Origin: an uncultured Fibrobacteraceae bacterium | GTDB lineage: Bacteria; Krumholzibacteriota; Krumholzibacteriia; LZORAL124-64-63 | Assembly (NCBI GenBank): GCA_964420395.1 | Contig: CAYQTJ010000004.1 | Coordinates: forward strand, 2,506-66,505 | Length of the DNA: 64,000 bases | Direction of reading: 5' to 3' | Part shown: one piece after another, positions 1-64,000 of the stretch | Layout of the letters: every line of letters begins with the position of its first letter | Numbering within the stretch: the stretch's first letter is position 1 | Position numbers and translations under genes: made by a program | Notes under the pieces: model-generated | The model's input: only the letters and a program-made list of their open reading frames with translations | What the model was told of the DNA's origin: nothing | Databases searched by the model: none

Positions 1-1
1 C

Positions 2-121
2 CGCAGCTGGGAATCGCTGTTCGCCGCCGGGATGATCGCGCTGCTGCTGCTGTTCCTGGGCGTCTGGCCGGGCGGCCTGCAGCGCCTGGCCGAGGCGACG
101 TTCCGGACGCTGGCCGGCTAG
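2..121 (+). CDS. 3' end of a gene truncated by the window edge (hydrophobic tail ...GMIALLLLFLGVWPGG...); product unknown
   Basis: Open frame entering from position 2, stop TAG at 119-121, G/C-rich third positions. Absent from the ORF track because it has no start in the window. Confidence 0.3.
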   Translation, partial: RSWESLFAAGMIALLLLFLGVWPGGLQRLAEATFRTLAG

Positions 122-147
122 GCGCGGCCCGACGGCCGCGGACGCGG

Positions 148-1317
148 TCAGCCGCGGAACGCCGGAATGCCGGTGATCTCCGCGCCGACGACCAGCGTGT
201 GGATCTCGTGGGTCCCTTCGTACGTCTTCACGGACTCGAGATTCGTGAGGTGGCGGCCGACGGGATACTCGTCGGTGATGCCGGCAGCGCCGAGGATCTC
301 CCGCGCGGAACGGGCGCAGTCGAGCGCCATCGCCACGTTGTTGCGCTTGGCGAGGGAGACCAGCGGCACCGGATTGACCCCGCGGTCCTTGAGCCGCCCG
401 AGCTGGTGCGCCAGCCCCTGCGCCTTGGTGATCTCCGTCAGCATGTCGACCAGGCGCGCCTGCACCAGCTGGAAGGAGGCCACGGGGCGATCGAACTGGC
501 GCCGCTCGAGGGCGTAGGCGAGCGCCGTGTGGTAGCAGTCGGCCGCCGCGCCGACGGCGCCCCAGGCGATGCCGTAGCGCGCCTCGTTGAGGCAGGCCAG
601 GGGCGCCCTGAGGCCGCGCGCGCCCGGGAGGCGGGCGCTGTCGGGCAGCCGCACGGCGTCCAGCGACAATTCTCCCGTGTCGCTCGCCCGCAGGCTGTAC
701 TTGCCGCGGATCGTCTGCGCGGCGAAGCCGGGCGCGTCCCGCTCGACGAGGAAGCCGAGCACGCCATCGGGCCCGCGCGCCCAGACCAGGGCCACGTCGG
801 CGAGGGTGGCGTTGGTGATCCACACCTTGGCTCCGTGGAGGACCCAGCCGTCGCCGTCGCGGACCGCGGTCGTTTCCATCCCCCCCGGATCGCTGCCGTG
901 GCCGGCCTCGGTCAGGCCGAAGCAGCCGAGCAGGCGGCCGGCCGCCAGCTCGGGCAGCCACTTCCGCTGCTGCGCCTCGCTGCCGTAGACGCTGATCGGC
1001 CACATGACGAGACTGCCCTGGACGGAGGCGAAGCTGCGCAGGCCGCTGTCACCCCGTTCGAGCTCCTGGCAGATCATTCCGTACAGGGTCGAGGAGAGGC
1101 CGGCGCAGCCGGGACCCCGCACGCTCGGGCCGAGCAGCCCCAGTTCGCCCAACTCGCGCCCCAGTTCGACGGGAAAGGTGCCGGCGGCGTGGTGTTCGCG
1201 CACCACCGGCAGGAAGCGCCGCTCGACCCAGCCGCGGACGGTGTCGCGCACCGAGCGCTCCTCGTCGCCGAGTTGGGCCTCGAAGCCGTAGAAATCGACG
1301 CCGCGATAGGCCTGCAT
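148..1317 (-). CDS. gcdH: Acyl-CoA dehydrogenase, glutaryl-CoA dehydrogenase-like
   Basis: ORF 148..1392 has full-length ACAD similarity (…CFGLTEAGHGSDPGGMET…, C-terminal …TYEGTHEIHTLVVGAEITGIPAFRG, typical of GCDH). Start moved to ATG 1317 (MQAYRG), which is preceded by GGAGGCAGC. Confidence 0.8.
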   Translation of the reverse strand: MQAYRGVDFYGFEAQLGDEERSVRDTVRGWVERRFLPVVREHHAAGTFPVELGRELGELGLLGPSVRGPGCAGLSSTLYGMICQELERGDSGLRSFASVQGSLVMWPISVYGSEAQQRKWLPELAAGRLLGCFGLTEAGHGSDPGGMETTAVRDGDGWVLHGAKVWITNATLADVALVWARGPDGVLGFLVERDAPGFAAQTIRGKYSLRASDTGELSLDAVRLPDSARLPGARGLRAPLACLNEARYGIAWGAVGAAADCYHTALAYALERRQFDRPVASFQLVQARLVDMLTEITKAQGLAHQLGRLKDRGVNPVPLVSLAKRNNVAMALDCARSAREILGAAGITDEYPVGRHLTNLESVKTYEGTHEIHTLVVGAEITGIPAFRG

Positions 1318-1426
1318 GCTGCCTCCGATCCCGCGAGGACGGCCGGTCCGGACGCGGTCCGCGGCCGGCACCGCTGCGCGGCGCATTCCCAATCTGCCGC
1401 AAGCCGCGCTTGACCGCCAGCCGCAT

Positions 1427-1438
1427 TTGATCGATCAA
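1427..1438. promoter_or_regulatory. Perfect 12-bp AT-rich palindrome TTGATCGATCAA in the divergent gcdH / sulfatase-fold intergenic region (candidate operator)
   Basis: Read directly from the sequence. It lies just downstream of a TTGACC -35-like hexamer at 1410-1415. Confidence 0.35.
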
Positions 1439-1491
1439 TACGGCGCGCCGTCGCCGCCCGCGGGGGGAGTCGCGGCGCGGGGGAGGGCGCG

Positions 1492-3468
1492 TTGCGCGGC
1501 TGGTTGCGAAGCGGGGCGGCGGCGCTGCTGGCCGCGTGGGCGGTCGGCGCGGCGCTCGGGGGGCTGGAGGCGGTCCTGCAGTGGTTGCGCTTCGGCCCGC
1601 CGGCGGATCTGCCGCAGCAGGGATTCTGGCGCGCCTGCCTGCCGTCCGCGGTCGTCTGCGGCGCCGCCGCGGCCGCGGCCGCGCTCTTCGTCTTCCCGGC
1701 CGCCGGGCTGGTGTTGCGGCTGCGGCGGGCGCGCCGGCCGCGTCGCGGGGCCTTCGCCGCGGCGGTCGCCGGGGCGGCGTCCTCCCTGCTGGTCGTCTGG
1801 TCCGCCTACCTGCTGCGGGAGCACCTCGTGCCGGCCTGGTGGAGCGCGCACGGCGGCGTGGCCGGCAAGGGGGCGCTCGGCCTGCTCTGGCTCGGCGCCG
1901 CCGGCCTCGGCTGCGTCGCGCTGCGACCGGTGGCCGACCGCCTGGCCCGGCGCTCCGCCTGGCTGCTGCTCGGGCCGCTGGCGGCGATCGCCGCCGGTGC
2001 GCTCGCCTGGCCGCACTGGCGCGCCGACGAGCCGCGCCGTCGCACCGCGGGGCTGGAGCGGCGGGTCGCGGCGCCGGCGGGGGCGCCGAACGTCGTCCTG
2101 CTCACCATCGACGCCTGGCGGCGCGATCACCTGTCCTGCCTGGATCCGGCGTCGCCGCCCACGCCGCACCTCGACCGGCTGGCGGGGGAGGGGGCGCTGT
2201 TCGCGAACGCCTGGACGCCGAGTCCCTGGACGCTGCCGGCGGCCGGCGCCCTGCTGACCGGCTGGCCCCCGGCCGCGCTCGGCGTGCGCCAGTACCGGCC
2301 GCTGCCTGCCGGGGTCGGCACGCTGGCCGCGACGGCGTGGAGCGGCGGCTGGGAGACGGCGGCCTTCGTCACCAATCCGTACCTTTCGCGCTGGTACGGC
2401 TGCGACCGCGGCTTCGCCACCTTCGCGCACTCCCTCGTTCTGGAGCCGCTCGAGCCGGCGGCGCGTTGCGTGCTGGTGCGGGAGCTGTCCCGCTACGCCG
2501 ATCTCCATTTCGAGGCTTCGGAGGCGGGGGTCGTGATGCCGCAGGCGCTGCGCTGGCTGCGCCGCCACGGCGGCGAGCGCCCGTTCTTCCTCTGGATCCA
2601 CCTGCTCGACCCGCACCTGCCGTACAGCTGGCGCGAGCTGCCGGACGACCGGCCGGGGGCGGCCGGGGAAGGCCGCGGCGTCGCGCCGCTGGCCGCGGAC
2701 GTGCCGGATACCGGCCATTTCCGCGGGCGCCGCTTCATGGCGCTGCGCGAGGTGCGCTCGGGGGCCTGGGTGCCGGACGCGGCGGCGCGCCGCGCGATCG
2801 CCGCGCTCTACGGGCGGGAGGTGCAGTACGCCGACGCCTGGGCGGGCCGGCTGTTCGCGCAGTTGCGGGAGTCGGCGCTGCTGGACCGCACGCTGATCGT
2901 CGTCACGGCCGATCACGGCGAGGAGCTGTTCGATCACGGCGGAATCGACCACGGCCACAGCCTGTTGCCGGAGGTGACGGGGGTGCCGTTGATCGTCCGC
3001 TTCCCCGACGGCGCGGGGGCGGGGAGCGTGAGCCGCGAGCCGGTCTCGCTGCTCGACGTGGTTCCCACCATCGCGGCGGCGCTCCGCTGGCCGCGGCCGG
3101 CGGGGACCGTGGGCCGGAACCTGGCCCCGGCGCCTGCCGACCCGTCCGCGGAGGCGTCGCGGGGCGGGCCGCTGGTCCTGGAGAACCTGCTCTACGGTCC
3201 GCAGCAGGTGGGCTGGCTGCAGTGGCCATGGCTGGGTGTGGCGCCGGACTCGGGCGGTCGCGAAAGCTGGTACGACCTCGCGGCTTCGCCCCGGGCGGTC
3301 GTCGCCGCGCCGGCGCCGGCGGAGGCGGACTCGATCGTGGCGAGAGGGGCGCGGCTGCGCGCCGTCTGGCGACAGGCCGGCGACCTGCTGCGCGACGGAG
3401 CCGGCGGCCCTGCGGCCGGCGGGGTGCCGGAGGACCTGCGCCGCCAGTTGCGCAGCCTCGGCTACTGA
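1492..3468 (+). CDS. Membrane-anchored alkaline-phosphatase-superfamily (sulfatase-fold) enzyme, probably with a Thr nucleophile (LtaS/EptA-like rather than a true sulfatase)
   Basis: About 5 N-terminal hydrophobic helices, then PNVVLLTIDAWRRDH…TPHLDRLAGEGALF…TADHGEELFDHGGIDHGHSL. The position of the sulfatase C/S-x-P-x-R motif reads W-T-L-P-A-A-G-A-L-L-T-G. TTG start. Confidence 0.7.
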   Translation: MRGWLRSGAAALLAAWAVGAALGGLEAVLQWLRFGPPADLPQQGFWRACLPSAVVCGAAAAAAALFVFPAAGLVLRLRRARRPRRGAFAAAVAGAASSLLVVWSAYLLREHLVPAWWSAHGGVAGKGALGLLWLGAAGLGCVALRPVADRLARRSAWLLLGPLAAIAAGALAWPHWRADEPRRRTAGLERRVAAPAGAPNVVLLTIDAWRRDHLSCLDPASPPTPHLDRLAGEGALFANAWTPSPWTLPAAGALLTGWPPAALGVRQYRPLPAGVGTLAATAWSGGWETAAFVTNPYLSRWYGCDRGFATFAHSLVLEPLEPAARCVLVRELSRYADLHFEASEAGVVMPQALRWLRRHGGERPFFLWIHLLDPHLPYSWRELPDDRPGAAGEGRGVAPLAADVPDTGHFRGRRFMALREVRSGAWVPDAAARRAIAALYGREVQYADAWAGRLFAQLRESALLDRTLIVVTADHGEELFDHGGIDHGHSLLPEVTGVPLIVRFPDGAGAGSVSREPVSLLDVVPTIAAALRWPRPAGTVGRNLAPAPADPSAEASRGGPLVLENLLYGPQQVGWLQWPWLGVAPDSGGRESWYDLAASPRAVVAAPAPAEADSIVARGARLRAVWRQAGDLLRDGAGGPAAGGVPEDLRRQLRSLGY

Positions 3469-3497
3469 AGCCCGGGGCGGCCCCGCCGCGCCGGGCT
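3469..3497. terminator. GC-rich hairpin between convergent genes (bidirectional terminator-like)
   Basis: AGCCCGG…CCGGGCT outer stem with an inner GGCGG/CCGCC stem, located between the stop at 3468 and the stop of the NifU-like gene. Confidence 0.35.
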
Positions 3498-3714
3498 ACA
3501 GCGCCTCGACCGACCTGACCTCGGGGATCTCGCTGCGCAGCCGGGCCTCGATCCCCTGCTTGAGCGTCATGAGCGACATGGGGCAACTGCCGCAGGCGCC
3601 GGTGAGCCTCAGCGTCACCACGCCGGCGTTGAAGTCGATGTATTCGAGGTCTCCGCCATCGGCCTGCAGGGCGGGCCTGATCCGCTCGAGGGCGGCCTTG
3701 ATCTTCTCTTCCAT
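3496..3714 (-). CDS. NifU-like (Nfu C-terminal domain) Fe-S cluster scaffold/carrier protein
   Basis: 72 aa with GGDLEYIDF…LRLTGACGSCPMSLMTLK, the CxxC Nfu signature. Confidence 0.85.
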   Translation of the reverse strand: MEEKIKAALERIRPALQADGGDLEYIDFNAGVVTLRLTGACGSCPMSLMTLKQGIEARLRSEIPEVRSVEAL

Positions 3715-3810
3715 GGCGCTTTGTCATCCTTTCTCAGGGTGGCGTGCGGCAAAGGTCGCCCACAAGCTACCGCGCGCCGCGGCGCTGTCAAGCGGGCGCG
3801 CAGCGCGCGG

Positions 3811-3839
3811 TTGCCGTGACGCGGCGGCCGCCCTATGAT
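3811..3839 (+). promoter_or_regulatory. sigma70-like promoter (TTGCCG-17 nt-TATGAT) upstream of the inositol monophosphatase gene
   Basis: Hexamers and 17-nt spacer read directly; 41 nt upstream of ATG 3881. Confidence 0.45.
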
Positions 3840-3880
3840 CGGCCGGCGGCGGCGGAACGGGCACGCGGTACGGGAGGGAC

Positions 3881-4705
3881 ATGGACGACCGGACCGGGTC
3901 GGAGCTGGCGCGGCTGCGCGCGATGGTGCTGCCGGCGGGGGAGCGGCTGCTGGCCGAGCAGGGCCGGCGACGCGAGATCGCCTGGAAGTCGCAGACGGAA
4001 CTGGTGACGGATCTCGACCGCCTGCTCGAGCGGGACCTCGTCGCCGCCCTGGCCGCGGCGCATCCCGACGACGGGGTGGTGGCCGAGGAGGGGGGGGCGC
4101 GCGCCGACGGTTCCGGCCGCGTCTGGTACCTCGATCCGATCGACGGTACGACGAACTACGTCCACGACTATCCGATGTACTGCGTCTCGCTGGCCTGCGC
4201 CGACGCGGAGGGGCCGCTGCTGGCCGCGGTCTACGCCCCCTACCTGGACGAGCTGTACCTGGCCGCCCGGGGCGCCGGCGCGTGGCTCGAACAGCCACGG
4301 GCCGGTGGCCGGCGTGCGCTGGCGCCGCGCGAGCCGGTGCCGATGCGCCGCGCCCTGCTCGCCACCGGCTTCCCCTACGTGCGCGACCGGCTCGTGGCGC
4401 GCAATGCCGCCAGCCTGCAGCGCTTCCTCATGATGGGGTGCGCCGACGTGCGGCGCGGCGGCAGCGCGGCGCTCGACCTGTGCCACGTGGGGGCCGGCAA
4501 GCTGGACGGCTACTGGGAACTGAGCCTGCGGGTCTGGGACGCCGCCGCCGGCACGCTGGTGGCGCGCGAAGCCGGCGCGCTGGTGACCGACTTCGCGGGG
4601 CGCGGCGGGTTGCTGAGCGGGAGCACGGTGCTGGCCGCCGCGCCGCAGCTGCACGGCGTGATGCTGGAGGCGCTGCGGGAGGGGGAGGATGGAAGCGGCG
4701 GCTGA
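3881..4705 (+). CDS. suhB: Inositol monophosphatase family protein
   Basis: Motifs …VVAEEGG…, WYLDPIDGTTNYVH, and a WDAAAG-type C-terminal motif. Confidence 0.85.
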   Translation: MDDRTGSELARLRAMVLPAGERLLAEQGRRREIAWKSQTELVTDLDRLLERDLVAALAAAHPDDGVVAEEGGARADGSGRVWYLDPIDGTTNYVHDYPMYCVSLACADAEGPLLAAVYAPYLDELYLAARGAGAWLEQPRAGGRRALAPREPVPMRRALLATGFPYVRDRLVARNAASLQRFLMMGCADVRRGGSAALDLCHVGAGKLDGYWELSLRVWDAAAGTLVAREAGALVTDFAGRGGLLSGSTVLAAAPQLHGVMLEALREGEDGSGG

Positions 4706-5024
4706 GGCGCTCTGGGTGCTGGTCACCACCTTCCCGCGGCGCGACCTCGCCCTGGCGGCGGGCCGGCGCCTCGTGGCGGAGGAGCTGGCCGCCTGCGCCC
4801 AGGTGGGGGGGGATCTCGTGTCGTTCTACCGCTGGCGCGGCGAGGTGCGGGAGGAGGCCGAGGTGGCCATGACGCTCAAGGTCCGCGCGTCGCGCTACGC
4901 CGCCTGCGCGGCCCGGCTGCGCGAGTTGCACCCCTACGAGGTGCCGCAGATCGCCGGCTGGCCGCTCGCGCGCGTGGACCCCGACTACGCGCGGTGGGCC
5001 CGGGGCGGGGAGGAGCCGGCGTGA
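4689..5024 (+). CDS. cutA: Divalent-cation tolerance protein CutA
   Basis: …VLVTTFP…ACAQV…SFYRWRGEV…E…LKV…HPYEVPQI… is a CutA1 pattern. GGGAGG lies 6 nt upstream of the ATG. Confidence 0.8.
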   Translation: MEAAAEALWVLVTTFPRRDLALAAGRRLVAEELAACAQVGGDLVSFYRWRGEVREEAEVAMTLKVRASRYAACAARLRELHPYEVPQIAGWPLARVDPDYARWARGGEEPA

Positions 5025-5848
5025 TCCGCGCGCTGACGCTGACGACCGATTTCGGCCTCGCCGATCCGTACGTCGCGGAGTTGAAGGCGGCGCTGCTCGC
5101 GGAGTGGCGCCGCTTCCCCGACCCGTTTCCGCTCCCGCTCCTGGTCGACATCTCGCACGCCCTCGCGCCGGGCGACGTGCCGGCGGCCGCCTGGCTGCTG
5201 GGGCGGGTCGCACCGGCGTTCCCCCCGGGAACGGTGCACCTGGCGATCGTCGACCCGGGGGTCGGCACGGATCGGCCCGCGGTGGCGGTCGCCGCCGGCG
5301 GCCAGTTCTTCGTCGGTCCGGGCAACGGGCTGTTCGGCTTCCTCGCGCGGGGCGGGCCGGTGGCGGTGGTCCGGCTCGACAACCCGCTCTACCGGCGCGG
5401 CGGCGCGGGGGGTCCGGCGCCCACGTTCGCGGGGCGCGATCTGTTCGCCCCGGCAGCTGCCCACCTGGCGATGGGGGTGCCGCTGCATCAACTCGGGTCG
5501 CCGGCCGGTGAAGACGCCCTCGGCGCGCCGGCCGTCCGGATCGACGCGCCGGACGGAGCGGCGGGGCCGGAGCTCGGGCGGATCGTCTGGATCGACCGCT
5601 TCGGCAATGCGATCACGGACATCGCGCGGGACGGTCCCCACGGCGCGCGGCTGGGCGGAGGGAGCGCCGTGGCCGTCGGCGCGACCGCGGTCGCCGGACC
5701 GGTCCTCACCTTCGCGTTCGGCCCCGCGCAGCGGCCCTTCTGGTACTGGGGCAGCGGCGGCACGCTCGAGCTCGCCCTGCGCGACGGGGACGCGGCGGCC
5801 CGGCACGGCTGGCAGGTCGGCATGGCGGTGCGGCTCGCCGCGCCGTAG
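5021..5848 (+). CDS. SAM hydrolase / SAM-dependent halogenase family protein (DUF62)
   Basis: VIRALTLTTDFGLADPYVAELKA…IVDPGVGT…FVGPGNG…DRFGN. Start set to GTG 5021, which overlaps the cutA stop (GTGA). Confidence 0.75.
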   Translation: MIRALTLTTDFGLADPYVAELKAALLAEWRRFPDPFPLPLLVDISHALAPGDVPAAAWLLGRVAPAFPPGTVHLAIVDPGVGTDRPAVAVAAGGQFFVGPGNGLFGFLARGGPVAVVRLDNPLYRRGGAGGPAPTFAGRDLFAPAAAHLAMGVPLHQLGSPAGEDALGAPAVRIDAPDGAAGPELGRIVWIDRFGNAITDIARDGPHGARLGGGSAVAVGATAVAGPVLTFAFGPAQRPFWYWGSGGTLELALRDGDAAARHGWQVGMAVRLAAP

Positions 5849-5887
5849 CTTCATTCGGTTCGGACCGCTCCGGGCAGGGAGGTACGC

Positions 5888-6673
5888 ATGACTGGTGATC
5901 GTCGTCCGGCGGCGCGGCGCCTGGCCCCCTGGCTGGGGTTCTGCCTGCCGGTCGCCTGCGCGCTGCTGCTCGGTTCGTGCAGCAGCCAGCGCATCGGGCT
6001 GCCCTATCCCGACGAGCAGGCGGGGATGGCCTTCGCCGACTCCCTGCCGCCGCCGCGCGTGTTCCTCGGCGCCATCGAGGACCGGCGTCCCCCGGAGCAG
6101 CACGAGGGACGAGGCGGGTTCTTCGGCATCACCTACCCGGCCGACGACACCTGGCAGCGCCCGGTCGACCAGCTGTACCGCGCCGCGCTGGCGCAGGACC
6201 TGACCCAGACCCGCATCGTGGAGCTGACCCCGCTCCCGCGGCAGGCCGCCTTCACGCTGGAGGCCGAGGTCTTCTCGCTCGCCTGCCGCCTGAAGCGCAC
6301 GCCGGGGGCCTACCTGCTCCCGATGAGCGCCGGGATGCTCGGCGGCATGGTCTTCGGCGAGACGGCGTCGGACCGCGTCCGCACCGGGATCGTGGCGGGC
6401 ATCGCGCTGATGATCGCCGCGCCGATGCCGACCGCGCATCGGGCCGAGTGCGAGGTGCGCCTGACGCTGCGCGACGCGGCGGGGGAAGTGGTCTGGCAGC
6501 AGACCTGCCTGGGCGAGGTCGACGGCCACATCTACGTGCCGGCGACCTCCCGCGAGGACAAGAAGCAGGCCGAGAAGACCCTGCCCCGGGCGGTCAAGCG
6601 GTGCAACGCCTGCCTGCTGGGGCAGTTGCGGCAGTTCCTGGCCGGCGCGCAGGCGGCCCCGGCCGGCGGCTGA
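5888..6673 (+). CDS. Hypothetical lipoprotein
   Basis: Signal peptide with lipobox …ACALLLGS-C-SSQ. No family recognised. Confidence 0.55.
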   Translation: MTGDRRPAARRLAPWLGFCLPVACALLLGSCSSQRIGLPYPDEQAGMAFADSLPPPRVFLGAIEDRRPPEQHEGRGGFFGITYPADDTWQRPVDQLYRAALAQDLTQTRIVELTPLPRQAAFTLEAEVFSLACRLKRTPGAYLLPMSAGMLGGMVFGETASDRVRTGIVAGIALMIAAPMPTAHRAECEVRLTLRDAAGEVVWQQTCLGEVDGHIYVPATSREDKKQAEKTLPRAVKRCNACLLGQLRQFLAGAQAAPAGG

Positions 6674-6688
6674 GCCGGCCCGCCCGGA

Positions 6689-8041
6689 TCAGAGCAGGCG
6701 GGCCGCGAGGCTCGCGAGTTCGCTGCGCTCGCTCTTGGCGAGCGTGATGTGGCCGTAGATCGCCTCCTGCTTGAACCGCTCCACGACGTAGGTGAGTCCG
6801 TTGCTCGACGCGTCGAGGTAGGGATTGTCGATCTGATAGGCGTCGCCGGCGAGGATGACCTTGGAGCCGGTGCCGGCCCGGCTGACGACGGTCTTCACCT
6901 CGTGCGGCGTGAGGTTCTGGGCCTCGTCGATGATGATGAACAGCTTGGGCAGGCTCCGCCCGCGGATGTAGGTGACCGCCTCGACCTCGATCAGTCCCGC
7001 ATCGAACAGGTACTGCACCTTGCCGGCCGATTTCTCCATCTCCGGATCGACCAGGAACTGCAGGTTGTCGTAGATCGGCTCCATCCAGCTCTCGAGCTTC
7101 TCGTCCTTGGAGCCGGGCAGGTAGCCGATGTCGCGGCCGAGCGGCATGATCGGGCGCGACACCATGATCTTGCGATAGCTCTTCTCCTCGGCCACCTGGT
7201 GCAGGCCGACGGCGAGGGCGAGCAGGGTCTTGCCGGTGCCGGCCTGGCCGAGCATGGTCACGAGCTGGATGTCGGGGCGCATCAGCAGTTCGAGGGCGAA
7301 GCGCTGCTGCAGGTTCAGCGGCTGCAGGCCCCAGGGGCGCGCCGCCTCGTGCTTCAGCGGCTCGACCCGCGCCGTGTCCCGGCGATAGATCCCCAGGGCG
7401 GTGTGCTTGGCGTTGCCGGCGGCGCGCAGCAGCACTCCCTCGTTGGGCAGCAGCGGCTCGGCCGGGGCGCACGGCTCGCCGCGGTAGAAGGCGTCGACGG
7501 CGGCGTCGGGCACCTCCAGCTCGCGCCAGCCGGTGTAGAGCTCGTCGAAGTTGACCGTGCTGCGCTGCAGGTCCTCGGCGACGAGGCCGAGGGCATCGCC
7601 CTTGACGCGGGCGTTGATGTCCTTGGTGACGAAGACCACGTCGGCGCCGTGGGCTTTCAGCCAGAGGCCGGCGGCCAGGATCCGGTTGTCGGGGATGCTG
7701 CCGTCGAGGCCGCGCGGCAACTGGTCGACGTAGGTGTCGACCAGCACGAAGAGGCGCCCGCCGTGGGGCAGCGGCACCCCTTCGCGCAGGTTGCCGGCCG
7801 CGCGCAGGGCGTCGATCTGCCGGATCACCCGCCGGGCGTTGCGGCCGCGCTCGTCGTTCTCGCGCTTGAACCGGTCCAGTTCCTCGAGCACGTCCACCGT
7901 CAGGATGATGTCGCGCCGCTCGAACGCCTCGAGGGCCGTGGCGTCGTGCAGCAGGACATTGGTGTCGAGCAGGTAGCAGCGCCCGCTCAGCTTGGCGAGG
8001 CTGGCGCCGTTGGCCCGGGTGACCGACGTCGAATCGGACAT
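6689..8041 (-). CDS. PhoH2-type protein (N-terminal PIN nuclease domain fused to a PhoH-like ATPase)
   Basis: CYLLDTNVLLHD (PIN) and …LGQAGTGKTLLALA… Walker A with the PhoH C-terminal region. Confidence 0.85.
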   Translation of the reverse strand: MSDSTSVTRANGASLAKLSGRCYLLDTNVLLHDATALEAFERRDIILTVDVLEELDRFKRENDERGRNARRVIRQIDALRAAGNLREGVPLPHGGRLFVLVDTYVDQLPRGLDGSIPDNRILAAGLWLKAHGADVVFVTKDINARVKGDALGLVAEDLQRSTVNFDELYTGWRELEVPDAAVDAFYRGEPCAPAEPLLPNEGVLLRAAGNAKHTALGIYRRDTARVEPLKHEAARPWGLQPLNLQQRFALELLMRPDIQLVTMLGQAGTGKTLLALAVGLHQVAEEKSYRKIMVSRPIMPLGRDIGYLPGSKDEKLESWMEPIYDNLQFLVDPEMEKSAGKVQYLFDAGLIEVEAVTYIRGRSLPKLFIIIDEAQNLTPHEVKTVVSRAGTGSKVILAGDAYQIDNPYLDASSNGLTYVVERFKQEAIYGHITLAKSERSELASLAARLL

Positions 8042-8268
8042 GGTCCCTCCATGGCAGAGAGCAGCGACCGGCGTGGCCGCGCCCGTTCCGTATCGGCCGA
8101 ACGGCGGGCGGATTGAGCCGTCCGGGGACCGCCAGCCCCCGAACGGGCTCAGGCGGTGGTGGCCGGGGCCGATTCTAGTAGATTGTGCCCCTTTGCGGGA
8201 CGAGAATCCGCGCGGGCGCCGGCCTGGCGGTCGCGCGGCGCGGGGGGACAGTCAGCCGAGGAGGGATC

Positions 8269-9666
8269 ATGTCCGGGGAAGCCTCGAAGTCGGATTACAT
8301 GCGGCCGTTCGCGGACGGGGTGGTGGCGTCGCCGGAGGAGCGGTCGGCGCTGCTGGAGCGGATGCAGCGGGACGGCGTCCGGTTCCTGCGCCTGATCTTC
8401 ACCGACATCATGGGCCAGAACAAGAACGTGGAGGTTCCGGCCAGCCAGTTCGCCAAGGCGCTGCAGGGCGAGATCATGTTCGACGGCTCCTCGATCGAGG
8501 GCTTCAGCCGCATCGAGGAGTCCGACATGCTGCTGGTGCCCGATCTCACCTCCTACGCGGTCTTCCCCTTCGACGGCGACCAGGGCAAGGTGGCGCGGCT
8601 GATCTGCGACGTCTACAACGCCGACCGCACGCCGTTCGCCGGCTGTCCCCGGCTGGCCCTGCGCCGGACGTTGCAACTGTTCGCCGAACACGGGCTGGCG
8701 CCGGTGTGCGGGCCGGAGCTCGAGTTCTTCCTCTTCCAGCGCGATGCCGCCGGGGATCCGACGGTGCGCACGCACGACGCCGGCGGCTACTTCGACCTGT
8801 CGCCCGTGGACCGCGGCGAGGAGGCGCGCCGCGAGATCGTCAACGCGCTCGAGGCCATGGGCTTCGAGATCGAGGCGGCGCACCACGAGGTCGCGCCGGG
8901 GCAGCACGAGATCGACTTCAAGTACGCGGGGGCGCTCGAGACGGCCGATCGCGTCACCACGTTCCGGCTGATCGTCAAGAAGGTGGCGTTCGACTACGGC
9001 CTGCACGCCACCTTCATGCCCAAGCCGATCCGCGGCATCAACGGCTCCGGCATGCACACGCACCAGTCGCTGTTCCGCACGGCTGGCGATCACGGCAACG
9101 CCTTCTTCGATCCGGCGGCGCCGTTCCAGCTGAGCGAGATCGCCCGGCACTACATGGGCGGCATCCTGGCGCACGCGCGCGCCTTCGTGGCCATCACGAA
9201 TCCCCTGGTGAACTCGTACAAGCGGCTGATGCCGGGCTACGAGGCGCCGGTGAACGTGGCGTGGTCGGAGCACAACCGGTCGCCGCTGCTGCGCGTGCCG
9301 GCGCGGCGCGGCGTCGGCACGCGGGTCGAGGTGCGCGTGCCGGATCCGAGCTGCAACCCGTACCTGGCGTTCGCGGTGATGCTCCGCTCCGGGCTGGACG
9401 GCATGGAACGCCGGCTCGATCCGGGCCCGCCGGTGAACCAGAACATCTTCGAGATGAGCGACCGCGAGAAGCGGCGGCTGAAGATCACGCAGCTGCCGGC
9501 CAACCTCAAGGAGGCGATCGACTGCCTGCGCCGGGACGCCGTGATGCGCGAAGTGCTCGGCGAGCACATCTTCACGCACTTCCTGGAGGCCAAGGAGGCG
9601 GTCTGGGCCGACTTCAACGCGCAGGTCCACGAGTGGGAACTGGAGCGCTATCTCGCGACCTACTAG
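8269..9666 (+). CDS. glnA: Glutamine synthetase, type I
   Basis: FTDIMGQNKNVEV…, HHEVAPGQHEIDFKY, NGSGMHTHQSLF, NSYKRL, and SPLLRVP…R motifs. Start at ATG 8269, preceded by GAGGAGGGA. Confidence 0.9.
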   Translation: MSGEASKSDYMRPFADGVVASPEERSALLERMQRDGVRFLRLIFTDIMGQNKNVEVPASQFAKALQGEIMFDGSSIEGFSRIEESDMLLVPDLTSYAVFPFDGDQGKVARLICDVYNADRTPFAGCPRLALRRTLQLFAEHGLAPVCGPELEFFLFQRDAAGDPTVRTHDAGGYFDLSPVDRGEEARREIVNALEAMGFEIEAAHHEVAPGQHEIDFKYAGALETADRVTTFRLIVKKVAFDYGLHATFMPKPIRGINGSGMHTHQSLFRTAGDHGNAFFDPAAPFQLSEIARHYMGGILAHARAFVAITNPLVNSYKRLMPGYEAPVNVAWSEHNRSPLLRVPARRGVGTRVEVRVPDPSCNPYLAFAVMLRSGLDGMERRLDPGPPVNQNIFEMSDREKRRLKITQLPANLKEAIDCLRRDAVMREVLGEHIFTHFLEAKEAVWADFNAQVHEWELERYLATY

Positions 9667-9693
9667 CGGTCGCCGGAGGGGGGGCGGGCCGTC

Positions 9694-10125
9694 GTGCCGC
9701 TGATCGGATTGCTGGCGGTGGCGACCGGGCTGGCCACGCAGGTGGCCAAGGTGCTCGTGTCGTCGTGGCGGCGCGGACGGCCCGACTTCTCCCTCCTGCT
9801 GGCCTCCGGCGGGATGCCGAGTTCGCACACGGCGACCGTGACCGCCCTCGCCCTGTTCGTCGGCAGCGGGTCGGGCTGGGGCGGCCCCCTCTTCTCGGTG
9901 ACGCTGGTGTTCGCGGGCTACGTGGTCTTCGAGGCGACCGGGCTGCGGCAGGAGGTGGGCAAGCAGGCCCGCGTCCTGAACGATCTGGTGGACGCGCTGA
10001 TCGCCACCCACACGCTCGATCGCGGACGCCTGCGCGAACTGACCGGCCACACCTGGGGCGAAGTGGCCGGCGGCCTGCTCTGCGGGGTCGCGGGGTGGCT
10101 TCTGGGACGGCGTTTCCTGCCGTAG
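9694..10125 (+). CDS. Divergent PAP2 / acid-phosphatase-vanadium-haloperoxidase-related membrane protein (DUF212)
   Basis: …GGMPSSHTATVTALA… motif in a small multi-helix protein. Confidence 0.7.
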   Translation: MPLIGLLAVATGLATQVAKVLVSSWRRGRPDFSLLLASGGMPSSHTATVTALALFVGSGSGWGGPLFSVTLVFAGYVVFEATGLRQEVGKQARVLNDLVDALIATHTLDRGRLRELTGHTWGEVAGGLLCGVAGWLLGRRFLP

Positions 10126-10153
10126 CGCCCGCGTCGCGCGCGGGCGAATCCGC

Positions 10154-10181
10154 TTGACACGCGCCTCCTCTCACCTAAGCT
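10154..10181 (+). promoter_or_regulatory. sigma70-like promoter (TTGACA-16 nt-TAAGCT) upstream of the ParA-CBM48 gene
   Basis: Read directly. It follows a hairpin (CGCCCGCG-5 nt-CGCGGGCG) after the DUF212 stop. Confidence 0.4.
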
Positions 10182-10294
10182 CCGCGGGAATGGCCGGTCC
10201 GGCGGACGGTCGGGGCCGTCCGTCCGCGGCCGACCGGGGGTGATCGGCCGGTCGTGCCGCGCCGCCACGGCGCGGGTGCGGAAAGGACGGGGTC

Positions 10295-11368
10295 ATGAGA
10301 ATCATCGCCCTGGCCAACCAGAAGGGCGGCTGCGGCAAGACGACGGTCGCCACCAATCTCGCCGCCGCGCTCGCCGAGTCCGGGCAGCGGGTGCTGCTGT
10401 TCGACAACGATCCGCAGGGGCACGCCACCCTCGCCAGCGGCCTGGGCGAGGGGGATTTCGCCGCCGGCGCGTACGATCTCTACCTCACCCTGGACGCGCG
10501 CGTCGAGGAGGTCCGGCGGACGGTCGCGCCGAACCTCGACCTGGTTCCGGCGGGGATCGAACTGAGCGCCGTCGAGCAGGCGCTCGCCGGCGAACCGGGT
10601 CGCGAGTGGCGCCTGCGCCGGGCGCTGGACCGTTCCTCCCTGCCCTACGATGTCGTGCTGATCGACTGCCCGCCCAGCGTCGGCCTGCTCACCTTCAACG
10701 CCCTGCTGGCCAGCGGCGAGGTGATCGTTCCGGTGGACGCGAGCGTGCAGAGCGCGCAGGCCGTGCGCAAGTTCCGCGAAACCCTGACGGTCATCGACGA
10801 GCGACGGGGCCACCAGGCCCGGCCGCGCCTGCTGCTGTCGAACCACGATCCCCGTTCGCGGTTCGCGCGCGACTTCGCGGCGGATCTCGCCCGGGACTTC
10901 GGCGACCTGCTGCTCGACACCGTGGTCCACCACACCGTGCGTCTGAAGGAGGCCGTCGCGGCCGGCCTGGCCGTGGGACGGCTCGACGCCGGCTCGCGGG
11001 GGGCGCGCGACTTCCGGAGCCTGGCGGCGGAACTGCTCGCGGCCGGCGCGGGCCTGGCCGATCCGGCGGCGTTCCCGTTGCCACCGGCGGCGGGCGGGCC
11101 GCTCCTGACCCCCGCGGGGGTGCGCTTCGCGGCGCGCTTCCCGGAGGCCCGCGCCGTGCGGGTTACCGGGTCGTTCACCGACTGGGCGGCGGAGGGGGAG
11201 CCGCTCACGGCGAAGGGTGACGGAGAGTGGGAGGCCGTGCTGCCGGTGCCGCCGGGGCGCTACGAGTACCGCTTCATCGTGGACGGCGACTGGCTGCCCG
11301 ACCCGCAGAACGCCGAGGCCGTGCCGAACGACTTCGGCGGCGTGAATTCCCTGCTGGTCGTGCCGTGA
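10295..11368 (+). CDS. ParA/Soj-family deviant Walker-A ATPase with a C-terminal AMPK-beta/glycogen-binding-type CBM48 domain
   Basis: N-terminus MRIIALANQKGGCGKTTVATNLAAALA…DNDPQGHAT (ParA). C-terminus VRFAARFPEARAVRVTGSFTDWAAEGEPL…GRYEYRFIVDGDWLPDP…GGVNSLLVV (AMPK1_CBM/CBM48 pattern). Confidence 0.8.
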   Translation: MRIIALANQKGGCGKTTVATNLAAALAESGQRVLLFDNDPQGHATLASGLGEGDFAAGAYDLYLTLDARVEEVRRTVAPNLDLVPAGIELSAVEQALAGEPGREWRLRRALDRSSLPYDVVLIDCPPSVGLLTFNALLASGEVIVPVDASVQSAQAVRKFRETLTVIDERRGHQARPRLLLSNHDPRSRFARDFAADLARDFGDLLLDTVVHHTVRLKEAVAAGLAVGRLDAGSRGARDFRSLAAELLAAGAGLADPAAFPLPPAAGGPLLTPAGVRFAARFPEARAVRVTGSFTDWAAEGEPLTAKGDGEWEAVLPVPPGRYEYRFIVDGDWLPDPQNAEAVPNDFGGVNSLLVVP

Positions 11369-11381
11369 GATCGGGACGAAC

Positions 11382-12242
11382 GTGGCCGTCGAACTGACCC
11401 CCCGCAACCACGACATCCGCACCGTCGTCGACCACTTCCTCGAACCTGCGGTCGCCCCGGCGGGGCGCGCCCGGGGGGGGACGCGGGCCTATCGCTTCGC
11501 CGTGGCCGCCGGGGCCCACGGCTTCCTGGCCGCCTGGACCGCCGCGGGGCTCGCGCGGGCAAGCCTGCTGCTCGGCGGCAGCGGTGCCCGGCAGGCCCCG
11601 ATGCGGGTCACCCTCGAGGAGTGGCACCGGCAGGCGTGGGCCGCGGCGCCGTTCCTGGGGGGGGGCGACCGGGAGCGGCTGCGCACGCTGTTCCGCCCGG
11701 AGGCGTTCGGCCACGCGGAGGGGGACGCGCGGCGCTGGCTGGGCGGCGTGGAGGTGGTGCCGCCGCGCTTCGTCGGCCGATCCGGCGGCGGGGAGCCGGG
11801 ACCGGTCTGCGCCTGGATCAATCTGGGCGGGGTGGCGGGACGGTCGCTCGCGGCCCTCGAGGCGGCCCATGCCTGGGACGGGGGAGGTCTCTTCGACGGC
11901 GGCCTGGACGGGCTCGTGTGGTGCGTGCGCGCGGAGGAGGCGGGGGCGCTCGGCACCGCCTACGGCCTGGGCCGGCTGGCGGCGGCGCTGCGCCCGCGCC
12001 AACTGAAGCTGCTGGTCTACGCGGATGGGGCGCGGACCGGTGCCGCGCGGGACCGCTGGCGGGAACTGGCCGGGCTGGCCGCCCCCGCCGCGGCGATCGA
12101 ACTGCTCGCGGAGGCCTGCGATCCCCGGAGCGCGGCGGCGGAGGGGAGCGCCAGCCCGTTCGCCTCCCTGGCCGCCAGCCTGGCGCTCGGCGCGGAGGGG
12201 GCCAGGCGGTCGGGCGCCGCGGCGCGGGAGGCCGGCGCGTGA
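11382..12242 (+). CDS. Hypothetical protein (no family recognised), immediately downstream of ParA-CBM48
   Basis: GTG start 13 nt after the parA stop. Third positions are almost all G/C across the whole frame. Confidence 0.55.
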   Translation: MAVELTPRNHDIRTVVDHFLEPAVAPAGRARGGTRAYRFAVAAGAHGFLAAWTAAGLARASLLLGGSGARQAPMRVTLEEWHRQAWAAAPFLGGGDRERLRTLFRPEAFGHAEGDARRWLGGVEVVPPRFVGRSGGGEPGPVCAWINLGGVAGRSLAALEAAHAWDGGGLFDGGLDGLVWCVRAEEAGALGTAYGLGRLAAALRPRQLKLLVYADGARTGAARDRWRELAGLAAPAAAIELLAEACDPRSAAAEGSASPFASLAASLALGAEGARRSGAAAREAGA

Positions 12243-12556
12243 ACGGCGAGGCGGGAGCCGTGCAGGCGGGGCTGGTCCGCGCCGGACCGCTGCGGGAGGA
12301 CTTCCGCCGCTTCCTGGAACTGCTGGGCGAGCTCGACCCCGGTGTCACGCTGCACGAGGAACCGTTCCGGATCGTGGTCCGCCTCCACGGGCGCCCGCTC
12401 TGTGACTGCCACCCTCAATCCCACGCCGTGCACGTTCGGCTTGGCCGGGAGGCGGGGGGCGAGGTACGCTGTCGCACGCATGAGGACTTTGTCGACATCC
12501 TGGCGCGGTTGCTCGGCGAGCTGCGCGGCGCGGCCCGGCCGCTGCCGCCGGTCTGA
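12240..12556 (+). CDS. Hypothetical small protein (about 105 aa)
   Basis: GTG 12240 overlaps the preceding stop (GTGA). High GC3. It is the C-terminal part of track ORF 11621..12556, whose N-terminal part is an off-frame shadow. Confidence 0.5.
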
Positions 12557-12586
12557 ACCGGACCGCGTGCGCGCGGCAGGCGCGGC

Positions 12587-13975
12587 GTGACGCGGGCGGG
12601 CGCGGCGCAATTCCTGTACGGCGGTTGCCTGCTGACCCTCCCGCTGATCGGGTGCGATCCGGTGCGCCTGGCGAGCGGGGCCGATCTGGGCGCCGGCTTC
12701 CAGCCGGCCTATCTGTTCCTGGCCGGGGCGACCCTGCTCGCCTGCGCCGCGACCGGGCGGCGGCGGCTGTGGGCCGGCTGGGCCGCGGCCCGTCCGTGGA
12801 GCACGCTCGGCCTGTGGGCCGCCGGGGCGGTGGCCGTCTCGGCGCTCGGCCTCGTGATCCGGCCTCCGGCGGGGGGGCCGGAAGCCGCGGCGCGGCTGTG
12901 GCGCCTGGGCAAGCAGTTCGGGCAGCTCCTGATCATGTTCACGTTCGTGGCCTGGCCGCTGCTCTGGACCCGGGGCAGCGCCCGCTGGGAGTGGACCCGC
13001 CGGCTGTTCGGCCTCGCCCTGCTCGGGCAACTGCTCTACGGGCTGGTGCAGGGGGCCCTGTTCGGCCACGCCTGCGCGCCGTTCGCGGCCCTGGAGCGGG
13101 TCTTCACCGCCAATCCTGCCATCCTGTCCGGCTCCGAGGAGCTGTACCTCGGCCACGGCTTCACCGGAATCCCCCGCCTGCGCGGCACCTGCTGCGAGCC
13201 GCTCTATCTCGGCAATTACCTCCTGCTGGCGCTGCCGGTGGTGCTGTTGCCGGGCGCACGGCATCGTCACCAGGCACTGGCGCTCGGCGGAGGCCTCCTG
13301 CTGCTGCTGACCTGGTCGCGCGGCGCCTGGCTGGCGGCGGGCGGCGCAGCCGTCGTCTGGGCGTTGCTGGCGGCGCGCGCGGGGCCTCGCCGGCGACCGG
13401 AGGCCGGGACGGAGTCCCCGCGGCGGTGGCTCATCGTTGCGGCGCTGTCGGGCATGGCGGTCGCGTTGCTGCTCTGGCGCCCCGACCTGGTCACGCTGCC
13501 GGCCCGACGGCTGGCGCAGTCGGTCAACCGCGAGGACTGGTCCAACCTCACGCGCCTCTACTCGATGCAGGCCGCCTGGCGCGCCTTCCTGCTGAGCCCG
13601 GTGGTGGGGGTGGGGTGGGGCCAGTTCGGCTTCCACTTCGTGGGGCTGGTCGATCCCCTCGGGCTGCAGAGCCAGTTCAGCTGGCCGGTCGTCAACTCCT
13701 ACCCGCTCCAGGTCCTCTGCGAAACGGGCCTCATCGGCTTCGCGGTCTTCGTCGGGGGGGCCGCGCTGGTGGCCCGGGCGATCGCGCGGGCGCTGGGCGG
13801 GGGAGGGGGAGTGGCGGGCGTCGAGGCCCGCCGCCGCACCGCCCTGCTCGCGGCGGCGCTCGTCGGGGTCTGGGGGCAGCTTCTGACGTTTTCCCAGTAC
13901 AACCTGCCCCACATATGGGTCGCCCTGGGGCTGCTGCTGGCGGCGACGCGGGAAGCGGAGGCGGGCCGTGGCTGA
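12587..13975 (+). CDS. O-antigen ligase-like (Wzy_C family) polytopic membrane protein
   Basis: About 10 hydrophobic segments and an …LLLLTWSRGAWLAAGGA… motif typical of O-antigen ligase/polymerase family proteins. Confidence 0.6.
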   Translation: MTRAGAAQFLYGGCLLTLPLIGCDPVRLASGADLGAGFQPAYLFLAGATLLACAATGRRRLWAGWAAARPWSTLGLWAAGAVAVSALGLVIRPPAGGPEAAARLWRLGKQFGQLLIMFTFVAWPLLWTRGSARWEWTRRLFGLALLGQLLYGLVQGALFGHACAPFAALERVFTANPAILSGSEELYLGHGFTGIPRLRGTCCEPLYLGNYLLLALPVVLLPGARHRHQALALGGGLLLLLTWSRGAWLAAGGAAVVWALLAARAGPRRRPEAGTESPRRWLIVAALSGMAVALLLWRPDLVTLPARRLAQSVNREDWSNLTRLYSMQAAWRAFLLSPVVGVGWGQFGFHFVGLVDPLGLQSQFSWPVVNSYPLQVLCETGLIGFAVFVGGAALVARAIARALGGGGGVAGVEARRRTALLAAALVGVWGQLLTFSQYNLPHIWVALGLLLAATREAEAGRG

Positions 13976-15152
13976 GCGCCCCCTCGTGCTGCTGGACGCC
14001 CTGCTGGTGCAGCCGGAGCCGACCGGCGTCGGGCGGTCGATCCTGGAACTGACCCGGGCGCTGGCGGCCCGGGACCGGGGCTTCGATTTCGGGCTGCTGA
14101 CCACGCATCCGGAAGCGTTCGCGCCGCTGGAGGGGGTGCCGGGCTGGCGGGTGCTCACCTGTGCCGGCGCTCGCGGCGGCACCCTGCGCAAGGCGCTGTA
14201 CACCCAGTTCGCCCTGCCGGCGCTGGCGACGCGCCTGCGGGCGGCGGTCCTGCACAGCCTGCAGTTCGTGGCGCCACTGAGGCTGCCGTGCCGGAGCGTG
14301 GTCACCGTGCACGACCTGGCCTTCCGCCGTTTCCCGGGCACGGTGGAGGTGCCGCGGCGCTGGTACTACGAGGCCCTGGTGCCGGCGACCCTGCGGCGCG
14401 CCGGCCGGGTCGTCACGAATTCGCAGGCGACCGCGGACGACGTGGCGGCGCTGTTCCCCTCCGTCAGGGGGCGCCTGCGGGTGACCCCCTTCGGCACCCC
14501 CTCCTGGGTCTGGGAGCAGCCGGAGCGGCGGCGGGAGGGGGAGGCCGGGGGTCCGTTCCTGTTCGTGGGGACGCTCGAGCCGCGGAAGAACCTGCCGCGT
14601 ATCCTGGAGGCTTTTCGCCGGTTCCGAAACCGGGCCGAGGCCGCCGGCGGGCCGCCGCCGCCCGTTCTGAGCCTGGTGGGCGGTCGCGGCTGGGGAGATT
14701 CCCCCCTGCGGGAGCCGATCCGGGCCCTCTCGGCGCGGGGGGCGCTGCGGCTCGAGGGGTACTGCCAGCCGGCTCGTTTGTGGGAACTGTACGGCGCGGC
14801 ACGGGCGTTGCTATTTCCCTCCCTTCACGAGGGTTTCGGCTTCCCGATCCTGGAGGCGATGGCGGCCGGCCTGCCGGTCCTGACCGCCGACCGGGGGGCG
14901 ATGCGGGAGGTGGCGGGGGACGCGGCGCTGCTCGTGGATCCCGACGACGTCGAAGCGATCGCCGACGGGCTCGCCCGGCTGGACCGGGACGCCGCGCTGC
15001 GGGCGCGATTGATCGCGCGCGGCAGGGAGCGGGCGCGGGAGTGGTCGTGGGAGCGCACGGCCGCGGCCACGGTGGCGGTTTACGCGGAGTTGGTGGCGGC
15101 GCCCGGTCCCCGCGACGAAATTGCCGTTGCCGCGCCTGAGGATAGCGTTTAG
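13968..15152 (+). CDS. Glycosyltransferase family 4 (GT-B, GT1-type domain)
   Basis: …FVGTLEPRKN…, and FPSLHEGFGFPILEAMAAGLPVLTAD…E (EX7E motif). Confidence 0.85.
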   Translation: MAERPLVLLDALLVQPEPTGVGRSILELTRALAARDRGFDFGLLTTHPEAFAPLEGVPGWRVLTCAGARGGTLRKALYTQFALPALATRLRAAVLHSLQFVAPLRLPCRSVVTVHDLAFRRFPGTVEVPRRWYYEALVPATLRRAGRVVTNSQATADDVAALFPSVRGRLRVTPFGTPSWVWEQPERRREGEAGGPFLFVGTLEPRKNLPRILEAFRRFRNRAEAAGGPPPPVLSLVGGRGWGDSPLREPIRALSARGALRLEGYCQPARLWELYGAARALLFPSLHEGFGFPILEAMAAGLPVLTADRGAMREVAGDAALLVDPDDVEAIADGLARLDRDAALRARLIARGRERAREWSWERTAAATVAVYAELVAAPGPRDEIAVAAPEDSV

Positions 15153-15203
15153 CCTGCCGTAGCGACCAGCCGGCGATCGAGCCGCCAGGACAAGGAGCGC
15201 CGC

Positions 15204-16505
15204 GTGGATAGGGAGATCGTCGCGCTGTTGTGCGGACTGCTGGCGTTCAGCATGTCGTGGCTGGTGCAGCCGCACTTCCGCAACCTCGGCTTCCTCACCA
15301 AGATCGTGGACCATCCCGGCTACCGTCGCTCCCATCTGGAGCCGGTTCCGCGCACCGGCGGCATGGCCATATTCATCTCCTTCTTCTTCACCCTCTACAT
15401 CCAGGAGCGCCTCAGCCTCACGGATGCCATGCCGTGGTCGTGGCTCGGCATCCTGATCGGGGCCGGCCTGGCGATCCTGGCGCTGGGAGTGGGCGACGAT
15501 CGCTTCGGGATCCACGCGGAGAAGAAGCTCTACGGGCAGCTGCTCGTGATCGTGGGGCTGATGCTGTTCGGGCAGCGGCTCGAGGTGGTGAACCTGCCGC
15601 CGTTCGGCGAGGTGAACCTCGGCGGCTGGGCCTGGCCGGTCACCATGCTCTGGTACCTCGGCTTCATCAATTCGATGAACCTGATCGACGGGCTCGACGG
15701 ACTGGCGAGCGGCATCAGCGTGCTGGTCCTGCTCTCGCTCGGCGCGATCTCCCTGGCGGTGGGCGAATTCGTGCCGCTGGTGTGCGCGGCCACGCTGTGC
15801 GGGGCGACCGTGGCCTTCTTCTACTGGAACATCAGCCGGCGCAAGATCTTCCTCGGCGACTCCGGCAGCATGTGGATGGGGCTCGTGCTCGGCACGCTGC
15901 TGCTCGACCTGGGGCGCCGGACGAGCGTGGCGCTGCCGGTCCTGCTGGCGCCGATGGTGGTGCCGATCTGGGACACAGGAACCACGATCATCCGCCGCTG
16001 GCGCAAGCGGGCGTCGATCTTCCAGGCCGACGATTATCACCTGCACCACCGCCTGGTGCGGGTCGGCTTCTCGCCCCGCGCCGCGGTGGCGTTCCTGCTG
16101 CTGATCACCGCCGGCACCGTCCTGTTCGCGATGTCCGATTTTCTGGGCGCGCCGTGGATCGGGATGCCGGCGCTCGGTTGCTGGCTGCTCTCCCTGCACC
16201 TCGAAGCGACGCAGCACCGGCGCAACCGCGCGCTCGGCTTCGACTCGTTCACCGAAATCCTCTACATCCTCGGCTTCGACGACCGGCTCGAACTGCGCCT
16301 CGGGGCGCGGGGACGCAGGGTGGCGGAGATCGTCGACCTCCAGGCCGAGCGGCAGCGCGTGGAACGCACGCTCGCGGCGGCCGTCGGCGGCAGCGCGCCG
16401 GAGCGACTGGCGTCGCCCGCGCCGCGCCGACGCTCGACCAAGGCCGGCGCGGTGGAGGAAGCGGGCGAGGATGTCGTTCTCCCCACTACCCGCGATCTTT
16501 CTTGA
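15204..16505 (+). CDS. Polyprenyl-phosphate N-acetylhexosamine-1-phosphate transferase (MraY/WecA family)
   Basis: …NSMNLIDGLDGLASG…, …FLGDSGS…, polytopic. AAGGAG RBS before GTG 15204. The extra C-terminal tail of about 90 aa is not typical. Confidence 0.8.
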   Translation: MDREIVALLCGLLAFSMSWLVQPHFRNLGFLTKIVDHPGYRRSHLEPVPRTGGMAIFISFFFTLYIQERLSLTDAMPWSWLGILIGAGLAILALGVGDDRFGIHAEKKLYGQLLVIVGLMLFGQRLEVVNLPPFGEVNLGGWAWPVTMLWYLGFINSMNLIDGLDGLASGISVLVLLSLGAISLAVGEFVPLVCAATLCGATVAFFYWNISRRKIFLGDSGSMWMGLVLGTLLLDLGRRTSVALPVLLAPMVVPIWDTGTTIIRRWRKRASIFQADDYHLHHRLVRVGFSPRAAVAFLLLITAGTVLFAMSDFLGAPWIGMPALGCWLLSLHLEATQHRRNRALGFDSFTEILYILGFDDRLELRLGARGRRVAEIVDLQAERQRVERTLAAAVGGSAPERLASPAPRRRSTKAGAVEEAGEDVVLPTTRDLS

Positions 16506-17139
16506 CGACCTGGCGCGGAGCGCCGGCCGACCCGCCCTCGAGGTGGGGTGCGGCGACGGACGCTTCAGCGCCGTGCTCGCGGCCCACGGGGCGCGCCCGT
16601 GGCGGCTCGACCGTCTGCCGCCGCGCCGGGGCACGGTGGCCGACGCCGTGGCCGACGCGCGCGCGCTGCCGCTGGCGGACGGGAGCCTGGGGCTGCTGGT
16701 CGCCGCCAACCTGCTGCGGCACCTCTGGTCGCCCCGCGGCCCGGAGGCGGTGCCCGAGGATTGGCTCCGCTGCATCGCCCCCGACGGCCGGCTCTGGATC
16801 TTCGAGGACGAGCCGGTGTCGCGGCCGCCGGCCGCGCGGCACTACCGGGACGCGATGACCCTGCTGGCGAGGCTCGACCCGGGAGGGCGCCGGCCGCTGC
16901 TGCCGCTCGGCCGGTTCCTGGCGCGGCTGGACGCGGCGGGACGAAGGGACGGCTGGAGGCACGGCATGGCGGTCAACGCCACGCCCGCGGCGGCGCCCGG
17001 AGCGCTGGCGGAGCTGCTCGCCGGGCAGGGGGGTGGGCCCGAGGCGCCCGGCGTCCGGCTGGCGGCCGCCATCCGGCGCGAAGGCCTCAGCTACGGGCCG
17101 TACTGGTGGGCGCGCTGGAGCCGGGAGGAGTCGGCGTGA
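16471..17139 (+). CDS. Class I SAM-dependent methyltransferase
   Basis: Motif I LEVGCGDGRFS and …LLVAANLLRHL…. The start is uncertain: ATG 16471 overlaps the upstream gene by 35 nt. Confidence 0.6.
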   Translation: MSFSPLPAIFLDDLARSAGRPALEVGCGDGRFSAVLAAHGARPWRLDRLPPRRGTVADAVADARALPLADGSLGLLVAANLLRHLWSPRGPEAVPEDWLRCIAPDGRLWIFEDEPVSRPPAARHYRDAMTLLARLDPGGRRPLLPLGRFLARLDAAGRRDGWRHGMAVNATPAAAPGALAELLAGQGGGPEAPGVRLAAAIRREGLSYGPYWWARWSREESA

Positions 17140-18470
17140 ACGGCTGGCGACGTCGGGGGGCGGGACTGGCGGCCGGGGGGGCGGCGCTGCTGCTGGGCGT
17201 GGCCGGCCTGCTGCTGGACGGCCCCCGGGGCCTGGTGGACTGGCGCGCCGCGCGCGTGGTGGTCCTCGAGAGCGACGACTGGGGCCTGAGCGGCTTCTTC
17301 CCGGAGAGCGCGCCGGCCGCCCCGGCGCGGGCCCTGCTCGGCGGGGGCTTCCCGGCCCCCTATTGGGACTCGACGCTCGAGGACAGCCTCGATGTGGCGT
17401 CCCTGGCCGCGCTCCTGGCGAGGCACGTCGGGCGGGACGGCCTGCCGCCGGTCCTGCAGGCGAACATGATCGTCTCCGCCCTGGAGCCTGAGCGGGCGGA
17501 GGGGGACGCCGCCGCGCCGCTCGCCTGGCGGCGGATCGACCTGCCCGACCTGCCGCGCGGCTACCCGCGCCCCGGCCTGGCCGCGGCGGTGGACGCGGCG
17601 ATCGCCGCGGGGGTCTGGCGGCCCGAGTTCCACGGCGCCTTCCACTACGATCCCGCCCGCCGCCGCGCGGCGCTGGAGTCGCGTCCCGATCTGCGCCCGT
17701 TGCTCGAGGAGACGGTGCTGTTTCCCGGCAGCGACACGGCGTGGGAATTGGGGGCCTGGCGGGCCACCGGGGAGTTGCGGGCGGAACTGGCCGCGGCCGT
17801 GGCGGTCTTCACGGCCCGCTTCGGCCACCGCCCGGTGTCGATCTGCGCGCCCGACTACGTCTGGGATCCCCGTTGCGAGGGGCTGTGGGCGGAGCAGGGG
17901 CTGACGGTGATCCAGGCCAAGCGCGAGCAGCGCGACTCCCGCCGGCCGGGGGGCGGGCCGGCGGCGCGGTTGCGCAAGGTGCTCGGGCGTGCCTGGGATC
18001 GCTGGCGCCACCCGGAGCGGCTCTACCTCGACCGCAATTGCCGGTTCGAGCCGGCGCAGGCGGCCGACAGCGCGGCCGCCGTGGCGGGCTGTGTCGCCGC
18101 GGTCCGGCGGGCCTGGGCTCGCGGCGAGCCGGCCGTCATCGAGACCCACCGCGTGAACTTCGTCAGCCTCGCCCCCGGGGCCGCCGCGCGGGGGCGGCGC
18201 CAACTCGACCTCCTGCTGGCTGCCCTGGCGGCCGAGCCGGGGGGAGGGCCCCTCTATCTGACCGATGCCGAACTGGCCCAATTGGCGCGGGGAGGCACCT
18301 GCCTGGCGTGGCGCGGCGACCGCGTCGTGCTCCGCAACCTGACCCGCGGGACCCGCGTGGCGACGATTCCCGGCCCGGCGGGCGGGGCGGACTCGCTGCT
18401 GGCGATCGCCCCCGGGACCACGCTCGTCCGGCGGGCCGCGGGGGGCCATTTGCGGGCGCCCCGACGGTGA
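17136..18470 (+). CDS. Hypothetical protein with an N-terminal membrane anchor, in the glycan cluster (possibly a deacetylase/glycoside-hydrolase-like fold; not established)
   Basis: GTG 17136 overlaps the methyltransferase stop (GTGA). It is the C-terminal 444 aa of track ORF 16548..18470. The sequence is non-repetitive. Confidence 0.5.
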   Translation: MNGWRRRGAGLAAGGAALLLGVAGLLLDGPRGLVDWRAARVVVLESDDWGLSGFFPESAPAAPARALLGGGFPAPYWDSTLEDSLDVASLAALLARHVGRDGLPPVLQANMIVSALEPERAEGDAAAPLAWRRIDLPDLPRGYPRPGLAAAVDAAIAAGVWRPEFHGAFHYDPARRRAALESRPDLRPLLEETVLFPGSDTAWELGAWRATGELRAELAAAVAVFTARFGHRPVSICAPDYVWDPRCEGLWAEQGLTVIQAKREQRDSRRPGGGPAARLRKVLGRAWDRWRHPERLYLDRNCRFEPAQAADSAAAVAGCVAAVRRAWARGEPAVIETHRVNFVSLAPGAAARGRRQLDLLLAALAAEPGGGPLYLTDAELAQLARGGTCLAWRGDRVVLRNLTRGTRVATIPGPAGGADSLLAIAPGTTLVRRAAGGHLRAPRR

Positions 18471-18474
18471 GGAA

Positions 18475-18504
18475 TTGACCCGCCGTCCCTGCTTGTGATA
18501 TCCT
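18475..18504 (+). promoter_or_regulatory. sigma70-like promoter (TTGACC-18 nt-TATCCT, with TG two nt upstream of the -10) for the first C25 gene
   Basis: Read directly, 5 nt after the upstream stop. It implies a leader of about 245 nt before ATG 18754. Confidence 0.4.
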
Positions 18505-18753
18505 AATAACCAGATCCGGATTCTGGGGAATCTCACCCGCTTTCCTCGGGACCCGGGCCTGCGCCAGTCAAGACAGCGGGCGCGCCGGGCGCGCCGATGA
18601 GACAGCAACCAGCGCTGGACCGGCGGGCTGGTGCCCCGGCCCATTCGCCATCCCGATCGCGCGGCATGCAGGATCCACGTCGTCTCCGGCCGGGCCGGAG
18701 GCAGCTCCCCTGCCGTAGCCCTATCGCCCACCCCCGTCGTTCGGAGGCCGCGG

Positions 18754-21700
18754 ATGAGATTGCGCCCCGCTCTCCTGGCCCTGTTCCTCTGGGTGATGCC
18801 GGCCCTCACCATCACGCTCTGTTCGAGCCCGCGGGAGGCGTGCGGCGCCGTCTCCGGTAGCGGCGCTCAGCTGCGCCAGGAGGTCACGTTCCCCCTTTCC
18901 CGCTCCGGATGGCCGGTGGCGGGGGAGGTCGGCGCCGCGCTGCTCACCGACGAACCGGGCGATCCGCGGGTGCCTTACCACGACGTCGTGCTGCTGCTCC
19001 CGCCGGGGCGGCGGGTCGCGGAGGCACGCTTCGCTCCTCGCGATCCGAGCGAGCGGGAACTGCCGGCGGCGGTGGTCACCGCGGCCCCGGCGCGGGTTTC
19101 CGCCGGGGGCGAGGTGGCCTGGGACCGGCTGCCGGCCGACGGGCCGGCGTATCCGCCGGCCTGGGGGGAACTGCTGGGCGAGACGGTCTGGCACGGCTAC
19201 CGCCTGGCCCACGTACGGCTCTACCCCTGGCAACTGACGCGGGGGGGCACGGGGACGTGGGACGGCGCACGCGCCGCAGCGGGGATGACGATCGAACTGG
19301 CGCTGGCTCCCGTGGCGGACGGCGGCGGTCGCCGGCGCCCGGCGCCGGAGCCGGACGCCGCGCTCAGGGCGCGGCTGCGGGGGCTGGTGGCGAATCCGGA
19401 CGCCGTCGCCGCCTACCCGCTGCCGGGCGTGGCGGCGGCGCGGGATGGCGCCGGCTTCTCGCCGACCTGGGCGCCGAGCCTGCTGGGCGACGATGTGGCC
19501 TACGTGATCATCACGAGCGCCGCGCTCGCGGCGGAGTTCCAGCGCCTGGCCGATTACAAGACCGCGCGGGGCGTCCCGACGGTCGTGCGCACGATCGAGG
19601 CGATCGTCGCCGCGGCGCCGGCCGGGATCGATCTGCCGGCGCAGATCCGCGCCTATTGCGCCGAGGCATACCGCGACTGGGGGACGACGGCTGTCCTGCT
19701 GGGCGGCGACACGCAGATCGTGCCGACGCGACGGATCCTCAACACGCTATATCCCGCGGGCGAGGGGACCGAGATGCCCGTGGACCTCTACTTCGCCTGC
19801 CTGGACGGGGACTGGAACGCCGACCACGACGAGAAGCTCGGCGAAGCCTACATGAATCCCTACGATTCGGGTGACTGGGCCGATCTGGCGGCCGAACTGG
19901 CGGTCGGGCGGGCGCCGGTCGCCACGGCGGCGGAGGCCGCCGTGTTCGTGGACAAGGTCATGGCCTACGAGGGGGGAACCGTCGCCGCGCCGGCTGGCCG
20001 CGCCCTCTTCCTGAGCGAAGTGCTCTTCCCGAGCGCCTGGACCGTCGGCACCCCCATCACCGACGACGGCGCGACGTACAGCGAGGCGATCATCAACGAA
20101 GTCATGGCGGAGTCGCCCATGCCCCCGGCGGCGACGCGGATGTACGAGGCGACCGCGCTCTGGCCCGGCTCGGTCCCCGAGCGGCGCCTCGCGGTGATCG
20201 ACTCGCTCAACACCGGGCACTTCGGGCTGGTCAACCACATCGGCCACGGTTTCTTCTACAACCTGTCCGTGGGCGATGCGACGCTCGATCTGAAGGATGC
20301 CGCCGGGGTCCACAACGACCCGAGCTACTTCATCCTGAACAGCCTCAACTGCTCCTCGTCCGCCTTCGACTACAACAGCATCCTCGAGCGGCTGGTGCTG
20401 AATCCGGGAGGCGGCGCCGTGGCCACGATCGGCTCGGCGCGCGCCGCCTTCCCGACCACCGCCAGCCAGTACCAGCGGGAGTTCTACGCCGCGCTGTTCC
20501 GCGACGGGATCCGGGAGGTGGGCGCAGCGGTGGCGGCCTGCCGCCTGCCTTTCCAGGGGCTGACCGCCGGGAACACGCCGGAGCGCTGGACGCACATGAC
20601 CCTGACGCTGCTCGGCGATCCGACGCTGGCGGTCTGGACCGCGCCGCCGGTGCCTCTCGTGGTCAGCGCGCCGGACACCCTGCCGCTCGGCGGGCAGGAG
20701 GTCGTCGTGAAGGTGACCCGCGGCGGGCTGGCCGTGGCGGGGGCCATGGTCTGCCTGCTCAAGACGGGCGAGTGCTACGCGCGCGGCTACACCGATGCGG
20801 GCGGGGAGGCCCGCCTGCCGGTCGTGGTGAAGTCGGCGGGGGCCGTCGCGCTGAGCGTGACGGCGGCCGACTCGCGCCCCGCGACGCGGACCCTGCCGGT
20901 GAGCGTCGCGCCGAGCCCGTACCTGAAGGTGACCTCGGTCCAGTTCCGGGATGACGGCACGCTCGGCTCGGTCGGCAACGGCGACGGCCTGCCGGATGCC
21001 GGCGAAACGGTGGCGTTGCTGCCGACCTTCACGAACAGCGGGACGGTCCTGGCCACCGGCGCGGTCTCGATGTCGGCATGGACCCTGACCCCGGGGGCGA
21101 CGCTGCTGTCGACCGCGACCGCCGTGCCGCCGCTGGCGCCCGGCGCGTCCGCGGTCGGCGGGAGCCCGCTGCTGCTGCGTCTCGAGGCCGGCGTGCCGGA
21201 CGGCACCCTGTTCACGGTGCAACTGGCCGCCATCGACGGCGGGCGGGTCTACTTGGACGAGATCTCCGAGCGGGGACGCGCGCCCGACCTGCGGCCGACG
21301 ATCATGACGTGGAGCGACTCGCCCGGGGGGGACGGCGACGGCGTGATCGAGCCCGACGAGGAGATCGTGCTGCGCGTGACGCTCCTGAATCCAGGCGGCG
21401 GGCGGGCCTCCGGCCTGACGGCCACCGTCGAGCCGGGAATCGGACTGACGGTGGTGGATGGCAGCGGCGCCTGGCCCGACATCGCGCCGGGGGGCGAGGC
21501 GACTCCGTCCGACGCGGTGAGCGTGCGCCCCGCCTCGCCGGTGTCGGCCGCCCGCGGCACGCTGGTCGTGCAGGACGCCTTCGGACACGAGTGGCGCCAG
21601 CGCTTCGACCTCACGCCGCCCGAACGGCCGACGGGAGTGACCGGCACCTCGCCCGCCGGCGGGGAGTGCCTCCTGCTCTGGACGCCGAACCCGGAGGCGG

Positions 21701-23562
21701 ACCTCTACGGGTATCACGTCTACCGGTCGCTGCAGCCGAATTACGGCTACGTGCGGCTCACCGCGGAACCGGTCACGGGCGGGAGCTTCTACCGCGACAC
21801 CGGACTCGCCGCGCTCACCCGGTACTACTATCAGATCGCCGCCGCCGACTCGTCGCGGCTGCTGAGCCGCGTCACCTCGACGCTCGGCGTCAGCACGGTG
21901 CCGTCGGAGCAGACCGGCTTCCCGATCGAGCTGCCCGCGGAGACGTCGAGCCATCCGGTCGTCGGAGACGTCAACGGCGACGGCCGGCTCGACGTGGTGC
22001 TGCCGGCCAATTACATCTACGTGTGGGACGCGGATGGGGTGGAACTGCGGAACGGCGACGGCGACAGCCAGACGCTCGGCCCCTTCAACTCCACGGCCGC
22101 CGACTGGGCGCCGGCCGGTGCCACGCTGGCCAACCTGACCAGCCGTCCGGGGCTGGAGATCATCGCCTCGAATCGCACCGCGCGGCAGATCTTCGTCTAC
22201 CAGGGGGACGGCACGGTGGCCGCGGGCTGGCCGCGCACGATGAGCGACTGGAACTGGGCGACGCCGGTGGCGGGGGATCTCGACGGGGACGGCGACCTGG
22301 AGGTCATCGCGAACACCGTCACGGGGACGCTCTACGTCTGGCACCACGACGGCACGGACTTCTTCGACGGCGACGCCAACCCCGCCACGGTCGGGGTGTT
22401 CCAGGTGCGCGTCAACGAGTGGTACAGCTTCTGCTCGCCGGCGCTCGCCGACCTCGACCAGGACGGGAAGCTGGAGATCATCCTCGGCACCCGCTACAGC
22501 GGCACGACGCCGGACGTGCTGATGGCGCTGCGCAACGACGGCACGAACCTGCCCGGCTTCCCGGTCAGCTTCGGCCTCTACGGCGAGACGCTCTGCAGCC
22601 CGGCCGTGGGCGATCTCGACCTGGACGGGCGGCTGGAGATCGTGGTGGTCACCGAGAACGATCGCCTGCAGGTCATCCGGCACACCGGGCTGTCGATGGC
22701 GCCGTTCCCGATCCTCTTCGTCTCCAACAACAACCCCGACGGGCTGAGCACCCCGTCGCCGGCGCTCGCCGACCTCGACGGCGACGGCTATCCGGAGATC
22801 GTGGCGGTGTCGGTCACCGACGCGCTGACCGCCGCGGTGCACGCGGTCAGGCGGACCGGCGTCAACCTGTCCGGCTGGCCGCGGGCGGTGGGGGGGAATT
22901 CGGAATCGTCGCCGGTGGTGGCGGACATCAGCGGCGACGGGCATCCGGACGTCCTGTTCGGCATCGGCGGCGGGGCCGACAGCAGCCCCAACGCGCTCTA
23001 CGCGTGGCGCCACGACGGCGGCGTGGTGCCGGGATTCCCGCTGCAGCTCAGCGGGCCGATCCGCCCGACCCCCTGCCTGACGGACCTGAACCAGGACGGG
23101 GACATCGACCTCGTCTACGGCGGCTGGGACCTGCAGATGCACGTCTGGGACCTGCCGGCGGCCTGGAATCCCGACCTGGCGTTCTGGCCCACCTTCAAGG
23201 GCAATCCGCTGCGCAGCGGCCTGGCCGGCCAGCTGTGGATCACCGCCGTGCCCGGGGGGGAGGACGGCGCCCCGCCGGCGGCGGTCGCGCTCGAGGGGAA
23301 TCGGCCCAACCCGTTCAATCCGCGCACGCGGATCACCTTCGCCCTGCCCGGCCCCGGCGCGGTCCGGGCCCGGCTGACCATCTACGACCTGCGGGGGCGG
23401 CGCGTGGCGCAGCTGGTGGACGGCTCCCTGCGGCCCGGGCGCCACACCGTCGACTGGTACGGGCGCGACGACGGGGGCGGGGCGGTCGCCAGCGGGGTCT
23501 ATCTCTGCCGGCTGACGGCCGGCGGGGTGGTGACGGAGCGCAAGATGACCCTGGTGCGGTGA
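18754..23562 (+). CDS. Secreted multidomain protein: gingipain-like peptidase C25 domain, Ig/FN3-like modules, DxDxDG (FG-GAP/VCBS-type) repeat region and a FlgD-Ig/T9SS-like C-terminal domain
   Basis: Signal peptide MRLRPALLALFLWVMPALT…. C25-like …LLGGDTQIVPTR…DLYFACLDGDWNAD…, catalytic-type NHIGHGFF and LNSLNCSSSAFD. Seven clear xDxDxDGxxE/D repeats. C-terminus NPFNPRTRITF…LTIYDLRGRRV…SGVYLCRL. Start at ATG 18754 after GGAGG. Confidence 0.85.
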   Translation: MRLRPALLALFLWVMPALTITLCSSPREACGAVSGSGAQLRQEVTFPLSRSGWPVAGEVGAALLTDEPGDPRVPYHDVVLLLPPGRRVAEARFAPRDPSERELPAAVVTAAPARVSAGGEVAWDRLPADGPAYPPAWGELLGETVWHGYRLAHVRLYPWQLTRGGTGTWDGARAAAGMTIELALAPVADGGGRRRPAPEPDAALRARLRGLVANPDAVAAYPLPGVAAARDGAGFSPTWAPSLLGDDVAYVIITSAALAAEFQRLADYKTARGVPTVVRTIEAIVAAAPAGIDLPAQIRAYCAEAYRDWGTTAVLLGGDTQIVPTRRILNTLYPAGEGTEMPVDLYFACLDGDWNADHDEKLGEAYMNPYDSGDWADLAAELAVGRAPVATAAEAAVFVDKVMAYEGGTVAAPAGRALFLSEVLFPSAWTVGTPITDDGATYSEAIINEVMAESPMPPAATRMYEATALWPGSVPERRLAVIDSLNTGHFGLVNHIGHGFFYNLSVGDATLDLKDAAGVHNDPSYFILNSLNCSSSAFDYNSILERLVLNPGGGAVATIGSARAAFPTTASQYQREFYAALFRDGIREVGAAVAACRLPFQGLTAGNTPERWTHMTLTLLGDPTLAVWTAPPVPLVVSAPDTLPLGGQEVVVKVTRGGLAVAGAMVCLLKTGECYARGYTDAGGEARLPVVVKSAGAVALSVTAADSRPATRTLPVSVAPSPYLKVTSVQFRDDGTLGSVGNGDGLPDAGETVALLPTFTNSGTVLATGAVSMSAWTLTPGATLLSTATAVPPLAPGASAVGGSPLLLRLEAGVPDGTLFTVQLAAIDGGRVYLDEISERGRAPDLRPTIMTWSDSPGGDGDGVIEPDEEIVLRVTLLNPGGGRASGLTATVEPGIGLTVVDGSGAWPDIAPGGEATPSDAVSVRPASPVSAARGTLVVQDAFGHEWRQRFDLTPPERPTGVTGTSPAGGECLLLWTPNPEADLYGYHVYRSLQPNYGYVRLTAEPVTGGSFYRDTGLAALTRYYYQIAAADSSRLLSRVTSTLGVSTVPSEQTGFPIELPAETSSHPVVGDVNGDGRLDVVLPANYIYVWDADGVELRNGDGDSQTLGPFNSTAADWAPAGATLANLTSRPGLEIIASNRTARQIFVYQGDGTVAAGWPRTMSDWNWATPVAGDLDGDGDLEVIANTVTGTLYVWHHDGTDFFDGDANPATVGVFQVRVNEWYSFCSPALADLDQDGKLEIILGTRYSGTTPDVLMALRNDGTNLPGFPVSFGLYGETLCSPAVGDLDLDGRLEIVVVTENDRLQVIRHTGLSMAPFPILFVSNNNPDGLSTPSPALADLDGDGYPEIVAVSVTDALTAAVHAVRRTGVNLSGWPRAVGGNSESSPVVADISGDGHPDVLFGIGGGADSSPNALYAWRHDGGVVPGFPLQLSGPIRPTPCLTDLNQDGDIDLVYGGWDLQMHVWDLPAAWNPDLAFWPTFKGNPLRSGLAGQLWITAVPGGEDGAPPAAVALEGNRPNPFNPRTRITFALPGPGAVRARLTIYDLRGRRVAQLVDGSLRPGRHTVDWYGRDDGGGAVASGVYLCRLTAGGVVTERKMTLVR
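21950..23130 (+). other. FG-GAP/VCBS-like calcium-binding repeat region (likely beta-propeller) within the first C25 protein; boundaries approximate
   Basis: Repeats GDVNGDGRLD, GDLDGDGDLE, ADLDQDGKLE, GDLDLDGRLE, ADLDGDGYPE, ADISGDGHPD, TDLNQDGDID at roughly regular spacing. Confidence 0.6.
23299..23559 (+). other. C-terminal FlgD-Ig-like / T9SS-type sorting-domain-like module of the first C25 protein
   Basis: NRPNPFNPRTRITFALPG…ARLTIYDLRGRRVAQLVDG…GRHTVDWYGRDDGG…ASGVYLCRLTAGG…KMTLVR. Confidence 0.6.
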
Positions 23563-23567
23563 GGGAA

Positions 23568-23601
23568 CGGGGCGCGGCCATTGACCGCGCCCCGCTTCTC
23601 T
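23568..23601 (+). terminator. Rho-independent-type terminator after the first C25 gene
   Basis: 10-bp GC stem (CGGGGCGCGG / CCGCGCCCCG), 7-nt loop, then CUUCUCU. The loop and 3' arm contain the -35 hexamer of the next promoter. Confidence 0.5.
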
Positions 23602-23609
23602 GGTAAAAT
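23581..23609 (+). promoter_or_regulatory. Near-consensus sigma70-like promoter (TTGACC-17 nt-TAAAAT) for the second C25 gene
   Basis: Read directly. An AT-rich -10 stands out in a GC-rich background. It implies a leader of about 240 nt before ATG 23854. Confidence 0.55.
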
Positions 23610-23853
23610 GGACGAAGTCACACCGGAGTGGGGCGCCGTCGGCGCCGCCGCTCCGCTACCACCTCCCGGAGGGCTGGACGACCGCACCTGGGTAACGGGC
23701 AGCAGTGGCGGGCCGGCAGGGCCGGCCCCGCATTGGCAGCAGCGTTCACAGTCCCCCGAGGAGGCATCCGTTTCCTCACGCAGAAGTCGATGAAGACACG
23801 TGCTTCTCGCGGCTCCGGCCGCGAGTTACGTCGCTATTGACCGGAGGGTATGC

Positions 23854-26800
23854 ATGGATCGCCATCGCCTGATGAGCCGCATCAGCCTGACCGTCGCGAC
23901 GGCCGCGGCGCTGACCTGGGGGACCGTGGCCCTCGGCGCCGGGGCCCCCGCCGCCTTCTTCGAGGGGAGGATCACCGGCGAGCTCTCGTGGGAAACGAAC
24001 GCCTCCGGGGCGGTGACGCCCCGCCTCGCCGGCGGTCGGGCCTGGGCCGAGACGGATCGGCCCGCGCTGGCGGTGCTCGACCTGCGCCTGCTGGTGCCGC
24101 TGGAGGCGGCGCCGGGCGGCGTCGAGGTGGTGCCCCTGGCGACGCACCGCGTGCGGGTGCCGGGGCGGCTGGCCGTCGGTTCGCCGCTCATCAGCAGCGA
24201 CGGGGTCGCCGTGGTCGCGGCCCGGCTCCCTCTGGACGGGGCGGTCTTTCCGGCGCAGTGGGGCGAATTCGGCGGCACGCAGGTCTGGCGGGGCTTCCGT
24301 CTCGCGTCGGTGCGGGTCTACCCGCTGCGGGCCGTGCGTGACGCGGCGGGCGAGTGGAGCGAACTCGAGGTGCTCGACAGCTACGCCATCCGGTTCCTGC
24401 CGGGCGGCGGCAAGCTCGCGGCGGGGGACGCCGCGGAGATCGCCGTGCGCGAACGTCGGGTGCCGGGCGAGCGGGCGCGCGCCGAGGCGGCGCTGGCCGG
24501 CCTGATCGCGAACCCCGGAGGGCTGTCCGGCTACGCGCGCGCCGACGGTGCGGTCGTGGCGGAGCCGGCGGGGGGCTTCGCGCCGAGCCAGACCCCCAGC
24601 CTGGAGGGGAGCCCGGTCCGTTACCTGATCATCACCCGGGAGGCGCTGGCCCCGGCCTTCCAGCGCCTGGCCGATCATCGCACCGCCCTGGGGGACCCTG
24701 CGGTCGTGCAGACGGTGGAGTGGATCGAGGCCAACTACCGCCACGGCGCGGATGTCCAGGAGACGATCCGGCTCTTCATCCGCGAGGCCTATCAGCGCTG
24801 GGGTGTGGAGTACGTCCTGCTCGGCGGCGACACCGACGTGGTCCCGGCCCGCTACATCCACAGCGAGTACTATCCCCCCTCGTCCAGCACCGACGTGCCG
24901 ACCGACCTCTATTTCGGGTGCCTGGACGGGAACTGGAACGCCGATGCCGACGATCTCTTCGGCGAGCACTACGCCAGCTATCTGAATCCCGGCGACAACG
25001 CCGATCTCGCCGACGAGGTGCGGGTGGGGCGCGCCCCGGTCAGCACCGTGAACGCGGTGAACGCGTTCATCGACAAGGTCATCGGCTACGAGCAGCAGGT
25101 GGCGGGGACGGGCTGGCCCAACCGGATGCTGTTCGCCGCGGAGGTGCTGTTCCCGGCCGACTACACCGCGGGGGCGACGATCACCCTCGACGGCGCGAGC
25201 TTCGCCGAGCAGTTGAACAACACCGCGCTCACCCCCTGCACCGGGATGACGCCGACGCGGCTTTACGAGTCGTATCCGCTCTGGCCCGGCTCGACGCGCC
25301 TCTCGCGCGCGGCGTTCACGGACTCCGTCAATACCGGTCACTTCGGCATCGTGAACCAGATCGGTCACGGCTTCTTCGTCAACATGTCGCTGGGCGACGC
25401 CAATTTCACCGTCGCCGACGCCGACGGATTGCACAACACGGGGCGCCCGTTCCTGCTCTATGCCCTCAACTGCGCCTCCGCGGCGTTCGACTACGCCTGT
25501 CTGATGGAGCGCTTCGTGCAGAATCCCAACGGCGGCGCGGTCGCGGCGATCGGCGCGGCCCGGGCCGCGTTCCCGTATACGGCGAACGACTATCAGATTG
25601 AGTTCTTCCGGCTGCTGTTCTGCAACGGCATCCACCGGCTGGGCGACCTGATGAGCCTCAGCCGCCTCCCGCAGCTGGCAGACACCTACTACAACACGGC
25701 CGACCGCTGGACCTTCCTGAACTACACGCTGCTCGGCGACCCCGGCCTGGCGGTGTGGACCGGTGCTCCGCGGCCGGCGAGCGTGGCGGCTCCCGCCTCC
25801 CTCACGGCCGGCGCCCAGTCGGTGACGGTGACCGTGACGGCCGACGGCCTGCCGGTCGAGGGGGCGCTCGTCTGCCTGAGCAAGGAGGGCGACGACTACG
25901 CCTCGGACTTCACGGATGCCGCGGGCCAGGTCTCCCTCGCCTACACCCCGGTCAGCGCCGGCGCGGCCAGCCTGGTCGTAAGCGGAGCGGGGCTGGCCCG
26001 CGAGGCGCGCGATCTGCCGGTGACGGTCCCCGGCGCGTACATCGCGCTCGACGCGGTGACGATCACCGATGACGGCTCCGCCGGCAGCAGCGGCAACGGG
26101 GACGGGCGCTTCGACGCCGGCGAGACGGTGGCGGTGGTCACCCAGTATCGCGACACCGGCACGGGGGGGGCGCTGAACTGCCTCGCCACTCTCAGCGGGG
26201 GGGCGGCCGGCCTGACCATCCTGGACGGCACGGCCAGCGTCGGCAACGTGCCGTCGGGCAGCGTCAAGGCGGCCACGGAGCCGTTCCTGGTGCGTGCCGA
26301 CGCCGCCCTGCCCGACGGTCTGCACGTGGCGTTCTCGGTCACGGTGACCGCGCAGGCCGGGGGGCCGTTCGCCAGCGAGTGGAATCCGGTCGTGCTGGCG
26401 CCGGAGCTGGCGCCGATCGCGCTGACCTGGTCGGACCTGGTCTACGGCAACGGGGACGGCGTGCAGCAGAACGGCGAGCGGATCACCGTGGCGGTGAAGC
26501 TCAAGAACTACGGCGACGGGCTGGCCGGGGCGATCACCGGGCGGCTGCGCAGCATGGACCCGGGCGTGGTCCTGCGCGACACCGTCGCGTCCTACGGCAC
26601 GCTGGCGCTGCTGCAGGAAGGGACCGGATCGGTGCCGTTCTCGCTGTCGGAGACGGACGTCAGCGTCGACCACCCCTGCTGGATCCTCTTCAGCGATCCG
26701 CAGGGGCGCACGGTGCGGCACGACTTCGTACTGAACGCGCCGGCGGCGCCGGCGGCGCCGGCGACCAGCGGCACGCTCGGGCCCGACGTCATCGGCCTGA

Positions 26801-28725
26801 CCTGGGCGCCGGTGACGACCCCGCACCTGCGCGGCTACCACGTCTACCGCGGCACCAGCGCCGGCGGTCCGTTCGTGCGGGCGAACGCCGACCTGGTCGA
26901 GCGCACGTCCTACTTCCGCGACTCCGGTCTCGCCCTGCTGACCCAGTACTTCTACCGGATCGCGGCGGTGGACTCCTCGCTGGTGGAGGGGCCGTTCTCG
27001 GCCGTGGTCTCGCAGAGCACCGCACCGCCGGAAATGGGCGGCTTCCCGCTGCCCATGACTAAGGAGACGAGCGGCCACAACGCCGTCGGCGACGTGGACG
27101 GCGACGGCACGCTCGAGGTCGTGCTCGGGGCGGACGAGGTCTACGTCTGGACCGCCGGCGGTGGCGAGCTGCGCGACGGTGACAACGACGCCCAGACGCT
27201 CGGGCCGTTCACGAACATGTCCAGCGGCACCACGAATCTGAGCTTCTCGCCGTCCGGCATCACCCTGGCCGATCTGGACGACGTACCGGGGCTCGAGATC
27301 ATCGCCAGCGAGAGGGTCCAGAACAAGATCCACATCTTCCGCCGGGACGGCAGCGAACTGCCGGGCTGGCCGCGGTCCCTGGTCGGCACGAGCTGGAACT
27401 GGACCACGCCCGCGGTCGGCGACGTGGACGGCGACGGCGCCCCGGAGATCGTCTGCAACGACATCGCCGGCCGCACCTTCGCCTGGCACCTCGACGGCAC
27501 GGAACTGAGGGACGGCGACAGCAATCCCGCCACGCTCGGCGTGTTCGTGGCGCGCGCCGGCGCGACCTACGAGTATGGCTTCAGCTCGCCCGCGCTGTGC
27601 GACCTGGACGGTGACGGGCGCAAGGAGATCATCTTCGGCTCGAAGCTCTCCGGCGTGCCCAACTACCTCTACGCCTATCGCTACGACGGCAGCCAGGCGA
27701 CCGGCTTCCCGTTCGCGACCGGCAACCTCGGCGCCATCGGGTGCAGCCCCAGCCTTGGAGACCTCGACAACGACGGTCAGCGGGAGATCGTCTTCGTGTC
27801 GGAAGCCGACTCGCTCTATGTCCTGCGGCGGAACGGCAGCCGCTATCCCGGCTTCCCGATCTGGTTCACCGCCAACAGCACCAGCAGCGGCGCCTCCTGT
27901 CCCAGCCCGGCGCTGGCCGACTTCGACGGCGACGGGCGGCTGGAGATCGCGGCGGTGACGGTCACGAACGCCGCGAGCGCGGCCCTGCGGCTGATCGACA
28001 CCGACGTCGCGGGCGGCACCTCCGGCCAGACCATGCCGGGCTGGCCGAAGAGCCTGCCGGGCAACTCGGAGTCCAGTCCCCTGGCGGGGGACATCGACGG
28101 CGACGGCGGCATCGACATCGTGTTCGGGATCGGCGGGGGCGACGAATCGACCCCCAACAACATCTACGCCTTCGAGGCGAGCGGCGCCGCGGTGCCTGGC
28201 TTCCCGATCACCGTCGGGGGGCCGATCCGGCCCTGCCCCGTGCTGTGCGACCTCGACGGGGACGGCAAAGTCAACATCGTCTATGGCGGATGGGACCTGC
28301 AGGTCCACGTCTGGAACCTGCCGTTCGCCTACGATCCGGATCTGATGCCGTGGCCCACCTTCCGCGGCAGCCACTGGCGCGACGGCGTCTACCGGCAGCC
28401 CACCCTGACCGGTGCGCCGGGGGAGGCGCCTCCGGCGGCGCTGGCCGTGGCGCCGAACTTCCCGAACCCGTTCAATCCCGTCACGACGGTGCGGCTCAAC
28501 GTGCCGGGCCCGTCCGGGCAGAGCGTGCCGCTCGGCCTGCGGGTGTACGACCTGCAGGGGCGGCTGGTGCGCGTCCTGCACGCCGGCCCGGCCGCGACCG
28601 GCTGGCGGACCTGGATCTGGGACGGTCGCGACGGCGCCGGGCAGCCGCAGGCGAGCGGCGTGTACCTGCTCCGGGCCGAAGCGGGCGGGCAGGTGCGGAC
28701 GCAAAAGATGGCCCTGGTGAAATGA
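23854..28725 (+). CDS. Secreted multidomain protein, divergent paralog of 18754..23562 (C25 peptidase domain, Ig/FN3-like modules, DxDxDG repeat region, FlgD-Ig/T9SS-like C-terminal domain)
   Basis: Signal peptide MDRHRLMSRISLTVATAAALTWGTVALGA. …LLGGDTDVVPARY…DLYFGCLDGNWNAD…, NQIGHGFF, ALNCASAAFD. Seven to eight DxDxDG repeats. C-terminus NPFNPVTTVRL…LRVYDLQGRLV…SGVYLLRA. ATG 23854 after GGAGGG. Confidence 0.85.
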   Translation: MDRHRLMSRISLTVATAAALTWGTVALGAGAPAAFFEGRITGELSWETNASGAVTPRLAGGRAWAETDRPALAVLDLRLLVPLEAAPGGVEVVPLATHRVRVPGRLAVGSPLISSDGVAVVAARLPLDGAVFPAQWGEFGGTQVWRGFRLASVRVYPLRAVRDAAGEWSELEVLDSYAIRFLPGGGKLAAGDAAEIAVRERRVPGERARAEAALAGLIANPGGLSGYARADGAVVAEPAGGFAPSQTPSLEGSPVRYLIITREALAPAFQRLADHRTALGDPAVVQTVEWIEANYRHGADVQETIRLFIREAYQRWGVEYVLLGGDTDVVPARYIHSEYYPPSSSTDVPTDLYFGCLDGNWNADADDLFGEHYASYLNPGDNADLADEVRVGRAPVSTVNAVNAFIDKVIGYEQQVAGTGWPNRMLFAAEVLFPADYTAGATITLDGASFAEQLNNTALTPCTGMTPTRLYESYPLWPGSTRLSRAAFTDSVNTGHFGIVNQIGHGFFVNMSLGDANFTVADADGLHNTGRPFLLYALNCASAAFDYACLMERFVQNPNGGAVAAIGAARAAFPYTANDYQIEFFRLLFCNGIHRLGDLMSLSRLPQLADTYYNTADRWTFLNYTLLGDPGLAVWTGAPRPASVAAPASLTAGAQSVTVTVTADGLPVEGALVCLSKEGDDYASDFTDAAGQVSLAYTPVSAGAASLVVSGAGLAREARDLPVTVPGAYIALDAVTITDDGSAGSSGNGDGRFDAGETVAVVTQYRDTGTGGALNCLATLSGGAAGLTILDGTASVGNVPSGSVKAATEPFLVRADAALPDGLHVAFSVTVTAQAGGPFASEWNPVVLAPELAPIALTWSDLVYGNGDGVQQNGERITVAVKLKNYGDGLAGAITGRLRSMDPGVVLRDTVASYGTLALLQEGTGSVPFSLSETDVSVDHPCWILFSDPQGRTVRHDFVLNAPAAPAAPATSGTLGPDVIGLTWAPVTTPHLRGYHVYRGTSAGGPFVRANADLVERTSYFRDSGLALLTQYFYRIAAVDSSLVEGPFSAVVSQSTAPPEMGGFPLPMTKETSGHNAVGDVDGDGTLEVVLGADEVYVWTAGGGELRDGDNDAQTLGPFTNMSSGTTNLSFSPSGITLADLDDVPGLEIIASERVQNKIHIFRRDGSELPGWPRSLVGTSWNWTTPAVGDVDGDGAPEIVCNDIAGRTFAWHLDGTELRDGDSNPATLGVFVARAGATYEYGFSSPALCDLDGDGRKEIIFGSKLSGVPNYLYAYRYDGSQATGFPFATGNLGAIGCSPSLGDLDNDGQREIVFVSEADSLYVLRRNGSRYPGFPIWFTANSTSSGASCPSPALADFDGDGRLEIAAVTVTNAASAALRLIDTDVAGGTSGQTMPGWPKSLPGNSESSPLAGDIDGDGGIDIVFGIGGGDESTPNNIYAFEASGAAVPGFPITVGGPIRPCPVLCDLDGDGKVNIVYGGWDLQVHVWNLPFAYDPDLMPWPTFRGSHWRDGVYRQPTLTGAPGEAPPAALAVAPNFPNPFNPVTTVRLNVPGPSGQSVPLGLRVYDLQGRLVRVLHAGPAATGWRTWIWDGRDGAGQPQASGVYLLRAEAGGQVRTQKMALVK
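27070..28295 (+). other. FG-GAP/VCBS-like repeat region within the second C25 protein; boundaries approximate
   Basis: GDVDGDGTLE, GDVDGDGAPE, CDLDGDGRKE, GDLDNDGQRE, ADFDGDGRLE, GDIDGDGGID, CDLDGDGKVN. Confidence 0.6.
28453..28722 (+). other. C-terminal FlgD-Ig-like / T9SS-type sorting-domain-like module of the second C25 protein
   Basis: PNFPNPFNPVTTVRLNVPG…LRVYDLQGRLVRVLH…WIWDGRDGAG…ASGVYLLRAEAGG…KMALVK. Confidence 0.6.
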
Positions 28726-28755
28726 CCCGGCGGCGGGCCGACGTCACGCCGCCGG

Positions 28756-28784
28756 TTGACGGCGCGGCGCCCGCTCCTTAGCAT
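28756..28784 (+). promoter_or_regulatory. sigma70-like promoter (TTGACG-17 nt-TAGCAT) upstream of the ABC substrate-binding protein gene
   Basis: Read directly. Preceded by an 8-9 bp hairpin (28727-28755) after the C25 stop. Confidence 0.4.
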
Positions 28785-28856
28785 CACGGTCCGGCCCGCG
28801 GCCCCTCCCAGCCGGAGGGGCCGCGGCTTTGGCGGCTCCGGACGGCGGGAGAGGGC

Positions 28857-30476
28857 ATGGGCGGACGACGGGCCACGTCGCTGGCGCTGGGGGTGGCGCT
28901 GGCCGCGCTGGCCGCGCTGGGGGGCGGCGGCTGCGGTGGCGGGGGGGGCGCGGGGCCGCGCGCCGGCGGCACCGCCATCCTCGCCCTGGCGGCCGAGCCC
29001 GATCTCCTCAATCCGCTGCTCACCGGCTCCGCCTACGCGACGCAGCTGCTGGGGCTGATGCAGGACGGGCTGATCGAGATGGACGAGGACCTCGAGTTCC
29101 GTCCCCGCATCGCCAGCGGCTGGACGTTCGCTCCGGACAGCCTCTCCGTGACTTTCCGGCTGCGACCCTGGGTCTGGTCCGACGGCGAGCCGCTGACCGC
29201 GCGCGACGTGGCGGCGAGCTTCGCCCTGCTGACCGATCCGGTCATCGCCAGCCCGCGTCGCGGGGGGCTGGCGAACGTCACCGCGGTGACGGCGCTGGAT
29301 CCGGCCACGGTGCGCTACGACTTCCGGAGCCGCCGCCCGCGAACGGAGGCGCTGTTCGCCGCGGCGCACGCGCTGCTGCCGGCGCACCGGACCGCCACGC
29401 TGGAGCCTGCCCGGGTGCGGGAGTGGCCGCTCAATCAGCAACCGCTCTCCTCCGGTCCGTACCGGCTCGAGAGCTGGCAGCGCAACCGCCAGGTGGTGCT
29501 GACGCGCAACGAACGCTATCCCGGACCGCGGCCGCGGCTCGATCGACTCGTCTTCCGGATCATTCCGGACGAGACGTCGCGGCTGATCGAGTTGGAAACG
29601 GGCGGCGTCGATTTCGTGGACGAGATCCCGCCGCAGGCGGCCCGCGCCCTGGCGGCCTCGGGCCGGGCTACGGTGCTGCGGGTTGGCGGCCGGCTGGTGG
29701 GGCAGGTGCAGTGGAACCTGCGCAGTCCCCTGCTGGCCGACCGCGCGGTCCGCCGCGCCCTCTCGTTCGCCATCGATCGCGCGGCGTTCATCGACGGCCT
29801 GCTGTGCGGTTACGGGGCGCCGGCGGCGAGCCCCATCCCGCCCTGCCTCTGGGCCCACGACGCCTCGCTGCTGCCCGACCGCCACGAGCCGCAGCGGGCG
29901 CGTGACCTGCTCGACTCCGCCGGCTGGCGCGACAGCGACGGGGACGGCGTGCGCGAGCGGGATGGCCGCCGCCTGTCGCTGCTGCTGATCACCCGCAAGG
30001 GCGACCCGGTGCGGGAGGACGGCGCGGCGCTGATCGCGGCGAACCTGCGGTCGGTGGGGGTGGAGGTGCGCCCGCGGATCCTCGAATTCGGGGCGGCGCT
30101 CGACGAGGTGCGGCAGGGCCGCTTCGACGGCTACCTCGGCTATTTCCAGCCGCGGCTGGTGCCCGATCCCTCGGCCCAGTTGCGCTCCGACGCCACGGAC
30201 CGCTTCAACTACGGCAGCTACGCGAGCGCCGCCGTCGATTCCCTGCTCGACGCCGCGCTCGCCTGCCCCGACCGGGCCCGCGCCGCACCGCTCTGGCACC
30301 GCCTGCAGCGGATCGTGGCGGAGGACGCGCCGTTCGCCTTCCTCTTCTACCCGGAAACGCTCTGCGGCGTCGGCCCGCGCCTGCGGGGGGTGCGCCCGCA
30401 CGTGCTGTCGCCGTTCAACAACGTGGGCGAATGGTGGATCGGCTCGCCGGACCGCGAGGCGAAGGCCGGGCATTGA
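28857..30476 (+). CDS. ABC transporter substrate-binding protein, family 5 (peptide/nickel, DppA/OppA-like), lipoprotein
   Basis: Lipobox …ALAALGGGG-C-GGG. Family-5 SBP similarity along the full length (…LNPLL…, …RNERY…, …FDGYL…). Confidence 0.8.
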   Translation: MGGRRATSLALGVALAALAALGGGGCGGGGGAGPRAGGTAILALAAEPDLLNPLLTGSAYATQLLGLMQDGLIEMDEDLEFRPRIASGWTFAPDSLSVTFRLRPWVWSDGEPLTARDVAASFALLTDPVIASPRRGGLANVTAVTALDPATVRYDFRSRRPRTEALFAAAHALLPAHRTATLEPARVREWPLNQQPLSSGPYRLESWQRNRQVVLTRNERYPGPRPRLDRLVFRIIPDETSRLIELETGGVDFVDEIPPQAARALAASGRATVLRVGGRLVGQVQWNLRSPLLADRAVRRALSFAIDRAAFIDGLLCGYGAPAASPIPPCLWAHDASLLPDRHEPQRARDLLDSAGWRDSDGDGVRERDGRRLSLLLITRKGDPVREDGAALIAANLRSVGVEVRPRILEFGAALDEVRQGRFDGYLGYFQPRLVPDPSAQLRSDATDRFNYGSYASAAVDSLLDAALACPDRARAAPLWHRLQRIVAEDAPFAFLFYPETLCGVGPRLRGVRPHVLSPFNNVGEWWIGSPDREAKAGH

Positions 30477-30516
30477 ACCACTTGGCCCCGGGACCGATTC
30501 TCCGTATCCTGTAGAC

Positions 30517-32157
30517 ATGAAAGCAAGCGTGCCGATCCGGACCGCGGTCGCCCTGGCGGGCCTGCTCGCGGCGGCCGGCTGCGGCGATTCGCCGACGCCC
30601 CCGCCACCCCCGCCGGCGGGCTATGTCTTCACCCCCGCGGGCGACGACGTGACCGTGCTGTACGAGGGGCAGGTCGACTTCTCGGTGCGCACGGCGGCGG
30701 GGGGCGAGGTGGCGGCCGTCTTCCGGCGGGGGGACACGGTCCTCGCCACCGGCAGTTCCTACGCCTACGCCGGGACACGGGCCGGGCGGGACTCGCTGCG
30801 GGCCGAGGTGCCGGGGGCGCCGGCCGGCGTGAAGGACTGGCGGATCTGGGTGGAGAGCGGGTACGGCGACCGCCCCGCGCCGGTGCTCGCGTTGACGGCG
30901 GTGATCGGCGCGCGGCCGGGAACGCTGCGCGTGAACTGGCTGCGCGCCGCGCCCGAGCTCAACCCGCTGCCGGTCGCCCGCTACCTGGTGGGGCTGGGTC
31001 GGGACGGGCCGTTGACCGAGCTGAACTGGGACGTGGCGGAGCTGCTGGAAGAGGTGCCGAGCCTCGAAGCGACGGTCGGGTACGGGCGCGACTATGCCGG
31101 ACTGGCCGGCGGCGACACGGTCTGGGTGGGGGTGCGCGCCGAGGACGAGGCCGGCCGCCTCTCGCCGCTGGGGCCGGTGCCCCGGGTCCGGGTGGCGGGG
31201 GCGTACCGCATCGTCGGGACGGCCATCGGGATCGCGGGCGAGCCGCTCGTGGGAATCCTCGCCAGCGTTGGCGAGGCGCCGGAACTGCGGGCCATCACCG
31301 CGGACGGCGGCGGCTTCGACCTGCCGCGGCCGGCGCTCGTGCCCGAGGGCTTCCGGGACATCGACCGGTACGTGCTGTCGGTGCGCGACGAGACCGGCCC
31401 GGACATCGGCACGTACTACGACGTCCGGACCGACACGCTGTCGGCCGCCGATTCCTACCCGCGACCGATCACGCTGGTCGCCGCGCGGACCGCGCAGGGC
31501 GATCCACTCCTCGACCCGGACTGCGCCGCGCTGGTCTACCAGGGGGAGTTCCTCACCTTCCTGAAGCGGATGACCTTCACGGGCATGGGCGGGAACACCC
31601 GGCTCTATCGCTGGGGCCACTATCCGATCACCTACTGGGTGCAGCCGACGGGCGACTGGACGGCCCCGGGCGGCTTCGAGATGGGCCCGCTCGCGCGGGC
31701 CGCCGCCGCCGCCTGGAACGCCCGGCTCGGGGGGACCTTCTTCACGGAATCGGCGGACAGCGTCGCGGCGGACCTGAAGGTTGTCTTCAAGTCCCTCGGC
31801 GGCACGATCTACGGACTCACGGAGATCGTGGCGCCGTACTACGCGGCAATCAACACCATCGTGCCGACCAAGATGAAGATCACGCTGTCGCGCGAATTCA
31901 CGCGCCTGGCCTATGCGCAGGGGGTGGTGCTGCACGAGTTCGGCCACGCGCTCTGCATCGGCAACCACAGCGAATGCCCCGGCTACATGCACATCATGAG
32001 AATCGGCGCGCACGACGTGCCGCTCAGCCCCGAAATCCCGGGCGTCGATACGCAGGGCGAGATGGAGGCGGCCATCAGCGACGACGAGGTGCGCCTCGTG
32101 CACTACATCCGCAATCTCCCGCAGGGCGTCAACATGAATCAATATTTGCTTGACTGA
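30517..32157 (+). CDS. Lipoprotein with a C-terminal zinc-metalloprotease-like motif (HEFGHALCIGNH … YMHIM)
   Basis: Lipobox LLAAAG-C-GDS. HExxH at nt 31933-31947 with a further His and a Met-containing segment downstream. The N-terminal two thirds are unrecognised. Confidence 0.55.
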   Translation: MKASVPIRTAVALAGLLAAAGCGDSPTPPPPPPAGYVFTPAGDDVTVLYEGQVDFSVRTAAGGEVAAVFRRGDTVLATGSSYAYAGTRAGRDSLRAEVPGAPAGVKDWRIWVESGYGDRPAPVLALTAVIGARPGTLRVNWLRAAPELNPLPVARYLVGLGRDGPLTELNWDVAELLEEVPSLEATVGYGRDYAGLAGGDTVWVGVRAEDEAGRLSPLGPVPRVRVAGAYRIVGTAIGIAGEPLVGILASVGEAPELRAITADGGGFDLPRPALVPEGFRDIDRYVLSVRDETGPDIGTYYDVRTDTLSAADSYPRPITLVAARTAQGDPLLDPDCAALVYQGEFLTFLKRMTFTGMGGNTRLYRWGHYPITYWVQPTGDWTAPGGFEMGPLARAAAAAWNARLGGTFFTESADSVAADLKVVFKSLGGTIYGLTEIVAPYYAAINTIVPTKMKITLSREFTRLAYAQGVVLHEFGHALCIGNHSECPGYMHIMRIGAHDVPLSPEIPGVDTQGEMEAAISDDEVRLVHYIRNLPQGVNMNQYLLD

Positions 32158-32244
32158 ATTCCCCCTCCGCCCGAGCATTCCGACATTACACCAGCGACGC
32201 GACCGGTAATAATCGTCGGGCGCGTCCGGCGATGGGCGGCGCCG

Positions 32245-32589
32245 TCAGCCGGGGGGCCAGCCGAGACGACGTCCGGCCAGCAGATGCAGGTGCAGGTGGG
32301 GCACGGTCTGACCCGCCGCTTCGCCGCAGTTGATGACCAGCCTGTAGCCCGCGGACTCCAGCCCGAGTTCGCGGGCCAGGCGCGCGGCCGTCGTGGCGAG
32401 TCGCCCGAGCAGCCCGGCGTCGTCGTCGGCGAGGTCGGCCAGGGAGGCGACGTGCCGGCGCGGGATCAGCAGGAGGTGCGTCGGCGCCTGCGGGTTGACG
32501 TCGTGGAAGGCCACGACCGCCTCGTCGCTGTAGGCCTGCCGGCTCGGGATGCGTCCGGCGGCGATCTCGCAGAACAGGCACTTTTCCAT
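32245..32589 (-). CDS. HIT (histidine triad) family nucleotide hydrolase
   Basis: MEKCLFCEIAAGRIPS…, and HLHLHLLAG, the histidine triad. Start moved to ATG 32589, preceded by GGGAGG. Confidence 0.85.
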   Translation of the reverse strand: MEKCLFCEIAAGRIPSRQAYSDEAVVAFHDVNPQAPTHLLLIPRRHVASLADLADDDAGLLGRLATTAARLARELGLESAGYRLVINCGEAAGQTVPHLHLHLLAGRRLGWPPG

Positions 32590-32682
32590 CGGATGCCTCC
32601 CGGCGGCCGCCGGCGTTTCCGGCAGCGCGGCCACGGAGGCAGCCTACCACGCCGCCGCCGCGGGCGGCAACGGGGAGTGGGC

Positions 32683-33618
32683 ATGCCATCGCTGCTGGTG
32701 GTCGGCTACAACGCCTGGGATCTGCTGGCGCCGCTGCCGGCTCCCATCCCCCGCGACGCCAAGCTCGAAACGCCGGGCCTGACCATGGGGGGGGGAGGGC
32801 CGGCGGCCACCGCCGCGGTGGCGCTGGCGCGGCTCGGCGCGCGGGTCCGCCTGGTCACGCCGCTGGCGGACGATCTCGCGGGGCGGCTGCAGCGGCAGGA
32901 ACTGGTCTCCGCCGGGGTGGACCTGGCCCTCTCGCCGGCGCGTCCCGGCGGCGCCTCGCCCCTGGCCGTCAGCCTGATCGACGCCGACGGCTCGCGCGCG
33001 ATCCTCTGGCGCCGGGGCGATCTCGAACCGCTCGCGGCGTCGGAAGTCGCGGCGGACTGGCTGGACGGCACGGACGCGCTGCTGTGCGACAGCCACGAAC
33101 CGGTCGCCGCCGGGGCGCTGGCGCGGGCGGCGCGCGCCCGCGGCGTGCCGGTGGTGCTGGACGGTGGCAGCGTGCGCCCCGGGCTGGCCGAACTCGTGGC
33201 GCTGTGCGACGACGTGATCGGCTCCGCCGCCTTCGCGACGTCCCTGACCGGCGAGCCCGACCCGGGAGAGGCGCTGCGGGCGCTGGCTCGCCGCGGTCCC
33301 GGCCGCGTGGCCGCCACTTTCGGACCGGCCGGCTGCCTGCGGCTGGCCGACGGCCAACTGGCGCACCGGCCGGCCTTCGCCGTCCCGGTGGTCGATACGA
33401 CCGGTGCGGGCGATGCCTTCCACGCCGGCTACGCCTTCGCGCGCAGCCTCGGCCGCGACTTCGATGGCTGCCTCGCCTGGGGCGCCGCCGTGGCGGCGCT
33501 CGGCTGCCGCGCGCTCGGCGGCCGGGCGGGGCTTCCTGACCGGGCGGAGGCGGAGGCGCTGCTGCGGCACGGGCGGTTCCGGGCGGAGCGGCCGGTCTGG
33601 CGCGGGCGGCCCGACTGA
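32683..33618 (+). CDS. PfkB-family carbohydrate kinase (ribokinase-like)
   Basis: …LLVVGYNAWD…GGGPAATAAVALARLG…, and C-terminal VVDTTGAGDAFHAGYA. Start at ATG 32683 inside the longer track ORF. Confidence 0.8.
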   Translation: MPSLLVVGYNAWDLLAPLPAPIPRDAKLETPGLTMGGGGPAATAAVALARLGARVRLVTPLADDLAGRLQRQELVSAGVDLALSPARPGGASPLAVSLIDADGSRAILWRRGDLEPLAASEVAADWLDGTDALLCDSHEPVAAGALARAARARGVPVVLDGGSVRPGLAELVALCDDVIGSAAFATSLTGEPDPGEALRALARRGPGRVAATFGPAGCLRLADGQLAHRPAFAVPVVDTTGAGDAFHAGYAFARSLGRDFDGCLAWGAAVAALGCRALGGRAGLPDRAEAEALLRHGRFRAERPVWRGRPD

Positions 33619-33633
33619 GGCGCCGATCGGGGC

Positions 33634-33662
33634 TGGACTTTCGTCTATGTTTCGCCTATCAT
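33634..33662 (+). promoter_or_regulatory. Candidate lexA promoter (TGGACT-17 nt-TATCAT)
   Basis: Read directly. The -10 is AT-rich and overlaps the direct-repeat element below. 56 nt upstream of ATG 33719. Confidence 0.4.
33639..33659 (+). promoter_or_regulatory. Tandem direct repeat TTTCGTCTAT-g-TTTCGCCTAT (TTCG-N7-TTCG) between the -35 and -10 of lexA; candidate LexA operator
   Basis: Read directly. The reverse strand reads GAAA-N7-GAAA, reminiscent of the direct-repeat GAAC-N7-GAAC SOS box class. Confidence 0.35.
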
Positions 33663-33718
33663 GAGCTGCAGGGCGCGGCGAGCCGCCGCGCCGCAACGCG
33701 TCGACCGGAGGCCGGAGC

Positions 33719-34321
33719 ATGGGACTGACGCCGCGCCAGGCGGAGATCCTGACCTTCATCGAGGACTACACCCGCCGCCACGGCTACGCGCCGACGCTCG
33801 TGGAGATCGCGCAGCGCCTGTCGCTCTCGTCCGTGGCCACCGTGCACAAGCATGTCAGCCGGCTGGTGGAGCAGGGACGCCTGCGACACGGACGGCACGC
33901 GCGACGGGAGCTCGAGGTGGTGGCCCTCCCCGGCGTCCGCGCCGCCCGGACCGTGCCGCTGCTCGGCGCCGTGGCGGCGGGCCGTCCCATCGAGCCGCTG
34001 CCGGAGACGGAGCAGCTCGAACTTCCGGAGGGCTGGCTCGGCCGCGCCCGCACCTACGCGCTGCGCGTGCGGGGCGATTCGATGATCGAAGAGCAGATCC
34101 GCGACGGCGACGTCGTCATCGTCGAGGAGCGCGAAACCGCGCGCAACGGGGAGACGGTCATTGCGCTCGTGGACGGCGAAGGGGTCACGGTGAAGCGGTA
34201 CCGGCGCGACGGCGGCCTGATCCGACTCGAACCGGCCAACCACGAGCTCTCCCCGCTCGTGCTGCCGGAGGAGCGGGTGCGTGTGCAGGGCGTCGTCATC
34301 GGCGTGCTCAGGCGCCTCTAG
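33719..34321 (+). CDS. lexA: LexA repressor (S24 self-cleaving peptidase)
   Basis: MGLTPRQAEILTFIEDYTRRHGYAPTLVEIAQRL…VATVHKHV…, with AG cleavage-site context …GAVAAGRPIEP…, VRGDSMI (Ser) and …VTVKRY (Lys). Confidence 0.9.
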   Translation: MGLTPRQAEILTFIEDYTRRHGYAPTLVEIAQRLSLSSVATVHKHVSRLVEQGRLRHGRHARRELEVVALPGVRAARTVPLLGAVAAGRPIEPLPETEQLELPEGWLGRARTYALRVRGDSMIEEQIRDGDVVIVEERETARNGETVIALVDGEGVTVKRYRRDGGLIRLEPANHELSPLVLPEERVRVQGVVIGVLRRL

Positions 34322-35354
34322 CGGCGGGGGGCGGGAGCGCCCGCCGCGCTGCCTGCTCCACCTGCGTCCCCGCGATCCCGCCTGGGGGCGCTCCGCGGTG
34401 GCGTTCCACTGCGACCGCTGGGCGCCCGCCTGGGAGGCGGCCGACGGCGGCGTCCACCTCGACCTGACCGGCACCGGCCGGCTGTACGGCCGTGGCGCGG
34501 ATGGCCCGGTGCGTCTCTGCCGCGAGGCGGTCCGCGTCTGGGGGCCGCTGGCGGCGGGCGCCGCCCCCTCGCGCCTGGCCGCCGCGCTCGCCTCGCGCTG
34601 CGTGGCGGGCGAGGCGGGCGCCGGCGCGCTCCTGTACCTCCCCCCGACCGGCGTGCCCGGCTTCCTCGCCCCCTATCCGCTGAGCGTGCTGGGCGTTCGC
34701 CATGCCGCAGCCGTGACCCTGCTGACGGGGCGGGGCGTGCGGACGCTGGGGGACCTGCAGGCACTGCCGCCGGCGCTGCTGGCCGGTCTGCTCGGAGCGG
34801 AGGGAGCCTGGATCGCCGCGACCGCGGCGGGGGACGACGCGGCGCCGCTGGGCCGGGAGCGCCCCGCCGGCCGGCCGGTGGTGGCGGTCCGTCTGGCGCG
34901 GCCGCTGACCGGCGGCGAGGGGACGACGGCGCTGCTGCAGGCGGTGGCGGCGCGCGCCCTGCTGGGCTCGCCCGAAGGACCGTCCGGGCGCGCGTCCTGG
35001 ACCCTGCGGGTGCGCCGGGACGGGGCCTGGGAGCAGAGCGCGCTGGCCGGGGCACCCCTGCCCGACACCCTCGCCGGCTGGCGACGACTGCTGTCGCTGC
35101 TGTGGCGTCGGCTGCCGTCGCGCCGCGCCGGCGTGACCGCGCTGACGCTGTTGCCGGGACCGCGGTGCGTGGCGCCGGGCGGGACACAGGGGGACTGCTT
35201 CGCTTCCGGCGCCGATGGCCGGCTCACCAGGGGGTGGCGCCGCGTCGGCGCACCGCGGGCGCTCCACCCGGCCGCCGAGGAGTCGCTGCGGCGGTGGGGC
35301 GCCGTCTGGGACGAGGGGGAGGGGCCGCGGGGCGGGGGTTCCCCGTCCGGTTAG
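34281..35354 (+). CDS. Y-family DNA polymerase-like protein, ImuB-like (N-terminal catalytic acidic motif not evident)
   Basis: …CLLHLRP… (ImuB-like LHLP start), VHLDLTGTGRLYG, …AAGAAPSRLAAALAS…, FLAPYPLSVLGV…LLTGRGVRTLGDLQALP…. The only canonical start upstream of these motifs is GTG 34281 (41-nt overlap with lexA), so the start is uncertain. Confidence 0.5.
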   Translation: MCRASSSACSGASSGGGRERPPRCLLHLRPRDPAWGRSAVAFHCDRWAPAWEAADGGVHLDLTGTGRLYGRGADGPVRLCREAVRVWGPLAAGAAPSRLAAALASRCVAGEAGAGALLYLPPTGVPGFLAPYPLSVLGVRHAAAVTLLTGRGVRTLGDLQALPPALLAGLLGAEGAWIAATAAGDDAAPLGRERPAGRPVVAVRLARPLTGGEGTTALLQAVAARALLGSPEGPSGRASWTLRVRRDGAWEQSALAGAPLPDTLAGWRRLLSLLWRRLPSRRAGVTALTLLPGPRCVAPGGTQGDCFASGADGRLTRGWRRVGAPRALHPAAEESLRRWGAVWDEGEGPRGGGSPSG

Positions 35355-36352
35355 AAGAGCGTGGGTGCGGCATCGCCGCCACCGCGCCGGCCCGCCGCGC
35401 GGGGGGCGGCAGCCGGTAGGTCGGGAAACGGCCGGAGCTGCCGGGGATAGGCGGCGCGCAGCCCGGCCGGCACGGCGGGCGACAGGCCGCTCCAGAGCCG
35501 CTGCAACTGCAGCGCGTTCACCACGGCCTGTCCCCGGAAGTGGTTGTTCGCGATCACGTGGATCGCCGCGCCGGCCGGCAGGCGCGCGGCGGCCGCGCTC
35601 AACCGGGCCAGCAGGCCGCTCAACTCGGCGTCATCGTAGAGGTAGTCGTAGCGCGCATCGCGACCGGCGTCCGGGGCGAACCACGCGGCGCTGTTGCGGC
35701 CGTGCAGACGGACGTAGAGCGGTGCCGTCGCCCCGGGCGGTGGGGGCGGCCCTCCGAGCGCCGCCGCCAGGGCGTCGTCGGTCGACAGGTTGCCGCGCAG
35801 CGGCGGCTGGTCGCAGACGACGGGCCGGATGGGTGGCGAGGCGCCCCAGGCGGCGTGCCGCACCTCGATGGCGAGCGGCCAGCCGGCGTCGGCGGCGGCG
35901 CGCGCCAGTTCGGACAGCCGCTGCGCCCCGGCGGGCGAGGCGCGCAGCGACCAGGGGAACTGCAGCAACAGCGCCCCGAGGCGGCCGGCGTCGCGCGCCG
36001 GCCGGAAGGGGCCGGTCGCGTCGAGCAGGGCGTGCGGCGACGGCGGGGCACCGCCGTGGCTGAGTCGGCGGTGCAGCTTGAAGTTCCAGCGGAAGTCGGG
36101 ACGGCTCTCCACCCGGCGGCACCAGGACTCGACCTGGCGCGCCGACACGTCGCGGTAGAACGTGGCGTTGACCTCGACGGTGGCGAACAGCGTCGCCAGC
36201 AGGTCGAGCGGGTGGAAGCCGCGCGGACGTGGCCGGGGATAGACGATCCCCTCCCAGTCGGCATAGCTCCAGCCGGCGGGCCCGAAGCGGACCTCCGGTC
36301 CGGGCGCGGTCTTTCCCCCGGCCGGGCCGGGAGCCTCAGGCGCAACGTGCAT
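35351..36352 (-). CDS. DUF72 (UPF0759) family protein
   Basis: …RFGPAGWSYADWEGIVYP…FATVEVNATFYR…LLLQFPWS…, a typical DUF72 pattern. Confidence 0.8.
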   Translation of the reverse strand: MHVAPEAPGPAGGKTAPGPEVRFGPAGWSYADWEGIVYPRPRPRGFHPLDLLATLFATVEVNATFYRDVSARQVESWCRRVESRPDFRWNFKLHRRLSHGGAPPSPHALLDATGPFRPARDAGRLGALLLQFPWSLRASPAGAQRLSELARAAADAGWPLAIEVRHAAWGASPPIRPVVCDQPPLRGNLSTDDALAAALGGPPPPPGATAPLYVRLHGRNSAAWFAPDAGRDARYDYLYDDAELSGLLARLSAAAARLPAGAAIHVIANNHFRGQAVVNALQLQRLWSGLSPAVPAGLRAAYPRQLRPFPDLPAAAPRAAGRRGGGDAAPTLF

Positions 36353-36441
36353 CGCGACCCCCGCCGCGCCCCGGGCGGGGGCGGCGCGCGATTGTAGGCC
36401 GGACGGGCCCGGCGGGCAATGCCGTGGCGGCGCGGTCGCGG

Positions 36442-36470
36442 TTGACGCTGTGCCCGCGCCCCGTTAACAT
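36442..36470 (+). promoter_or_regulatory. Promoter upstream of hsp20-lon (TTGACG-17 nt-TAACAT; the -10 region reads CCCCGTTAACAT)
   Basis: Read directly. The CCCCGT immediately 5' of the -10 resembles the CCCCAT element of RpoH-type promoters, but the spacing to the -35 is short for that class. Confidence 0.45.
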
Positions 36471-36514
36471 CCGATCGGCAAATGTCTTGTCGCGGACCAG
36501 TCAGGGGGGACGCC

Positions 36515-36964
36515 ATGGTCGGCGAGCGCGCGGGCAATCCCGAGGGCCGGGGAGGGGCGGAGGATGTCTTCGAAATCCTCGTCACCTCGTTCTCCGGGCA
36601 GGAGGGGGGCCTGCCGGGGGAGGGGGACCTGTCGTGGCGTCCGGCCACCGACGCCTACGAGACCGCGGAGGCGTTCGTCGTGCAGATGGACCTGGCGGGG
36701 CTCGAGCCGCGCGGCATCGAGGTGGCGCTGGACGGCGACTGCCTCGTGGTACGGGGCGTGAGGCGGGACATCGCGCCGCCCGGCAAGAAGCACTATTCCA
36801 AGATGGAGATCAGCGTGGGACCGTTCGAGCGCCGCATCGTGGTGCCGATCGAGATCGATCCGCAGGGGGCGGTCGCGCGCTACCGCAACGGATTCCTGTT
36901 CGTGGAGCTGCGCAAGGGCAAGCGACGCACCTTCACGCGAAGGCGGATCGATGTCGACGCGTGA
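36515..36964 (+). CDS. Small heat-shock protein, Hsp20/alpha-crystallin family
   Basis: …WRPATDAYETAEAFVVQMDLAGLEPRGIEVALDGDCLVVRGVR…, and …ARYRNGFLFVELRK. Start chosen at ATG 36515 after AGGGGGGA. Confidence 0.85.
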   Translation: MVGERAGNPEGRGGAEDVFEILVTSFSGQEGGLPGEGDLSWRPATDAYETAEAFVVQMDLAGLEPRGIEVALDGDCLVVRGVRRDIAPPGKKHYSKMEISVGPFERRIVVPIEIDPQGAVARYRNGFLFVELRKGKRRTFTRRRIDVDA

Positions 36965-37016
36965 GGGGGGTCGGCGGCCCCGCGGCCGCGCAGACGGGGA
37001 GAGGAGCGGGCGTGCG

Positions 37017-39413
37017 ATGAGCGGCGAAAAGACCAAAGGCGGCTCGGGCGGGTCGGATGTGGCGGAGGCGCGGGTCCCCGACGTGCTGCCGATCCTGCCG
37101 ATCAGCGAGGCCGTCATCTTCCCGTACATGATGGTCCCGCTGGTCCTGAGCGACCGCAAGCTGATCCAGCTCGCCGACGACTGCCTGGCGGGCGACAAGA
37201 TGCTCGGCGCGTTCGCGCAGCGACCCACCCCGGATGACGAAGAGGAGAAGGAGACGGCCGGCGCCGAGGAGGAACTGATCTACACCGTCGGCACGGCGGT
37301 CAAGCTGCAGAAGATGCTGCGCTTCCCGGACGGCAGCATGCGGCTGCTCGGGCAGGGGGTGGCGCGGGTGCAGCTGAGGGGGCTGACGTCGCGCCGGCCG
37401 TACCTGAAGGGCCGCGTGTCGGTCGTCGAGGAGGATGACAGCCGTGACTCGCGGACGCTGGCCTACATGCGCGGCGTGGCGAACAACTTCATGAAGATCG
37501 TCGACGCCAGCGAGAACCTGTCGGAGGAGCTGAAGGTCGTCGTCATGAACATCGACGACCCCGGCCGCCTCGCCGACCTGATCGCCACCAACCTCGACAT
37601 CGAGATCGGCGAGAAGCAGCAGGTGCTCGAGGAGCCGAGCCCGCGCAAGCGGCTCCAGCTGTTGACGAAGATCGTCATGCGCGAGCTGGAGGTCGTGGAG
37701 CTCGGGCGCAAGCTCCAGCTGCGCGTGCGCAAGTCGATCGACAAGGACCAGCGCGAGTACTACCTGCGGCAGCAGTTGAAGGCGATCCAGCGCGAGCTGG
37801 GCGACACGGACGAGGCGTCCGTGGAGATGGACGAGCTGAAGGAGCGGATCGCCGCGGCCGACCTGCCGGAGACGACGCGGGCCGCCGTCGAGCGGGAGTA
37901 CGACCGGCTGGCGCGCATGTCGCCCGGGGCGAGCGAGTACACAGTCAGCAAGACCTACGTGGACTGGCTGCTCGACCTGCCGTGGCACGTGGCCTCGGAG
38001 GACAAGCTCGACCTGCGCCGCGCCGAACGGCTGCTCGAGCGGGACCACTACGGACTGGCGGACGTCAAGGAGCGGATCCTCGAGTTTCTCGCCGTGCGCA
38101 AGCTCAAGGCCGACAACCGCGGCCCGATCCTCTGCCTCGTCGGCCCTCCCGGCGTGGGCAAGACGTCGCTGGGACGCAGCGTGGCGGAGGCGGTGGGCCG
38201 CAAGTTCTTCCGCTTCTCCCTGGGCGGCATGCGCGACGAAGCGGAGATCCGCGGGCACCGCCGCACCTACGTCGGCGCGATGCCGGGGCGGATCATCGCC
38301 GGGCTGAAGGAGTGCGGCACCAACAACCCGCTCATCATGCTCGACGAGATCGACAAGCTCGGCCAGGACTTCCGCGGGGACCCGGCCAGCGCGCTGCTGG
38401 AGGTGCTCGACCCGGAGCAGAACTGGTCCTTCACCGACCACTACCTGGCGCTGCCGTTCGACCTGTCGAAGGTCCTCTTCATCACGACGGCGAACGTTCT
38501 CGACTCGATCCCGCGCCCCCTGCTCGACCGCATGGAGATCATCAGTCTCGCCGGGTACACCAACCTCGAGAAGCTGGAGATCGCGCGGCGCTACCTGGTG
38601 CCGCGGCAGATCGAGTCGAACGGGCTCTCCGGGGGGTTGATCCGCTTCTCGGACGCCGCCGTGCAGCAGATCATCGCCGAGCACACGCGGGAGGCGGGGG
38701 TGCGCGAGCTGGAGCGGCGCATCGGCGCGGTGTGCCGGAAGGTGGCTCGCGACGTGGCCCGGGGAAAGCGCGGACAGCGCCGCATCACCGCCGCGAACCT
38801 CAACGACTATCTCGGCTCGCCCCCGTACGCCGACGACCGTCTGCGCAGCCGGGCGCGGGTGGGCGTGGCGACGGGGCTCGCCTGGACCGCCGTGGGCGGA
38901 AAGATCCTCTACCTCGAGGGGGTGCTGCTGCCCAACGGGAGCGGCACGATGAAGCTGACCGGACAGCTCGGCAGCGTGATGCAGGAGTCGGCCAGCGCCG
39001 CCTTCTCCTACCTGCGCAGCCGGTTCGGGGAGCGGCCGGAGCATCGCGAGTTCTTCCGCGCCCACGACCTGCACATCCACATCCCGGCGGGCGCCACCCC
39101 GAAGGACGGGCCGAGCGCGGGCATCGCGCTGGCTTCGGTGATGCTGTCGCTGCTGCTCGGCCGCCCGATCGACCGGCTGACGGCCATGACCGGGGAGATC
39201 ACGCTCACCGGCGACGTGCTGCCGATCGGCGGCCTCAAGGAGAAGGTGCTGGCCGCGCACCGGGCGGGCGTGCGGCGAATCATCCTGCCGGCGGCGAACG
39301 AGCCCGACCTGGACGACATCCCGAAGGAGGCGGCGCGCGAGATCCGCTTCGTTCCGGTGAAGCACATCGATGCGGTCTGGCGGGAGATCTTCCCGCGGCT
39401 GCGGCTGGACTGA
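37017..39413 (+). CDS. lon: ATP-dependent Lon protease (LonA type)
   Basis: [19 protein letters not shown] (LON N domain), [15 protein letters not shown] (Walker A), and [12 protein letters not shown] (catalytic Ser). Start at ATG 37017. Confidence 0.92.
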
Positions 39414-39430
39414 AGCGGCGGGGAGGTCAC

Positions 39431-40552
39431 GTGGTGAGCCCGCTCATCGACCGGCTGCTGGATCCCTGGTCGCGCCGCGGCCGGGAGGCGGCCTTCACGC
39501 TGCCGGGGGCCCTGGCGCCCGGCGCCGCGGTCCTGGTGCTGGACAGCGGGGACCTGGCCGACCTCGTCTTCCACGGCCCGTTGCTGCACGGCCTGCGGGC
39601 GGGGGTGCCGGATCTGCGCGTGGACGTGCTGCTGCCGGAGGGGCACGCCCAGTTCGTGGCGGCGAGCGGCCTGGCGCGCAACTGCCTCACCTACCGGGAG
39701 GCGCAGCTGCGCCCCTTCCGCCGCGGTTTCTTTCCCCTGCTGCGGGCGGCCCGCGCGGGGGGGTACGACGCGACGATCATCGCCAGCCAGGAGCCGCAGC
39801 CGGCCCTGGCCCGGGTGGCGATGGCCACCGGCGCGCCGCTGAGGCTGGGACCGTCGCACGCGAACGCCTGGCCGGCCGTGAACCTGGAGATCCGCCGCGG
39901 CGCGGACGATGCCACGTACCGCGGGCGCCGGCCGGCCGCGGCCCTGCCGCTGCTGGGGCTGCCGGAGCCGGCGCCCGGCTGGAGCTGGCCCCTGCCGGAG
40001 GAGCGGCGGCGACACGTCCGGCAGCTGGTGCGCTTCAACAAGACCCGCCCCGACGACCTGCTGGTCGCCGTCGATCCGGGGGCGGGGAAGAACGGCCCTC
40101 CGCTGGCCCTGGCGAGCCTGCAGTTCCTGATCGCCCAACTGGCCGGCCGCCACGCCTGCCAGATCGTGCCGCTGTGCGCCAACGGCGGCGGGGAGCGGCT
40201 GCGCGAGCTCACCGCGGCGCTGCCGGCCGCGCCGCCGGCCCTGCCGCGGGCCGACCTCCTGGAGACCGCGCTGCTGCTGTCGCAGTGCGACCTCTTCCTG
40301 GGCGGGAACACCGATCTGTTCCATCTCGCGGTGTCGCTCGGCGTGCCGGCGATCGGCCTGTTCACCGAGGAGGATGGCGCCGACTGGGAGCCGCGGGGCC
40401 GGCCGACCGCGCGGGGGCTGCGGGTGAAACGGGGTGAGCGGGTGGACGCGGAGGCGCTGTTCGCCGCCGTGGCGGCCGTCGGCATCCGCAGCGGGCCGCG
40501 GGCGGCCGCCGCCGCGGACGGAGCGTCGGCATGGCGCGAGGGAGCGGTCTGA
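39431..40552 (+). CDS. Glycosyltransferase family 9 (heptosyltransferase-like), paralog 1
   Basis: GT9-like layout (…VLVLDSGDLADLVF…, …LFLGGNTDLFHLAVSLGVPAIGLF). GTG start 18 nt after the lon stop. C-terminal part of track ORF 37982..40552. Confidence 0.6.
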   Translation: MVSPLIDRLLDPWSRRGREAAFTLPGALAPGAAVLVLDSGDLADLVFHGPLLHGLRAGVPDLRVDVLLPEGHAQFVAASGLARNCLTYREAQLRPFRRGFFPLLRAARAGGYDATIIASQEPQPALARVAMATGAPLRLGPSHANAWPAVNLEIRRGADDATYRGRRPAAALPLLGLPEPAPGWSWPLPEERRRHVRQLVRFNKTRPDDLLVAVDPGAGKNGPPLALASLQFLIAQLAGRHACQIVPLCANGGGERLRELTAALPAAPPALPRADLLETALLLSQCDLFLGGNTDLFHLAVSLGVPAIGLFTEEDGADWEPRGRPTARGLRVKRGERVDAEALFAAVAAVGIRSGPRAAAAADGASAWREGAV

Positions 40553-40553
40553 G

Positions 40554-41660
40554 ATGGACGCCGCGGCGCGGCCGCCGCGTGGCCGGCGCCTGCTGGTGGT
40601 CGCGCCGAACTGGCTCGGCGATCTGATCATGGCCACGCCGGCCCTCGACCGGCTGGCGGAGGCGCGCGCCGCGGGGTGGTCGCCGGTGCTGAGCCTCCCC
40701 GCGCGCTGGGCCCCCCTGTTCGCCGGCGATTCCCGCTGCGACGCCCTGTTGCCCTGGGACCGCCAGGGTCGCCACGCCGGGATCCTCGGCGTGCCGCGGC
40801 TGGCCGCCCTGTGGCGGGGGGCGCGGGCGGAGGCGGTGGTGTTGATGCCCCCGTCGCTGCGTGTGGCGCTCGCCGCGCGCCTGGCCGGGATCCCGCTGCG
40901 TGCCGGTCACGCGACGGACGGGCGGCGGGCCCTGCTGAGCCACCCCCTGCCGCGCCCGCCGCGCGGTTCCCGGCACTTCAGCCGCGAGATGCTCGATCTG
41001 GCCGAGGCGGCGCTCGCCGCGGTGGGGGGGGCGGCGGCCGGGGAGTCGGCGGCGCCGCGCCACCCGTCCCTGCCTGTCTGCGCGCGGGTGGCGCCCGATC
41101 CGCGGCTGGCGGGCGGTCCGCCGGTCTGGGCGCTGGGTGTGGGGACCACCTTCGGCGACGCCAAGAGCTGGCCGCCGGGTCGCCTCGCCGCCTTCGCCGC
41201 CCGGGCGGTCGGCGAGGAGGGGGTGCGGGTGCTGCTGCTGGGCGAGCCGGCGGGGCGGGCGGCGGCGGACGCGGCCCGGGCGGCCGGGGGCGCGCCGTGG
41301 CGGGAGACGCCGGAGGGGGGACCGGGCGTGGTCGATCTCGTCGGGCGCACCTCCCTGCTCGATGCGGTGGCGCTGTTGCGCGGCTGCGCGCTCTATGTGG
41401 GCAACGATTCCGGGCTGATGCATCTGGCGGCGGCCCTCGGCACGCCGACGCTCGGGCTGTTCGGCTCCACGAGCCCGGCCTGGACGGCGCCGCGCGGCCC
41501 CCGCGCGGCGTGCGTCGTCGCGGAGGGGTTCGCCTGCTCGCCCTGCTACCTGCGGCGCTGCCCGCAGCCGCTCTTCTGCCTCGAAACGGTCACGCCGGGG
41601 CAGGTGCTGGAACGGGCCCGGGCGCTGCTGGCCGCGCCGGCGGAGGGGGAGCCGGAATGA
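40554..41660 (+). CDS. ADP-heptose:LPS heptosyltransferase II-like (GT9), paralog 2
   Basis: RRLLVVAPNWLGDLIMATPALDRL…, YVGNDSGLMHLAAALGTPTLGLFGSTSP…, and …C…CYLRRCP…. Closest to the WaaF pattern. Confidence 0.7.
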   Translation: MDAAARPPRGRRLLVVAPNWLGDLIMATPALDRLAEARAAGWSPVLSLPARWAPLFAGDSRCDALLPWDRQGRHAGILGVPRLAALWRGARAEAVVLMPPSLRVALAARLAGIPLRAGHATDGRRALLSHPLPRPPRGSRHFSREMLDLAEAALAAVGGAAAGESAAPRHPSLPVCARVAPDPRLAGGPPVWALGVGTTFGDAKSWPPGRLAAFAARAVGEEGVRVLLLGEPAGRAAADAARAAGGAPWRETPEGGPGVVDLVGRTSLLDAVALLRGCALYVGNDSGLMHLAAALGTPTLGLFGSTSPAWTAPRGPRAACVVAEGFACSPCYLRRCPQPLFCLETVTPGQVLERARALLAAPAEGEPE

Positions 41661-42259
41661 GCCTGTGGCTGCCGGAGGGGTGCCCCGAGGCGGACGCCCG
41701 GAAGGACCGGACGGACGGTGGCGCCCTGTTCGTCGACCGCGACGGCGTGGTCATCGCGGACGCCGACTACCCGGCGGATCCGTCCGCCGTCCGGCTGCTG
41801 CCGGGCGCGGCGGCGGCCCTCGCGCGCGCCCGCGCCGCCGGCTACCTGGTGATCGGGGTGTCCAACCAGTCCGGCATCGGACGCGGTTACTACGGCGAGG
41901 CGGATTTCGCGGCGGTGCAGCGGCGCGTCGATGCGCAACTCGCCGCCGCCGGCGCCGGACTGGACGCGCTCTATTACTGTCCGCACGCCCCGGCGCAGGA
42001 CTGCCGCTGCCGCAAGCCGCGGCCCGGCCTGCTGGAGGAGGCGGCGACGCGCTTCCGGTGGCGCGCCGACCGCTCCTGGCTGGTGGGCGACAAGCTGACG
42101 GACGCGGAACTGGCGCGGGCGGCGGGGCTGCGTCCCGTTCTGGTGCTGACCGGCAAGGCGGAGGCGCGGTCCGCCGGCCTCCCGCCCGACGGGGCGGTGC
42201 TGGTGGTGGCGGATCTGGCGGAGGCGGTCTCCCGCCTCCTGAGCGGGGAGCGGGCGTGA
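41657..42259 (+). CDS. gmhB: D-glycero-D-manno-heptose 1,7-bisphosphate phosphatase (HAD family)
   Basis: ALFVDRDGVV (DxD), …VSNQSGIGRGYY…, and YYCPHAP…CRCRKPRPGLL (Zn-binding Cys cluster). ATGA overlap with the upstream stop. Confidence 0.8.
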   Translation: MSLWLPEGCPEADARKDRTDGGALFVDRDGVVIADADYPADPSAVRLLPGAAAALARARAAGYLVIGVSNQSGIGRGYYGEADFAAVQRRVDAQLAAAGAGLDALYYCPHAPAQDCRCRKPRPGLLEEAATRFRWRADRSWLVGDKLTDAELARAAGLRPVLVLTGKAEARSAGLPPDGAVLVVADLAEAVSRLLSGERA

Positions 42260-43482
42260 GCTGGCTGCTGGACGACCGACCGTTGCGGGCCATCCTCGTG
42301 ACCCGGCTGCGCTACCTCGGCGACGTGGCGATGGCGACCGTCGTGGCGGAGGCGCTGCGCCGGGGCGATCCGCAAGTCGACCTCGGCTTCCTCTGCGAGG
42401 AGGCGTACGCGCCGGTGCTGGCCGGCCAGCCGTCCCTGCGGCGCGTGCACGTGCTGCGGACCAGGCGGCGCTCGGCGGACGCGCGGGCCCGGTCGGTGCG
42501 CGCCGACCCGCGCACCCTCGCGGTGGCGCCGGTCCTGCCCGACGATTGCGAACCGGCCGGCGGGGCCCACCTCGGCCTGCCGCACGGCGGCGGCGGCATA
42601 ATGCGCGAACTGCGCACCGCCCGGTACGATCTGGCGGTCGATCTCCTGTTCAATCCGCGCAGCGCCCTGCTGCTCCGGCTGTCGGGGGCCGGGGCCCGGG
42701 TGGGGGGGCCGGCCGGTTGGCGGCGCCGGCTCTACACCCACCTGGCCGGGCCGGAGGCGCTGGACGGAGACCCGCAGCTGCGTCGGCTCGCGCCCGGCTG
42801 TCTCGGGGATCACCTGTCGCGGCTGGCGCCGCTGCGGCACGGGCCGAGCGGGCTGCCGTTCCTGGCGTGGTACCGGCGGGAGTACGCCGCCGCGCCGGCG
42901 AGGCCCCTGGTGGCCCGCCCCCCCCTGGGGGGAGGGGCGGCGCGCCGGGCCCTCGACGTGCTCGGCGTCGGGGGCGGGAACGGCTTCGTGCTGCTGGCTC
43001 CCGGTGCCACCTGGCCGAGCAAGGAGTGGCCGGCGGCGCGCTGGGCGCAGTTGGTCGGGCTGCTGGCGGCGCGGCAGGCGCGGCCGATCGTGCTCCTGTC
43101 GCCGCCGCTGCGGGGAGAGCTCTACGCGCCGCTGGCGCGCGAGGTGCCGCCGGGACGCGGCGGGCTGCTGCCGCCGCTGCCGCTGGTCGAGGTGCTGCGC
43201 ACGGTGGCGGCCGCGGATCTCGTGGTGAGCGTGGACGGGGGGATCATGCACGCGGCGGTGGCGATGGACCGGCCGACCCTGGCGCTCTTCGGCCCCACCG
43301 ATCCGGCGATCTGGTTCCCCTACCCCGGCCACGGCCGGCAGCGGGTGCTGGGGACCGCCCCCGCCTGCCACCCCTGCGACCGCCACGACTGCCAGGAGTT
43401 CGTCTGCCTGCCGGACCTCGCGGCGGACGCGGTGGCGGCGGCGGCGCTCTCCCTGCTGGCGACCGCCGGGAGCGACCGGTGA
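42256..43482 (+). CDS. Glycosyltransferase family 9 (heptosyltransferase-like), paralog 3
   Basis: RAILVTRLRYLGDVAMATVVAEALR…, VSVDGGIMHAAVAMDRPTLALFGPTDP…, and …CHPCDRHDC…. GTGA overlap. Confidence 0.65.
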   Translation: MSWLLDDRPLRAILVTRLRYLGDVAMATVVAEALRRGDPQVDLGFLCEEAYAPVLAGQPSLRRVHVLRTRRRSADARARSVRADPRTLAVAPVLPDDCEPAGGAHLGLPHGGGGIMRELRTARYDLAVDLLFNPRSALLLRLSGAGARVGGPAGWRRRLYTHLAGPEALDGDPQLRRLAPGCLGDHLSRLAPLRHGPSGLPFLAWYRREYAAAPARPLVARPPLGGGAARRALDVLGVGGGNGFVLLAPGATWPSKEWPAARWAQLVGLLAARQARPIVLLSPPLRGELYAPLAREVPPGRGGLLPPLPLVEVLRTVAAADLVVSVDGGIMHAAVAMDRPTLALFGPTDPAIWFPYPGHGRQRVLGTAPACHPCDRHDCQEFVCLPDLAADAVAAAALSLLATAGSDR

Positions 43483-44534
43483 TCGGCGGAGCGGCGGCAG
43501 CTCCCGGCCGCGTGAGGAGCATCCTCGTGATCCGCCGGCGGGCCCTCGGAGACGCGCTGGTCACGCTGCCGGCCGTGTTGCGGCTGGCGGAGGCGTTCCC
43601 CGCGGCCCGGATCGACCTGGTCGTGGACCGCGCTTTCGCCGCGCTGCTCACCGGCCTGGCGCCGGGGCTGACGATCCTGCCGTGGCCGCCGGGGCGGGGC
43701 GAACGACCGCGCTGGATCGCCCGGCTGCGCGCGGCGCGGTACGACCTGGCGCTCGATTACCTCGGCAGCCCCCGCACGGCGCTCTGGACGGCGCTGACCG
43801 GCGCCCCGCTGCGGGTCGGCTACGCGCTGCGGGGGCGCGCCTGGGCCTACAACGTGCGCGTCCCGCGCAACCGGGACGGCGCGACGCCGCTGGCCGCCTT
43901 CGCCGGGGAGGCGTTCCTCGATCCGCTGCGGGCGCTCGGGCTGGCCCCGGCGCCGTGGCGGGCCGTTGGAGCGGCCGCCGCCCATCCGAACCCAGGCTCC
44001 GCGGGACCGTCCGGCCCGCGGATCGGCCTGGCCCTCGGCGCCACCTGGCCCGCGAAGGGGTGGCCGCTGGCGCACGCGGCCGAACTGGCGGCGCTGGCCG
44101 CGGCGGCGGGGGCGACCGTGCTGCTGCTGCCGGGGCCGGGCGAGGAGCGGCTGGCGGCCGAGTTCCGGAGCGTGGCGCCGGCGGCGGAGGTGGCGCCGCC
44201 GACCAGCCTCGTCGAACTCGCGGCGCTGCTGGCCACGCTCGACCTGCTGGTGGCCACCGATTGCGGCGCCCGTCACCTGGCCGCCGCGCTCGAGGTGCCG
44301 ACCGTGACCCTGTTCGGCCCGACCGATCCCCGGGGCTGGAACCCCGCGGATCCGCGCCATGTTGCAGCACGGACCGGCGAGTCGTGCTCGCCGTGCGATC
44401 TCACGATCTGCCCGATCCCCGGTCATCCCTGCATGACCGGCTTGACCGGGTCGCTCGTCTGGGACAAGGTGCAGGCACTGCTGGCGCGCCGCGCGGCCGC
44501 GGACGGCCGGCGCGGGGAAGGGACGGGCGCATGA
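43479..44534 (+). CDS. Glycosyltransferase family 9 (heptosyltransferase-like), paralog 4
   Basis: RSILVIRRRALGDALVTLPAVLRL…, VATDCGARHLAAALEVPTVTLFGPTDP…, and …CSPCDLTIC…. GTGA overlap. Confidence 0.7.
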   Translation: MIGGAAAAPGRVRSILVIRRRALGDALVTLPAVLRLAEAFPAARIDLVVDRAFAALLTGLAPGLTILPWPPGRGERPRWIARLRAARYDLALDYLGSPRTALWTALTGAPLRVGYALRGRAWAYNVRVPRNRDGATPLAAFAGEAFLDPLRALGLAPAPWRAVGAAAAHPNPGSAGPSGPRIGLALGATWPAKGWPLAHAAELAALAAAAGATVLLLPGPGEERLAAEFRSVAPAAEVAPPTSLVELAALLATLDLLVATDCGARHLAAALEVPTVTLFGPTDPRGWNPADPRHVAARTGESCSPCDLTICPIPGHPCMTGLTGSLVWDKVQALLARRAAADGRRGEGTGA

Positions 44535-45361
44535 CGGGGCGGAAGCAGGGGGCGACGTGGCTCGCGGCGACCCTCGTATCGGCATGGCTCGTGGCGGCGT
44601 CGGCGGGGTCGGCGTCGGCCCAGGCCGGGACCGACAGCCTGCCGGCCGGTGCGCCGGCGGCGGGGGCCGGTCCCGATTCCGCGGCCGTTGTCCCGTTCGC
44701 GCCGGGCGAGCGGCTGGTCTTCTCCATCGACTACGGACCGGTCAACGCCGGCGAGGGCACGCTGGAGGTGCGGGGGCTGGTCGAGACCGACGGGCACCCC
44801 TGCTATCTGATCGAGAGCCGTGCCTCGTCCAATCGATTCTTCTCCGCCTTCTACATGGTGCGGGACAAGGTCGTCTCGCATGTCGACGTGGCGCGCCTCT
44901 ACTCCCGCTACTTCGCGAAGCGGCTGCGGGAGGGGGAGTACCGGCAGAACATCGAGGTGCGGTTCGACCAGGTGGCCGGGAAGGCGCACTATGCCGACGG
45001 GCGGACTTTTGATACCATGCCGGGCGTCCACGACGTGCTGTCGGCCTTCTATTTCGTGCGGACGCTCGCGCTCGAGCCGGGCCGGACCTACCACGTCGAC
45101 ACCCACAGTTCGCGCAAGAACTATCCGCTGGAAGTCATCGTGCACGGGCGGGAGAGGGTGAAGGTGCCGGCGGGGGAGTTCGACTGCCTGGTGGTGGAGC
45201 CGGTGATCCTGGGCGACGGCCTGTTCCAGCACGAGGGCAGCCTGACCATCTGGCTGACCGACGACGCCCGCAAGATGCCGGTCCTCATGAAGACCAAGGT
45301 GAAGGTCGGGTCGATCGACGCCTCGCTCAAGGAGTTCGTGACGGGAGGGGCGCCGCGCTGA
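44531..45361 (+). CDS. DUF3108 domain-containing secreted protein
   Basis: Signal peptide …LVAASAGSASA-QA. …GERLVFSIDYGPVNAGEGTLEV…, …LTIWLTDDARKMPVLMKTKVKVGSIDASLKEF is a DUF3108 pattern. ATGA overlap. Confidence 0.7.
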   Translation: MTGRKQGATWLAATLVSAWLVAASAGSASAQAGTDSLPAGAPAAGAGPDSAAVVPFAPGERLVFSIDYGPVNAGEGTLEVRGLVETDGHPCYLIESRASSNRFFSAFYMVRDKVVSHVDVARLYSRYFAKRLREGEYRQNIEVRFDQVAGKAHYADGRTFDTMPGVHDVLSAFYFVRTLALEPGRTYHVDTHSSRKNYPLEVIVHGRERVKVPAGEFDCLVVEPVILGDGLFQHEGSLTIWLTDDARKMPVLMKTKVKVGSIDASLKEFVTGGAPR

Positions 45362-45383
45362 GGCGGGGCCCGGGGAGGGATCC

Positions 45384-46412
45384 GTGTCGTCATCGGGGAA
45401 CGACGGTCGGTCGCCTGGCCTGCCGCTGCGCGGCTGGCCGGAGGTCGACCTGGACCGGGTGCGTCGGCTCCCGTTCCAGGCGCGCCTGAACAAGGTCTCC
45501 ATCGACGACTTCGGCCGGCCGTCCGCCCCGGGCGACGGCGGCGGCGCGTGGAACCGCTGGCTCGACGGCCTGCCACGGCTGCTGGCGGCGGACAACCTGC
45601 GCCTGCTCGTGGCCCGGCTGCGGGAGGCCCGGCGCGACCGCCGCGTCATCCTCTGGCTGCTCGGCGGGCACGTCGTCAAGACCGGCCTCGCCCCCTACCT
45701 GATCGACCTGATGGATCGCGGCTACCTGACGGCCGTGGCGATGAACGGCTCGGCCTCCATCCATGACGTGGAGGCGGCGCTGTTCGGTCGCACCAGCGAG
45801 GACGTGGCGCGGAATCTCGAGGACGGCAGCTTCGGGATGGTCGCCGAAACCGGCGACTTCTTCCGCGCGGCCTACCGCGAGGCCTTCGCGGACGGATGCG
45901 GCATGGGCGAAGGGGTCGCCCGGAAGCTCGAGCGGGCGGCCGCGCCCCATCGCGACCGGAGCGTGCTGCACGGAGCCTGGCGGCGCGACCTGCCGTGCAC
46001 CGTGCACGTCGCCATCGGCACCGACATCATCCATCAGCAGCCCGGCGCCGACGGCGCGGCCATCGGCGAGTTGACGATGCGCGACTTCCGCGTGCTGGCC
46101 GAGGTGACGCGCGGCCTGGCGCCGGTCGGCGTGGTGGTCAACCTGGGCTCGGCGGTGGTCATGCCGGAGGTGTTCCTGAAGGCCTATACGGTCGCGCGCA
46201 ATCTGGGCTGTCGCCCCGACCGACTGACGACCGCCAATCTGGACATGCTCCAGCACTACCGACCGCGCGAGAACGTGCTGCAGCGCCCCACCGCGCTCGG
46301 CGGCGACGCGATCCCGCTGACCGGTCACCACGAGATCATGGTGCCGCTGCTGCACGCGCTGCTGGTCGACGCGGATGACGCCGACGCGGGCGCGCGGCGG
46401 GGGCCGGCATGA
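45384..46412 (+). CDS. Deoxyhypusine-synthase-like family protein (function here unknown)
   Basis: …VILWLLGGHVVKTGLAPYLIDLMDRGYLTAVAMNGSASIHDVEAAL… and …HVAIGTDIIHQ… resemble the DHS-like NAD-binding fold family. Assignment is from memory of the family pattern only. Confidence 0.45.
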   Translation: MSSSGNDGRSPGLPLRGWPEVDLDRVRRLPFQARLNKVSIDDFGRPSAPGDGGGAWNRWLDGLPRLLAADNLRLLVARLREARRDRRVILWLLGGHVVKTGLAPYLIDLMDRGYLTAVAMNGSASIHDVEAALFGRTSEDVARNLEDGSFGMVAETGDFFRAAYREAFADGCGMGEGVARKLERAAAPHRDRSVLHGAWRRDLPCTVHVAIGTDIIHQQPGADGAAIGELTMRDFRVLAEVTRGLAPVGVVVNLGSAVVMPEVFLKAYTVARNLGCRPDRLTTANLDMLQHYRPRENVLQRPTALGGDAIPLTGHHEIMVPLLHALLVDADDADAGARRGPA

Positions 46413-48001
46413 GGAGCCGCGGACGCGCCGACTCCGCCTGGGTGCCCGACCCGGCCTGGCTCCATCCGGACCGGGCGGCGCAGGACGCCGAGGGGATCAG
46501 CGGCGGCTTCCTGCTGCTGGTCACGCTGCTGGCGGCGGTGGTGCGGTTCTACCACCTCGGCGGGCAGCCGCTCTGGGTCGACGAGGAGATGACCTGGGCG
46601 ATGATCCGCCCCGACGCAGGGCTGTCGTTCGGCCGCCAGCTGCTCGACGAGATCCAGGGACCGCTCTATCTCGCGGCGAGCTGGCCGCTGGCGCGGGAGT
46701 TCGGGCTGTCGGAGTCGTGGGTGCGGGCGCCGGCGGCGCTGGCCGGCGTGCTGGCGGTGCCGCTGGCCGGGCTGCTCGGGCGGCGGCTGTGCGGGGCGCG
46801 CACGGGGCGCCTGCTGGCGCTCCTGCTGGCCGTCAGTCCGTTCCACCTCTGGTACAGCCAGGAGGCGCGGGGCTACAGCTTCCTGGTGCTGTTCGCGATC
46901 CTCTCGACCCTGGCCTTCCTGCGGCTCGCGGAGTCGCCGCGCGGCGGACGGGCGGCGGCCTACGCGCTGGCCGCGGCCGCGATGGCCTGGAGCAATCTGT
47001 CGGGGCTGTTCCTGATCGGGGCGCAGGCCGTGGCGGTCCTGATCGTGGTGCGTCCCCGGGGCGCGCGTGCCCGCTGGCTCTGGGTGGCCGCCTTCGGCCT
47101 GGTGGGGCTGGGGGTCCTGCCGTGGCTGCTGCGGGCGTCGGGCATCCTCGCCGTGGACCGGCTGCTGCCGGGGGCGGCGGCCGGCGCGGCGCTGAGGGGG
47201 GAAACCACCTTCAGCCCGCTGGCCCTGCCGTTCACCCTGTTCGCCTTCCTCTTCGGCTACAGCCTCGGCCCGTCGCTCGCGGAACTGCACCAGGCGGATC
47301 GCCTGGGGGTGGTGCGGGCGCACTGGCCGGTGCTGGCCGCGGCGGCCACCGCCGCCGCGGTGGTGCTCGCGGCCGGCGTGGCGCGCCTGGGTCGCCGCAC
47401 CGGGACCCTGCTCGCGCTCTGGATCCTGTTGCCGGCCGCGGCGATCAGCCTGCTGGCGCTGCAGAACGTGAAGCCGTTCAATCCCCGATACCTGGCGGCG
47501 ACCTTCCCGCTGGTGCTGCTGGTCGCGGCCCGCGGCCTGGGGGGGCTGCCACGGCGCCTGGGCCGGGCGGGCGGTTTCCTGCTCTGCGGGCTCTGCCTCT
47601 GGTCGCTCTGGGGCTACCACGGCGACCCGCGCTACGCGAAGGAGGACGTGCGGGACGCGGCGGCGTGGGTCGGGGGGCGGGCCGAAGCGGGCGATCCGGT
47701 GATCGTGCCGGTGATCACCCGGGTCTGGAACCTCTATCACCAGGGACCGGGCCGCGTCGTGCCGATGTGGGAATCGACCACGGTCGCCGATGCCGCCACC
47801 GCGCGCGCCTTCCTGGTCCCGCGGATGGCCGGCGCCGCCCACGGCTTCCTGGTGCTGTCGCGAGCCTGGGAGATCGACCCCGACGGTCGGCTGGCCGCCG
47901 CGCTGGCTAGCGAGGCGCGCGTGGTCGAAGAGGTGCGTTTCCCCGGCGTGCGGGTGATGGAGTGGAGGCGCGAGCCGCCCCGGGCGGGGGACGGGCCATG
48001 A
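46409..48001 (+). CDS. ArnT/PMT-like (GT-C fold, GT39/GT83-type) polyprenyl-phosphate-sugar-dependent glycosyltransferase
   Basis: …VVRFYHLGGQPLWVDEEMTW… (DE motif in the first loop), about 10 TM segments, and a soluble C-terminal domain. ATGA overlap. Confidence 0.65.
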   Translation: MRSRGRADSAWVPDPAWLHPDRAAQDAEGISGGFLLLVTLLAAVVRFYHLGGQPLWVDEEMTWAMIRPDAGLSFGRQLLDEIQGPLYLAASWPLAREFGLSESWVRAPAALAGVLAVPLAGLLGRRLCGARTGRLLALLLAVSPFHLWYSQEARGYSFLVLFAILSTLAFLRLAESPRGGRAAAYALAAAAMAWSNLSGLFLIGAQAVAVLIVVRPRGARARWLWVAAFGLVGLGVLPWLLRASGILAVDRLLPGAAAGAALRGETTFSPLALPFTLFAFLFGYSLGPSLAELHQADRLGVVRAHWPVLAAAATAAAVVLAAGVARLGRRTGTLLALWILLPAAAISLLALQNVKPFNPRYLAATFPLVLLVAARGLGGLPRRLGRAGGFLLCGLCLWSLWGYHGDPRYAKEDVRDAAAWVGGRAEAGDPVIVPVITRVWNLYHQGPGRVVPMWESTTVADAATARAFLVPRMAGAAHGFLVLSRAWEIDPDGRLAAALASEARVVEEVRFPGVRVMEWRREPPRAGDGP

Positions 48002-48684
48002 GCCACGATCTCTTCGCGGCGCGGGGGGGCTTCGACGCCTTCCTGGGCGACGCCGCGGGCGACCTGCCGCGCCCGGACACCGTCCCGTTCGCCGTGGGCA
48101 AGCGGCTGTTCGACCTGGCCGCCGCGCTCGGCGGCCTGCTGCTGCTGCTGCCGCTCTTCCCGTTCCTCGTGCTCCTGATCCGTCTCGACACCCCGGGGCC
48201 GATCTTCTTCCGCCAGGAGCGGGTCGGGCGGTACGGGCGCCGGTTCACCTGCTGGAAGTTCCGCTCCATGGTGTGCGATGCCGAGGCGCGCAAGCGGGAC
48301 ATCTCCTATCTCAACGAAGCCACCGGCGCCGCCTTCAAGATCAAGGACGATCCGCGCATCACCGGCGTCGGCCGGTTCATTCGGCGCAGCAGCCTCGACG
48401 AATTCCCGCAGCTGTTCAACGTCCTGCGGGGGGAGATGTCGATCGTCGGACCGCGGCCGCAGATCCCCGACGAGGTGGCACAGTACACGCCACGACAGGC
48501 CGCGCGCCTGCTCGTCAAGCCGGGGCTGACCTGCCTGTGGCAGGTGTCGGGGCGCAGCCAGCTCGATTTCGAGGAGTGGATGTCGCTGGACCTGGAATAC
48601 GTGCGGCGCCGCAGCCTCGGCCTCGACTTCTGGATCCTGGGCCGCACCCTGCCGGCGGTCATCGAGCGCAAAGGCGCGTACTAG
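47998..48684 (+). CDS. Bacterial sugar transferase (polyprenyl-phosphate hexose-1-phosphate transferase, WbaP/EpsL-like small form)
   Basis: KRLFDLAAALGGLLLLLPLF…DTPGPIFFRQERVGRYGRRFTCWKFRSM…, DELPQL-type DEFPQLFNVLRGEMSIVGPRP. ATGA overlap. Confidence 0.85.
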   Translation: MSHDLFAARGGFDAFLGDAAGDLPRPDTVPFAVGKRLFDLAAALGGLLLLLPLFPFLVLLIRLDTPGPIFFRQERVGRYGRRFTCWKFRSMVCDAEARKRDISYLNEATGAAFKIKDDPRITGVGRFIRRSSLDEFPQLFNVLRGEMSIVGPRPQIPDEVAQYTPRQAARLLVKPGLTCLWQVSGRSQLDFEEWMSLDLEYVRRRSLGLDFWILGRTLPAVIERKGAY

Positions 48685-48692
48685 GGGGCCTC

Positions 48693-49067
48693 TTGCTCGG
48701 ACTCGGGGCCGACCTGGTGGAGGTTTCGCGCGTGGAGGCGCTGCTGCGGCGTCACGGCGCCCGCTTCCGGGAGCGGATCTCGAGCGCGGCCGAGCTGGCC
48801 GGCGGTCCCGCGGCGACCGCCGCCGGCGAGGCGGCGGCGCTGGCGGAGCGCTGGGCGGCCAAGGAGGCCTGCCTGAAGGCGCTGGGGGCGGGCGCCGCCG
48901 GCGTGCCCCTGTCGGCGATCGAGGTGATCGCCGGGCGGGAGGGGGCGCCGGCGCTGCGGCTGCGGGGGGCCGCGGCGGCGGCGCTGGCGGCGATGGGGGG
49001 CAGCTCGGCCCACCTCGCGCTCGCGCGGGCCGGCGACTGGGCCGCGGCGCTCGTGGCGATCGCCTGA
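48693..49067 (+). CDS. acpS: Holo-[acyl-carrier-protein] synthase (4'-phosphopantetheinyl transferase)
   Basis: LLGLGADLVEVSRVE…, …RWAAKEACLKALG…, and …LSLSH-type …AHLALARAGDWAAALVAIA ending. TTG start at 48693. Confidence 0.7.
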   Translation: MLGLGADLVEVSRVEALLRRHGARFRERISSAAELAGGPAATAAGEAAALAERWAAKEACLKALGAGAAGVPLSAIEVIAGREGAPALRLRGAAAAALAAMGGSSAHLALARAGDWAAALVAIA

Positions 49068-49162
49068 GATGACGCGGCGGAGGGAGCTTGCCCGGCCGCG
49101 CTCCTGCGGATATCATCCGGCTGCCGACGATCGGGCGAAACCGCGGTCGTTCCGGGAGGGAC

Positions 49163-50101
49163 GTGCCTTTGCTCCGGCTGGACTACCTGCAGTTGGACGT
49201 CTTCACCGACCGCCCGTTCGGGGGGAGTCGGCTCACGCTCTTTCCGCGCGGCGAGGGGCTCTCCGGCCGCCTGATGCAGGCCATCGCCGGCGAGGTGGGC
49301 TGCGGCGAGACCGCCTTCGTGCTGCCCAGCCGCCAGCGTCGGCAGAACTGGTGGGCGCTGCGCATCTTCACGCCCCGCGCGGAGATCCCGTTCGCCGGCC
49401 ATTCGGTGCTCGGCGCCGCCTGCGCGCTCGACCACCTCGGCCTGCTCGCGCACAGTGGCGATCGCACGCTGTGCGAGTGGGAACTCGAGGCGGGGTATTT
49501 TCCGGTGGTGATCCGGGACGAGGGGGGCAGTCCCCTCTACAGCCTCGTGCACAACCCGCCGGTGTTCCTCGGCCGCTACTACCACCGGGATCGCGTGGCG
49601 CGTGCGCTTGGCCTGCCGGTGGAAGAGCTGGCGATCACCGGACTGCCGTGCGAGGTGATCTCGACCGGCCTGCCGATCCACGTCGTGCCGGTCGGCTCGC
49701 TGGCTGCCGTGCAGAGCATCGTGCCGCGCGCGGCCGAGACCGAGGCGATCGCCGCCGATCTCGGCTTCGGCGACCTGTTCGTGTTCACGTGCGAGACGGA
49801 AGCCGAAGACGCCGACGTGCATTGCCGGATGTTCGCGCCCCACTTCGGCATTCCCGAGGATCCGGCGAGCGGCTCGGCCATGGGGGCGCTGGCGGCGTAC
49901 CTGATCAAGCACCGCCTCGTGGCCATGGAGCCGCACCTGCGGCTCGTCGGCGAGCAGGGGCTGGAGATGGGCCGTCCCAGCCGCCTGATCGTCGAGGCCG
50001 AGATCGAGAACGGACAGGCCAGCCTGATCCAGGTGGGGGGGCGCTGCCTCGTCGTGGGCGAGGGGCGGCTCACCCTCGCGGGTGACCCCTTCGCGAGTTG
50101 A
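49163..50101 (+). CDS. PhzF-family isomerase-like protein
   Basis: …LQLDVFTDRPFGGSRLTLF…ETAFV…, …MFAPHFGIPEDPASGSAMGALAAYL. Start set to GTG 49163 after GGGAGGG. Confidence 0.8.
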   Translation: MPLLRLDYLQLDVFTDRPFGGSRLTLFPRGEGLSGRLMQAIAGEVGCGETAFVLPSRQRRQNWWALRIFTPRAEIPFAGHSVLGAACALDHLGLLAHSGDRTLCEWELEAGYFPVVIRDEGGSPLYSLVHNPPVFLGRYYHRDRVARALGLPVEELAITGLPCEVISTGLPIHVVPVGSLAAVQSIVPRAAETEAIAADLGFGDLFVFTCETEAEDADVHCRMFAPHFGIPEDPASGSAMGALAAYLIKHRLVAMEPHLRLVGEQGLEMGRPSRLIVEAEIENGQASLIQVGGRCLVVGEGRLTLAGDPFAS

Positions 50102-50138
50102 ATCCTGCGACTGCCGGAGCGAAAGGAGCCGACGCCCG

Positions 50139-51797
50139 ATGACCACGCCCGCCGGACTGAGCCCCGAGATGTGCGACATGGTGGTGCAGACCCTGCGCCA
50201 GGTGGTGAAGCGCGACCTTCCCGACGAACGGGTGCTGGCGCTCGATCACGACGAGACCTTCCCGGAGGAGTTCATCCGAACCCTGCTTTCGCCCGAGGTG
50301 GGACTGCACCTGCTGTTCCTCCCCGAAGCCGTGGGGGGGCTCGGCGGCGGCGCGCGCGACATCTGCCGCGTCTCGGAAGAGATGGCGGGCATCGACCTGG
50401 GGGTGGCCACCGCGTTCCTGGCCATCTGCCTCGGAACCGATCCGATCATCGTGGGGGGCACGCCGGAGCAGAAGACGCGCTGGTTGTCGCGCATCGCGGG
50501 CGAGGGGCTGATCGTCGCCTACGGCGTGACCGAGCCGGCGGCCGGCAGCAACGTGGCGGCGCTCCAGACGCGGGCCGAGCCGGTGCGCGATCCGGCCGGC
50601 ACGATCACGCACTACCGCCTCAACGGCGCGAAGCAGTTCATCACCAATGGCGGCGTGGCGCAGCTGTACACGATCCTGGCGCAGGCCCCCGCGGGGCCGA
50701 CATTCTTCGTGGTGGAGCGCGACACGCCCGGGGTGTCGGCCGGCAGGCAGGAGGACAAGCACGGCATCCGGGCGTCCAACACGACCAGCGTCCTGCTCGA
50801 GGACGTGCTGGTGCCGGCGGACCAGTTGATCGGTCTCGAGGAGGGGCGGGGCCTGAAGCAGGCCAACGCGGTCTTCGGCTACACGCGGCTCATGGTGGGC
50901 GCGTTCGGGCTCGGCGCGGGCCAGATGGCGCTCGACCGGGCGCTCGACTACGCCCGCTCGCGCGTCCAGTTCGGCTCGCCGCTGATCGAGAAGCAGGGTT
51001 ACACGCACAAGCTGCTGGTGCCGAACTGGGTCGACCTGGCGGCCGGCCGGGCGTACGTGCGGGAGATCGCGCTGCGCATCGACTCGGGGGAGCACGACCT
51101 GCAGGTGGAGGGCTCGATCGCCAAGCTCTGGTGCACCGAGGCGGGCAACCGCGCCGCGGACGCCGCGCTGCAGGCCTTCGGCGGCTATGGCTACACGCGC
51201 GAGTACATGGTCGAGAAGATCCGGCGCGACGTGCGCATCACGAGCATCTACGAGGGAACCAGCGAGATCCAGCAGAGCATCATCGGACTGTTCCGCTGGA
51301 AGGAGACCGTCCGCTCGAAGGGGGCCTTCTACGGCGACGCCGCCGCCTCGCTCGACGCGCTGCACGAGCGGCATCCGCAGGTGGGGGCCCGGCTCGCGGC
51401 GGTGGCGCTGCGCACGCTGGGGGAGGCGATCCTCCATTGCCACGCGGCGGGGTTGACCAGGCAGCAGATCGTCCAGTTCACCCTCGCCGACATGGCCACG
51501 GCGGCGGAGGTGGCGGGGGCGTTCTGCCGCCTGACCGCCGCCGAGGCCGACGCCGGCGCGGCCGACGCGACGACGCGGGCCGCGATGAGCCGGCAGTGCG
51601 CGCGGCAGGCGCTGGCGGCGGTGCGGCGCGGAGCCCTGGAGTGCGCGTTGGGCCAGGTCGATCCGGCGGACGAGGCGCAACTGGCACAGGCGGCGCCGGC
51701 GGTGGCGACCCTGGCGCCGGTGGAGGCCTGGCGGACCCTGGCGGGCGGGTGGCGGGACCACGATCTGATCGCGCAGCACCTGCGGGGGCTCGCCTAG
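50139..51797 (+). CDS. Acyl-CoA dehydrogenase (long form with an extra C-terminal helical domain)
   Basis: …AYGVTEPAAGSNVAALQT…, …QFITNGG…, and …GGYGYTREYMVEKIRRDVRITSIYEGTSEIQ. Start at ATG 50139 after AAAGGAG. Confidence 0.85.
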   Translation: MTTPAGLSPEMCDMVVQTLRQVVKRDLPDERVLALDHDETFPEEFIRTLLSPEVGLHLLFLPEAVGGLGGGARDICRVSEEMAGIDLGVATAFLAICLGTDPIIVGGTPEQKTRWLSRIAGEGLIVAYGVTEPAAGSNVAALQTRAEPVRDPAGTITHYRLNGAKQFITNGGVAQLYTILAQAPAGPTFFVVERDTPGVSAGRQEDKHGIRASNTTSVLLEDVLVPADQLIGLEEGRGLKQANAVFGYTRLMVGAFGLGAGQMALDRALDYARSRVQFGSPLIEKQGYTHKLLVPNWVDLAAGRAYVREIALRIDSGEHDLQVEGSIAKLWCTEAGNRAADAALQAFGGYGYTREYMVEKIRRDVRITSIYEGTSEIQQSIIGLFRWKETVRSKGAFYGDAAASLDALHERHPQVGARLAAVALRTLGEAILHCHAAGLTRQQIVQFTLADMATAAEVAGAFCRLTAAEADAGAADATTRAAMSRQCARQALAAVRRGALECALGQVDPADEAQLAQAAPAVATLAPVEAWRTLAGGWRDHDLIAQHLRGLA

Positions 51798-51902
51798 GTC
51801 CGGATGGCGCCGCCGCGCCGCTCAAGCCGGGGGCGGGAGGCGCGATGTACAGACGCTGGCGGTCGCGGAGCGCCTCGCCGCCGCGGAGCCGGCAGGAGTG
51901 GC

Positions 51903-52341
51903 ATGGATGAGCCGGACGAAATGTCATGGACGACCCACCCGTTCCGCCGCCACCCCGGGCGCGGCCTGGCCGGTCTCGGCGTGAGCCTCGCCGCGCTGGC
52001 GCTGGTGCAGGCGTGGGCGCGGACGGCCGCGCTCACCGGGCTGGGGGCGCTGCTGCTGGCGGTGTCGCTCTGGCCGTTCTACTTCCCCACGCGCTGGCGG
52101 GTCGACGGGACCGGCGTCGCGGCCGACTACGGGCTGTGGCGACGGCGATGGCCCTGGGAGCGTTTCCGGGCCTGCGTCCCGCTGCCGGGCGCGGTGGTGC
52201 TGACCCCCCTTCGCCCGGCCGCACCCGCTGGAGCGCTGGCGCGCGGTCGTGGTGCCGTGCCCGGACGCGGGGGAGCGGCTGCTGGCGACGCTGTCCCGGC
52301 GTCTGCCCTGCCGGGACGGGAAGGGGGGGGGTGCCGCGTGA
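51903..52341 (+). CDS. Small membrane protein (two N-terminal helices plus a short PH-like soluble domain). The reading frame appears to shift +1 in a C6 run at 52204-52209 (assembly indel, pseudogene or recoding)
   Basis: Frame 0 from ATG 51903 is convincing up to about 52203. From 52204 the +1 frame (PFARPHPLERWRAVVVPCPDAGERLLATLSRRL…) has 43/45 codons ending in G/C versus 30/45 in frame 0. It also ends in a TGA that overlaps the next GTG start. Confidence 0.45.
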
Positions 52342-52703
52342 ACGCGCCCCGGTCCCAGCCGCCGGCCCTGCCCGGCGCGGCGGCGCTCGCCGAAGCGACC
52401 GGCCCTCGGCCCGCCACACTCGAGGCCGCGGACGACCTCCTGCTGGCCGAACTGGCCCTCGCGGTGCAGCGGCGCGGCCTGGCCACCCCCGCGGTGCTTT
52501 GGCTGGAGAGCCTGCGGCCGCTCTCGTTCGTCGGCGCGCAGGCGATGCACGCGCTGACCCCCTTCGTCCAACTGCTGACCAGGGGTGCCCGGTTCGAACG
52601 GCTCGCCGAGATCTTCGAGGATCGCGGGCACCTGGAGCGCTTCCTGCGCCTGATCGAGACCGCGGCGGCGGCGCCGGCCGCAAGGACGGAGGGCCCGCAG
52701 TGA
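52338..52703 (+). CDS. Hypothetical small protein (about 121 aa)
   Basis: GTG 52338 in a GTGA overlap. …LATPAVLWLESLRPLSFVGAQAMHALTPFVQLL… High GC3. It is the C-terminal part of track ORF 51804..52703. Confidence 0.45.
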   Translation: MNAPRSQPPALPGAAALAEATGPRPATLEAADDLLLAELALAVQRRGLATPAVLWLESLRPLSFVGAQAMHALTPFVQLLTRGARFERLAEIFEDRGHLERFLRLIETAAAAPAARTEGPQ

Positions 52704-54553
52704 GCGCCCCCGCCGGCGGTCCGCACCCGGCCGCGCCGCCCCCCGCCGCCTGCGACGTCATTCTGGTCACCGACTGCGGATCGACCTCGACGAAGGCGAT
52801 CCTCGTCGAGCGCCGCGACGGACGGTTCCGCCTGACCGCCCGGGGCGAGGCGCCGACGACCGTGGAGGCCCCCTGGGAGGACGTCACGCGCGGCGTGCGC
52901 AACGCGATCGCCGAAGTGTCCGAACTGTCCGGCCGGCGGCTCCTCGACCCCGCGACCGGCGCCCTGCTCCGCCCGGCGCGCGACGGCGAGGGGGTGGACC
53001 TCTTCCTCAGCACCAGCAGCGCCGGCGGCGGGCTGCAGATGCTGGTGGCGGGAGTCGTGCGCAACATGACCGCCGAGAGCGCCGAGCGGGCCGCGCTGGG
53101 CGCCGGGGCCATCGTGATGGACGTCATCGCGTTCAACGATCCGCGCCGGCCGCACGAGCAGATCGAGCGGATCCGGCAGCTTCGTCCCGACATGATCCTG
53201 CTCAGCGGCGCCGTCGACGGGGGCAGCACCAGCCACGTGGTCAAGCTGGCGGAGCTGGTCGCCGCGGCCGAGCCGCGGCCGCGCCTCGGCGGGGCGGGCG
53301 AGCTGCCGGTCGTCTACGCGGGCAACGTCGACGCGCGGGCCGCGGTCGCCGCCGCCTTCGGCGGCCGGGTGGACCTCGTGATGGTGGACAACCTGCGGCC
53401 GGTCCTGGAGCGGGAGAACCTCGGTCCGGCGCGGGAGAAGATCCACGACGTCTTCCTGGAGCACGTCATGGCGCGGGCGCCCGGCTACCTCGCCCTGATG
53501 GCCATGTGCGACCATCCGATCATGCCTACGCCCGCGGCCGTCGGCATGATGGTGCAGTCGATCTCGGCCGAGGGGGGGCGCGACGTGCTGGCGGTCGACA
53601 TCGGCGGCGCCACGACCGATGTCTTCTCCGTCTTCGACGGGCAGTTCAACCGCACGGTCAGCGCGAACCTGGGGATGAGCTACAGCGTGGCCAACGTGCT
53701 GCGCAGCGCGGGGCTGGAGAACGTGAAGCGGTGGGTGCCGGCGCCGATCGAGGAGCGCGACCTGCGGGATCGCCTGCTCAACAAGATGATCCGCCCCACG
53801 ACGCTCCCGCAGCTGATGAGCGACCTGCTCGTGGAGCAGGCGGTGGCCCGGGAGGCGCTGCGCCTCGCCTTCGCGCAGCACCGGGCTTTCGCCACGCGAC
53901 GCCTGATGGGGGTCCACCGGCGGCGCACCATCGGCGACGCCTTCCGGCAGGACGACGAGGACCAGAGCCTCGTCAACCTGCTGGACCTCGACCTGCTCAT
54001 CGGATCGGGCGGGGTGCTCTCGCACGCGCCGCGCCGCGCGCAGGCGGCGCTGATGCTGGTGGACGCCTTCCTGCCCGAGGGGCTGACCAGGCTGGCCGTG
54101 GATTCGGTGTTCATGCTGCCGCAACTCGGGGTGCTCAACGGCGTCCACCCGGTCGCGGCGCACGAGGTATTGGCGAGCGACTGCCTGATCCCGCTGGGCT
54201 CCTGCCTGGCGCCCGTCGGTCCGGCGCTCCGGCCCGGCAGCCCGCTGGCGCGCGTGACGCTGGCGCTGGAGAGCGGCGCCACGCTGGAGGCGCGGGTGCT
54301 GGCGGGGGAAGTCGAACTGCTGCCGCTGGCGCGCGGCACGCGGGCGCGGCTGCGGGTGGAGCCGGGCCGCGGCTTCGACGTCGGGCGCGGCCCCGGCACC
54401 CCGCTCGAGACCGATGTCGCGGGGGGCGAGGTGGGCCTGATCCTGGACGGCCGCGGCCGGCCCCTGGCCTGGCCGGCGCGCGAGAGCGAGCGCCTCGATT
54501 GCCTGCGGCGGTGGCATGCCGCGCTCGACATCTACCCCGAGGGAGCCGCGTGA
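52700..54553 (+). CDS. GlmL/MutL-like protein (ASKHA-fold ATPase of the glutamate-mutase accessory protein family)
   Basis: VILVTDCGSTSTKAILV (phosphate-1 motif), LAVDIGGATTDVFSV (phosphate-2 motif), …SSAGGGLQM…, …LLSGAVDGGS…. GTGA overlap at 52700. Confidence 0.7.
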   Translation: MSAPAGGPHPAAPPPAACDVILVTDCGSTSTKAILVERRDGRFRLTARGEAPTTVEAPWEDVTRGVRNAIAEVSELSGRRLLDPATGALLRPARDGEGVDLFLSTSSAGGGLQMLVAGVVRNMTAESAERAALGAGAIVMDVIAFNDPRRPHEQIERIRQLRPDMILLSGAVDGGSTSHVVKLAELVAAAEPRPRLGGAGELPVVYAGNVDARAAVAAAFGGRVDLVMVDNLRPVLERENLGPAREKIHDVFLEHVMARAPGYLALMAMCDHPIMPTPAAVGMMVQSISAEGGRDVLAVDIGGATTDVFSVFDGQFNRTVSANLGMSYSVANVLRSAGLENVKRWVPAPIEERDLRDRLLNKMIRPTTLPQLMSDLLVEQAVAREALRLAFAQHRAFATRRLMGVHRRRTIGDAFRQDDEDQSLVNLLDLDLLIGSGGVLSHAPRRAQAALMLVDAFLPEGLTRLAVDSVFMLPQLGVLNGVHPVAAHEVLASDCLIPLGSCLAPVGPALRPGSPLARVTLALESGATLEARVLAGEVELLPLARGTRARLRVEPGRGFDVGRGPGTPLETDVAGGEVGLILDGRGRPLAWPARESERLDCLRRWHAALDIYPEGAA

Positions 54554-55665
54554 GCCACGCCTATTATCCCGGCCTGCGGGCCAGCGAGTGGGTCGCCCTG
54601 CGGCGGGAGCGCTTCCTGCCGGTCGAGGGCGAGGTCCTGGTGCGCGAAGGGCAGACGGTCGCGTCGGACACCGTGGTGGCGCGCACGATCCTGCGGGGGA
54701 CGCTCACGCCGGTGAACGTGGCGGCCAGTCTGGGGGTCGAGCCGGGCGAGGTCAACGAGGCGCTCCTGAAGCGCGCCGGCGAGGCGGTGTGCCAGGGCGA
54801 GCTGCTCGCCCGCACGAAGGGGGTCTTCGGGCTGTTGCGGGCCGAGTGCCGGGCGCCGGTCACCGGCACGATCGCCACGGCCTCGGTCGCGACCGGTCAG
54901 GTGATGATCGAGGGGCCGCCGCTGCCGGTGGAGGTCAAGGCGCACCTGGCCGGCACGGTGGTGTCGGTGCGGCCGGGGCGCGGGGCGACGATCGCCGCCG
55001 CGGGCACCTGGATCCAGGGGATCTTCGGCATCGGCGGCGAGGCGTGGGGGGCGATCGTCCTGGGGGTCTCGGCGCCGAGCGAACGGCTGACGGAGAAGGA
55101 GATCACCCCCGAGCTGCAGGGCAAGATCGTCGTGGGGGGCGCGCTGGTCACGCGTGAGGCGCTGGCGCGCGCCGCGCAACTCGGGATCGGCGCGATCGTC
55201 ACCGGCGGCGTGCACGCGCTCGATCTGGGCGAATTCATGGGTTGCGAGATCGGCGCCGGCGTGACCGGCGCCGAGCAGGTCGGCCTGACCCTGATCGTGA
55301 CCGAGGGTTTCGGCGAGATCGCCATGGCGCGCCGCACCTTCCGGCTGCTCGGCCAGCGCGAGGGCTTCCTGGCGAGCGTGAGCGGAGCCACCCAGATCCG
55401 GTCCGGGGTGCTGCGCCCCGAGATCATCGTGCCGGCGGCGACGGGGGAGCGCGGCGCGGCGGACGCCGTGGCGGCCGACGGCATCGCCGTCGGCACCTCC
55501 GTGCGGCTGGTGCGCGCGCCGCACTTCGGACAGCTCGGGACGGTGGTGGCCCTGCCGCCCGACCCGTGCGCGGTGGCGAGCGGCGCGGTCGTGCGGATCC
55601 TCGAGGCCGAACTGGAATCGGGCGTGCGGGTCACCGTGCCGCGCAGCAACGTCGAACTGTTCTGA
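54550..55665 (+). CDS. Hypothetical soluble protein (barrel-sandwich/hybrid-motif-like N-terminal part, KOW-like C-terminal tail); no family recognised
   Basis: GTGA overlap at 54550. …VEGEVLVREGQTVASDTVVART…, …APVTGTIATASVATGQVMIEG…, …GTSVRLVRAPHFGQLGTVVAL…. High GC3. Confidence 0.55.
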   Translation: MSHAYYPGLRASEWVALRRERFLPVEGEVLVREGQTVASDTVVARTILRGTLTPVNVAASLGVEPGEVNEALLKRAGEAVCQGELLARTKGVFGLLRAECRAPVTGTIATASVATGQVMIEGPPLPVEVKAHLAGTVVSVRPGRGATIAAAGTWIQGIFGIGGEAWGAIVLGVSAPSERLTEKEITPELQGKIVVGGALVTREALARAAQLGIGAIVTGGVHALDLGEFMGCEIGAGVTGAEQVGLTLIVTEGFGEIAMARRTFRLLGQREGFLASVSGATQIRSGVLRPEIIVPAATGERGAADAVAADGIAVGTSVRLVRAPHFGQLGTVVALPPDPCAVASGAVVRILEAELESGVRVTVPRSNVELF

Positions 55666-55686
55666 GCCGCTCCGCGAGGAGGCCGC

Positions 55687-56505
55687 GTGGACGCCTGGTT
55701 TGCGCCGGAAAGCTGGAACCTGGCGCTGTTCGCGCTGGTCGTGGGCGGGACGATCATGCTTTCCATCCGCCGGGCCGAACGGGGCCGGCCGCCCCGCGTG
55801 CGCCGCCTGCCGGGCGTGGACGCGATCGCGGAGGCGGTGGGCCGGGCGGTGGAACTGGGGCGGCCGGTGCTGTTCGTGCCCGGCTCGCGCGACCTCGACA
55901 ACGTGCAGACGGTGGCCGGTCTGGCGCTGCTGGGCGAGGTGGCCGGACTGGCCGCCCGGCTGGAGTGCCAGCTCCAGGTTCCGACCAGCCGGAGCCTCGT
56001 GCTGGCGGCCGCCCGCGACGCCTGCCGCACCGCCTTCATCTCCGCCGGCCGCGCGGAGGCCTGGCGTGACGAGACCGTCAGCTACGTCTCGGACGACCAG
56101 CTCGGGCTGGCGGCGCGCGTGGACGGGATGATCGCCCGCGACCGCCCCGCGGCCTGCCTGCTGTTCGGCTTCTTCGGCGCGGAATCGCTGCTGATGGCCG
56201 AGGCGGGCGCGCAGGCGGGGGCGATCCAGATCGCCGGCACCGCGGAGAAGAGCCAGTTGCCGCTGTTCGTGGCGGCGTGCGATTACACCCTCATCGGCGA
56301 GGAGCTCTTCGCCGCCAGCGCCTGCCTGACGGGTGAGCCGGCGCTGCTCGGCACGCTGCGCGGACAGGATCTGGGCAAGGCGTTCGCGGCGGCCTGCCTG
56401 GTCGCCGGCGCTCTGCTCGCCACGGCCGCCACGCTCACGGACTGGGCGCCGCTGGTGGCGCTGCGCGCCGCCTTCCTGCGCCTCTTCGAGACGGGGGTCG
56501 GCTGA
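55687..56505 (+). CDS. Hypothetical membrane protein (N- and C-terminal helices flanking a soluble domain)
   Basis: GTG after GAGGAGG. …WNLALFALVVGGTIMLSI… High GC3. Confidence 0.55.
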   Translation: MDAWFAPESWNLALFALVVGGTIMLSIRRAERGRPPRVRRLPGVDAIAEAVGRAVELGRPVLFVPGSRDLDNVQTVAGLALLGEVAGLAARLECQLQVPTSRSLVLAAARDACRTAFISAGRAEAWRDETVSYVSDDQLGLAARVDGMIARDRPAACLLFGFFGAESLLMAEAGAQAGAIQIAGTAEKSQLPLFVAACDYTLIGEELFAASACLTGEPALLGTLRGQDLGKAFAAACLVAGALLATAATLTDWAPLVALRAAFLRLFETGVG

Positions 56506-56506
56506 C

Positions 56507-57202
56507 ATGCGCCGTCGCCTCCCGCGGATCGTGGTCGGGATCGTCGGCAGCCTGCTGATCCTGAAGGCGTTCGTGCCGCGGCCGGGCGCGGCCGGTCCCA
56601 CCGAGTGGCAGGCGTTCTTCGCCTACGTCGACGAGAACTTCTCCGTCTGGTTCAACATCCTTGCCGTGTTCGCCTTCGGCCTGGGGGCCGCGAGCCTCCT
56701 GAGGGTCCACGGCGGGCGGGTGCTGCGGCGGCAGCGCGACTGGCCCTATTCCCTGGCGGGGCTGACCGCCTTCGGGGTGGTGCTGATCGCCGGGCTGGCG
56801 CGCGTCGGCGGGGATCCCTCGGACGCCGGCTCGACCGTGCACTGGATCTTCCGGGCCGTGATCAGCCCGTTGCAGGCGAGCATCTTCGCCCTGCTCGCCT
56901 TCTACATCGCCTCCGCCTCCTACCGCGCGTTCCGCGTCCGGTCGCGCGAGGCGGCGGCCCTGCTGGTGGCGGCGCTCATCATCCTGGCGGGGCGCACGCC
57001 GTTCGGCCACTCGCTGACCGACTGGCTGCCGGCGTCGCTGTCGTTCCTGCGCCTGGAGAACGTGGCGCTGTGGGTGGTGCAGGTCCCCAACACGGCCGGC
57101 CAGCGGGCGATCACCATCGGCATCGCGCTCGGGACCGTGGCGATGTCGCTGCGACTGCTGCTGGGGATCGAGCGCGGCCTGCTCGGGCGGGGGGACTCGT
57201 GA
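56507..57202 (+). CDS. Hypothetical polytopic membrane protein
   Basis: ATG 1 nt after the upstream stop. 4-5 hydrophobic helices (…VWFNILAVFAFGLGAASLL…, …LAGLTAFGVVLIAGLA…). Confidence 0.55.
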   Translation: MRRRLPRIVVGIVGSLLILKAFVPRPGAAGPTEWQAFFAYVDENFSVWFNILAVFAFGLGAASLLRVHGGRVLRRQRDWPYSLAGLTAFGVVLIAGLARVGGDPSDAGSTVHWIFRAVISPLQASIFALLAFYIASASYRAFRVRSREAAALLVAALIILAGRTPFGHSLTDWLPASLSFLRLENVALWVVQVPNTAGQRAITIGIALGTVAMSLRLLLGIERGLLGRGDS

Positions 57203-58083
57203 GCGGGGGGGGCGAACGGCCGGTGCGGGGATCGGCGCTCTCGTCGCTCGACCGGCGCTGGGTCCATGCGGCGCTGGCCGGGGCGATCCTGCTCTCGATC
57301 GTGGCGCGGATCCGCTTTCCCGACACCCCGTCGCCGCTCGTGCAGGGGCTGTACGACCGGGTGGAGAGCCTGCCGGCGGGAGCGCCGATCGTGCTCTCGC
57401 TCGACTATTCACCGAATTCCCGTCCGGAGCTGGAGCCGATGGCGCGCGCGCTGGCGCGCCACGCGCTGCTGCGCGGCCACCGCCTGATCCTGCTCTCGGT
57501 CTGGGACACCGGCAACGCGATGATCGAGGAGCTGCGGACCGACGTGCTGGCCGTCGAGTTCCCCGACCGGCGGGAGGGGGCCGACTGGGTGGCGCTGGGC
57601 TACAAGGCCGGGAACGAGATCCTGATCAACGCCATCCGGGACAACTTCGGCTCCATGTACCGCACCGACCTGCGCGACAGCCTGCTCGCGTCGCTGCCGG
57701 CCCTCGCGGGGGTGCGCGGCCTCTCGGACTGCGGGCTGATCGTGTCGCTGTCCGGCGGGTCGCCCGGCCTGAAGGAGTGGATCCTGTTCGCCGGCGACGT
57801 GACCGGCGTGCCGGTGGCCGGGGGCTGCACCGGGGTCGGGACGCCGGAGTTCCTGCCCTATTTCCCGCGGCAGTTGATCGGTCTGCTGGGCGGACTGAAG
57901 GGGGCCGCGGAGTACGAGGCGGCCCTCGAGCGCGGGCATCCCGACTTCCCCCAGCGCACCATGGCCGCCACGGACGGCATGGGACCGCAGTCGGTCGCGC
58001 ACACGGTCATCATCGTCTTCATCCTCCTGGGCAACGCCGGCTACCTGATCGAGCGGCGGCGCCGGCGGCGGGGGTCGCCGTGA
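57199..58083 (+). CDS. Hypothetical bitopic membrane protein (helix, roughly 230-aa domain, helix, poly-Arg tail)
   Basis: GTGA overlap. …WVHAALAGAILLSIVARI… and …VAHTVIIVFILLGNAGYLIERRRRRRG. Confidence 0.55.
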   Translation: MSGGGERPVRGSALSSLDRRWVHAALAGAILLSIVARIRFPDTPSPLVQGLYDRVESLPAGAPIVLSLDYSPNSRPELEPMARALARHALLRGHRLILLSVWDTGNAMIEELRTDVLAVEFPDRREGADWVALGYKAGNEILINAIRDNFGSMYRTDLRDSLLASLPALAGVRGLSDCGLIVSLSGGSPGLKEWILFAGDVTGVPVAGGCTGVGTPEFLPYFPRQLIGLLGGLKGAAEYEAALERGHPDFPQRTMAATDGMGPQSVAHTVIIVFILLGNAGYLIERRRRRRGSP

Positions 58084-58772
58084 GCGGCGGGCTGCACCCG
58101 AGCGGGAGCCTGGAGGTGTGGGTCGGCGCCTGCCTGACGCTGATGGTCTTCAGCTTCCTGTGGCGGGACAATCCCTTCTACAAGTTCGCCGAGCACGTGC
58201 TCGTCGGCGCGTCCGCCGCCTACGTGATGGTGATCAACTTCTGGAGCACCCTCTGGCCGAACGCGATCGTCAAGCTCTGGCCGGCCGCGGAGCGGGTGGT
58301 CAATCCGGAGGCGGTACCGGGGTCGCCCGAGCCGGTGGTGCTGGTGCCGGTCGCGCTGGGCCTGCTGATGCTCTGCCGCCTGCACCCGCGGACCGCCGCC
58401 TGGAGCCGCTGGCCGACCGCCTTCGCGATCGGCGTCAGCGCCGGCACCAACCTGCTGCGCTACCTGCAATCGGATTTCCTCCTGCAACTGCGCGCGGCGG
58501 CGGCGCCGAGCCTGGTGGTCCTGCACGGGGGCCGGCTGCAGCTGGGGGAGAGCCTGTCCAACATCGTGCTGCTGGTCGGTACGCTGTGCGGCCTCGCCTA
58601 CTTCACGTACACCCGCGAGCACCGCGGCCCGCTGGGCCGGATGGCCCGCTTCGGCATCGGTTTCATGATGGTGACTTTCGGAACCTCCTTCGGCTACACC
58701 GTGATGGCGCGTATATCCTTGCTGGTAAGCAGGTTGCACTTTCTCGTCGGGAACTGGCTCGGCCTGATCTGA
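58080..58772 (+). CDS. Hypothetical polytopic membrane protein
   Basis: GTGA overlap. 5-6 helices (…VWVGACLTLMVFSFLW…, …IVLLVGTLCGLAYFTY…). Confidence 0.55.
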   Translation: MSGGLHPSGSLEVWVGACLTLMVFSFLWRDNPFYKFAEHVLVGASAAYVMVINFWSTLWPNAIVKLWPAAERVVNPEAVPGSPEPVVLVPVALGLLMLCRLHPRTAAWSRWPTAFAIGVSAGTNLLRYLQSDFLLQLRAAAAPSLVVLHGGRLQLGESLSNIVLLVGTLCGLAYFTYTREHRGPLGRMARFGIGFMMVTFGTSFGYTVMARISLLVSRLHFLVGNWLGLI

Positions 58773-58779
58773 ACCCCGC

Positions 58780-58802
58780 CGCCGGCCGGGCGCCGGCCGG
58801 CG
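58780..58802 (+). terminator. GC-rich hairpin (10-bp stem CGCCGGCCGG/CCGGCCGGCG, 3-nt loop) ending the eight-gene operon; no U-tract
   Basis: Read directly, 8 nt after the stop at 58772. Confidence 0.3.
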
Positions 58803-58891
58803 CTACAGGTCGCGCGCCGGGCGGCCGAAGATAAAGTTGACGGCCCAGGGTCCGTATCCATAGACTGGCGCCCCGCGTCAGAGAGGGCTTC

Positions 58892-59815
58892 ATGCTGGAT
58901 TCCGGCACGAATATCGAGCGGCAGATTCAATTCTATCAGCGCAAGTACGAGCTGAATCCGCACTCGCGCGCCTTCGCGCCGCTGGCCGACCTCTACCGCA
59001 AGGCAGGACGGCTCGAGGAGGCGCTGGAGGTGCTGGAGGCGGGACTCGCCGAGCATCCCCAGTACGTTTCCGCGCTGGTGATCATGGCCCGTTGCCACGT
59101 CGACGCGGGACGCGCGGCCGAGTCCGGCGAGGCGTTCACGCGCGTGCTGGCGCTCGACCCGGACAATCTCGTCGCGCTCAAGAGCCTCGCCGAGATGGCC
59201 CTGGCCGGCGGTGACGACGCCCGCGGCGCCTCGTTGCTCGAGCGCGTCGTCTTCCTCGACCCCACGGACGAACCCGCGGCGGAGCGTCTCGAAACGTTGC
59301 GCGGCGGGGCGGTCGCCTCGCCGGCCGGCCCCGAGGAGACCGGGCAGGCCGCCGAGCCTCCCGAGGCGCCGGAGCACGCCGCCGTGGCGCTCCCCCCGCC
59401 CGCCGCCGAGGCGGAGCATGCGCCGCAGACCGCCGTCGCGACAGCGCCGGAGGCGGTGGCGGAAGCCGCCGCGGCCGCGCCGACGCCGGACGGCGAAGGG
59501 GTGTCGGACCGGGAGGCCGTCTCTCCCGTGCAGGAGCGCCAGTCGTTCGCCACGCGGACCCTGGCGGAGATCTACCTGGCCCAGGGCTATCGGGAGAAGG
59601 CCCTGACGGTCCTGCGCGAGATCCTGGCGCGCCATCCGGACCGCGAGGACGTCGCGGCGAAGGTCGCGGAAATCGAGAGCCAGCCGCCCGCCGCCGTTCC
59701 CGCCGGCCCCTCCGCGCCGCCGTCGGCCGCTTCGCCGCCCCCACCGGCGACCGAGAACCGGCTGCACTTCGAGGCGTGGCTCGGCCGCGTGGCCAAGCCG
59801 GAAGAGGGCCCTTGA
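58892..59815 (+). CDS. Tetratricopeptide-repeat protein with an Ala/Pro-rich linker
   Basis: …LADLYRKAGRLEEALEVLEAGLAEHPQYVSALVIMARCHVDAGR…AFTRVLALDPDN… and a second TPR-like unit …LAEIYLAQGYREKALTVLREILARHPD. Confidence 0.7.
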   Translation: MLDSGTNIERQIQFYQRKYELNPHSRAFAPLADLYRKAGRLEEALEVLEAGLAEHPQYVSALVIMARCHVDAGRAAESGEAFTRVLALDPDNLVALKSLAEMALAGGDDARGASLLERVVFLDPTDEPAAERLETLRGGAVASPAGPEETGQAAEPPEAPEHAAVALPPPAAEAEHAPQTAVATAPEAVAEAAAAAPTPDGEGVSDREAVSPVQERQSFATRTLAEIYLAQGYREKALTVLREILARHPDREDVAAKVAEIESQPPAAVPAGPSAPPSAASPPPPATENRLHFEAWLGRVAKPEEGP

Positions 59816-60264
59816 GCGATCCGATCCCGGTTTCCATCCTGAACGGCCCCAACCTGGACCAGCTCGGACGGCGCGAACCGGCCCTCTACGGCCCGACCAG
59901 CTGGCCCGAACTGGTGTCGCTGTGCGGGCAGTGGGCCACGGCCGCCGGGCTGCGCGCCGACGTGGAGCAGGCCGACGGGGAAGGGGAGCTGATCGCCCGG
60001 CTGCACGCGGCCGGTCGGTCCGCCGCCGGCATCGTCCTGAACGCCGCCGCCTACAGCCACACCTCGGTCGCCCTGCGCGACTGCCTGCTCTGCCTCCAGG
60101 TGCCGGTCGTCGAGGTCCACCTGACGAACCCCCTGCGACGAGAGCCGTTCCGTCGCACCAGCCTCATCGCCGACGTCGTGGCCGCGACCGTCCAGGGTTT
60201 CGGCGTGGACGGCTACCGCCTCGCCATCGAGGGGCTGGCAGGGCTCCTGCGCCAGCGTCGCTGA
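59812..60264 (+). CDS. aroQ: 3-dehydroquinate dehydratase, type II
   Basis: …ILNGPNLDQLGRREPALYG…QADGEGELI…IVLNAAAYSHTSVALRD…VEVHLTNP..RE.FR. TTG start in a TTGA overlap with the TPR gene stop. Confidence 0.85.
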   Translation: MSDPIPVSILNGPNLDQLGRREPALYGPTSWPELVSLCGQWATAAGLRADVEQADGEGELIARLHAAGRSAAGIVLNAAAYSHTSVALRDCLLCLQVPVVEVHLTNPLRREPFRRTSLIADVVAATVQGFGVDGYRLAIEGLAGLLRQRR

Positions 60265-60287
60265 CCGGCGCGCCGCCCATCCTGGCG

Positions 60288-60316
60288 TTGCCAACCCCGC
60301 CGCGGAATGCTATCAA
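60288..60316 (+). promoter_or_regulatory. sigma70-like promoter (TTGCCA-17 nt-TATCAA) upstream of efp
   Basis: Read directly. Followed by a small leader hairpin TGAAGA-cgat-TCTTCA (60336-60351). Confidence 0.4.
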
Positions 60317-60367
60317 TAGGGGCGCTCGCGGCGGTTGAAGACGATTCTTCAGGAAGAAAGCGAGGCG

Positions 60368-60928
60368 GTGTTGGCCTCCACCAGTGATTTCCGCAATGGC
60401 ATGGTGATCCGCTTCCGCGAGGGGCTCTGGTCCATCGTGGAATTCCAGCATGTCAAGCCGGGCAAGGGTGGCGCCTTCGTGCGCACCAAGCTCAAGAACG
60501 TCGAGACCGGCCGGGTGGTCGAGGAGACCTTCCGCGCCGGGGAGAAGGTCGAGGAGGTCCGCATCGAACGGCAGGACTACCAGTACCTGTACCGCGAGGC
60601 CGATTTCCTGACGTTCATGAACCTGGCCACCTACGAGCAGATGCACCTGCCGATGGAGAACATCGAGGATGTCGTCCCCTACCTGAAGGAGGGGGAGAAG
60701 GTCATCCTCGTCCTGCACGAGGAGCGTCCTCTCGCCGTGGAGCCGCCGTACACGGTCGAATTGAAGGTCGTCACCACCGATCCCGGCGTGCGCGGCGACA
60801 CCGCGCAGGGCGGGTCGAAGCCGGCGACCATGGAGACGGGCCTGGTCGTGCAGGTCCCGCTCTTCATCGAACAGGGGGAGGTGCTGAAGGTCGACACGCG
60901 CACCGGAAAGTACCTGGGCCGCGTCTGA
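60368..60928 (+). CDS. efp: Elongation factor P
   Basis: (M)LASTSDFRNGMVIRF…WSIVEFQHVKPGKGGAFVRTKLKN…. Start at GTG 60368, or TTG 60371 giving MASTSDF. The track start at 60335 adds a non-conserved extension. Confidence 0.9.
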   Translation: MLASTSDFRNGMVIRFREGLWSIVEFQHVKPGKGGAFVRTKLKNVETGRVVEETFRAGEKVEEVRIERQDYQYLYREADFLTFMNLATYEQMHLPMENIEDVVPYLKEGEKVILVLHEERPLAVEPPYTVELKVVTTDPGVRGDTAQGGSKPATMETGLVVQVPLFIEQGEVLKVDTRTGKYLGRV

Positions 60929-60956
60929 GTCCGGCCCGACCCGCGGAAAGGAAGCC

Positions 60957-61436
60957 ATGCAGATCGACGACGTCCGCCAACTCGTCAAGCTGGTCGAGGA
61001 GAGCGGGATCGAGGAGCTCGAGATCTCCAGCGAAGGCACCACGATCCGCATCCAGAAGAGGCGGAGCGGGGAGGCGGCCGTGATAGCTCCGCCGCCGCAG
61101 TACTACTATCCGGCGCCCGGCGCTCCCGGCTCGCCGGGCGCTCCGCCGGCCCCGGCCCCGGCCGCGCTGTCGGGCGTGGCCGAGGAGCGCGCGCGCTGGA
61201 AGGAATTCCGCTCCCCGATTGTGGGCACCTTCTACCGGGCCGCCGCCCCCGGCGCGGAGCCGTTCGTCTCCGTTGGCGATCGCATTTCGGTCGGCCAGAC
61301 CGTCTGCATCATCGAGGCGATGAAGGTGATGAACGAGATCGAGGCCGAGACCGCCGGCATCATCCGGGAGATCCTCGTGGAGAACGCGAGCCCCGTGGAG
61401 GCCGAAGCCATCCTGTTCCTCATCGAGCCCCAATAG
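60957..61436 (+). CDS. accB: Acetyl-CoA carboxylase biotin carboxyl carrier protein
   Basis: …SPIVGTFYRAAAPGAEPFV.VGD…GQTVCIIEAMKVMNEIEAE…, the biotinyl-Lys motif EAMK, and a Pro/Ala linker. Confidence 0.85.
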   Translation: MQIDDVRQLVKLVEESGIEELEISSEGTTIRIQKRRSGEAAVIAPPPQYYYPAPGAPGSPGAPPAPAPAALSGVAEERARWKEFRSPIVGTFYRAAAPGAEPFVSVGDRISVGQTVCIIEAMKVMNEIEAETAGIIREILVENASPVEAEAILFLIEPQ

Positions 61437-61481
61437 TCGCCACGCGGTCGCGTGGCGCCACGCGCATCGCCCCGCCCGCCC

Positions 61482-61514
61482 GTCGCCCCGGCCCCCCGCC
61501 GGGGCGACCTTCGT
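61482..61514 (+). terminator. Terminator-like hairpin after accB (11-bp stem GTCGCCCCGGC/GCCGGGGCGAC, 5-nt loop, then CUUCGU)
   Basis: Read directly. A second 9-bp hairpin (CGCCACGCG-gt-CGCGTGGCG) lies at 61438-61457. Confidence 0.45.
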
Positions 61515-61633
61515 CCCGCCCCGCCGTTGCGCTCAAGCCTGACGAGCTTCGTGCCGATGATGGTGGAGCCGGATTCCAGTCCGTCGCGGGATTCCGCGCG
61601 GCGTCATCGACCGTCAGCACCGGGGGAGTCCCG

Positions 61634-62776
61634 ATGGAGATCAAGCCGATCCTGCAAGCGATGATCGAACACAAGGCCAGCGACCTGCACCTGAAGGTCG
61701 GCGTGAAGCCGATCCTGCGCGTCAACGGCCGGCTGCTCGCCGTGGACTTCGCCGCCCCCGGCCCCAAGGACATGATCACGATCGCGCAGCAGATCCTCAC
61801 GCCGGCGCAGCGCGAGATCTTCGAGTCGACGCGCGAGATCGACTTCGCGTTCGGCGTGCCCGGCCTGGCCCGCTTCCGCGCCAACTTCTACGTGCAGCGC
61901 GGCACCATCGCGATGGTGTTCCGGCACGTGCCGGTGGAGATCCAGGACTTCGACAGCCTGCGTCTGCCCGCCGCCGTGAAGGAACTCTCAACCCGCCGCC
62001 GCGGACTGATCCTCGTCACCGGCACGGTGGGGAGCGGCAAGTCCACGACCCTGGCCGCGATGGTCGACATCATCAACAGCACCCAGCCGTCGAACATCAT
62101 CACCATCGAGGATCCCATCGAGTTCCTGCATCGCGACAAGATGAGCATCATCAACCAGCGCGAAGTCGGCACCGACACGGGCTCCTTCGCCGAGGCGCTG
62201 CGCCACATCCTGCGGCAGGACCCCGATTGCATCCTCATCGGAGAAATCCGCGACGCCGATTCCATGAAGGTGGCCCTGACCGCCGCCGACACCGGCCACC
62301 TGGTGCTCAGCACCCTGCACACGATCGACACCACCCAGACGATCAGCCGCATCATCTCGTTCTTCCCGCCGCACCAGCACCAGGAGATCCGCTACCTGCT
62401 GGCCTCGACGCTGCAGGCAATCATTTCGCAGCGCCTGATCCCCGACATCAGCGGCACCCGGCGGTACCCGGCGGTGGAGGTCATGATCAACACCAGCACG
62501 ATCCGCGAGTACATCGTGGACGCCGAGAAGACGGTGCTGATCCGCCAGGCGATTCAGGACGGCTTCGTCCAGTACCAGATGCAGACTTTCGACCAGGCGC
62601 TGATGGCGCTCTACCGCGAGAAGACGATCTCCCTCGAGGAGGCGCTCAAGGCCAGCTCCAACCCGCACGAATTTGCGCTGCGCGTGAAGGGGATCCAGGC
62701 GAGTTCGGATGTGAGTTGGGATCGCTTCGAGGCCCCGGCGCCGGCCGAGCCCGAACCCCAATTCTCACGCATCTAG
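61634..62776 (+). CDS. pilT: Type IV pilus retraction ATPase PilT (twitching motility)
   Basis: …MIEHKASDLHLKVG.KP..RVNG…, LVTGTVGSGKSTTLAAM (Walker A), …ITIEDPIEF…, …ILIGEIRD…, and LVLSTLHT. Confidence 0.9.
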   Translation: MEIKPILQAMIEHKASDLHLKVGVKPILRVNGRLLAVDFAAPGPKDMITIAQQILTPAQREIFESTREIDFAFGVPGLARFRANFYVQRGTIAMVFRHVPVEIQDFDSLRLPAAVKELSTRRRGLILVTGTVGSGKSTTLAAMVDIINSTQPSNIITIEDPIEFLHRDKMSIINQREVGTDTGSFAEALRHILRQDPDCILIGEIRDADSMKVALTAADTGHLVLSTLHTIDTTQTISRIISFFPPHQHQEIRYLLASTLQAIISQRLIPDISGTRRYPAVEVMINTSTIREYIVDAEKTVLIRQAIQDGFVQYQMQTFDQALMALYREKTISLEEALKASSNPHEFALRVKGIQASSDVSWDRFEAPAPAEPEPQFSRI

Positions 62777-64000
62777 CCCCTTGTGCCGTCGAGATTGTTG
62801 CTCTGTCGCATACGTGGTGGCCGTCGTCACTCTGCGGGCCGGCCTAGAAGGCGTACTTGAGTGCGTGTCGTCGATTGCGCGGCAGCGCCGGCGTGATCAC
62901 GCGGCGCTCGTAGTACTGCGCCCACCGCTCCGGCAGCTCGATCCGGTTCCGGAATAGCCGTTTGCTCAACACATCCTCCACCCGAAGCGGACGGTCGAGC
63001 ACCCCCTTGAGCATCGCCGGCGTCTGCCGGCACCGCTTCTCCCAGCGGTTCTTGATGTAGTTGCGCCAGACCAGCAGGATCGCCAGCCGCTCCGCGGCCG
63101 CCTGCCGCCGTTTCGACGCGGCGATCGTCTCCCGCTTGTGGTTGGCCTGGCTGTGGCGGATCAGCAGGTCGAGCAGGTTGGCCTCGAACAGCGGGTTGTC
63201 GGCGTCGCGCCGGTCCGTGGAGGGGGTGACGAGATGGCGGATCCGGCAGGCGAGCCCGCGAAACGCCCGCGGGTAGGCGCGGTGATCGTCGCTGCGCACG
63301 GTGGCCTCCGTTTCGTGCTCCAGGATCGTCCGGAGCAGGTGATGGACATCCTTCTCGACGGCCCGCGGATCGGGCCGGCCAAGGCATTGTTCGAGCTGCT
63401 CGCGGCGCCGCTTCTGCGCGTCGGTCATGCGGCCCTTGCGGCGCAGCGGACTGTCGGTGAAGTGCCAGAAGAAGCTGTTGTCGGCCTCGGCGAGCACGTG
63501 GAAGTGGAACGGGAAGAACTGGCTGAACTCGAAGGACTCAAGGCCGTCCATGACGAGGTCGCCCTGGGGGCGGACGCCGGCGGTGAGCCGGGTGTGCAGC
63601 AGCAGGCAGTGACGTCCGAGGCGGGCGAGGAGTCGGTCGATGGTGGAGGGGGCGGCGCGGACGTCGCGGGCGATCTGTCGGTTGGCCATGCCACCGACGG
63701 CCTTCATGAAGATGAGTTGGGGGAGGTCGGGACGTTTGAGCCAGTAGGAGGAGGCGAAGGTCTGTGAACTGAAGGAGCGTCGGCAGGCGAGACACGTAAA
63801 GCGCTGGACACGGTGCGGGGCGATGAGTCGGCGGTAGTGGCCGGCGCGCTTGAAGCGCCAGCCTGCGGTCAAGGTGTTGTGGTAGGGGCAGTTGGGGTTG
63901 GGGCAGAAGGGCGGGCGGAACCCGTAGGCAGTGCGATCGGGGGTGTCCATGGTCCCGAACACTGCAACCGGGACGCCAGGGACAATTTCGGCGGCACAAC
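62777..64000 (-). mobile_element. Partial insertion-sequence-like element running off the window edge (ends not definable)
   Basis: A transposase-like gene in a locally less GC-rich stretch immediately after pilT. The far end lies outside the window, so inverted repeats cannot be tested. Confidence 0.3.
62844..63962 (-). CDS. Putative DDE transposase (N-terminal Zn-ribbon, HTH, DDE-like core; IS1/IS1595-like organisation)
   Basis: CPNPNCPYH…FTCLACRRSF (Zn ribbon), …MANRQIARDV…STIDRLL (HTH). Candidate DDE residues in …VMDGLESFEF…, …RSDDHRAYP…, …NPLFEANLLDLLIRH…. The alternative start at ATG 63950 is equally possible. Confidence 0.55.
   Translation of the reverse strand: MFGTMDTPDRTAYGFRPPFCPNPNCPYHNTLTAGWRFKRAGHYRRLIAPHRVQRFTCLACRRSFSSQTFASSYWLKRPDLPQLIFMKAVGGMANRQIARDVRAAPSTIDRLLARLGRHCLLLHTRLTAGVRPQGDLVMDGLESFEFSQFFPFHFHVLAEADNSFFWHFTDSPLRRKGRMTDAQKRRREQLEQCLGRPDPRAVEKDVHHLLRTILEHETEATVRSDDHRAYPRAFRGLACRIRHLVTPSTDRRDADNPLFEANLLDLLIRHSQANHKRETIAASKRRQAAAERLAILLVWRNYIKNRWEKRCRQTPAMLKGVLDRPLRVEDVLSKRLFRNRIELPERWAQYYERRVITPALPRNRRHALKYAF

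What the first reader, a model, noticed from the sequence alone, without database searches (positions are those of the whole stretch)
10295..12556. ParA-type positioning ATPase fused to a glycogen-binding-type CBM48 domain, with two unknown co-oriented genes
The 357-aa protein combines a complete deviant-Walker-A ParA/Soj ATPase (KGGCGKTT) with a C-terminal domain. That domain matches the AMPK-beta/CBM48 carbohydrate-binding pattern (VRVTGSFTDW…GRYEYRFIVDGDW.PDP…G..N). ParA-family ATPases position plasmids, chromosomes, carboxysomes and other cargos via a partner protein. A covalently attached polysaccharide-binding module suggests the cargo or tether could be a glucan (glycogen-like) granule or another carbohydrate structure. 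No parB is adjacent. Instead two unrecognised genes follow, with a 13-nt gap and then a GTGA overlap (286 aa and about 105 aa). These could be the adaptor components, analogous to McdB for McdA. I know of no characterised ParA with this fusion.
Basis: partly seen in the sequence, partly recalled or inferred. Interest (0 to 1): 0.65.

Follow-up and report, generated by a model that had tools for sequence, protein, structure and literature searches.

The report
ParA ATPase with built-in glycogen-binding module
A conserved gene in several uncultured bacterial phyla fuses a ParA-type positioning ATPase to a glycogen-binding module and usually travels with two unknown partner genes. This suggests, without showing, that these bacteria position or tether glycogen granules, a cargo never reported for this protein family.

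Summary
Window 10295-11368(+) encodes a 357-aa protein with a complete Soj-like deviant-Walker-A ATPase (PF13614, 2e-43). A short linker joins it to a C-terminal CBM48/AMPK-beta-type module (PF16561, 48 bits against a cutoff of 26.8).

The fusion is not a chimera. 130 of the best 150 cluster representatives (clusters at 50% identity) carry ATPase plus C-terminal CBM48, with linkers of 10-362 aa. Patterns from the CBM matched 414 stretches in species-representative genomes. Named members come from Krumholzibacteriota, Latescibacterota, Auribacterota, Glassbacteria and Nitrospirota.

Catalytic, DNA-binding-equivalent and sugar-binding residues are nearly invariant.

The 286-aa gene (P2) follows the fusion in 76 of 83 loci. 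The 105-aa gene (P3) follows in 24. A reverse search starting from P3 always led back to ParA-CBM-P2-P3. Neither gene matches Pfam.

P2 has a conserved N-terminal peptide and a low-confidence P-loop-NTPase-like model. P3 models as a frataxin-like alpha/beta domain.

No parB is adjacent in about 1.1 Mb of loci. In one subclade a solo CBM48 gene and a starch-synthase-like transferase follow P3.

Best reading (about 0.45): a nucleoid-bound ParA that holds glycogen through its own CBM, regulated by P2 and P3. Function is inferred, not shown. I found no literature on it.

The parts
10295..11368 (+). ParA-CBM48 fusion gene (357 aa plus stop)
   Evidence: ORF. Pfam AAA_31 2e-43 plus AMPK1_CBM 48.2 bits. 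A 100%-identical protein, P0001, lies on a 68.7-kb NCBI contig, and at least 120 full-length homologues all carry PF16561.
10295..11044 (+). ATPase domain, residues 1-250 (Soj-like ParA)
   Evidence: Aligns end to end with solved ParA/Soj structures: 8RAY 5.7e-38, 4PFS 1e-36, T. thermophilus Soj 1WCV 9e-34.
10322..10345 (+). Deviant Walker A, K10-G-G-C-G-K15-T-T
   Evidence: Read from the sequence. K10 is conserved in 190/190 and K15 in 189/190 family members.
10940..10942 (+). R216, which aligns with the Arg of the Soj 'NVRL(A/S)EA' motif. That Arg is taken here to be the non-specific DNA-binding residue (B. subtilis Soj R189).
   Evidence: Alignment to Soj structures. Arg or Lys at this position in 171/190 members. 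The R189 role and the identification of that Arg as R189 are from my own recollection of the Soj literature, not tested.
11045..11125 (+). Linker, residues 251-277, poorly conserved
   Evidence: Conservation profile. Across the family the linker is 10-362 aa, median 51.
11126..11365 (+). CBM48 / AMPK-beta-type carbohydrate-binding module, residues 278-357, at the extreme C-terminus
   Evidence: PF16561 and PF02922 above cutoff. Aligns to AMPK beta2 CBM 4Y0G at 3.4e-10, and to SEX4, LSF1 and the GlgB N-domain. Conservation: W297 187/190, R/K326 185/190, W333 184/190, N351 170/190.
11382..12242 (+). P2, 286-aa partner gene of an unrecognised family
11400..11441 (+). P2 N-terminal motif, residues 7-20. 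Family consensus R-[RP]-[HR]-H-I-x-x-[IV]-A-H-[LH]-[FY]-L; here PRNHDIRTVVDHFL.
   Evidence: This is the best-conserved stretch of the P2 family. A role in contacting ParA is inference only.
12239..12556 (+). P3, 105-aa gene of an unrecognised family with an 80-residue core
9694..10125 (+). DUF212 (divergent PAP2-family membrane protein), conserved upstream neighbour
   Evidence: PF02681 1.3e-33. Lies upstream of the fusion in 73 of 82 loci, including those only 40-46% identical. Absent in the Latescibacterota locus L068 and the Auribacterota locus L073.
12587..17139 (+). Lineage-specific downstream genes: Wzy_C/O-antigen-ligase-like, GT4, WecA/MraY-like GT, methyltransferase. They are tightly spaced with P3 (30-nt gap, then overlaps).
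   Evidence: Pfam. Syntenic in 42-49 of 82 loci, all of them among L001-L057, L072, within the 53-84%-identical group. Absent after P3 in L083 and L068.

Best explanation
The 357-aa protein is an orphan ParA-type positioning ATPase that carries its own cargo-binding module.

**Shown by sequence**
- An intact Soj-like ATPase core, including the signature lysine.
- A basic residue at the position that aligns with the DNA-contacting arginine of Soj.
- A variable linker.
- A C-terminal CBM48 that keeps the residues AMPK-beta uses to hold alpha-1,4-glucan.

**Inferred**
- With ATP bound, the protein dimerises and binds the nucleoid non-specifically.
- Its two tethered CBM48 modules hold glycogen, the only alpha-glucan polymer expected in the bacterial cytoplasm.
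- Glycogen granules are therefore anchored to the chromosome, spread along it and inherited by both daughter cells.
- P2 is the regulator. Its conserved N-terminal peptide would contact the ATPase and stimulate hydrolysis. Alternatively, its degenerate P-loop-like body would pair with the ATPase.
- P3, a small frataxin-like domain whose gene overlaps the P2 stop codon in this window, would act with P2.

**How it differs from known systems.** In classical ParA systems the partner protein binds the cargo. Here cargo recognition has moved onto the ATPase itself.
For: **Domain identity**
- Both domains pass curated thresholds.
- The ATPase aligns full length with Soj/ParA structures. The CBM aligns with AMPK-beta, SEX4, LSF1 and GlgB CBM48s.

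**Purifying selection on both functions, across 190 members**
- ATPase: K10 190/190, K15 189/190, D37, D39 and D124 each 189/190, R/K216 171/190.
- CBM: W297 187/190, R/K326 185/190, W333 184/190, N351 170/190.

**Architecture**
- 130 of the best 150 cluster representatives (clusters at 50% identity) are ATPase + linker + CBM48.
- The CBM is always at the extreme C-terminus and the linker runs from 10 to 362 aa, as expected for a tether.
- The fusion occurs in several phyla.

**Orphan status and location**
- No parB is adjacent here.
- No ParB box II motif in a coding frame was found in 1.09 Mb of sequence (the window plus 105 fetched loci).
- The protein starts directly with the ATPase strand, so it has no signal peptide.

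**Partners**
- P2 follows the fusion in 76 of 83 loci and P3 in 24. This holds even where all other neighbours differ.
- The reverse search from P3 returned ParA-CBM-P2-P3 in all 14 loci with complete or cut ParA-CBM sequence upstream.
- The N-terminal peptide is the best-conserved part of P2.

**Link to alpha-glucan**
- In seven loci (L068, L086-L089, L093, L095) P3 is followed by a solo CBM48 protein (63-64 bits to PF16561 in the two scanned, L093 and L068).
- In six of those loci a glycosyltransferase gene follows. The two full-length copies scanned (L093, L087) match the starch-synthase catalytic domain PF08323 (57-58 bits). The L068 copy is a 165-aa fragment (26.8 bits). L088 ends inside the solo CBM48 gene.
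Against: - No binding, ATPase or localisation data exist. Every functional step is inference.
- I could not test whether these genomes make glycogen or whether they also carry a canonical parAB. No glycogen genes lie in the 64-kb window.
- In this window and its class the cluster runs straight into envelope-glycan genes (Wzy_C, GT4, WecA-like) and is preceded by a PAP2-like membrane protein. This fits a polysaccharide-export role.
- A ParA permanently attached to its cargo does not fit the usual diffusion-ratchet scheme, where a cargo-bound activator depletes ParA. It could only tether unless P2 and P3 also sit on the granule, and neither has a recognisable sugar-binding domain.
- P2 and P3 are missing next to the fusion in the Auribacterota locus. 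P3 is undetected in the 53-62%-identical group of Krumholzibacteriia loci.
Confidence: 0.45

Rival explanations
1. Glycogen is a signal rather than a cargo. The CBM48 would sequester or release a nucleoid- or division-related ParA-type ATPase according to the size of the glycogen store. Chromosome organisation, replication control or division-site choice would then follow carbon reserves, much as AMPK-beta senses glycogen.
For: - The ATPase core is closest to chromosomal Soj proteins. From my own knowledge, Soj also regulates DnaA.
- The CBM is of the AMPK-beta regulatory type rather than an enzyme N-domain.
- A covalently attached CBM fits sequestration better than a diffusion ratchet.
- P2 and P3 have no cargo-like features.
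Against: - No division, replication or parB genes lie beside it in more than 100 loci.
- The very variable linker (10-362 aa) looks like a tether rather than an allosteric connection.
- No direct data exist.
Confidence: 0.2
2. It is a BcsQ-like organiser of an envelope polysaccharide machine. The ATPase would place or stabilise a membrane glycan synthesis and export complex (WecA-like initiating transferase, GT4, Wzy_C polymerase/ligase, DUF212 PAP2-like phosphatase). The CBM would bind the nascent or lipid-linked glucan on the cytoplasmic face.
For: - In this window, P3 is 30 nt from Wzy_C, and the following genes overlap or nearly abut on the same strand.
- Wzy_C, GT4, WecA-like transferase and methyltransferase follow in 42-49 of 82 loci. 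DUF212 precedes in 73 of 82.
- The protein matches Pfam CBP_BcsQ at 58.7 bits, above the 21.3 cutoff.
Against: - The envelope genes are lost in the more distant Krumholzibacteriota (L083) and Latescibacterota (L068) loci, which keep ParA-CBM-P2-P3.
- Gene order as a whole is collinear between the two 21-kb loci L001 and L002, so adjacency there says little.
- The NCBIfam BcsQ score of 96.9 is below the 157.85 cutoff. Similarity to Soj is much stronger.
- From established knowledge of the CBM48 family, it binds alpha-1,4/1,6-glucans, not typical Wzy-dependent heteropolysaccharides.
- No bcsA, bcsB, bcsE or bcsR genes are nearby.
Confidence: 0.15
3. It is the ordinary chromosome-segregation ParA of these bacteria, working with a ParB-parS encoded elsewhere. 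The CBM48 would be an accessory domain of minor consequence.
For: - The best sequence matches are chromosomal Soj/ParA proteins (about 40-45% identity by eye in the printed alignments), and all Soj catalytic motifs are present.
- Source databases annotate it as 'chromosome partitioning protein'.
Against: - parA and parB are normally adjacent. Here no parB lies within any of more than 100 loci.
- The constant downstream partners are P2 and P3 instead.
- The sugar-binding residues of the CBM are under strong constraint across phyla, which argues against a decorative domain.
Confidence: 0.08

Closest known systems
Chromosomal Soj/ParA (Thermus thermophilus Soj 1WCV/2BEK, Helicobacter pylori Soj 6IUB, ParA 8RAY)
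   Same: The ATPase domain aligns full length. It shares the deviant Walker A with signature lysine, the DxDPQ switch, Walker B (IDCPP) and the 'VRL.EA' arginine.
   Different: It has a C-terminal linker and CBM48, no adjacent parB, and downstream partners P2 and P3 that are unrelated to ParB.
McdA-McdB carboxysome positioning system
   Same: Both are orphan ParA-type ATPases thought to use the nucleoid as a matrix to distribute a large non-DNA cytoplasmic body. In both, a small partner of no recognised family is encoded next door (concept from my own knowledge).
   Different: Similarity to McdA is weak (6NOO, 7e-9 over about 160 residues). The signature lysine is present here, whereas McdA of beta-cyanobacteria lacks it (my own knowledge). 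Cargo binding sits on the ATPase itself rather than on the partner. P2 is a 286-aa protein modelled with low confidence as an alpha/beta fold, not a short disordered or coiled-coil protein.
AMPK beta-subunit CBM, and plant SEX4/LSF1 CBM48
   Same: Same module family. The Trp, Lys/Arg, Trp and Asn positions used for glucan binding are kept.
   Different: It is attached to a P-loop positioning ATPase rather than to a kinase scaffold or a glucan phosphatase. Binding is untested.
BcsQ (ParA/MinD-family ATPase of cellulose synthase complexes)
   Same: It is a ParA/MinD-family ATPase linked to polysaccharide biology. The Pfam CBP_BcsQ match is above its cutoff, and polysaccharide genes are neighbours in this window.
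   Different: It scores below the NCBIfam BcsQ cutoff. No bcs genes are nearby. The neighbouring glycan genes are not conserved across the family.
FlhG-FlhF (a SIMIBI NTPase whose N-terminal peptide activates a partner NTPase)
   Different: P2 has no Walker A lysines. The fold assignment is tentative. There is no flagellar context.

Membership tests
ParA/MinD (deviant Walker A, SIMIBI) ATPases | Deviant Walker A KGGxxGK[ST] with the N-terminal signature lysine | tested here: met
   K10-GGCG-K15-TT. K10 is conserved in 190/190 and K15 in 189/190.
ParA/MinD (deviant Walker A, SIMIBI) ATPases | Switch I / Walker A' aspartates and Walker B aspartate | tested here: met
   D37-N-D39-PQ and I-D124-CPP align with the Soj motifs. 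Each is conserved in 189/190.
ParA/MinD (deviant Walker A, SIMIBI) ATPases | Profile match above curated threshold | tested here: met
   AAA_31 148.8 bits (cutoff 27) and CbiA 66.5 bits (cutoff 25.4). The NCBIfam equivalog ParA_partition scored 120.7, below its cutoff of 180, so it is not that specific equivalog.
ParA/MinD (deviant Walker A, SIMIBI) ATPases | ATP-dependent dimerisation, ATPase activity and matrix (DNA or membrane) binding | not testable with these tools
   Only the residue that aligns with the Soj 'NVRL.EA' arginine (taken as DNA-binding R189, from recollection) could be checked: R216, Arg or Lys in 171/190. There is no C-terminal amphipathic helix, because the C-terminus is the CBM.
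ParA/MinD (deviant Walker A, SIMIBI) ATPases | A partner protein that stimulates the ATPase | tested here: inconclusive
   P2 is a conserved neighbour with a conserved N-terminal peptide. No interaction could be computed or measured.
CBM48 / AMPK1_CBM carbohydrate-binding modules | Profile match above curated threshold | tested here: met
   PF16561 48.2 bits (cutoff 26.8) and PF02922 31.3 bits (cutoff 22.4). PDB hits are AMPK beta1/beta2 CBM, SEX4, LSF1 and GlgB.
CBM48 / AMPK1_CBM carbohydrate-binding modules | Aromatic platform and polar residues that contact the glucan (AMPK beta1 W100, K126, W133, N150; residue roles from my own knowledge of the AMPK-beta CBM structures) | tested here: met
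   W297, R326, W333 and N351 align to these positions. They are conserved in 187, 185 (R or K), 184 and 170 of 190 members.
CBM48 / AMPK1_CBM carbohydrate-binding modules | Actual binding of glycogen, starch or cyclodextrin | not testable with these tools
   Needs a pull-down or ITC experiment.
Chromosomal ParABS partition system | An adjacent parB (ParB/Spo0J with box II GERRxRA) and parS sites | tested here: not met
   The downstream genes have no ParB domain. No in-frame ParB box II motif was found in 1.09 Mb (the window plus 105 loci). parS was not searched. A parB elsewhere in the genome cannot be excluded.
McdAB carboxysome system | McdA-type ATPase plus a McdB partner and carboxysome genes | tested here: not met
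   Similarity to McdA is weak. No carboxysome or RuBisCO genes were found in the window. P2 and P3 have no recognised family.
BcsQ cellulose-synthase ATPase | Equivalog-level match and a bcs operon context | tested here: not met
   TIGR03371 scored 96.9, below its cutoff of 157.85. There are no bcs neighbours.
BY-kinase (Wzc/CapB-type tyrosine autokinase) | Profile match above cutoff and a C-terminal tyrosine cluster | tested here: not met
   TIGR01007 scored 38.9, below its cutoff of 108. The C-terminus is a CBM48, not a Tyr cluster.
P-loop NTPase fold (for P2) | A three-layer alpha/beta fold with a P-loop after strand 1 | tested here: inconclusive

The most novel reading that the evidence does not exclude
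This would be the first active positioning and partition system for a polysaccharide storage granule. A ParA/MinD-family ATPase has taken cargo recognition onto itself through a tethered CBM48. It would distribute glycogen granules over the nucleoid under the control of a catalytically dead NTPase-like partner (P2) and a small frataxin-like protein (P3). The arrangement is spread across several uncultured phyla.
Probability: 0.3. Interest if true: 0.8.

Novelty: new variant of a known kind. Interest (0 to 1): 0.62.

Why it matters
ParA/MinD ATPases are the general bacterial solution for placing large objects: chromosomes, plasmids, carboxysomes, chemoreceptor arrays, flagella and division sites. 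Glycogen is the most widespread bacterial carbon store, yet no system is known that positions or partitions its granules.

A ParA with a built-in glycogen-binding module would add a new cargo class. It would also add a new design, in which cargo binding sits on the ATPase rather than on the partner.

The proposal can be tested directly with a short list of recombinant proteins. The family also brings two new protein families (P2 and P3) that are tightly linked to it.

All named members come from uncultured lineages: Krumholzibacteriota, Latescibacterota, Auribacterota, Glassbacteria and Nitrospirota MAGs. This probably explains why it has gone unnoticed.

Tried and rejected
**Searches for P2 and P3 relatives that fell short**
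- The word-indexed search for P2 gave only 11 hits.
- A concatenated P2+P3 profile gave 14 hits and no P3 relatives. This left shallow input for structure prediction, so the P2 model is weak and P3 was folded from a single sequence.
- Member-by-member Pfam scans of 63 P2 and 24 P3 sequences at E<=1 showed no family shared by more than one member.

**P2 as a degenerate ParA**
- hhalign aligned the expected P-loop region, but only at 1.6% probability.
- Foldseek against the PDB gave nothing at E<=0.001.

**Ideas rejected**
- Assembly chimera is ruled out. There are many independent full-length copies on contigs up to 4.7 Mb.
- BY-kinase and BcsQ membership both score below curated cutoffs.

**Searches that gave nothing useful**
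- The AlphaFold database library was not available for fold search.
It was repeated with a narrower alignment.
- Promoter and terminator scans of 9600-13000 found no promoter-like site and only one terminator-like site (12692-12708), no more than expected by chance.
- There are no Rfam families and no tRNAs in the window.
- Six literature searches, plus a term search within the main survey of ParA/MinD cargos, found no mention of this fusion.
- A search for papers on DUF212 returned nothing on that family.
Full report
**Observation**

The window is about 74% G+C. ORF 10295..11368(+) encodes 357 aa beginning MRIIALANQKGGCGKTT. It contains the quoted strings VRVTGSFTDW and GRYEYRFIVDGDWLPDP.

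After the stop there is a 13-nt gap, then a GTG at 11382 opening a 286-aa ORF (P2). The P2 stop overlaps the GTG at 12239 (GTGA) of a 105-aa ORF (P3) that ends at 12556.

Position-specific GC supports all three as coding. GC3 is 0.92, 0.93 and 0.86, while GC2 is 0.51, 0.64 and 0.47.

Pfam results for the 357-aa protein:
- AAA_31 2e-43 and CbiA 2.8e-18.
- AMPK1_CBM 1.3e-12 (48.2 bits against a cutoff of 26.8, residues 285-356).
- CBM_48 31.3 bits against a cutoff of 22.4.

P2 and P3 match nothing in Pfam or NCBIfam.

**The fusion is real and widespread**

- An identical protein sits on a 68.7-kb NCBI contig. The 120 best homologue clusters are 356-406 aa (108 of them exactly 357 aa), 57-86% identical over 100% of the query, and all carry PF16561. 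Some lie on contigs of 1-4.7 Mb.
- In an exhaustive search of 1.84 billion cluster representatives, 130 of the best 150 contain both the ATPase and a C-terminal CBM48. The linker runs from 10 to 362 aa with a median of 51. A median of 2 residues follows the CBM.
- All eight long forms scanned (435-698 aa) show only these two domains, at the two ends, with no Pfam domain between them.
- Two peptide patterns from the CBM matched 440 stretches in species-representative genomes, and 414 of these encode a relative. The best 80 loci all hold the fusion, full-length wherever the contig is long enough.
- Source names place members in Krumholzibacteriota/-iia, Latescibacterota, Auribacterota, Glassbacteria and Nitrospirota/Leptospirillia. 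The window itself is most likely a Krumholzibacteriia MAG.

**Both halves look functional**

The ATPase aligns end to end with solved ParA/Soj proteins: 8RAY 5.7e-38, 4PFS 1e-36, T. thermophilus Soj 9e-34, H. pylori Soj 1.8e-27.

Conservation across 190 family members:

| Residue | Role | Conserved |
|---|---|---|
| K10 | signature lysine | 190/190 |
| K15 | P-loop lysine | 189/190 |
| D37, D39, D124 | switch and Walker B aspartates | 189/190 each |
| R216 | aligns with the Soj 'NVRL.EA' arginine | Arg or Lys in 171/190 |
| W297 | glucan contact | 187/190 |
| R326 | glucan contact | Arg or Lys in 185/190 |
| W333 | glucan contact | 184/190 |
| N351 | glucan contact | 170/190 |

From my recollection, the Soj arginine aligned with R216 is B. 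subtilis R189, the non-specific DNA-binding residue. The alignment shows only that the motif is shared.

The CBM aligns with AMPK beta2/beta1 CBMs (3.4e-10), SEX4, LSF1 and the GlgB N-domain. The four CBM residues in the table correspond to AMPK beta1 W100, K126, W133 and N150 (roles from my own knowledge).

The protein has no signal peptide. Glycogen or maltodextrin is therefore the natural ligand. This is an inference.

**Neighbourhood**

I compared the window's proteins by tblastn against 82 related loci:
- DUF212, a divergent PAP2-family membrane protein, lies upstream in 73.
- Wzy_C, GT4, a WecA-like transferase and a methyltransferase lie downstream in 42-49. All of these are among L001-L057, L072, within the 53-84%-identical group.

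P2 and P3 evolve too fast for tblastn, so I used an HMM iterated on the ORFs of these loci.
- P2 is found immediately after the fusion in 76 of 83 loci.
- P3 is found in 24. These are four of the closer relatives (L003, L004, L017, L046) and the 40-46%-identical clade.
- All hits are on the expected strand and at the expected position.

Two distant loci show that the module outlasts its surroundings:
- In Ca. Krumholzibacterium-type locus L083 the order is DUF212, ParA-CBM, P2, P3, and then unrelated genes.
- In the Latescibacterota chromosome locus L068 the upstream genes are ATP synthase subunits, yet ParA-CBM-P2-P3 persists.

A reverse test scanned metagenome contigs with a P3 pattern and returned 22 loci. 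All 14 with complete or cut ParA-CBM sequence upstream have ParA-CBM-P2-P3.

An Auribacterota locus (L073) has the fusion but not P2 or P3. The fusion is therefore broader than the three-gene module.

No in-frame ParB box II motif occurs in 1.09 Mb of sequence (the window plus 105 loci).

**A direct hint at alpha-glucan**

- In seven loci (L068, L086-L089, L093, L095) P3 is followed by a stand-alone CBM48 protein of 108-111 aa (PF16561, 63-64 bits in the two scanned).
- In six of those loci a glycosyltransferase gene follows. The two full-length copies scanned (L093, L087) match the starch-synthase catalytic domain PF08323 (57-58 bits) as well as GT4 families. The L068 copy is a 165-aa fragment (26.8 bits). 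L088 ends inside the solo CBM48 gene.

**What P2 and P3 look like**

*P2*
- Its best-conserved part is an N-terminal peptide, R-[RP]-[HR]-H-I-x-x-[IV]-A-H-[LH]-[FY]-L.
- A strand-loop-helix follows that resembles a Walker A region without the lysines. A nearly invariant glutamate, E80, is conserved in 61/63.
- The AF2 model, built from 16 sequences, is weak (pLDDT 52, pTM 0.60) but is an alternating beta/alpha fold.
- Foldseek and hhalign (1.6% probability) do not confirm this.
- I therefore treat 'degenerate NTPase-like partner' as a lead.

*P3*
- Folded from a single sequence (pLDDT 69), it is helix, five strands, helix.
- This gives no specific function.

**Mechanism proposed**

Shown by sequence:
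- An intact Soj-type ATPase.
- A flexible linker of variable length.
- A conserved alpha-glucan-type CBM at the C-terminus.
- No adjacent parB.
- Two co-inherited partner genes.

Inferred:
- ATP-bound dimers bind the nucleoid and hold glycogen particles through two tethered CBMs.
- Granules are thereby spaced along the chromosome and segregated with it.
- P2, through its N-terminal peptide or by pairing as a dead NTPase, controls hydrolysis and release, with P3 acting alongside it.

A difficulty for this model is that a ParA fixed to its cargo suits tethering better than the classical diffusion ratchet.

**Rivals**

1. Glycogen acts as a signal that sequesters or releases a nucleoid or cell-cycle ATPase (confidence 0.2).
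2. The protein is a BcsQ-like organiser of the adjacent envelope-glycan machinery (0.15). This is supported by the tight spacing with Wzy_C, GT4 and the WecA-like gene here and by the DUF212 neighbour. It is weakened because those neighbours disappear in deeper branches. Gene order is also collinear between the two 21-kb loci L001 and L002, so adjacency within that group says little.
3. It is the ordinary chromosome ParA with parB encoded elsewhere (0.08).

**Comparison with known systems and novelty**

It is a member of the ParA/MinD family and its C-terminal domain is a member of CBM48. The defining sequence features of both were tested and met.

It is not a member of ParABS (no adjacent parB), McdAB, BcsQ or BY-kinase. 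Their defining features were tested and not met.

It may work like McdAB-type cargo positioning, but with cargo recognition fused to the ATPase.

Six literature searches, and a term search within the main survey of ParA/MinD cargos, found no description.

I rate it a new variant of a known kind, with interest 0.62. The family is large and conserved and would open a directly testable question: are glycogen granules actively positioned? Its function is wholly inferred, and the organisms are uncultured.

Noticed in passing
window 18631-23562 and 23800-28725 (+): Two tandem ORFs of about 1640 aa. The first has Peptidase_C25 (gingipain-type), FG-GAP repeats and a C-terminal FlgD_ig domain. The second was not scanned. 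A similar giant gene lies downstream of the ParA-CBM cluster in L001, L002 and L083.
   Followed up: partly
L002:12088-12654 and 42 other loci (for example L054:8220-8945); absent from the window: A further unrecognised family ('X') of about 190 aa, with a hydrophobic N-terminus and a C-terminal membrane anchor. It sits between P2/P3 and Wzy_C in 43 loci. It is unrelated to P3, and both occur together in L003 and L046.
   Followed up: partly
L093:1342-3098, L087:5088-6832, L068:8982-9880, also L086, L088, L089, L095: In seven loci P3 is followed by a solo CBM48 protein of 108-111 aa. In six of them a transferase gene follows. The two full-length copies scanned match the starch-synthase catalytic domain plus GT4 families, and the L068 copy is a 165-aa fragment.
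   Followed up: yes
window 9694-10125 (+) and 73 of 82 related loci: A DUF212 gene (divergent PAP2 family, function unknown) is conserved just upstream of the fusion across Krumholzibacteriota, with an intergenic gap of about 170-250 nt. It is missing in the Latescibacterota and Auribacterota loci.
   Followed up: partly
proteins P0168, P0207, P0309 and other 400-700-aa hits: Long-linker versions of the same ATPase + CBM48 architecture have up to about 360 residues with no Pfam domain between the two ends. The two that carry a source name (P0168, P0309) are from Nitrospirota/Leptospirillia MAGs. I could not fetch their gene neighbourhoods.
   Followed up: partly
protein P0132 (1812 aa) and 11 other hits: The top-scoring representative is not a ParA. 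It is a giant protein with 18 CBM48-like stretches related to this CBM. Eleven other hits have several CBMs and no ATPase.
   Followed up: no
L069:7386-8408: Directly after ParA-CBM lies a single 340-aa ORF with a P3 domain at its C-terminus. This may be a P2-P3 fusion, which would tie the two proteins together.
   Followed up: no
L073:7569-10151 (Auribacterota): Here the fusion lacks P2 and P3. It is followed by a 247-aa protein with an N-terminal Cys-rich (zinc-ribbon-like) segment and hydrophobic helices, then a 594-aa protein. This was read by eye only.
   Followed up: no
window 40400-45400: This is the most GC-rich stretch (about 78%), and my GC3 filter called no gene there. By eye the translations contain a GmhB-like heptose-bisphosphate phosphatase motif and a heptosyltransferase-like protein. 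The region is therefore probably ordinary LPS-core genes with extended Ala/Gly/Arg-rich N-terminal reading frames.
   Followed up: partly

What the first reader, a model, noticed from the sequence alone, without database searches (positions are those of the whole stretch)
18475..28725. Tandem, deeply diverged pair of about 1,600-aa secreted C25-protease / DxDxDG-repeat / FlgD-Ig-tail proteins as separate transcription units
Two adjacent genes occupy about 10 kb and encode the same architecture. Each has a signal peptide and a gingipain-like C25 domain with His (GHGFF) and Cys (LNC[SA]S) catalytic-type motifs. These are followed by Ig/FN3-like modules, seven or more DxDxDG calcium-binding-type repeats (likely a propeller) and a C-terminal NPFNP…Y(D/L)…SGVYL… domain of the FlgD-Ig/T9SS-sorting type. 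The proteins align colinearly but are strongly diverged; I see only short identical stretches such as GWDLQ[MV]HVW.LP, which indicates an old duplication kept in tandem. Each copy has its own promoter, and a terminator sits between them. The -35 hexamer of the second promoter lies inside the terminator hairpin of the first gene (23568-23609), an unusually compact terminator/promoter overlap. A protease fused to a propeller suggests a surface-displayed enzyme with a ligand-recognition module. Substrates and the reason for two copies are unknown.
Basis: partly seen in the sequence, partly recalled or inferred. Interest (0 to 1): 0.6.

Follow-up and report, generated by a model that had tools for sequence, protein, structure and literature searches.

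The report
Paired gingipain-like surface proteases with propellers
Two neighbouring genes of an uncultured Krumholzibacteria-type bacterium encode large secreted cysteine proteases of the gingipain (C25) family, each fused to an eight-bladed calcium-type propeller and a secretion tail. They are real and tidy, but they belong to a gene family that databases already annotate.

Summary
Gene A (18754-23562, 1602 aa) and gene B (23854-28725, 1623 aa) share one layout: signal peptide, gingipain-type prodomain, C25 catalytic domain, Ig-like domain, two beta-sandwich modules, FN3, an 8-bladed FG-GAP propeller and a T9SS type-A/FlgD-Ig C-terminal domain. The catalytic His and Cys are invariant in 41 homologues and align with RgpB His211/Cys244. 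The modelled N-terminal part matches RgpB at TM 0.84.

About 105 full-length homologues exist. Those that carry names are called "C25 family cysteine peptidase" or "T9SS type A sorting domain-containing protein", from Candidatus Krumholzibacteria and Latescibacteria MAGs. A tree separates an A clade from a B clade. The tandem pair sits in the same syntenic block in six other genomes, so the duplication is old. Two close relatives lost gene A and its upstream gene through a deletion between 11-nt microhomologies.

Sigma-70-like promoters lie just after the stop codon of each preceding gene, here and in distant relatives. The hairpin that contains the second -35 is real but has no U-run, so its terminator function is unproven. 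No T9SS machinery gene lies in the window, so the export route remains inferred. Verdict: an ordinary new member of a known kind.

The parts
17136..18470 (+). Conserved unknown gene (444 aa, N-terminal membrane anchor) directly upstream of gene A. Its GTG start overlaps the stop of the methyltransferase gene (GTGA).
   Evidence: Orthologues precede the first C25 gene in L005 and L010-L015. Invariant motifs are ESDDWG, HxxxHxDP, APDYxW and ETHRVN. No Pfam, NCBIfam or PDB match. It was lost together with gene A in L001/L002.
18475..18504 (+). Sigma-70-like promoter of gene A (TTGACC, 18 nt, TATCCT, with TG extension).
   Evidence: Both hexamers are identical in L010 and L011. Promoter-like sites occupy the same position in L005, L012 and L013.
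18505..18753 (+). Predicted 5' leader of gene A, about 245 nt.
   Evidence: Distance from the -10 to the ATG at 18754. 88% column identity with L010/L011. No Rfam match.
18754..23562 (+). Gene A: a 1602-aa C25 / FG-GAP / CTD protein. Residues: signal peptide 1-~31; prodomain-like 38-190; C25 catalytic 250-626; IgSF 627-720; two beta-sandwich modules 721-945; FN3 946-1047; propeller 1048-1490; CTD 1515-1602.
20245..20247 (+). Codon of the catalytic His498 of A (within GHG).
   Evidence: Invariant G497-H498-G499 in 41 homologues. Aligned with RgpB His211. Codon checked.
20350..20352 (+). Codon of the catalytic Cys533 of A (within LNC).
   Evidence: Invariant in 41, 46 and 99 sequences. Aligned with RgpB Cys244 and the PorU active-site Cys column. 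Codon checked.
21895..23223 (+). Eight-bladed FG-GAP beta-propeller of A, with 7 canonical DxDxDG loops and 1 degenerate blade.
   Evidence: AF2 model with pLDDT 93.3 and pTM 0.83; DSSP shows 8 repeats of the blade pattern. Best PDB match is the designed 8-blade Cake8 (TMt 0.86), followed by Bap1, integrin alpha, CRTAC1 and ITFG2. Motif count.
23296..23559 (+). C-terminal beta-sandwich domain of A (T9SS type-A / FlgD-Ig type).
   Evidence: FlgD_ig scores 31.7 bits against a cut-off of 27. TIGR04183 scores 21.6 bits, just under its cut-off of 23. PNPFNP, invariant G1548 and the KMxLV(K/R) C-terminus are present.
23569..23593 (+). GC-rich hairpin 6 nt after the stop of A. A possible terminator or 3'-end stabiliser with no U-run.
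   Evidence: Conserved in L001, L002 (one mismatch), L010 and L011, but not in L003.
23581..23609 (+). Sigma-70-like promoter of gene B (TTGACC, 17 nt, TAAAAT, with TG extension). Its -35 lies in the loop and 3' arm of the hairpin.
   Evidence: Both the -35 and -10 are kept in L001, L002, L003, L005, L010 and L011 while neighbouring bases vary. Sites at the same position occur in L005, L012 and L013.
23610..23853 (+). Predicted 5' leader of gene B, about 240 nt.
   Evidence: 80% column identity across 6 loci. The alifold structure has a long-range stem and UUCCUC:GGAGG(SD) pairing, with almost no covariation. Its covariance model finds only close relatives.
23854..28725 (+). Gene B: a 1623-aa paralogue with the same architecture. 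Catalytic His505 is at 25366-25368 and Cys540 at 25471-25473.
   Evidence: TIGR04183 scores 29.4 bits against a cut-off of 23. Peptidase_C25_C scores 26.5 bits against 25.
28728..28784 (+). Hairpin CCGGCGGCG/CGCCGCCGG after the stop of B, abutting the promoter-like site of the SBP_bac_5 gene (28756-28784).
   Evidence: The fold z-score is -0.9, not distinct from shuffles of this GC-rich sequence.

Best explanation
Genes A and B are ancient paralogues of a Krumholzibacteria/Latescibacteria-wide family of gingipain-like (MEROPS C25) cysteine endopeptidases.

Proposed mechanism, step by step:
1. Each protein is made with a Sec signal peptide (inferred from sequence).
2. It folds as a zymogen in which an N-terminal prodomain covers a caspase-like catalytic domain with a His/Cys dyad. 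The fold, the prodomain homology and the dyad are shown here. Inhibition by the prodomain is inferred from gingipains.
3. It is exported across the outer membrane by means of its C-terminal beta-sandwich domain of the T9SS type-A kind, and is released or anchored on the cell surface (inferred).
4. The rigid stalk of Ig-like, beta-sandwich and FN3 modules and the eight-bladed, calcium-loop FG-GAP propeller act as a spacer and a binding module that bring the protease to a polymeric or particulate substrate. The fold is shown; the role is inferred.
5. The peptides produced probably feed uptake. A family-5 oligopeptide-type binding protein gene follows gene B in all eight syntenic loci that extend beyond it, which is weak contextual support.

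The two genes are transcribed from separate sigma-70-type promoters placed just after the preceding stop codon, each followed by a long leader. The copies kept the catalytic and propeller parts (51-53% identity) and diverged in the prodomain and middle modules (26-30%). This pattern fits sub-specialisation in regulation or substrate.
For: - Family membership: Pfam Peptidase_C25 full length, E ~1e-60.
- Profile against PDB: RgpB E 4e-26, Kgp 7e-14, Kgp prodomain 5mun 9e-8, with the GHG and Cys columns aligned. G497-H498-G499 and C533 are invariant.
- Structure of residues 1-725: AF2 pLDDT 89. Foldseek gives RgpB TMt 0.84, Kgp 0.78 and RgpB prodomain chains TMt 0.48.
- Structure of residues 1048-1602: AF2 pLDDT 93, an 8-blade propeller plus beta-sandwich.
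- Tail: FlgD_ig and TIGR04183 hits. The same tail occurs on unrelated cargo fragments (P_proprotein, CBM_6, UnbV_ASPIC) named T9SS type A sorting domain. The conserved Gly and the Lys in the last strand match the CTD motifs described in PMC11285876.
- Family size: about 105 full-length homologues with the same domains.
- History: A and B clades and a conserved tandem locus.
- Transcription: promoters.
- Divergence pattern: per-domain identities.
Against: - No T9SS machinery gene lies in the 64-kb window, and the rest of the genome could not be searched.
- The tail of A scores just below the TIGR04183 cut-off.
- The S1 specificity residue and the third catalytic residue could not be assigned. 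Invariant E422 lies 2 alignment positions from RgpB Glu152, and RgpB Asp163 falls in an alignment gap.
- No activity, localisation or expression data exist, and the literature search found nothing on this family.
- The whole 40-kb neighbourhood is syntenic, so adjacency to the SBP_bac_5 gene may carry no functional meaning.
Confidence: 0.7

Rival explanations
1. The proteins are not digestive proteases but parts of the secretion apparatus. In this reading they are a PorU-like C-terminal signal peptidase/sortase fused to a PorZ-like propeller, attaching other CTD cargo to a surface glycan made by the neighbouring Wzy_C / glycosyltransferase genes.
For: - With a single sequence, the only PDB hit is PorU 6za2, with His and Cys aligned.
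- The best NCBIfam hit for B, and the second best for A, is the PorU sortase model.
- PorZ (propeller plus CTD) appears among the fold matches (rank 50).
- The gene sits in a phylum-wide conserved core block beside Wzy_C, GT1, GT4 and methyltransferase genes, which is unusual for a nutritional protease.
Against: - The PorU model scores 92-99 bits against a cut-off of 420 and covers only the catalytic core. The PorU2 model scores 35-45 bits against 450.
- The family profile and the fold are much closer to RgpB and Kgp (E 4e-26, TMt 0.84) than to PorU (E 1.4e-16, TMt 0.19).
- A gingipain-type prodomain is present.
- The propeller is of the FG-GAP/integrin type, and PorZ is a weak match (TMq 0.28).
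- Close relatives have lost copy A, and one lineage keeps only a B-type copy.
- The synteny extends over housekeeping genes, so it does not argue for functional linkage.
Confidence: 0.1
2. The C-terminal domain is only a structural Ig-like module. On this view the lineage has no T9SS, and the proteins stay in the periplasm or leave the cell by another route such as lysis, vesicles or type II secretion.
For: - No T9SS gene in the window.
- The tail of A is below the TIGR04183 cut-off, and both tails also match FlgD Ig-like models.
- T9SS outside Bacteroidota is described only as 'may also be present' in the paper consulted (PMC11285876), and Krumholzibacteriota is not named there.
Against: - The domain is always at the extreme C-terminus.
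- It carries the conserved Gly and last-strand Lys motifs.
- It recurs on unrelated cargo domains with Por_Secre_tail (PF18962) hits in Eisenbacteria and Krumholzibacteriia proteins.
- B passes the curated TIGR04183 cut-off.
Confidence: 0.15
3. The proteins are adhesins whose protease domain is catalytically dead. The propeller and Ig/FN3 modules would be the functional parts.
For: A related NCBIfam family that combines FG-GAP repeats with a type-A tail is described as an 'inactivated' metalloprotease. Long stalks of Ig-like modules are typical of adhesins.
Against: - His498, Cys533 and the flanking Gly residues are invariant, or nearly so, in up to 99 homologues down to 23-29% identity.
- The catalytic domain is, with the propeller, one of the two most conserved parts.
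Confidence: 0.05

Closest known systems
Gingipains RgpB and Kgp of Porphyromonas gingivalis (MEROPS family C25; PDB 1cvr, 4ief, 4rbm, 5mun)
   Same: - Same order of parts: signal peptide, N-terminal prodomain, caspase-like catalytic domain, IgSF domain, then further modules and a C-terminal T9SS domain.
- His/Cys dyad in GHG and xxC motifs at aligned positions.
- Fold match TMt 0.84 (RgpB) and 0.78 (Kgp); prodomain match by profile (E 9e-8) and by fold.
   Different: - About 18% sequence identity.
- The accessory region is two beta-sandwich modules, FN3 and an 8-bladed FG-GAP propeller, rather than nothing (RgpB) or haemagglutinin/adhesin domains (Kgp and RgpA; from established knowledge).
- The host is an environmental Krumholzibacteria-type MAG.
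- S1 specificity residues were not assignable.
- The family is present as a core, syntenic gene across a whole class.
PorU, the T9SS C-terminal signal peptidase/sortase (PDB 6za2; NCBIfam NF033707)
   Same: A C25-type catalytic core with aligned His and Cys, and a C-terminal T9SS-type domain.
   Different: Scores 92-99 bits against a cut-off of 420. Fold TMt is 0.19. PorU has a different N-terminal region and no FG-GAP propeller.
FG-GAP / integrin-alpha-type calcium-loop propellers: V. cholerae biofilm protein Bap1 (6mlt), CRTAC1 (9etn), ITFG2, integrin alpha
   Same: The same repeat family (Pfam FG-GAP_3 at 99-103 bits) with DxDxDG loops. The propeller fold matches at Foldseek E 1e-9 to 1e-11.
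   Different: Here the propeller follows a protease and precedes a secretion tail. The ligand is unknown. Integrin alpha has 7 blades (from established knowledge), against 8 here.
NCBIfam NF052323, 'T9SS-dependent M6-like inactivated metalloprotease'
   Same: Its C-terminal part (profile positions ~783-1028 of 1043) aligns with the last FG-GAP blades plus the tail of A and B (81-95 bits local). This shows that the propeller-plus-type-A-tail cassette is shared with other predicted T9SS cargo.
   Different: The enzyme module is different (M6 metalloprotease rather than C25). The score is far below the cut-off of 600.

Membership tests
Peptidase family C25 (gingipain family) | Match to the family model above the curated threshold, over the whole catalytic domain | tested here: met
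   PF01364 scores 205.7 and 203.2 bits against a cut-off of 23, covering profile positions 1-373 of 374.
Peptidase family C25 (gingipain family) | Catalytic His and Cys at the active-site positions of RgpB (His211, Cys244) | tested here: met
   The profile alignment places the invariant GHG (H498 in A, H505 in B) on RgpB YTGHGS, and the invariant C533/C540 on RgpB DVAC.
Peptidase family C25 (gingipain family) | Caspase-like alpha/beta catalytic fold followed by an Ig-like domain | tested here: met
   AF2 model pLDDT 89. Foldseek gives RgpB TMt 0.84 (E 5e-24) and Kgp catalytic+IgSF TMt 0.78. Peptidase_C25_C passes its cut-off in B.
Peptidase family C25 (gingipain family) | N-terminal inhibitory prodomain (zymogen) | tested here: inconclusive
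   Homology is seen with the family profile (Kgp prodomain 5mun, E 9e-8, profile positions 28-186) and in the fold (RgpB prodomain chains, TMt 0.48, E 6e-5). There is no single-sequence Pfam hit. Inhibition and removal of the prodomain cannot be tested here.
Peptidase family C25 (gingipain family) | Endopeptidase activity and P1 specificity (Arg or Lys) | not testable with these tools
   The S1 Asp of RgpB (Asp163) falls in an alignment gap. No biochemical data exist.
T9SS type-A C-terminal-domain cargo | Match to TIGR04183 (Por_Secre_tail) above its cut-off, at the extreme C-terminus | tested here: inconclusive
   B scores 29.4 bits against 23 (met). A scores 21.6 bits against 23 (just missed). 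Both matches end within 4 residues of the C-terminus. Several homologues are named 'T9SS type A sorting domain-containing protein' by NCBI.
T9SS type-A C-terminal-domain cargo | Seven-strand beta-sandwich with a conserved Gly at the beta3-beta4 loop and a Lys in the last strand | tested here: met
   The model shows a beta-sandwich of about 7 strands (residues 478-553 of the model, pLDDT 81-95). G1548 is invariant, and the C-terminus is K-M-x-L-V-K/R. The motifs are those described in PMC11285876.
T9SS type-A C-terminal-domain cargo | The same tail on many unrelated proteins of the lineage | tested here: met
   97 tail-only matches, many of them also hitting PF18962, sit on fragments with P_proprotein, CBM_6 or UnbV_ASPIC domains from Eisenbacteria and Krumholzibacteriia.
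T9SS type-A C-terminal-domain cargo | T9SS machinery (SprA/Sov, PorV, PorK-N, PorU) encoded in the same genome | not testable with these tools
   None is found in the 64-kb window.
PorU (T9SS sortase) | Match to NF033707 above its curated cut-off | tested here: not met
   92.5 and 98.9 bits against a cut-off of 420, covering only the catalytic core. The PorU2 model scores 35-45 bits against 450. Fold TMt is 0.19.
FG-GAP / integrin-alpha-type beta-propeller | FG-GAP repeats with DxDxDG calcium-type loops that close into a propeller | tested here: met
   FG-GAP_3 scores 103 and 99 bits against 26.9, and FG-GAP scores 65 and 40 bits against 22.1. There are 7 canonical loops plus 1 degenerate blade. 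The 8-blade model has pLDDT 93, with best match Cake8 at TMt 0.86. Calcium binding itself was not tested.

The most novel reading that the evidence does not exclude
The family may not be a nutritional protease. It could be a core envelope-maturation enzyme of Krumholzibacteria: a single polypeptide combining a PorU-like CTD peptidase/transpeptidase with a PorZ-like propeller. Such an enzyme would process or anchor surface proteins onto the glycan made by the adjacent, phylum-wide syntenic genes (Wzy_C, GT1, GT4, methyltransferase and the 444-aa unknown). The A and B copies would serve different cargo classes.
Probability: 0.1. Interest if true: 0.6.

Novelty: new member of a known kind. Interest (0 to 1): 0.3.

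Why it matters
Gingipains are studied almost only as virulence factors of one oral pathogen. This locus shows that the full gingipain zymogen layout (prodomain, catalytic domain, IgSF domain, C-terminal sorting domain) is a conserved core feature of an uncultured environmental phylum, and that it is coupled there to an integrin-like eight-bladed propeller. That gives a defined target for biochemical work on protein degradation by Krumholzibacteria in soils and sediments. It also gives a natural pair of paralogues for asking how accessory modules steer a C25 protease. The finding does not open a new category, because databases already annotate the family automatically.

Tried and rejected
- Rfam at gathering thresholds over the whole window, and at E <= 1 on both leaders, gave nothing credible. 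The best match was Pseudomonas sRNA P17 on the opposite strand, 18.5 bits against a threshold of 45.
- Leader A and leader B do not align convincingly with each other.
- A covariance model of the conserved core of leader B (R1) found only the six close relatives it was built from. It did not find leader A or the leaders in L005 and L012-L015, so there is no evidence for a widespread RNA motif. The alifold stems are almost invariant, with a covariation term of -0.1.
- The 444-aa upstream gene has no Pfam, NCBIfam or PDB relative, even with a 6-sequence profile. My impression that its D-D / HxxxH / H motifs resemble polysaccharide-deacetylase-type enzymes is unverified.
- Single-sequence Pfam on the prodomain and middle regions found nothing.
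- PorU membership was rejected on the curated cut-off and on fold.
- Literature searches for Krumholzibacteria with T9SS, C25 or gingipain, and for the C25 + FG-GAP + FlgD combination, found no relevant paper.
- The window's own protein A was not on record for a contig look-up, so the source assembly could not be named. The nearest named relative of A (80% identity) is labelled Candidatus Krumholzibacteriia.
- Hairpins around the -35 in distant loci (L005, L012, L013) and after gene B do not differ from shuffled sequence, with z between -1.1 and +0.9. The terminator/promoter overlap is therefore supported only for the window and its close relatives.

Full report
**What is in the sequence.** The window is about 73% G+C, so long spurious ORFs occur in every frame. 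Only two ORFs in the span show the coding signature, with third-position G+C of 0.93. From the first ATG preceded by GGAGG, gene A is 18754-23562 (1602 aa) and gene B is 23854-28725 (1623 aa). Both begin with a basic stretch followed by a hydrophobic stretch typical of Sec signal peptides; this is read from the sequence and no predictor was run. Pfam finds Peptidase_C25 over the whole model in both (E 1.7e-60 and 9.6e-60), FG-GAP_3/FG-GAP repeats and a C-terminal FlgD_ig domain, plus Peptidase_C25_C in B. BLASTP aligns the two proteins colinearly at 45% identity over 1580 residues.

**Protease part.** In an alignment of 41 homologues, G497-H498-G499 and C533 (A numbering) are invariant. C533 remains invariant in 99 sequences that reach down to 23-29% identity. 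A profile of the family matches gingipain R (1cvr, E 4e-26), Kgp (E 7e-14) and PorU (E 1.4e-16). The GHG column falls on RgpB YTGHGS (His211) and the Cys column on DVAC (Cys244). The same profile matches the isolated Kgp N-terminal prodomain (5mun, E 9e-8) at positions 28-186.

An AlphaFold2 model of residues 1-725 (pLDDT 89, pTM 0.89) matches RgpB at TMt 0.84 and Kgp catalytic+IgSF at 0.78. It also matches the RgpB prodomain chains of 4ief (TMt 0.48, E 6e-5), and PorU only at TMt 0.19. The whole gingipain zymogen layout is present. I could not assign the third catalytic residue or the S1 specificity residue. Invariant E422 lies two alignment positions from RgpB Glu152, and RgpB Asp163 falls in a gap.

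**Middle and C-terminal parts.**
- The family profile matches many FN3 domains at positions ~945-1050. Residues 721-945 contain two repeats of a GNGDG...GE...N.G beta-sandwich-like module that no single-sequence model recognises.
- Each protein has seven canonical DxDxDG loops and one degenerate blade.
- The model of residues 1048-1602 (pLDDT 93.3, pTM 0.83) shows eight repeats of the blade strand pattern followed by a beta-sandwich. Its best PDB match is the designed eight-bladed Cake8 (TMt 0.86), followed by Bap1, integrin alpha chains, CRTAC1 and ITFG2. PorZ appears only at rank 50.
- The tail passes FlgD_ig in both proteins. It passes TIGR04183 in B (29.4 bits against 23) and narrowly misses in A (21.6).
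- The tail carries PNPFNP, an invariant Gly in YDLxGR and a Lys in the final KMxLV(K/R) strand. These correspond to the two CTD motifs shown to matter in P. gingivalis (PMC11285876).
- A search with the last 105 residues of B returned 97 proteins. Many also hit Por_Secre_tail (PF18962), some sit on other cargo domains, and some are named T9SS type A sorting domain proteins from Eisenbacteria or Krumholzibacteriia. The tail therefore behaves as a shared sorting module.

**Family and history.** About 105 full-length proteins with the same Pfam composition exist in public data. Where named, they are 'C25 family cysteine peptidase', 'VCBS repeat-containing protein' or 'T9SS type A sorting domain-containing protein', from Candidatus Krumholzibacteria/Krumholzibacteriia and Latescibacteria MAGs. 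A neighbour-joining tree of 105 sequences separates a clade containing A from a clade containing B, with deeper clades outside both.

The tandem order recurs in six other loci: methyltransferase, 444-aa unknown, A-type, B-type, SBP_bac_5. It occurs in L010 and L011 (80-87% identity) and in L012, L013, L014 and L005 (48-63%), with reciprocal best matches. It sits inside a block that is syntenic from PhoH/GlnA to Lon. L015 has only a B-type copy. L003 has the B orthologue in a different neighbourhood.

Two close relatives (L001, L002; 82-85% nucleotide identity) lack exactly window 17152-23526, which is the 444-aa gene plus gene A. The junction falls in an 11-nt microhomology, CGGCTGrCGrC, at 17141-17151 and 23509-23519. 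A recognisable relic of the last ~45 nt of gene A remains in L001/L002, which shows deletion there rather than insertion here. Between A and B, the catalytic domain (51%) and the propeller (53%) are the most conserved parts. The prodomain (26%) and the middle modules (30%) are the least conserved.

**Transcription signals.** Three sigma-70-like sites were found in 12 kb against 0.2 expected. They lie at 18475-18504, 23581-23609 and 28756-28784, each just after a stop codon. The -35 and -10 of the B promoter are kept in six other loci while neighbouring bases vary, and those of the A promoter are kept in L010/L011. In L005, L012 and L013, the promoter-like matches in 17-18 kb fall after the 444-aa gene and after A, and in L005 and L012 also after B. 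These were the only matches found. This positional conservation is good comparative support for separate transcription units.

The hairpin 23569-23593 is strong (-30.5 kcal/mol, z -3.1), unique in the window and conserved in close relatives. It does contain the -35. It has no U-run and is not called as a terminator, and comparable hairpins in distant loci are not distinguishable from shuffled sequence. Both genes have predicted leaders of about 240 nt. Their sequences are conserved only among close relatives, they match no Rfam family, and a covariance model does not extend them.

**Export route.** No T9SS machinery gene is present in the window. All ORFs with coding signature were scanned with Pfam, and most of those without a Pfam hit also with NCBIfam. 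The paper consulted says T9SS may also be present in several other FCB phyla, but it does not name Krumholzibacteriota. I found no paper on T9SS or C25 peptidases in this phylum.

**Interpretation.** The best-supported reading is a pair of anciently duplicated, separately transcribed, gingipain-like zymogens. They are exported by their C-terminal domain, and a stalk of Ig-like modules ending in an eight-bladed FG-GAP propeller serves as the binding module. A PorU/PorZ-like role in cargo attachment is the most interesting alternative. However, the proteins fail the PorU model cut-off (92-99 bits against 420), resemble gingipains far more than PorU in fold, carry a gingipain-type prodomain, and are dispensable in part, since copy A was lost in close relatives. 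A dead-enzyme adhesin is unlikely given the invariant dyad.

**Verdict.** This is a correct and careful first-stage observation of an ordinary object: a new member of an already annotated but biochemically uncharacterised branch of family C25.

Noticed in passing
window 17152-23526; microhomologies at 17141-17151 and 23509-23519; L001 ~9660-9710, L002 likewise: Two syntenic close relatives lack exactly the 444-aa unknown gene plus gene A. The junction lies in an 11-nt repeat, CGGCTGrCGrC. They keep a decayed relic of the last ~45 nt of gene A in front of the conserved hairpin and promoter, so this is a microhomology-mediated deletion in those lineages.
   Followed up: yes
window 17136-18470 (+): A conserved 444-aa protein with an N-terminal membrane anchor and invariant ESDDWG, HxxxHxDP, APDYxW and ETHRVN motifs. 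It has no Pfam, NCBIfam or PDB relative. Its GTG start overlaps the methyltransferase stop (GTGA). It precedes the first C25 gene in seven other loci and was lost together with gene A in L001/L002.
   Followed up: partly
window 18505-18753 and 23610-23853: Both C25 genes have predicted 5' leaders of about 240 nt. In leader B, a long-range stem (CCUCCCGG...CCGAGGAGG) and a UUCCUC segment able to pair with the Shine-Dalgarno GGAGG are predicted. Leaders of 140-350 nt recur in distant loci but their sequence is not conserved. There is no Rfam match and almost no covariation.
   Followed up: partly
window 28728-28784: After the stop of gene B, a 9-bp perfect hairpin (CCGGCGGCG/CGCCGCCGG) directly abuts the -35 of a third promoter-like site, in front of the SBP_bac_5 gene (28857-30476). 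This repeats the stop-hairpin-promoter arrangement, but the fold is not distinct from shuffles.
   Followed up: partly
window 12557-17139 and loci L012-L015: An envelope-glycan gene set lies directly upstream of the C25 genes in every syntenic genome examined: Wzy_C O-antigen-ligase-like, GT1/GT4 glycosyltransferase, Glycos_transf_4 (WecA/MraY-like) and a methyltransferase. The synteny continues over housekeeping genes (GlnA, PhoH, LexA, Lon), so functional linkage is not implied.
   Followed up: partly
L014 15011-21652: In this relative, the second (B-type) C25 gene is called as one 2213-aa product fused to the SBP_bac_5 gene. This may be a lost stop codon or an assembly error.
   Followed up: no
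L003 1-22448: A 74%-identical orthologue of B, with its promoter and leader, sits in a different neighbourhood (MFS transporter upstream, M3 oligopeptidase and MatE downstream). No A-type gene lies within 10 kb.
   Followed up: partly
window 60001-64000; 62844-63998 (-): G+C falls from about 0.73 to 0.66-0.68 at the end of the window. An ORF there has weak, sub-threshold similarity to IS1/ISL3 transposases (E 6e-5). A PilT/T2SSE-type ATPase lies at 61634-62776.
   Followed up: no

What the first reader, a model, noticed from the sequence alone, without database searches (positions are those of the whole stretch)
51903..58772. Unrecognised eight-gene, translationally coupled operon built around a GlmL/MutL-like ASKHA ATPase and several membrane proteins
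Eight consecutive + strand genes are chained by stop/start overlaps or minimal gaps. There are GTGA overlaps at 52338, 52700, 54550, 57199 and 58080, a 1-nt gap at 56506, and a 21-nt gap with GAGGAGG at 55666-55686. The chain ends in a strong GC hairpin at 58780-58802. Only one product is recognisable: a 617-aa protein with the two ASKHA phosphate-binding motifs (DCGSTSTK, DIGGATTD) and overall resemblance to GlmL/MutL, the glutamate-mutase accessory protein family. No mutase subunits (GlmS/GlmE) or B12-related genes are nearby. Its partners are a 2-helix PH-like membrane protein, a 121-aa protein, a 371-aa soluble protein with barrel-sandwich-like and KOW-like segments, and four further membrane proteins (two polytopic, two with helices at both ends flanking a soluble domain). 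The tight coupling suggests a stoichiometric, membrane-associated ATP-driven complex whose function I cannot assign. This is my best candidate for an undescribed system in the window.
Basis: partly seen in the sequence, partly recalled or inferred. Interest (0 to 1): 0.75.

Follow-up and report, generated by a model that had tools for sequence, protein, structure and literature searches.

The report
Conserved uncharacterised membrane complex with ASKHA ATPase
This operon is a real gene system of unknown function, found across many bacterial phyla, that pairs a four-protein membrane complex with an actin/Hsp70-fold ATPase that databases mislabel as a "glutamate mutase" helper; no library, solved structure or paper I could search describes it.

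Summary
The eight-gene + strand operon is real. One correction: gene 1 is frameshifted in the window by an extra C at 52204-52209, so the GTGA overlap at 52338 exists only after repair.

The block is conserved and modular:
- **Core (g5-g8):** collinear in about 68 of 80 related loci across Zixibacteria, Planctomycetota, Ignavibacteria, Acidobacteriota, Gemmatimonadota and others. g5 is DUF6754. g6, g7 and g8 match no Pfam family.
- **ATPase pair (g3-g4):** a 617-aa GlmL-like ASKHA ATPase and a 371-aa three-domain protein. It lies beside the core in about 45% of loci, whichever module seeds the search.
- **Small pair (g1-g2):** recurs upstream.

g3 matches Pfam MutL but fails both NCBIfam GlmL cutoffs. 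No mutase gene or riboswitch accompanies it. It is about 62% identical across phyla. No product has a solved relative by sequence, and the g4 and g5 models match known structures only at domain level. Natural g7-g8 fusions exist. Zixibacteria carry two or three cores per ATPase pair.

My best reading, inferred from architecture alone, is an envelope transport or remodelling machine whose membrane core is driven by a shareable ASKHA ATPase module. I rate it categorically new, function unproven.

The parts
51903..52341 (+). g1: about 145-aa protein with two N-terminal TM helices and a beta-rich C-terminal part. Frameshifted in the window (frame 0 to frame 1).
   Evidence: L002 and L003 have it intact, ending in a GTGA overlap with g2. 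Homologues occur in 31 of 160 related loci. No Pfam hit.
52204..52209 (+). C6 homopolymer carrying one extra C relative to L001-L003 (C5). This is the site of the g1 frameshift.
   Evidence: DNA alignment. GC3 switches frame here.
52338..52703 (+). g2: 121-aa protein with no TM helix predicted. Conserved motif ...PA..FLES.KPL.F.GSQAMHF..P...
   Evidence: Found directly upstream of g3 in 55 of 160 loci. No Pfam hit.
52700..54553 (+). g3: 617-aa ASKHA ATPase. A GlmL/MutL-fold core (residues 21-494) plus a C-terminal beta-rich extension of about 125 aa.
   Evidence: Pfam MutL E=1.2e-120. NCBIfam GlmL 221 bits against a cutoff of 475; TIGR01319 154 against 204. About 62% identical across phyla, with more than 200 invariant columns. 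Weak TOBE-like hit in the extension.
54550..55665 (+). g4: 371-aa soluble three-domain protein: barrel-sandwich hybrid, swivelling beta/beta/alpha domain and KOW/SH3-like domain.
55676..55682 (+). GAGGAGG Shine-Dalgarno-like sequence four nt upstream of the g5 GTG start.
   Evidence: Read directly from the sequence.
55687..56505 (+). g5: 272-aa DUF6754 protein. N-out TM helix, cytoplasmic Rossmann-like alpha/beta domain with invariant AACDYTLIGEE, then a C-terminal TM helix.
56507..57202 (+). g6: 231-aa six-TM protein, N-in and C-in. Conserved motifs ASASYRAFR and PN.AGQRAI.IGIALG.
   Evidence: No Pfam family and no PDB relative.
57199..58083 (+). g7: 294-aa bitopic protein. N-in TM helix, extracytoplasmic domain of about 220 aa, C-terminal TM helix and a poly-Arg tail.
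   Evidence: No Pfam family and no PDB relative. Naturally fused to g8 in P0363, P0374 and P0400.
58080..58772 (+). g8: 230-aa protein with five or six TM helices. Invariant DNPFYK.AEH motif.
   Evidence: No Pfam family and no PDB relative. The family has 1,871 representatives at 50% identity clustering.
58781..58801 (+). Perfect 9-bp GC palindrome (GCCGGCCGG-gcg-CCGGCCGGC) after the last stop codon. Possible transcript end, not a canonical terminator.
   Evidence: z=0.17 against shuffles. One search finds no terminator-like site.

Best explanation
**What the data show**
The operon encodes a widely conserved, modular, chromosomal system made of three gene modules.
- **Module C (g5-g8), the invariant core.** An inner-membrane complex of two polytopic subunits (g6, g8), one subunit exposing a highly conserved Rossmann-like domain to the cytoplasm (g5, DUF6754), and one exposing an alpha/beta-rich domain of about 220 aa outside the membrane (g7).
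- **Module B (g3-g4).** A very strongly conserved Hsp70/reactivase-type ASKHA ATPase with intact nucleotide motifs, plus an obligate partner built from three adaptor-type domains.
- **Module A (g1-g2).** A small membrane protein and a small soluble protein.

**What I infer**
g3-g4 is a shareable, ATP-driven energising or conformational-switch module. It docks on the cytoplasmic domain of g5. By analogy, GlmL, EutA and DdrA-type reactivases use ATP to act on a Rossmann-type client subunit. Nucleotide-dependent movements would then pass to the g6/g8 membrane subunits and the extracytoplasmic g7 domain. The likely purpose is to move or remodel an envelope component.

The layout parallels binding-protein-dependent transporters:

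| Transporter part | Counterpart here |
|---|---|
| Outer receptor domain | g7 |
| Two membrane subunits | g6, g8 |
| Cytoplasmic coupling domain | g5 |
| Detachable ATPase | g3-g4 |

The fold of the ATPase is completely different from an ABC ATPase.

**Confidence**
I put about 0.9 on this being a real conserved system with B functionally linked to C. I put about 0.3 on the ATP-driven transport or remodelling mechanism. The substrate is unknown.
For: **Conservation**
- DUF6754 has relatives in at least 488 species genomes.
- g5-g8 are collinear in about 68 of 80 loci and compact in 52 of 80, with median gaps of 12, 9 and 80 nt.
- g3-g4 lie within 10 kb of the core in 37-39 of 80 loci, either co-directional or divergent. 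Nineteen loci from several phyla have the compact six-gene form.
- Seeding on g4 instead, g3 is upstream in 39 of 51 loci and the core downstream in 13 of 30 loci with enough room.

**Physical association**
- Natural g7-g8 fusions exist.
- Five stop/start overlaps or minimal gaps occur in the window.

**A shared ATPase module**
- Zixibacteria have two or three tandem cores per single g3-g4 pair.
- Cores without an adjacent ATPase are common.

**ATPase competence**
- The phosphate-1, phosphate-2 and adenosine motifs are invariant, and mean column identity is 76%.

**Architecture**
- The g5 domain is cytoplasmic and Rossmann-like.
- The g7 domain is extracytoplasmic.
- Many g5 homologues have an extracytoplasmic FN3 domain, and many g8 homologues carry variable outer extensions.
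- g4 combines a barrel-sandwich, a swivelling domain and a KOW-like domain.

**Envelope hint**
- g3-x-g4 is followed by tolQ-tolR-tolA-tolB in 10 loci of one lineage.
Against: - No experiment and no homology to any transporter or enzyme supports a specific activity.
- No known transporter uses an ASKHA ATPase, so the analogy is purely architectural.
- I could not predict g3-g5 or g4-g5 contacts, because no multimer tool or coordinates were available.
- More than half of cores have no g3-g4 within 10 kb, and I could not test genome-wide co-occurrence.
- The Tol linkage is confined to one lineage.
- g8 topology is ambiguous.
Confidence: 0.35

Rival explanations
1. Maintenance or activation of a membrane-bound enzyme. 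The core, and especially the g5 domain with its invariant Cys-Asp and many invariant polar residues, is an enzyme acting on a lipid or envelope precursor. g3-g4 is its ATP-dependent activase or reactivase, as GlmL, EutA and DdrAB are for their client enzymes. Nothing is translocated.
For: - g3 belongs to the reactivase-type branch of ASKHA by Pfam and NCBIfam similarity.
- g5 conservation looks enzyme-like: 67% mean column identity and an invariant AACDY.LIGEE motif.
- The swivelling domain in g4 is a fold used for shuttling between sites in PEP-utilising enzymes. From my own knowledge, it is also present in the DdrA reactivase subunit.
Against: - The g5 fold shows no specific match to any enzyme family.
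- This reading does not explain why two polytopic subunits and an extracytoplasmic domain are invariably co-encoded and even fused.
- The His expected in a phospho-carrier swivel domain is not conserved in g4 (consensus).
Confidence: 0.2
2. Cytoskeletal or scaffolding role. g3 is a polymerising actin-fold protein anchored to the membrane through the core, comparable to MreB-MreC-MreD or FtsA or PilM-PilN-PilO. It would organise envelope growth, division or outer-membrane constriction.
For: - g3 conservation is extreme for an accessory enzyme: about 62% identity over 610 aa across phyla.
- It partners with bitopic and polytopic membrane proteins.
- It shares an operon with tolQRAB in one lineage.
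- A published analysis of the actin superfamily groups the glutamate mutase and EutA families with enzymes. It also stresses that polymerisation arose repeatedly (PMC5597319).
Against: - No member of the GlmL/EutA/DdrA branch is known to polymerise; PMC5597319 lists them among non-polymerising enzymes.
- Multiple paralogous cores per ATPase fit a client or energiser relation better than a scaffold.
- The obligate g4 partner has no counterpart in actin-like systems.
Confidence: 0.15
3. Two or three independent systems that are merely frequent neighbours. The g5-g8 core works on its own, and g3-g4 (with or without g1-g2) serves a different, soluble client.
For: - The core lacks g3-g4 within 10 kb in about 55% of loci.
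- g4 alone or g3-g4 alone occur in other contexts.
- Some neighbourhoods place g4 beside unrelated genes such as a PorV-like OMP and AccA.
Against: - Adjacency is about 45% in both directions, across at least four phyla and in both co-directional and divergent arrangements.
- No other gene family recurs next to either module in 160 loci.
- The window shows translational coupling straight across the module boundaries.
Confidence: 0.1
4. g3 is a genuine GlmL/MutL. That would make it the accessory reactivase of a coenzyme-B12-dependent glutamate, ornithine or lysine mutase, as current database names imply.
For: - It matches Pfam MutL strongly, and NCBIfam GlmL and Or-4 at E=1e-65 and 1e-59.
- Public records name homologues 'glutamate mutase L' or 'methylaspartate mutase'.
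- There is a weak B12-binding-like hit at residues 141-209.
Against: - It scores below all three NCBIfam cutoffs.
- It has an extra C-terminal domain of about 125 aa.
- No mutase subunit or any other recurrent family appears in 160 neighbourhoods or in Pfam-annotated contexts.
- No cobalamin riboswitch is present in the window or in seven related loci.
- Its constant partners are g4 and membrane proteins.
Confidence: 0.04

Closest known systems
GlmL/MutL, the glutamate mutase accessory protein (Pfam PF13941, TIGR01319, NF040745), and the related EutA and DdrA/PduG reactivases
   Same: - g3 has the same ASKHA fold family over residues 21-494.
- The phosphate-1, phosphate-2 and adenosine motifs are intact.
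- It probably undergoes an ATP-driven conformational cycle acting on a partner protein.
   Different: - It falls below the GlmL, Or-4 and TIGR01319 cutoffs.
- It has an extra C-terminal beta domain.
- No B12 enzyme, mutase genes or B12 riboswitch are nearby.
- Its constant partner is g4, and it is frequently linked to a membrane complex.
- It is far more conserved across phyla than I would expect for an accessory factor.
Binding-protein-dependent ABC importers and ECF transporters that share one ATPase module among several permeases
   Same: - The overall layout matches: an outer receptor-like domain, two polytopic subunits, a cytoplasmic coupling domain and a detachable ATPase module.
- Several paralogous membrane modules occur per ATPase module, and the ATPase genes are often unlinked.
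   Different: - There is no sequence or fold homology, and no product has an ABC or Walker-type NBD.
- The ATPase has the actin/Hsp70 fold.
- Transport has not been shown.
ASKHA proteins docked on envelope machines: PilM-PilN-PilO, GspL, FtsA, MreB-MreC-MreD
   Same: A cytoplasmic actin-fold protein is encoded together with bitopic and polytopic inner-membrane proteins that reach into the periplasm.
   Different: - g3 belongs to a different ASKHA branch.
- None of the membrane partners is homologous to PilN/O, MreC/D or GspM.
- g4 has no counterpart in those systems.
NqrA / RnfC N-terminal barrel-sandwich domain, RraA and PEP-utiliser swivelling domains, and KOW domains (for g4)
   Different: - No known protein combines them: full-length TM-score is at most 0.15.
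- g4 has no cofactor-binding Cys motifs.
- It has no conserved phospho-His.
- It has no biotin or lipoyl attachment motif.

Membership tests
GlmL (methylaspartate mutase accessory protein, NCBIfam NF040745 equivalog) | Score at or above the curated equivalog cutoff (475 bits) | tested here: not met
   221 bits.
GlmL family (TIGR01319 subfamily) and Or-4 (NF040744) | Score at or above the curated cutoffs (204.05 and 600 bits) | tested here: not met
   154.1 and 200.9 bits.
Pfam MutL (PF13941) | Full-length domain match above the gathering score | tested here: met
   403.7 bits against 27. Residues 21-494 cover profile positions 1-449 of 450.
GlmL / B12-mutase reactivase system | Encoded with the mutase subunits (glmS/glmE or equivalents) or other B12-related genes | tested here: not met
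   No recurrent extra family in 160 neighbourhoods. None in the Pfam-annotated contexts that contain a MutL gene. One unrelated B12-binding radical SAM gene lies near a core-only locus. No cobalamin riboswitch.
GlmL / B12-mutase reactivase system | ATP-dependent reactivation of a cobalamin enzyme | not testable with these tools
   Needs biochemistry.
ASKHA (actin/Hsp70/sugar-kinase) ATPase superfamily | Phosphate-1 (DxGxT), phosphate-2 (DxGGxT) and adenosine (GxGG) motifs | tested here: met
   TDCGSTSTK, DIGGATTD and GSGGVL are invariant in 36 diverse homologues.
DUF6754 (PF20539) | Full-length domain match above the gathering score | tested here: met
   g5 scores 315.9 bits against 27.
ABC or other known primary transporters | An ABC or P-loop nucleotide-binding subunit, or a recognised permease family | tested here: not met
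   No such Pfam or NCBIfam hit for any product, and none recurring across members of the g6, g7 and g8 alignments.
Biotinyl/lipoyl carrier domain (for g4) | Significant Biotin_lipoyl match and a canonical modified-Lys motif (A/V-M-K-M or similar) | tested here: not met
   The window g4 has no Pfam hit. Only sporadic precomputed flags appear in homologues. The hairpin reads ARTKG, whereas the AccB encoded in the same window has EAMKVM (translation).
NqrA / RnfC | Full architecture (barrel-sandwich, Rossmann, SLBB, with or without Fe-S) and association with Nqr/Rnf membrane subunits | tested here: not met
   No bPH hit for the repaired g1. The layout of two TM helices plus a beta-rich segment is compatible with it.
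Known anti-phage defence systems | A match to any PADLOC model | tested here: not met
   No hits for any product.
Intrinsic terminator (for the 58781-58801 hairpin) | A GC-rich stem followed by a T tract, more stable than background | tested here: not met
   No T tract, z=0.17, and the scan finds no terminator-like site.

The most novel reading that the evidence does not exclude
The system is the first example of a membrane translocation or remodelling machine energised by an actin/Hsp70-fold (ASKHA) ATPase instead of a P-loop ATPase or ion gradient. That would make it a new class of primary-active envelope machinery, ancestral to and widespread in the FCB, PVC, Acidobacteriota and Gemmatimonadota lineages. 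One ATPase pair would serve several paralogous membrane cores.
Probability: 0.2. Interest if true: 0.9.

Novelty: categorically new. Interest (0 to 1): 0.72.

Why it matters
**Scale of the unknown**
- Five of the eight products belong to large families with no Pfam model: at least 6,344 g4 homologues, and 1,871 g8 representatives at 50% identity clustering.
- A sixth product is a DUF.
- The seventh is systematically misnamed in public genomes as a B12-mutase accessory protein, which seeds wrong metabolic inferences in MAG studies.

**Biological weight**
The system is chromosomal. It sits among housekeeping genes and is very strongly conserved, with the ATPase about 62% identical across phyla. 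It is present in at least 488 species from phyla that dominate soils and sediments. That points to a basic cell-envelope function missing from the proteobacterial and firmicute model organisms.

**If the inferred coupling is right**
It would add a new energising principle for membrane machines. The question is directly testable, since cultured planctomycetes, Caldithrix, Ignavibacteria and Gemmatimonadetes are likely to carry the system.

Tried and rejected
- **HMM libraries.** PADLOC gave nothing. NCBIfam gave only sub-threshold GlmL hits. Multi-member Pfam scans of g6, g7 and g8 found no consistent family.
- **Solved structures by sequence.** Sequence and profile searches of every product from g3 to g8 found no relatives.
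- **Internal paralogy.** hhalign rejected g5 against g7 and g6 against g8 (all probabilities at most 8%).
- **Fold searches.** g4 gave only domain-level hits. g5 gave a generic Rossmann-like fold. The afdb50 library was unavailable.
- **Structure prediction limits.** g6, g7, g8 and g3 were not modelled.
- **Extra conserved partners.** All-vs-all ORF clustering of 2 x 80 loci found none. Minor clusters were alternative-frame artefacts or lineage synteny: PPDK, PorV-like OMP plus AccA, SPFH/NfeD.
- **Riboswitches.** None in the window or in seven related loci.
- **Source contig.** Looking up the window's own contig for gene calls gave only short contigs or nothing.
- **Literature.** DUF6754, PF13941, TIGR01319, 'glutamate mutase L' and ASKHA plus phylum names gave nothing relevant. 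'GlmL' matches OCR noise.
- **Phospho-carrier idea for g4.** Rejected, because the His at the window's position 222 is Asp in the family consensus.
- **Hairpin as terminator.** Rejected.
Full report
**Observation**

The window is about 74% GC, so mechanical ORF lists are full of shadow frames. Third-position GC periodicity and direct reading of the junctions confirm a chain of + strand genes:

| Gene | Coordinates | Length |
|---|---|---|
| g2 | 52338-52703 | 121 aa |
| g3 | 52700-54553 | 617 aa |
| g4 | 54550-55665 | 371 aa |
| g5 | 55687-56505 | 272 aa |
| g6 | 56507-57202 | 231 aa |
| g7 | 57199-58083 | 294 aa |
| g8 | 58080-58772 | 230 aa |

GTGA overlaps at 52700, 54550, 57199 and 58080 are real. 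So is the 1-nt gap at 56506, and GAGGAGG sits four nt before the g5 start.

Gene 1 is the exception. ATG 51903 and GTG 52338 are in the same frame, and 51903-52703 reads through as one 266-aa ORF. GC3 switches from frame 0 to frame 1 around 52150-52200. The orthologues in L002 and L003 are single clean frames (…GAVVLTPFARPHPLERW…AA*) that end in the GTGA overlap. The window has C6 at 52204-52209 where they have C5. L001 has a different one-base indel nearby, and another related contig splits its MutL gene in two. This is the signature of homopolymer errors in long-read assemblies. So g1 is a real gene of about 145 aa that is frameshifted in the window as given.

The hairpin at 58781-58801 is a perfect 9-bp GC palindrome. 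It is not more stable than shuffled sequence (z=0.17) and lacks a T tract.

**What the products are**

- **Library hits.** Pfam recognises only g3 (MutL PF13941, E=1.2e-120) and g5 (DUF6754, E=2e-94). NCBIfam places g3 nearest GlmL (221 bits), the GlmL-related ornithine-degradation protein (201 bits) and TIGR01319 (154 bits). All three are well below their cutoffs of 475, 600 and 204. PADLOC finds nothing.
- **g1, g2 and the g3 extension.** The repaired g1 and g2 have no hits. The 125 residues of g3 beyond the MutL domain give only a weak TOBE-like signal.
- **g6, g7, g8.** Scanning 29-31 diverse members of each family individually gave no consistent Pfam family. Profile searches against all PDB sequences found nothing for g5-g8. 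They also found nothing for g3, even with a 36-sequence profile.
- **Paralogy.** Profile-profile comparison shows no paralogy among g3-g8.

**Conservation**

- **Seeding with g5.** This found relatives in at least 488 species-representative genomes. The best 80 are labelled Zixibacteria (about 19), Planctomycetota (about 17), Ignavibacteria (about 8), Acidobacteriota, Eisenbacteria, Gemmatimonadota, Cloacimonadota, Caldithrix and others.
- **The core.** tblastn of all window proteins shows g5-g6-g7-g8 collinear in about 68 of 80 loci. The arrangement is compact in 52, with median intergenic gaps of 12, 9 and 80 nt.
- **The ATPase pair.** g3 and g4 are always adjacent to each other (median gap 8 nt). 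They lie within 10 kb of the core in 37-39 of 80 loci, either co-directional or divergent. Nineteen loci from Planctomycetota, Acidobacteriota, Gemmatimonadota and the window's lineage have the compact six-gene arrangement.
- **Seeding with g4.** In metagenome contigs, g3 is upstream in 39 of 51 loci and the full core downstream in 13 of 30 loci with enough room.
- **The small pair.** g2 recurs in 55 and g1 in 31 of the 160 loci.
- **Other partners.** All-vs-all clustering of every ORF in both sets found no other widely recurrent partner.
- **Dispersed components.** Annotated neighbourhoods show the four-gene core alone, g3-g4 alone and g4 alone.
- **Context.** The surroundings are varied housekeeping regions, once directly after the ribosomal-protein/secY/rpoA cluster. 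In the window the flanks are ACPS, PhzF-like, acyl-CoA dehydrogenase, dehydroquinase II, EF-P, AccB and PilT.

So this is a chromosomal, modular system, not a mobile island or a chance juxtaposition.

**Further structure of the system**

- **Multiple cores.** In Zixibacteria the whole four-gene core is tandemly duplicated or triplicated, while g3-g4 is single.
- **Fusions.** Three cluster representatives are natural g7-g8 fusions.
- **Family sizes.** The g8 family has 1,871 representatives at 50% identity clustering. The g4 family has more than 6,344 hits, about 50% identical across phyla, all named 'hypothetical'.
- **g3 conservation.** The g3 subfamily is about 610 aa long and about 62% identical across phyla. 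Mean column identity is 76%, with more than 200 invariant positions including TDCGSTTTKA, DIGGATTD and GSGGVL. It carries contradictory public names.
- **FN3 on g5.** Many DUF6754 proteins carry an N-terminal FN3 domain.
- **Tol linkage.** In one Zixibacteria-like lineage the operon reads g3, a 250-aa secreted protein, g4, tolQ, tolR, tolA, tolB. Pfam confirms MotA_ExbB, ExbD, TonB_C and PD40/TolB_N. It is transcribed divergently from the cores, in 4 + 6 loci.

**Folds and topology**

- **Topology.** Family-wide positive-inside analysis gives these results:
  - The g5 domain is in the cytoplasm, with N- and C-termini outside.
  - g6 is a clean six-TM N-in/C-in protein.
  - The 220-aa domain of g7 is outside.
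  - g8 has five or six helices of uncertain orientation.

**Interpretation**

Three things are shown:
1. It is a conserved multi-subunit membrane core.
2. It has a tightly paired cytoplasmic ATPase module genetically linked to it in several phyla.
3. Nothing supports a B12-mutase role:
   - the GlmL cutoffs are failed;
   - g3 has an extra domain;
   - no mutase genes accompany it;
   - no riboswitch is present.

The rest is inferred. g3-g4 would be a shareable ATP-driven module acting on the cytoplasmic Rossmann-like domain of g5, much as reactivase-type ASKHA proteins act on Rossmann-type client subunits (from my own knowledge of DdrAB). It would drive the g6/g8/g7 assembly to move or remodel something in the envelope. 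The several-cores-per-ATPase pattern and the frequent unlinking of the ATPase genes resemble ABC or ECF systems that share one ATPase. The outer domains (g7, FN3 on g5, extensions on g8) and the Tol neighbourhood point to the envelope.

The rivals are an enzyme plus activase, an actin-like scaffold, independent neighbours, and a true GlmL. They are listed with their tests.

**Comparison and novelty**

The closest known entity for any part is GlmL/MutL for g3. Membership in GlmL proper was tested and not met. The whole assembly has no described counterpart in Pfam, NCBIfam, PADLOC, the PDB or the searchable literature.

I rate it categorically new as a system, with function unproven. A conserved operon of unknown function is not rare in itself. 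This one stands out for its breadth, the extreme conservation of its ATPase, the misannotation it corrects, and the possibility of an ASKHA-powered membrane machine.

Noticed in passing
window 52204-52209; L001 about 6480-6500; L170 7067-8771: One-base homopolymer indels break conserved genes: g1 in the window, g1 at a different site in L001, and the MutL gene split into 100 + 442 aa in L170. This suggests long-read assembly errors, so other genes in the window may be affected as well.
   Followed up: partly
L023 6013-17237; L018 9506-16863; L026, L034, L074, L088: The whole four-gene core (DUF6754 plus three partners) is tandemly duplicated or triplicated in Zixibacteria, against a single g3-g4 pair.
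   Followed up: partly
L023 1-5630 (- strand); L018 1-7418; also L014, L056, L089, L090, L097, L105, L106, L126: In one Zixibacteria-like lineage g3 and g4 are separated by a secreted protein of about 250 aa with no Pfam hit. They are followed in the same direction by tolQ, tolR, tolA/tonB-like and tolB genes.
   Followed up: partly
P0363, P0374, P0400 (cluster representatives, 579-598 aa): Natural fusions of g7 (N-terminal) and g8 (C-terminal). Many other g8 homologues carry extracytoplasmic N-terminal extensions of 100-220 aa or large mid-loop insertions.
   Followed up: partly
g5 homologues P0141, P0147, P0185, P0196, P0204, P0205, P0212, P0222, P0231 and others: Most DUF6754 proteins outside the window's lineage are 400-450 aa long, with an N-terminal fibronectin type III domain that the window's 272-aa version lacks.
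   Followed up: no
g3 homologues P0258, P0264, P0270, P0295, P0322, P0323, P0325: Public records name this subfamily inconsistently: 'glutamate mutase L', 'methylaspartate mutase', 'GlmL-related ornithine degradation protein' or 'TIGR01319 family'. None of these names is supported by gene context.
   Followed up: yes
window 58837-58866 and 58892-59815: The only sigma-70-like promoter match in 51600-59000 lies just downstream of the operon. It precedes a 307-aa TPR protein with an Ala/Pro-rich linker, which is syntenic only in the closest relatives L001-L003.
   Followed up: partly
L099, L107, L121, L122, L132, L144, L151, L159: In one lineage g4 stands alone, with no g3 and no core within reach. 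It is followed by a putative outer-membrane beta-barrel of about 305 aa (PorV-like by eye) and an AccA-like carboxyltransferase.
   Followed up: no
L074 9176-10530: An NfeD-like and SPFH/stomatin-like gene pair (identified by eye, not checked against Pfam) is inserted between two tandem copies of the core.
   Followed up: no
L088 1-9236: In a Zixibacteria chromosome the core begins directly after the ribosomal-protein/secY/adk/map/infA/rpoA cluster, a strongly housekeeping context.
   Followed up: no
window 50082-51797: The upstream acyl-CoA dehydrogenase is 571 aa. It has about 170 residues beyond the three ACAD domains at its C-terminus that match no Pfam family.
   Followed up: no
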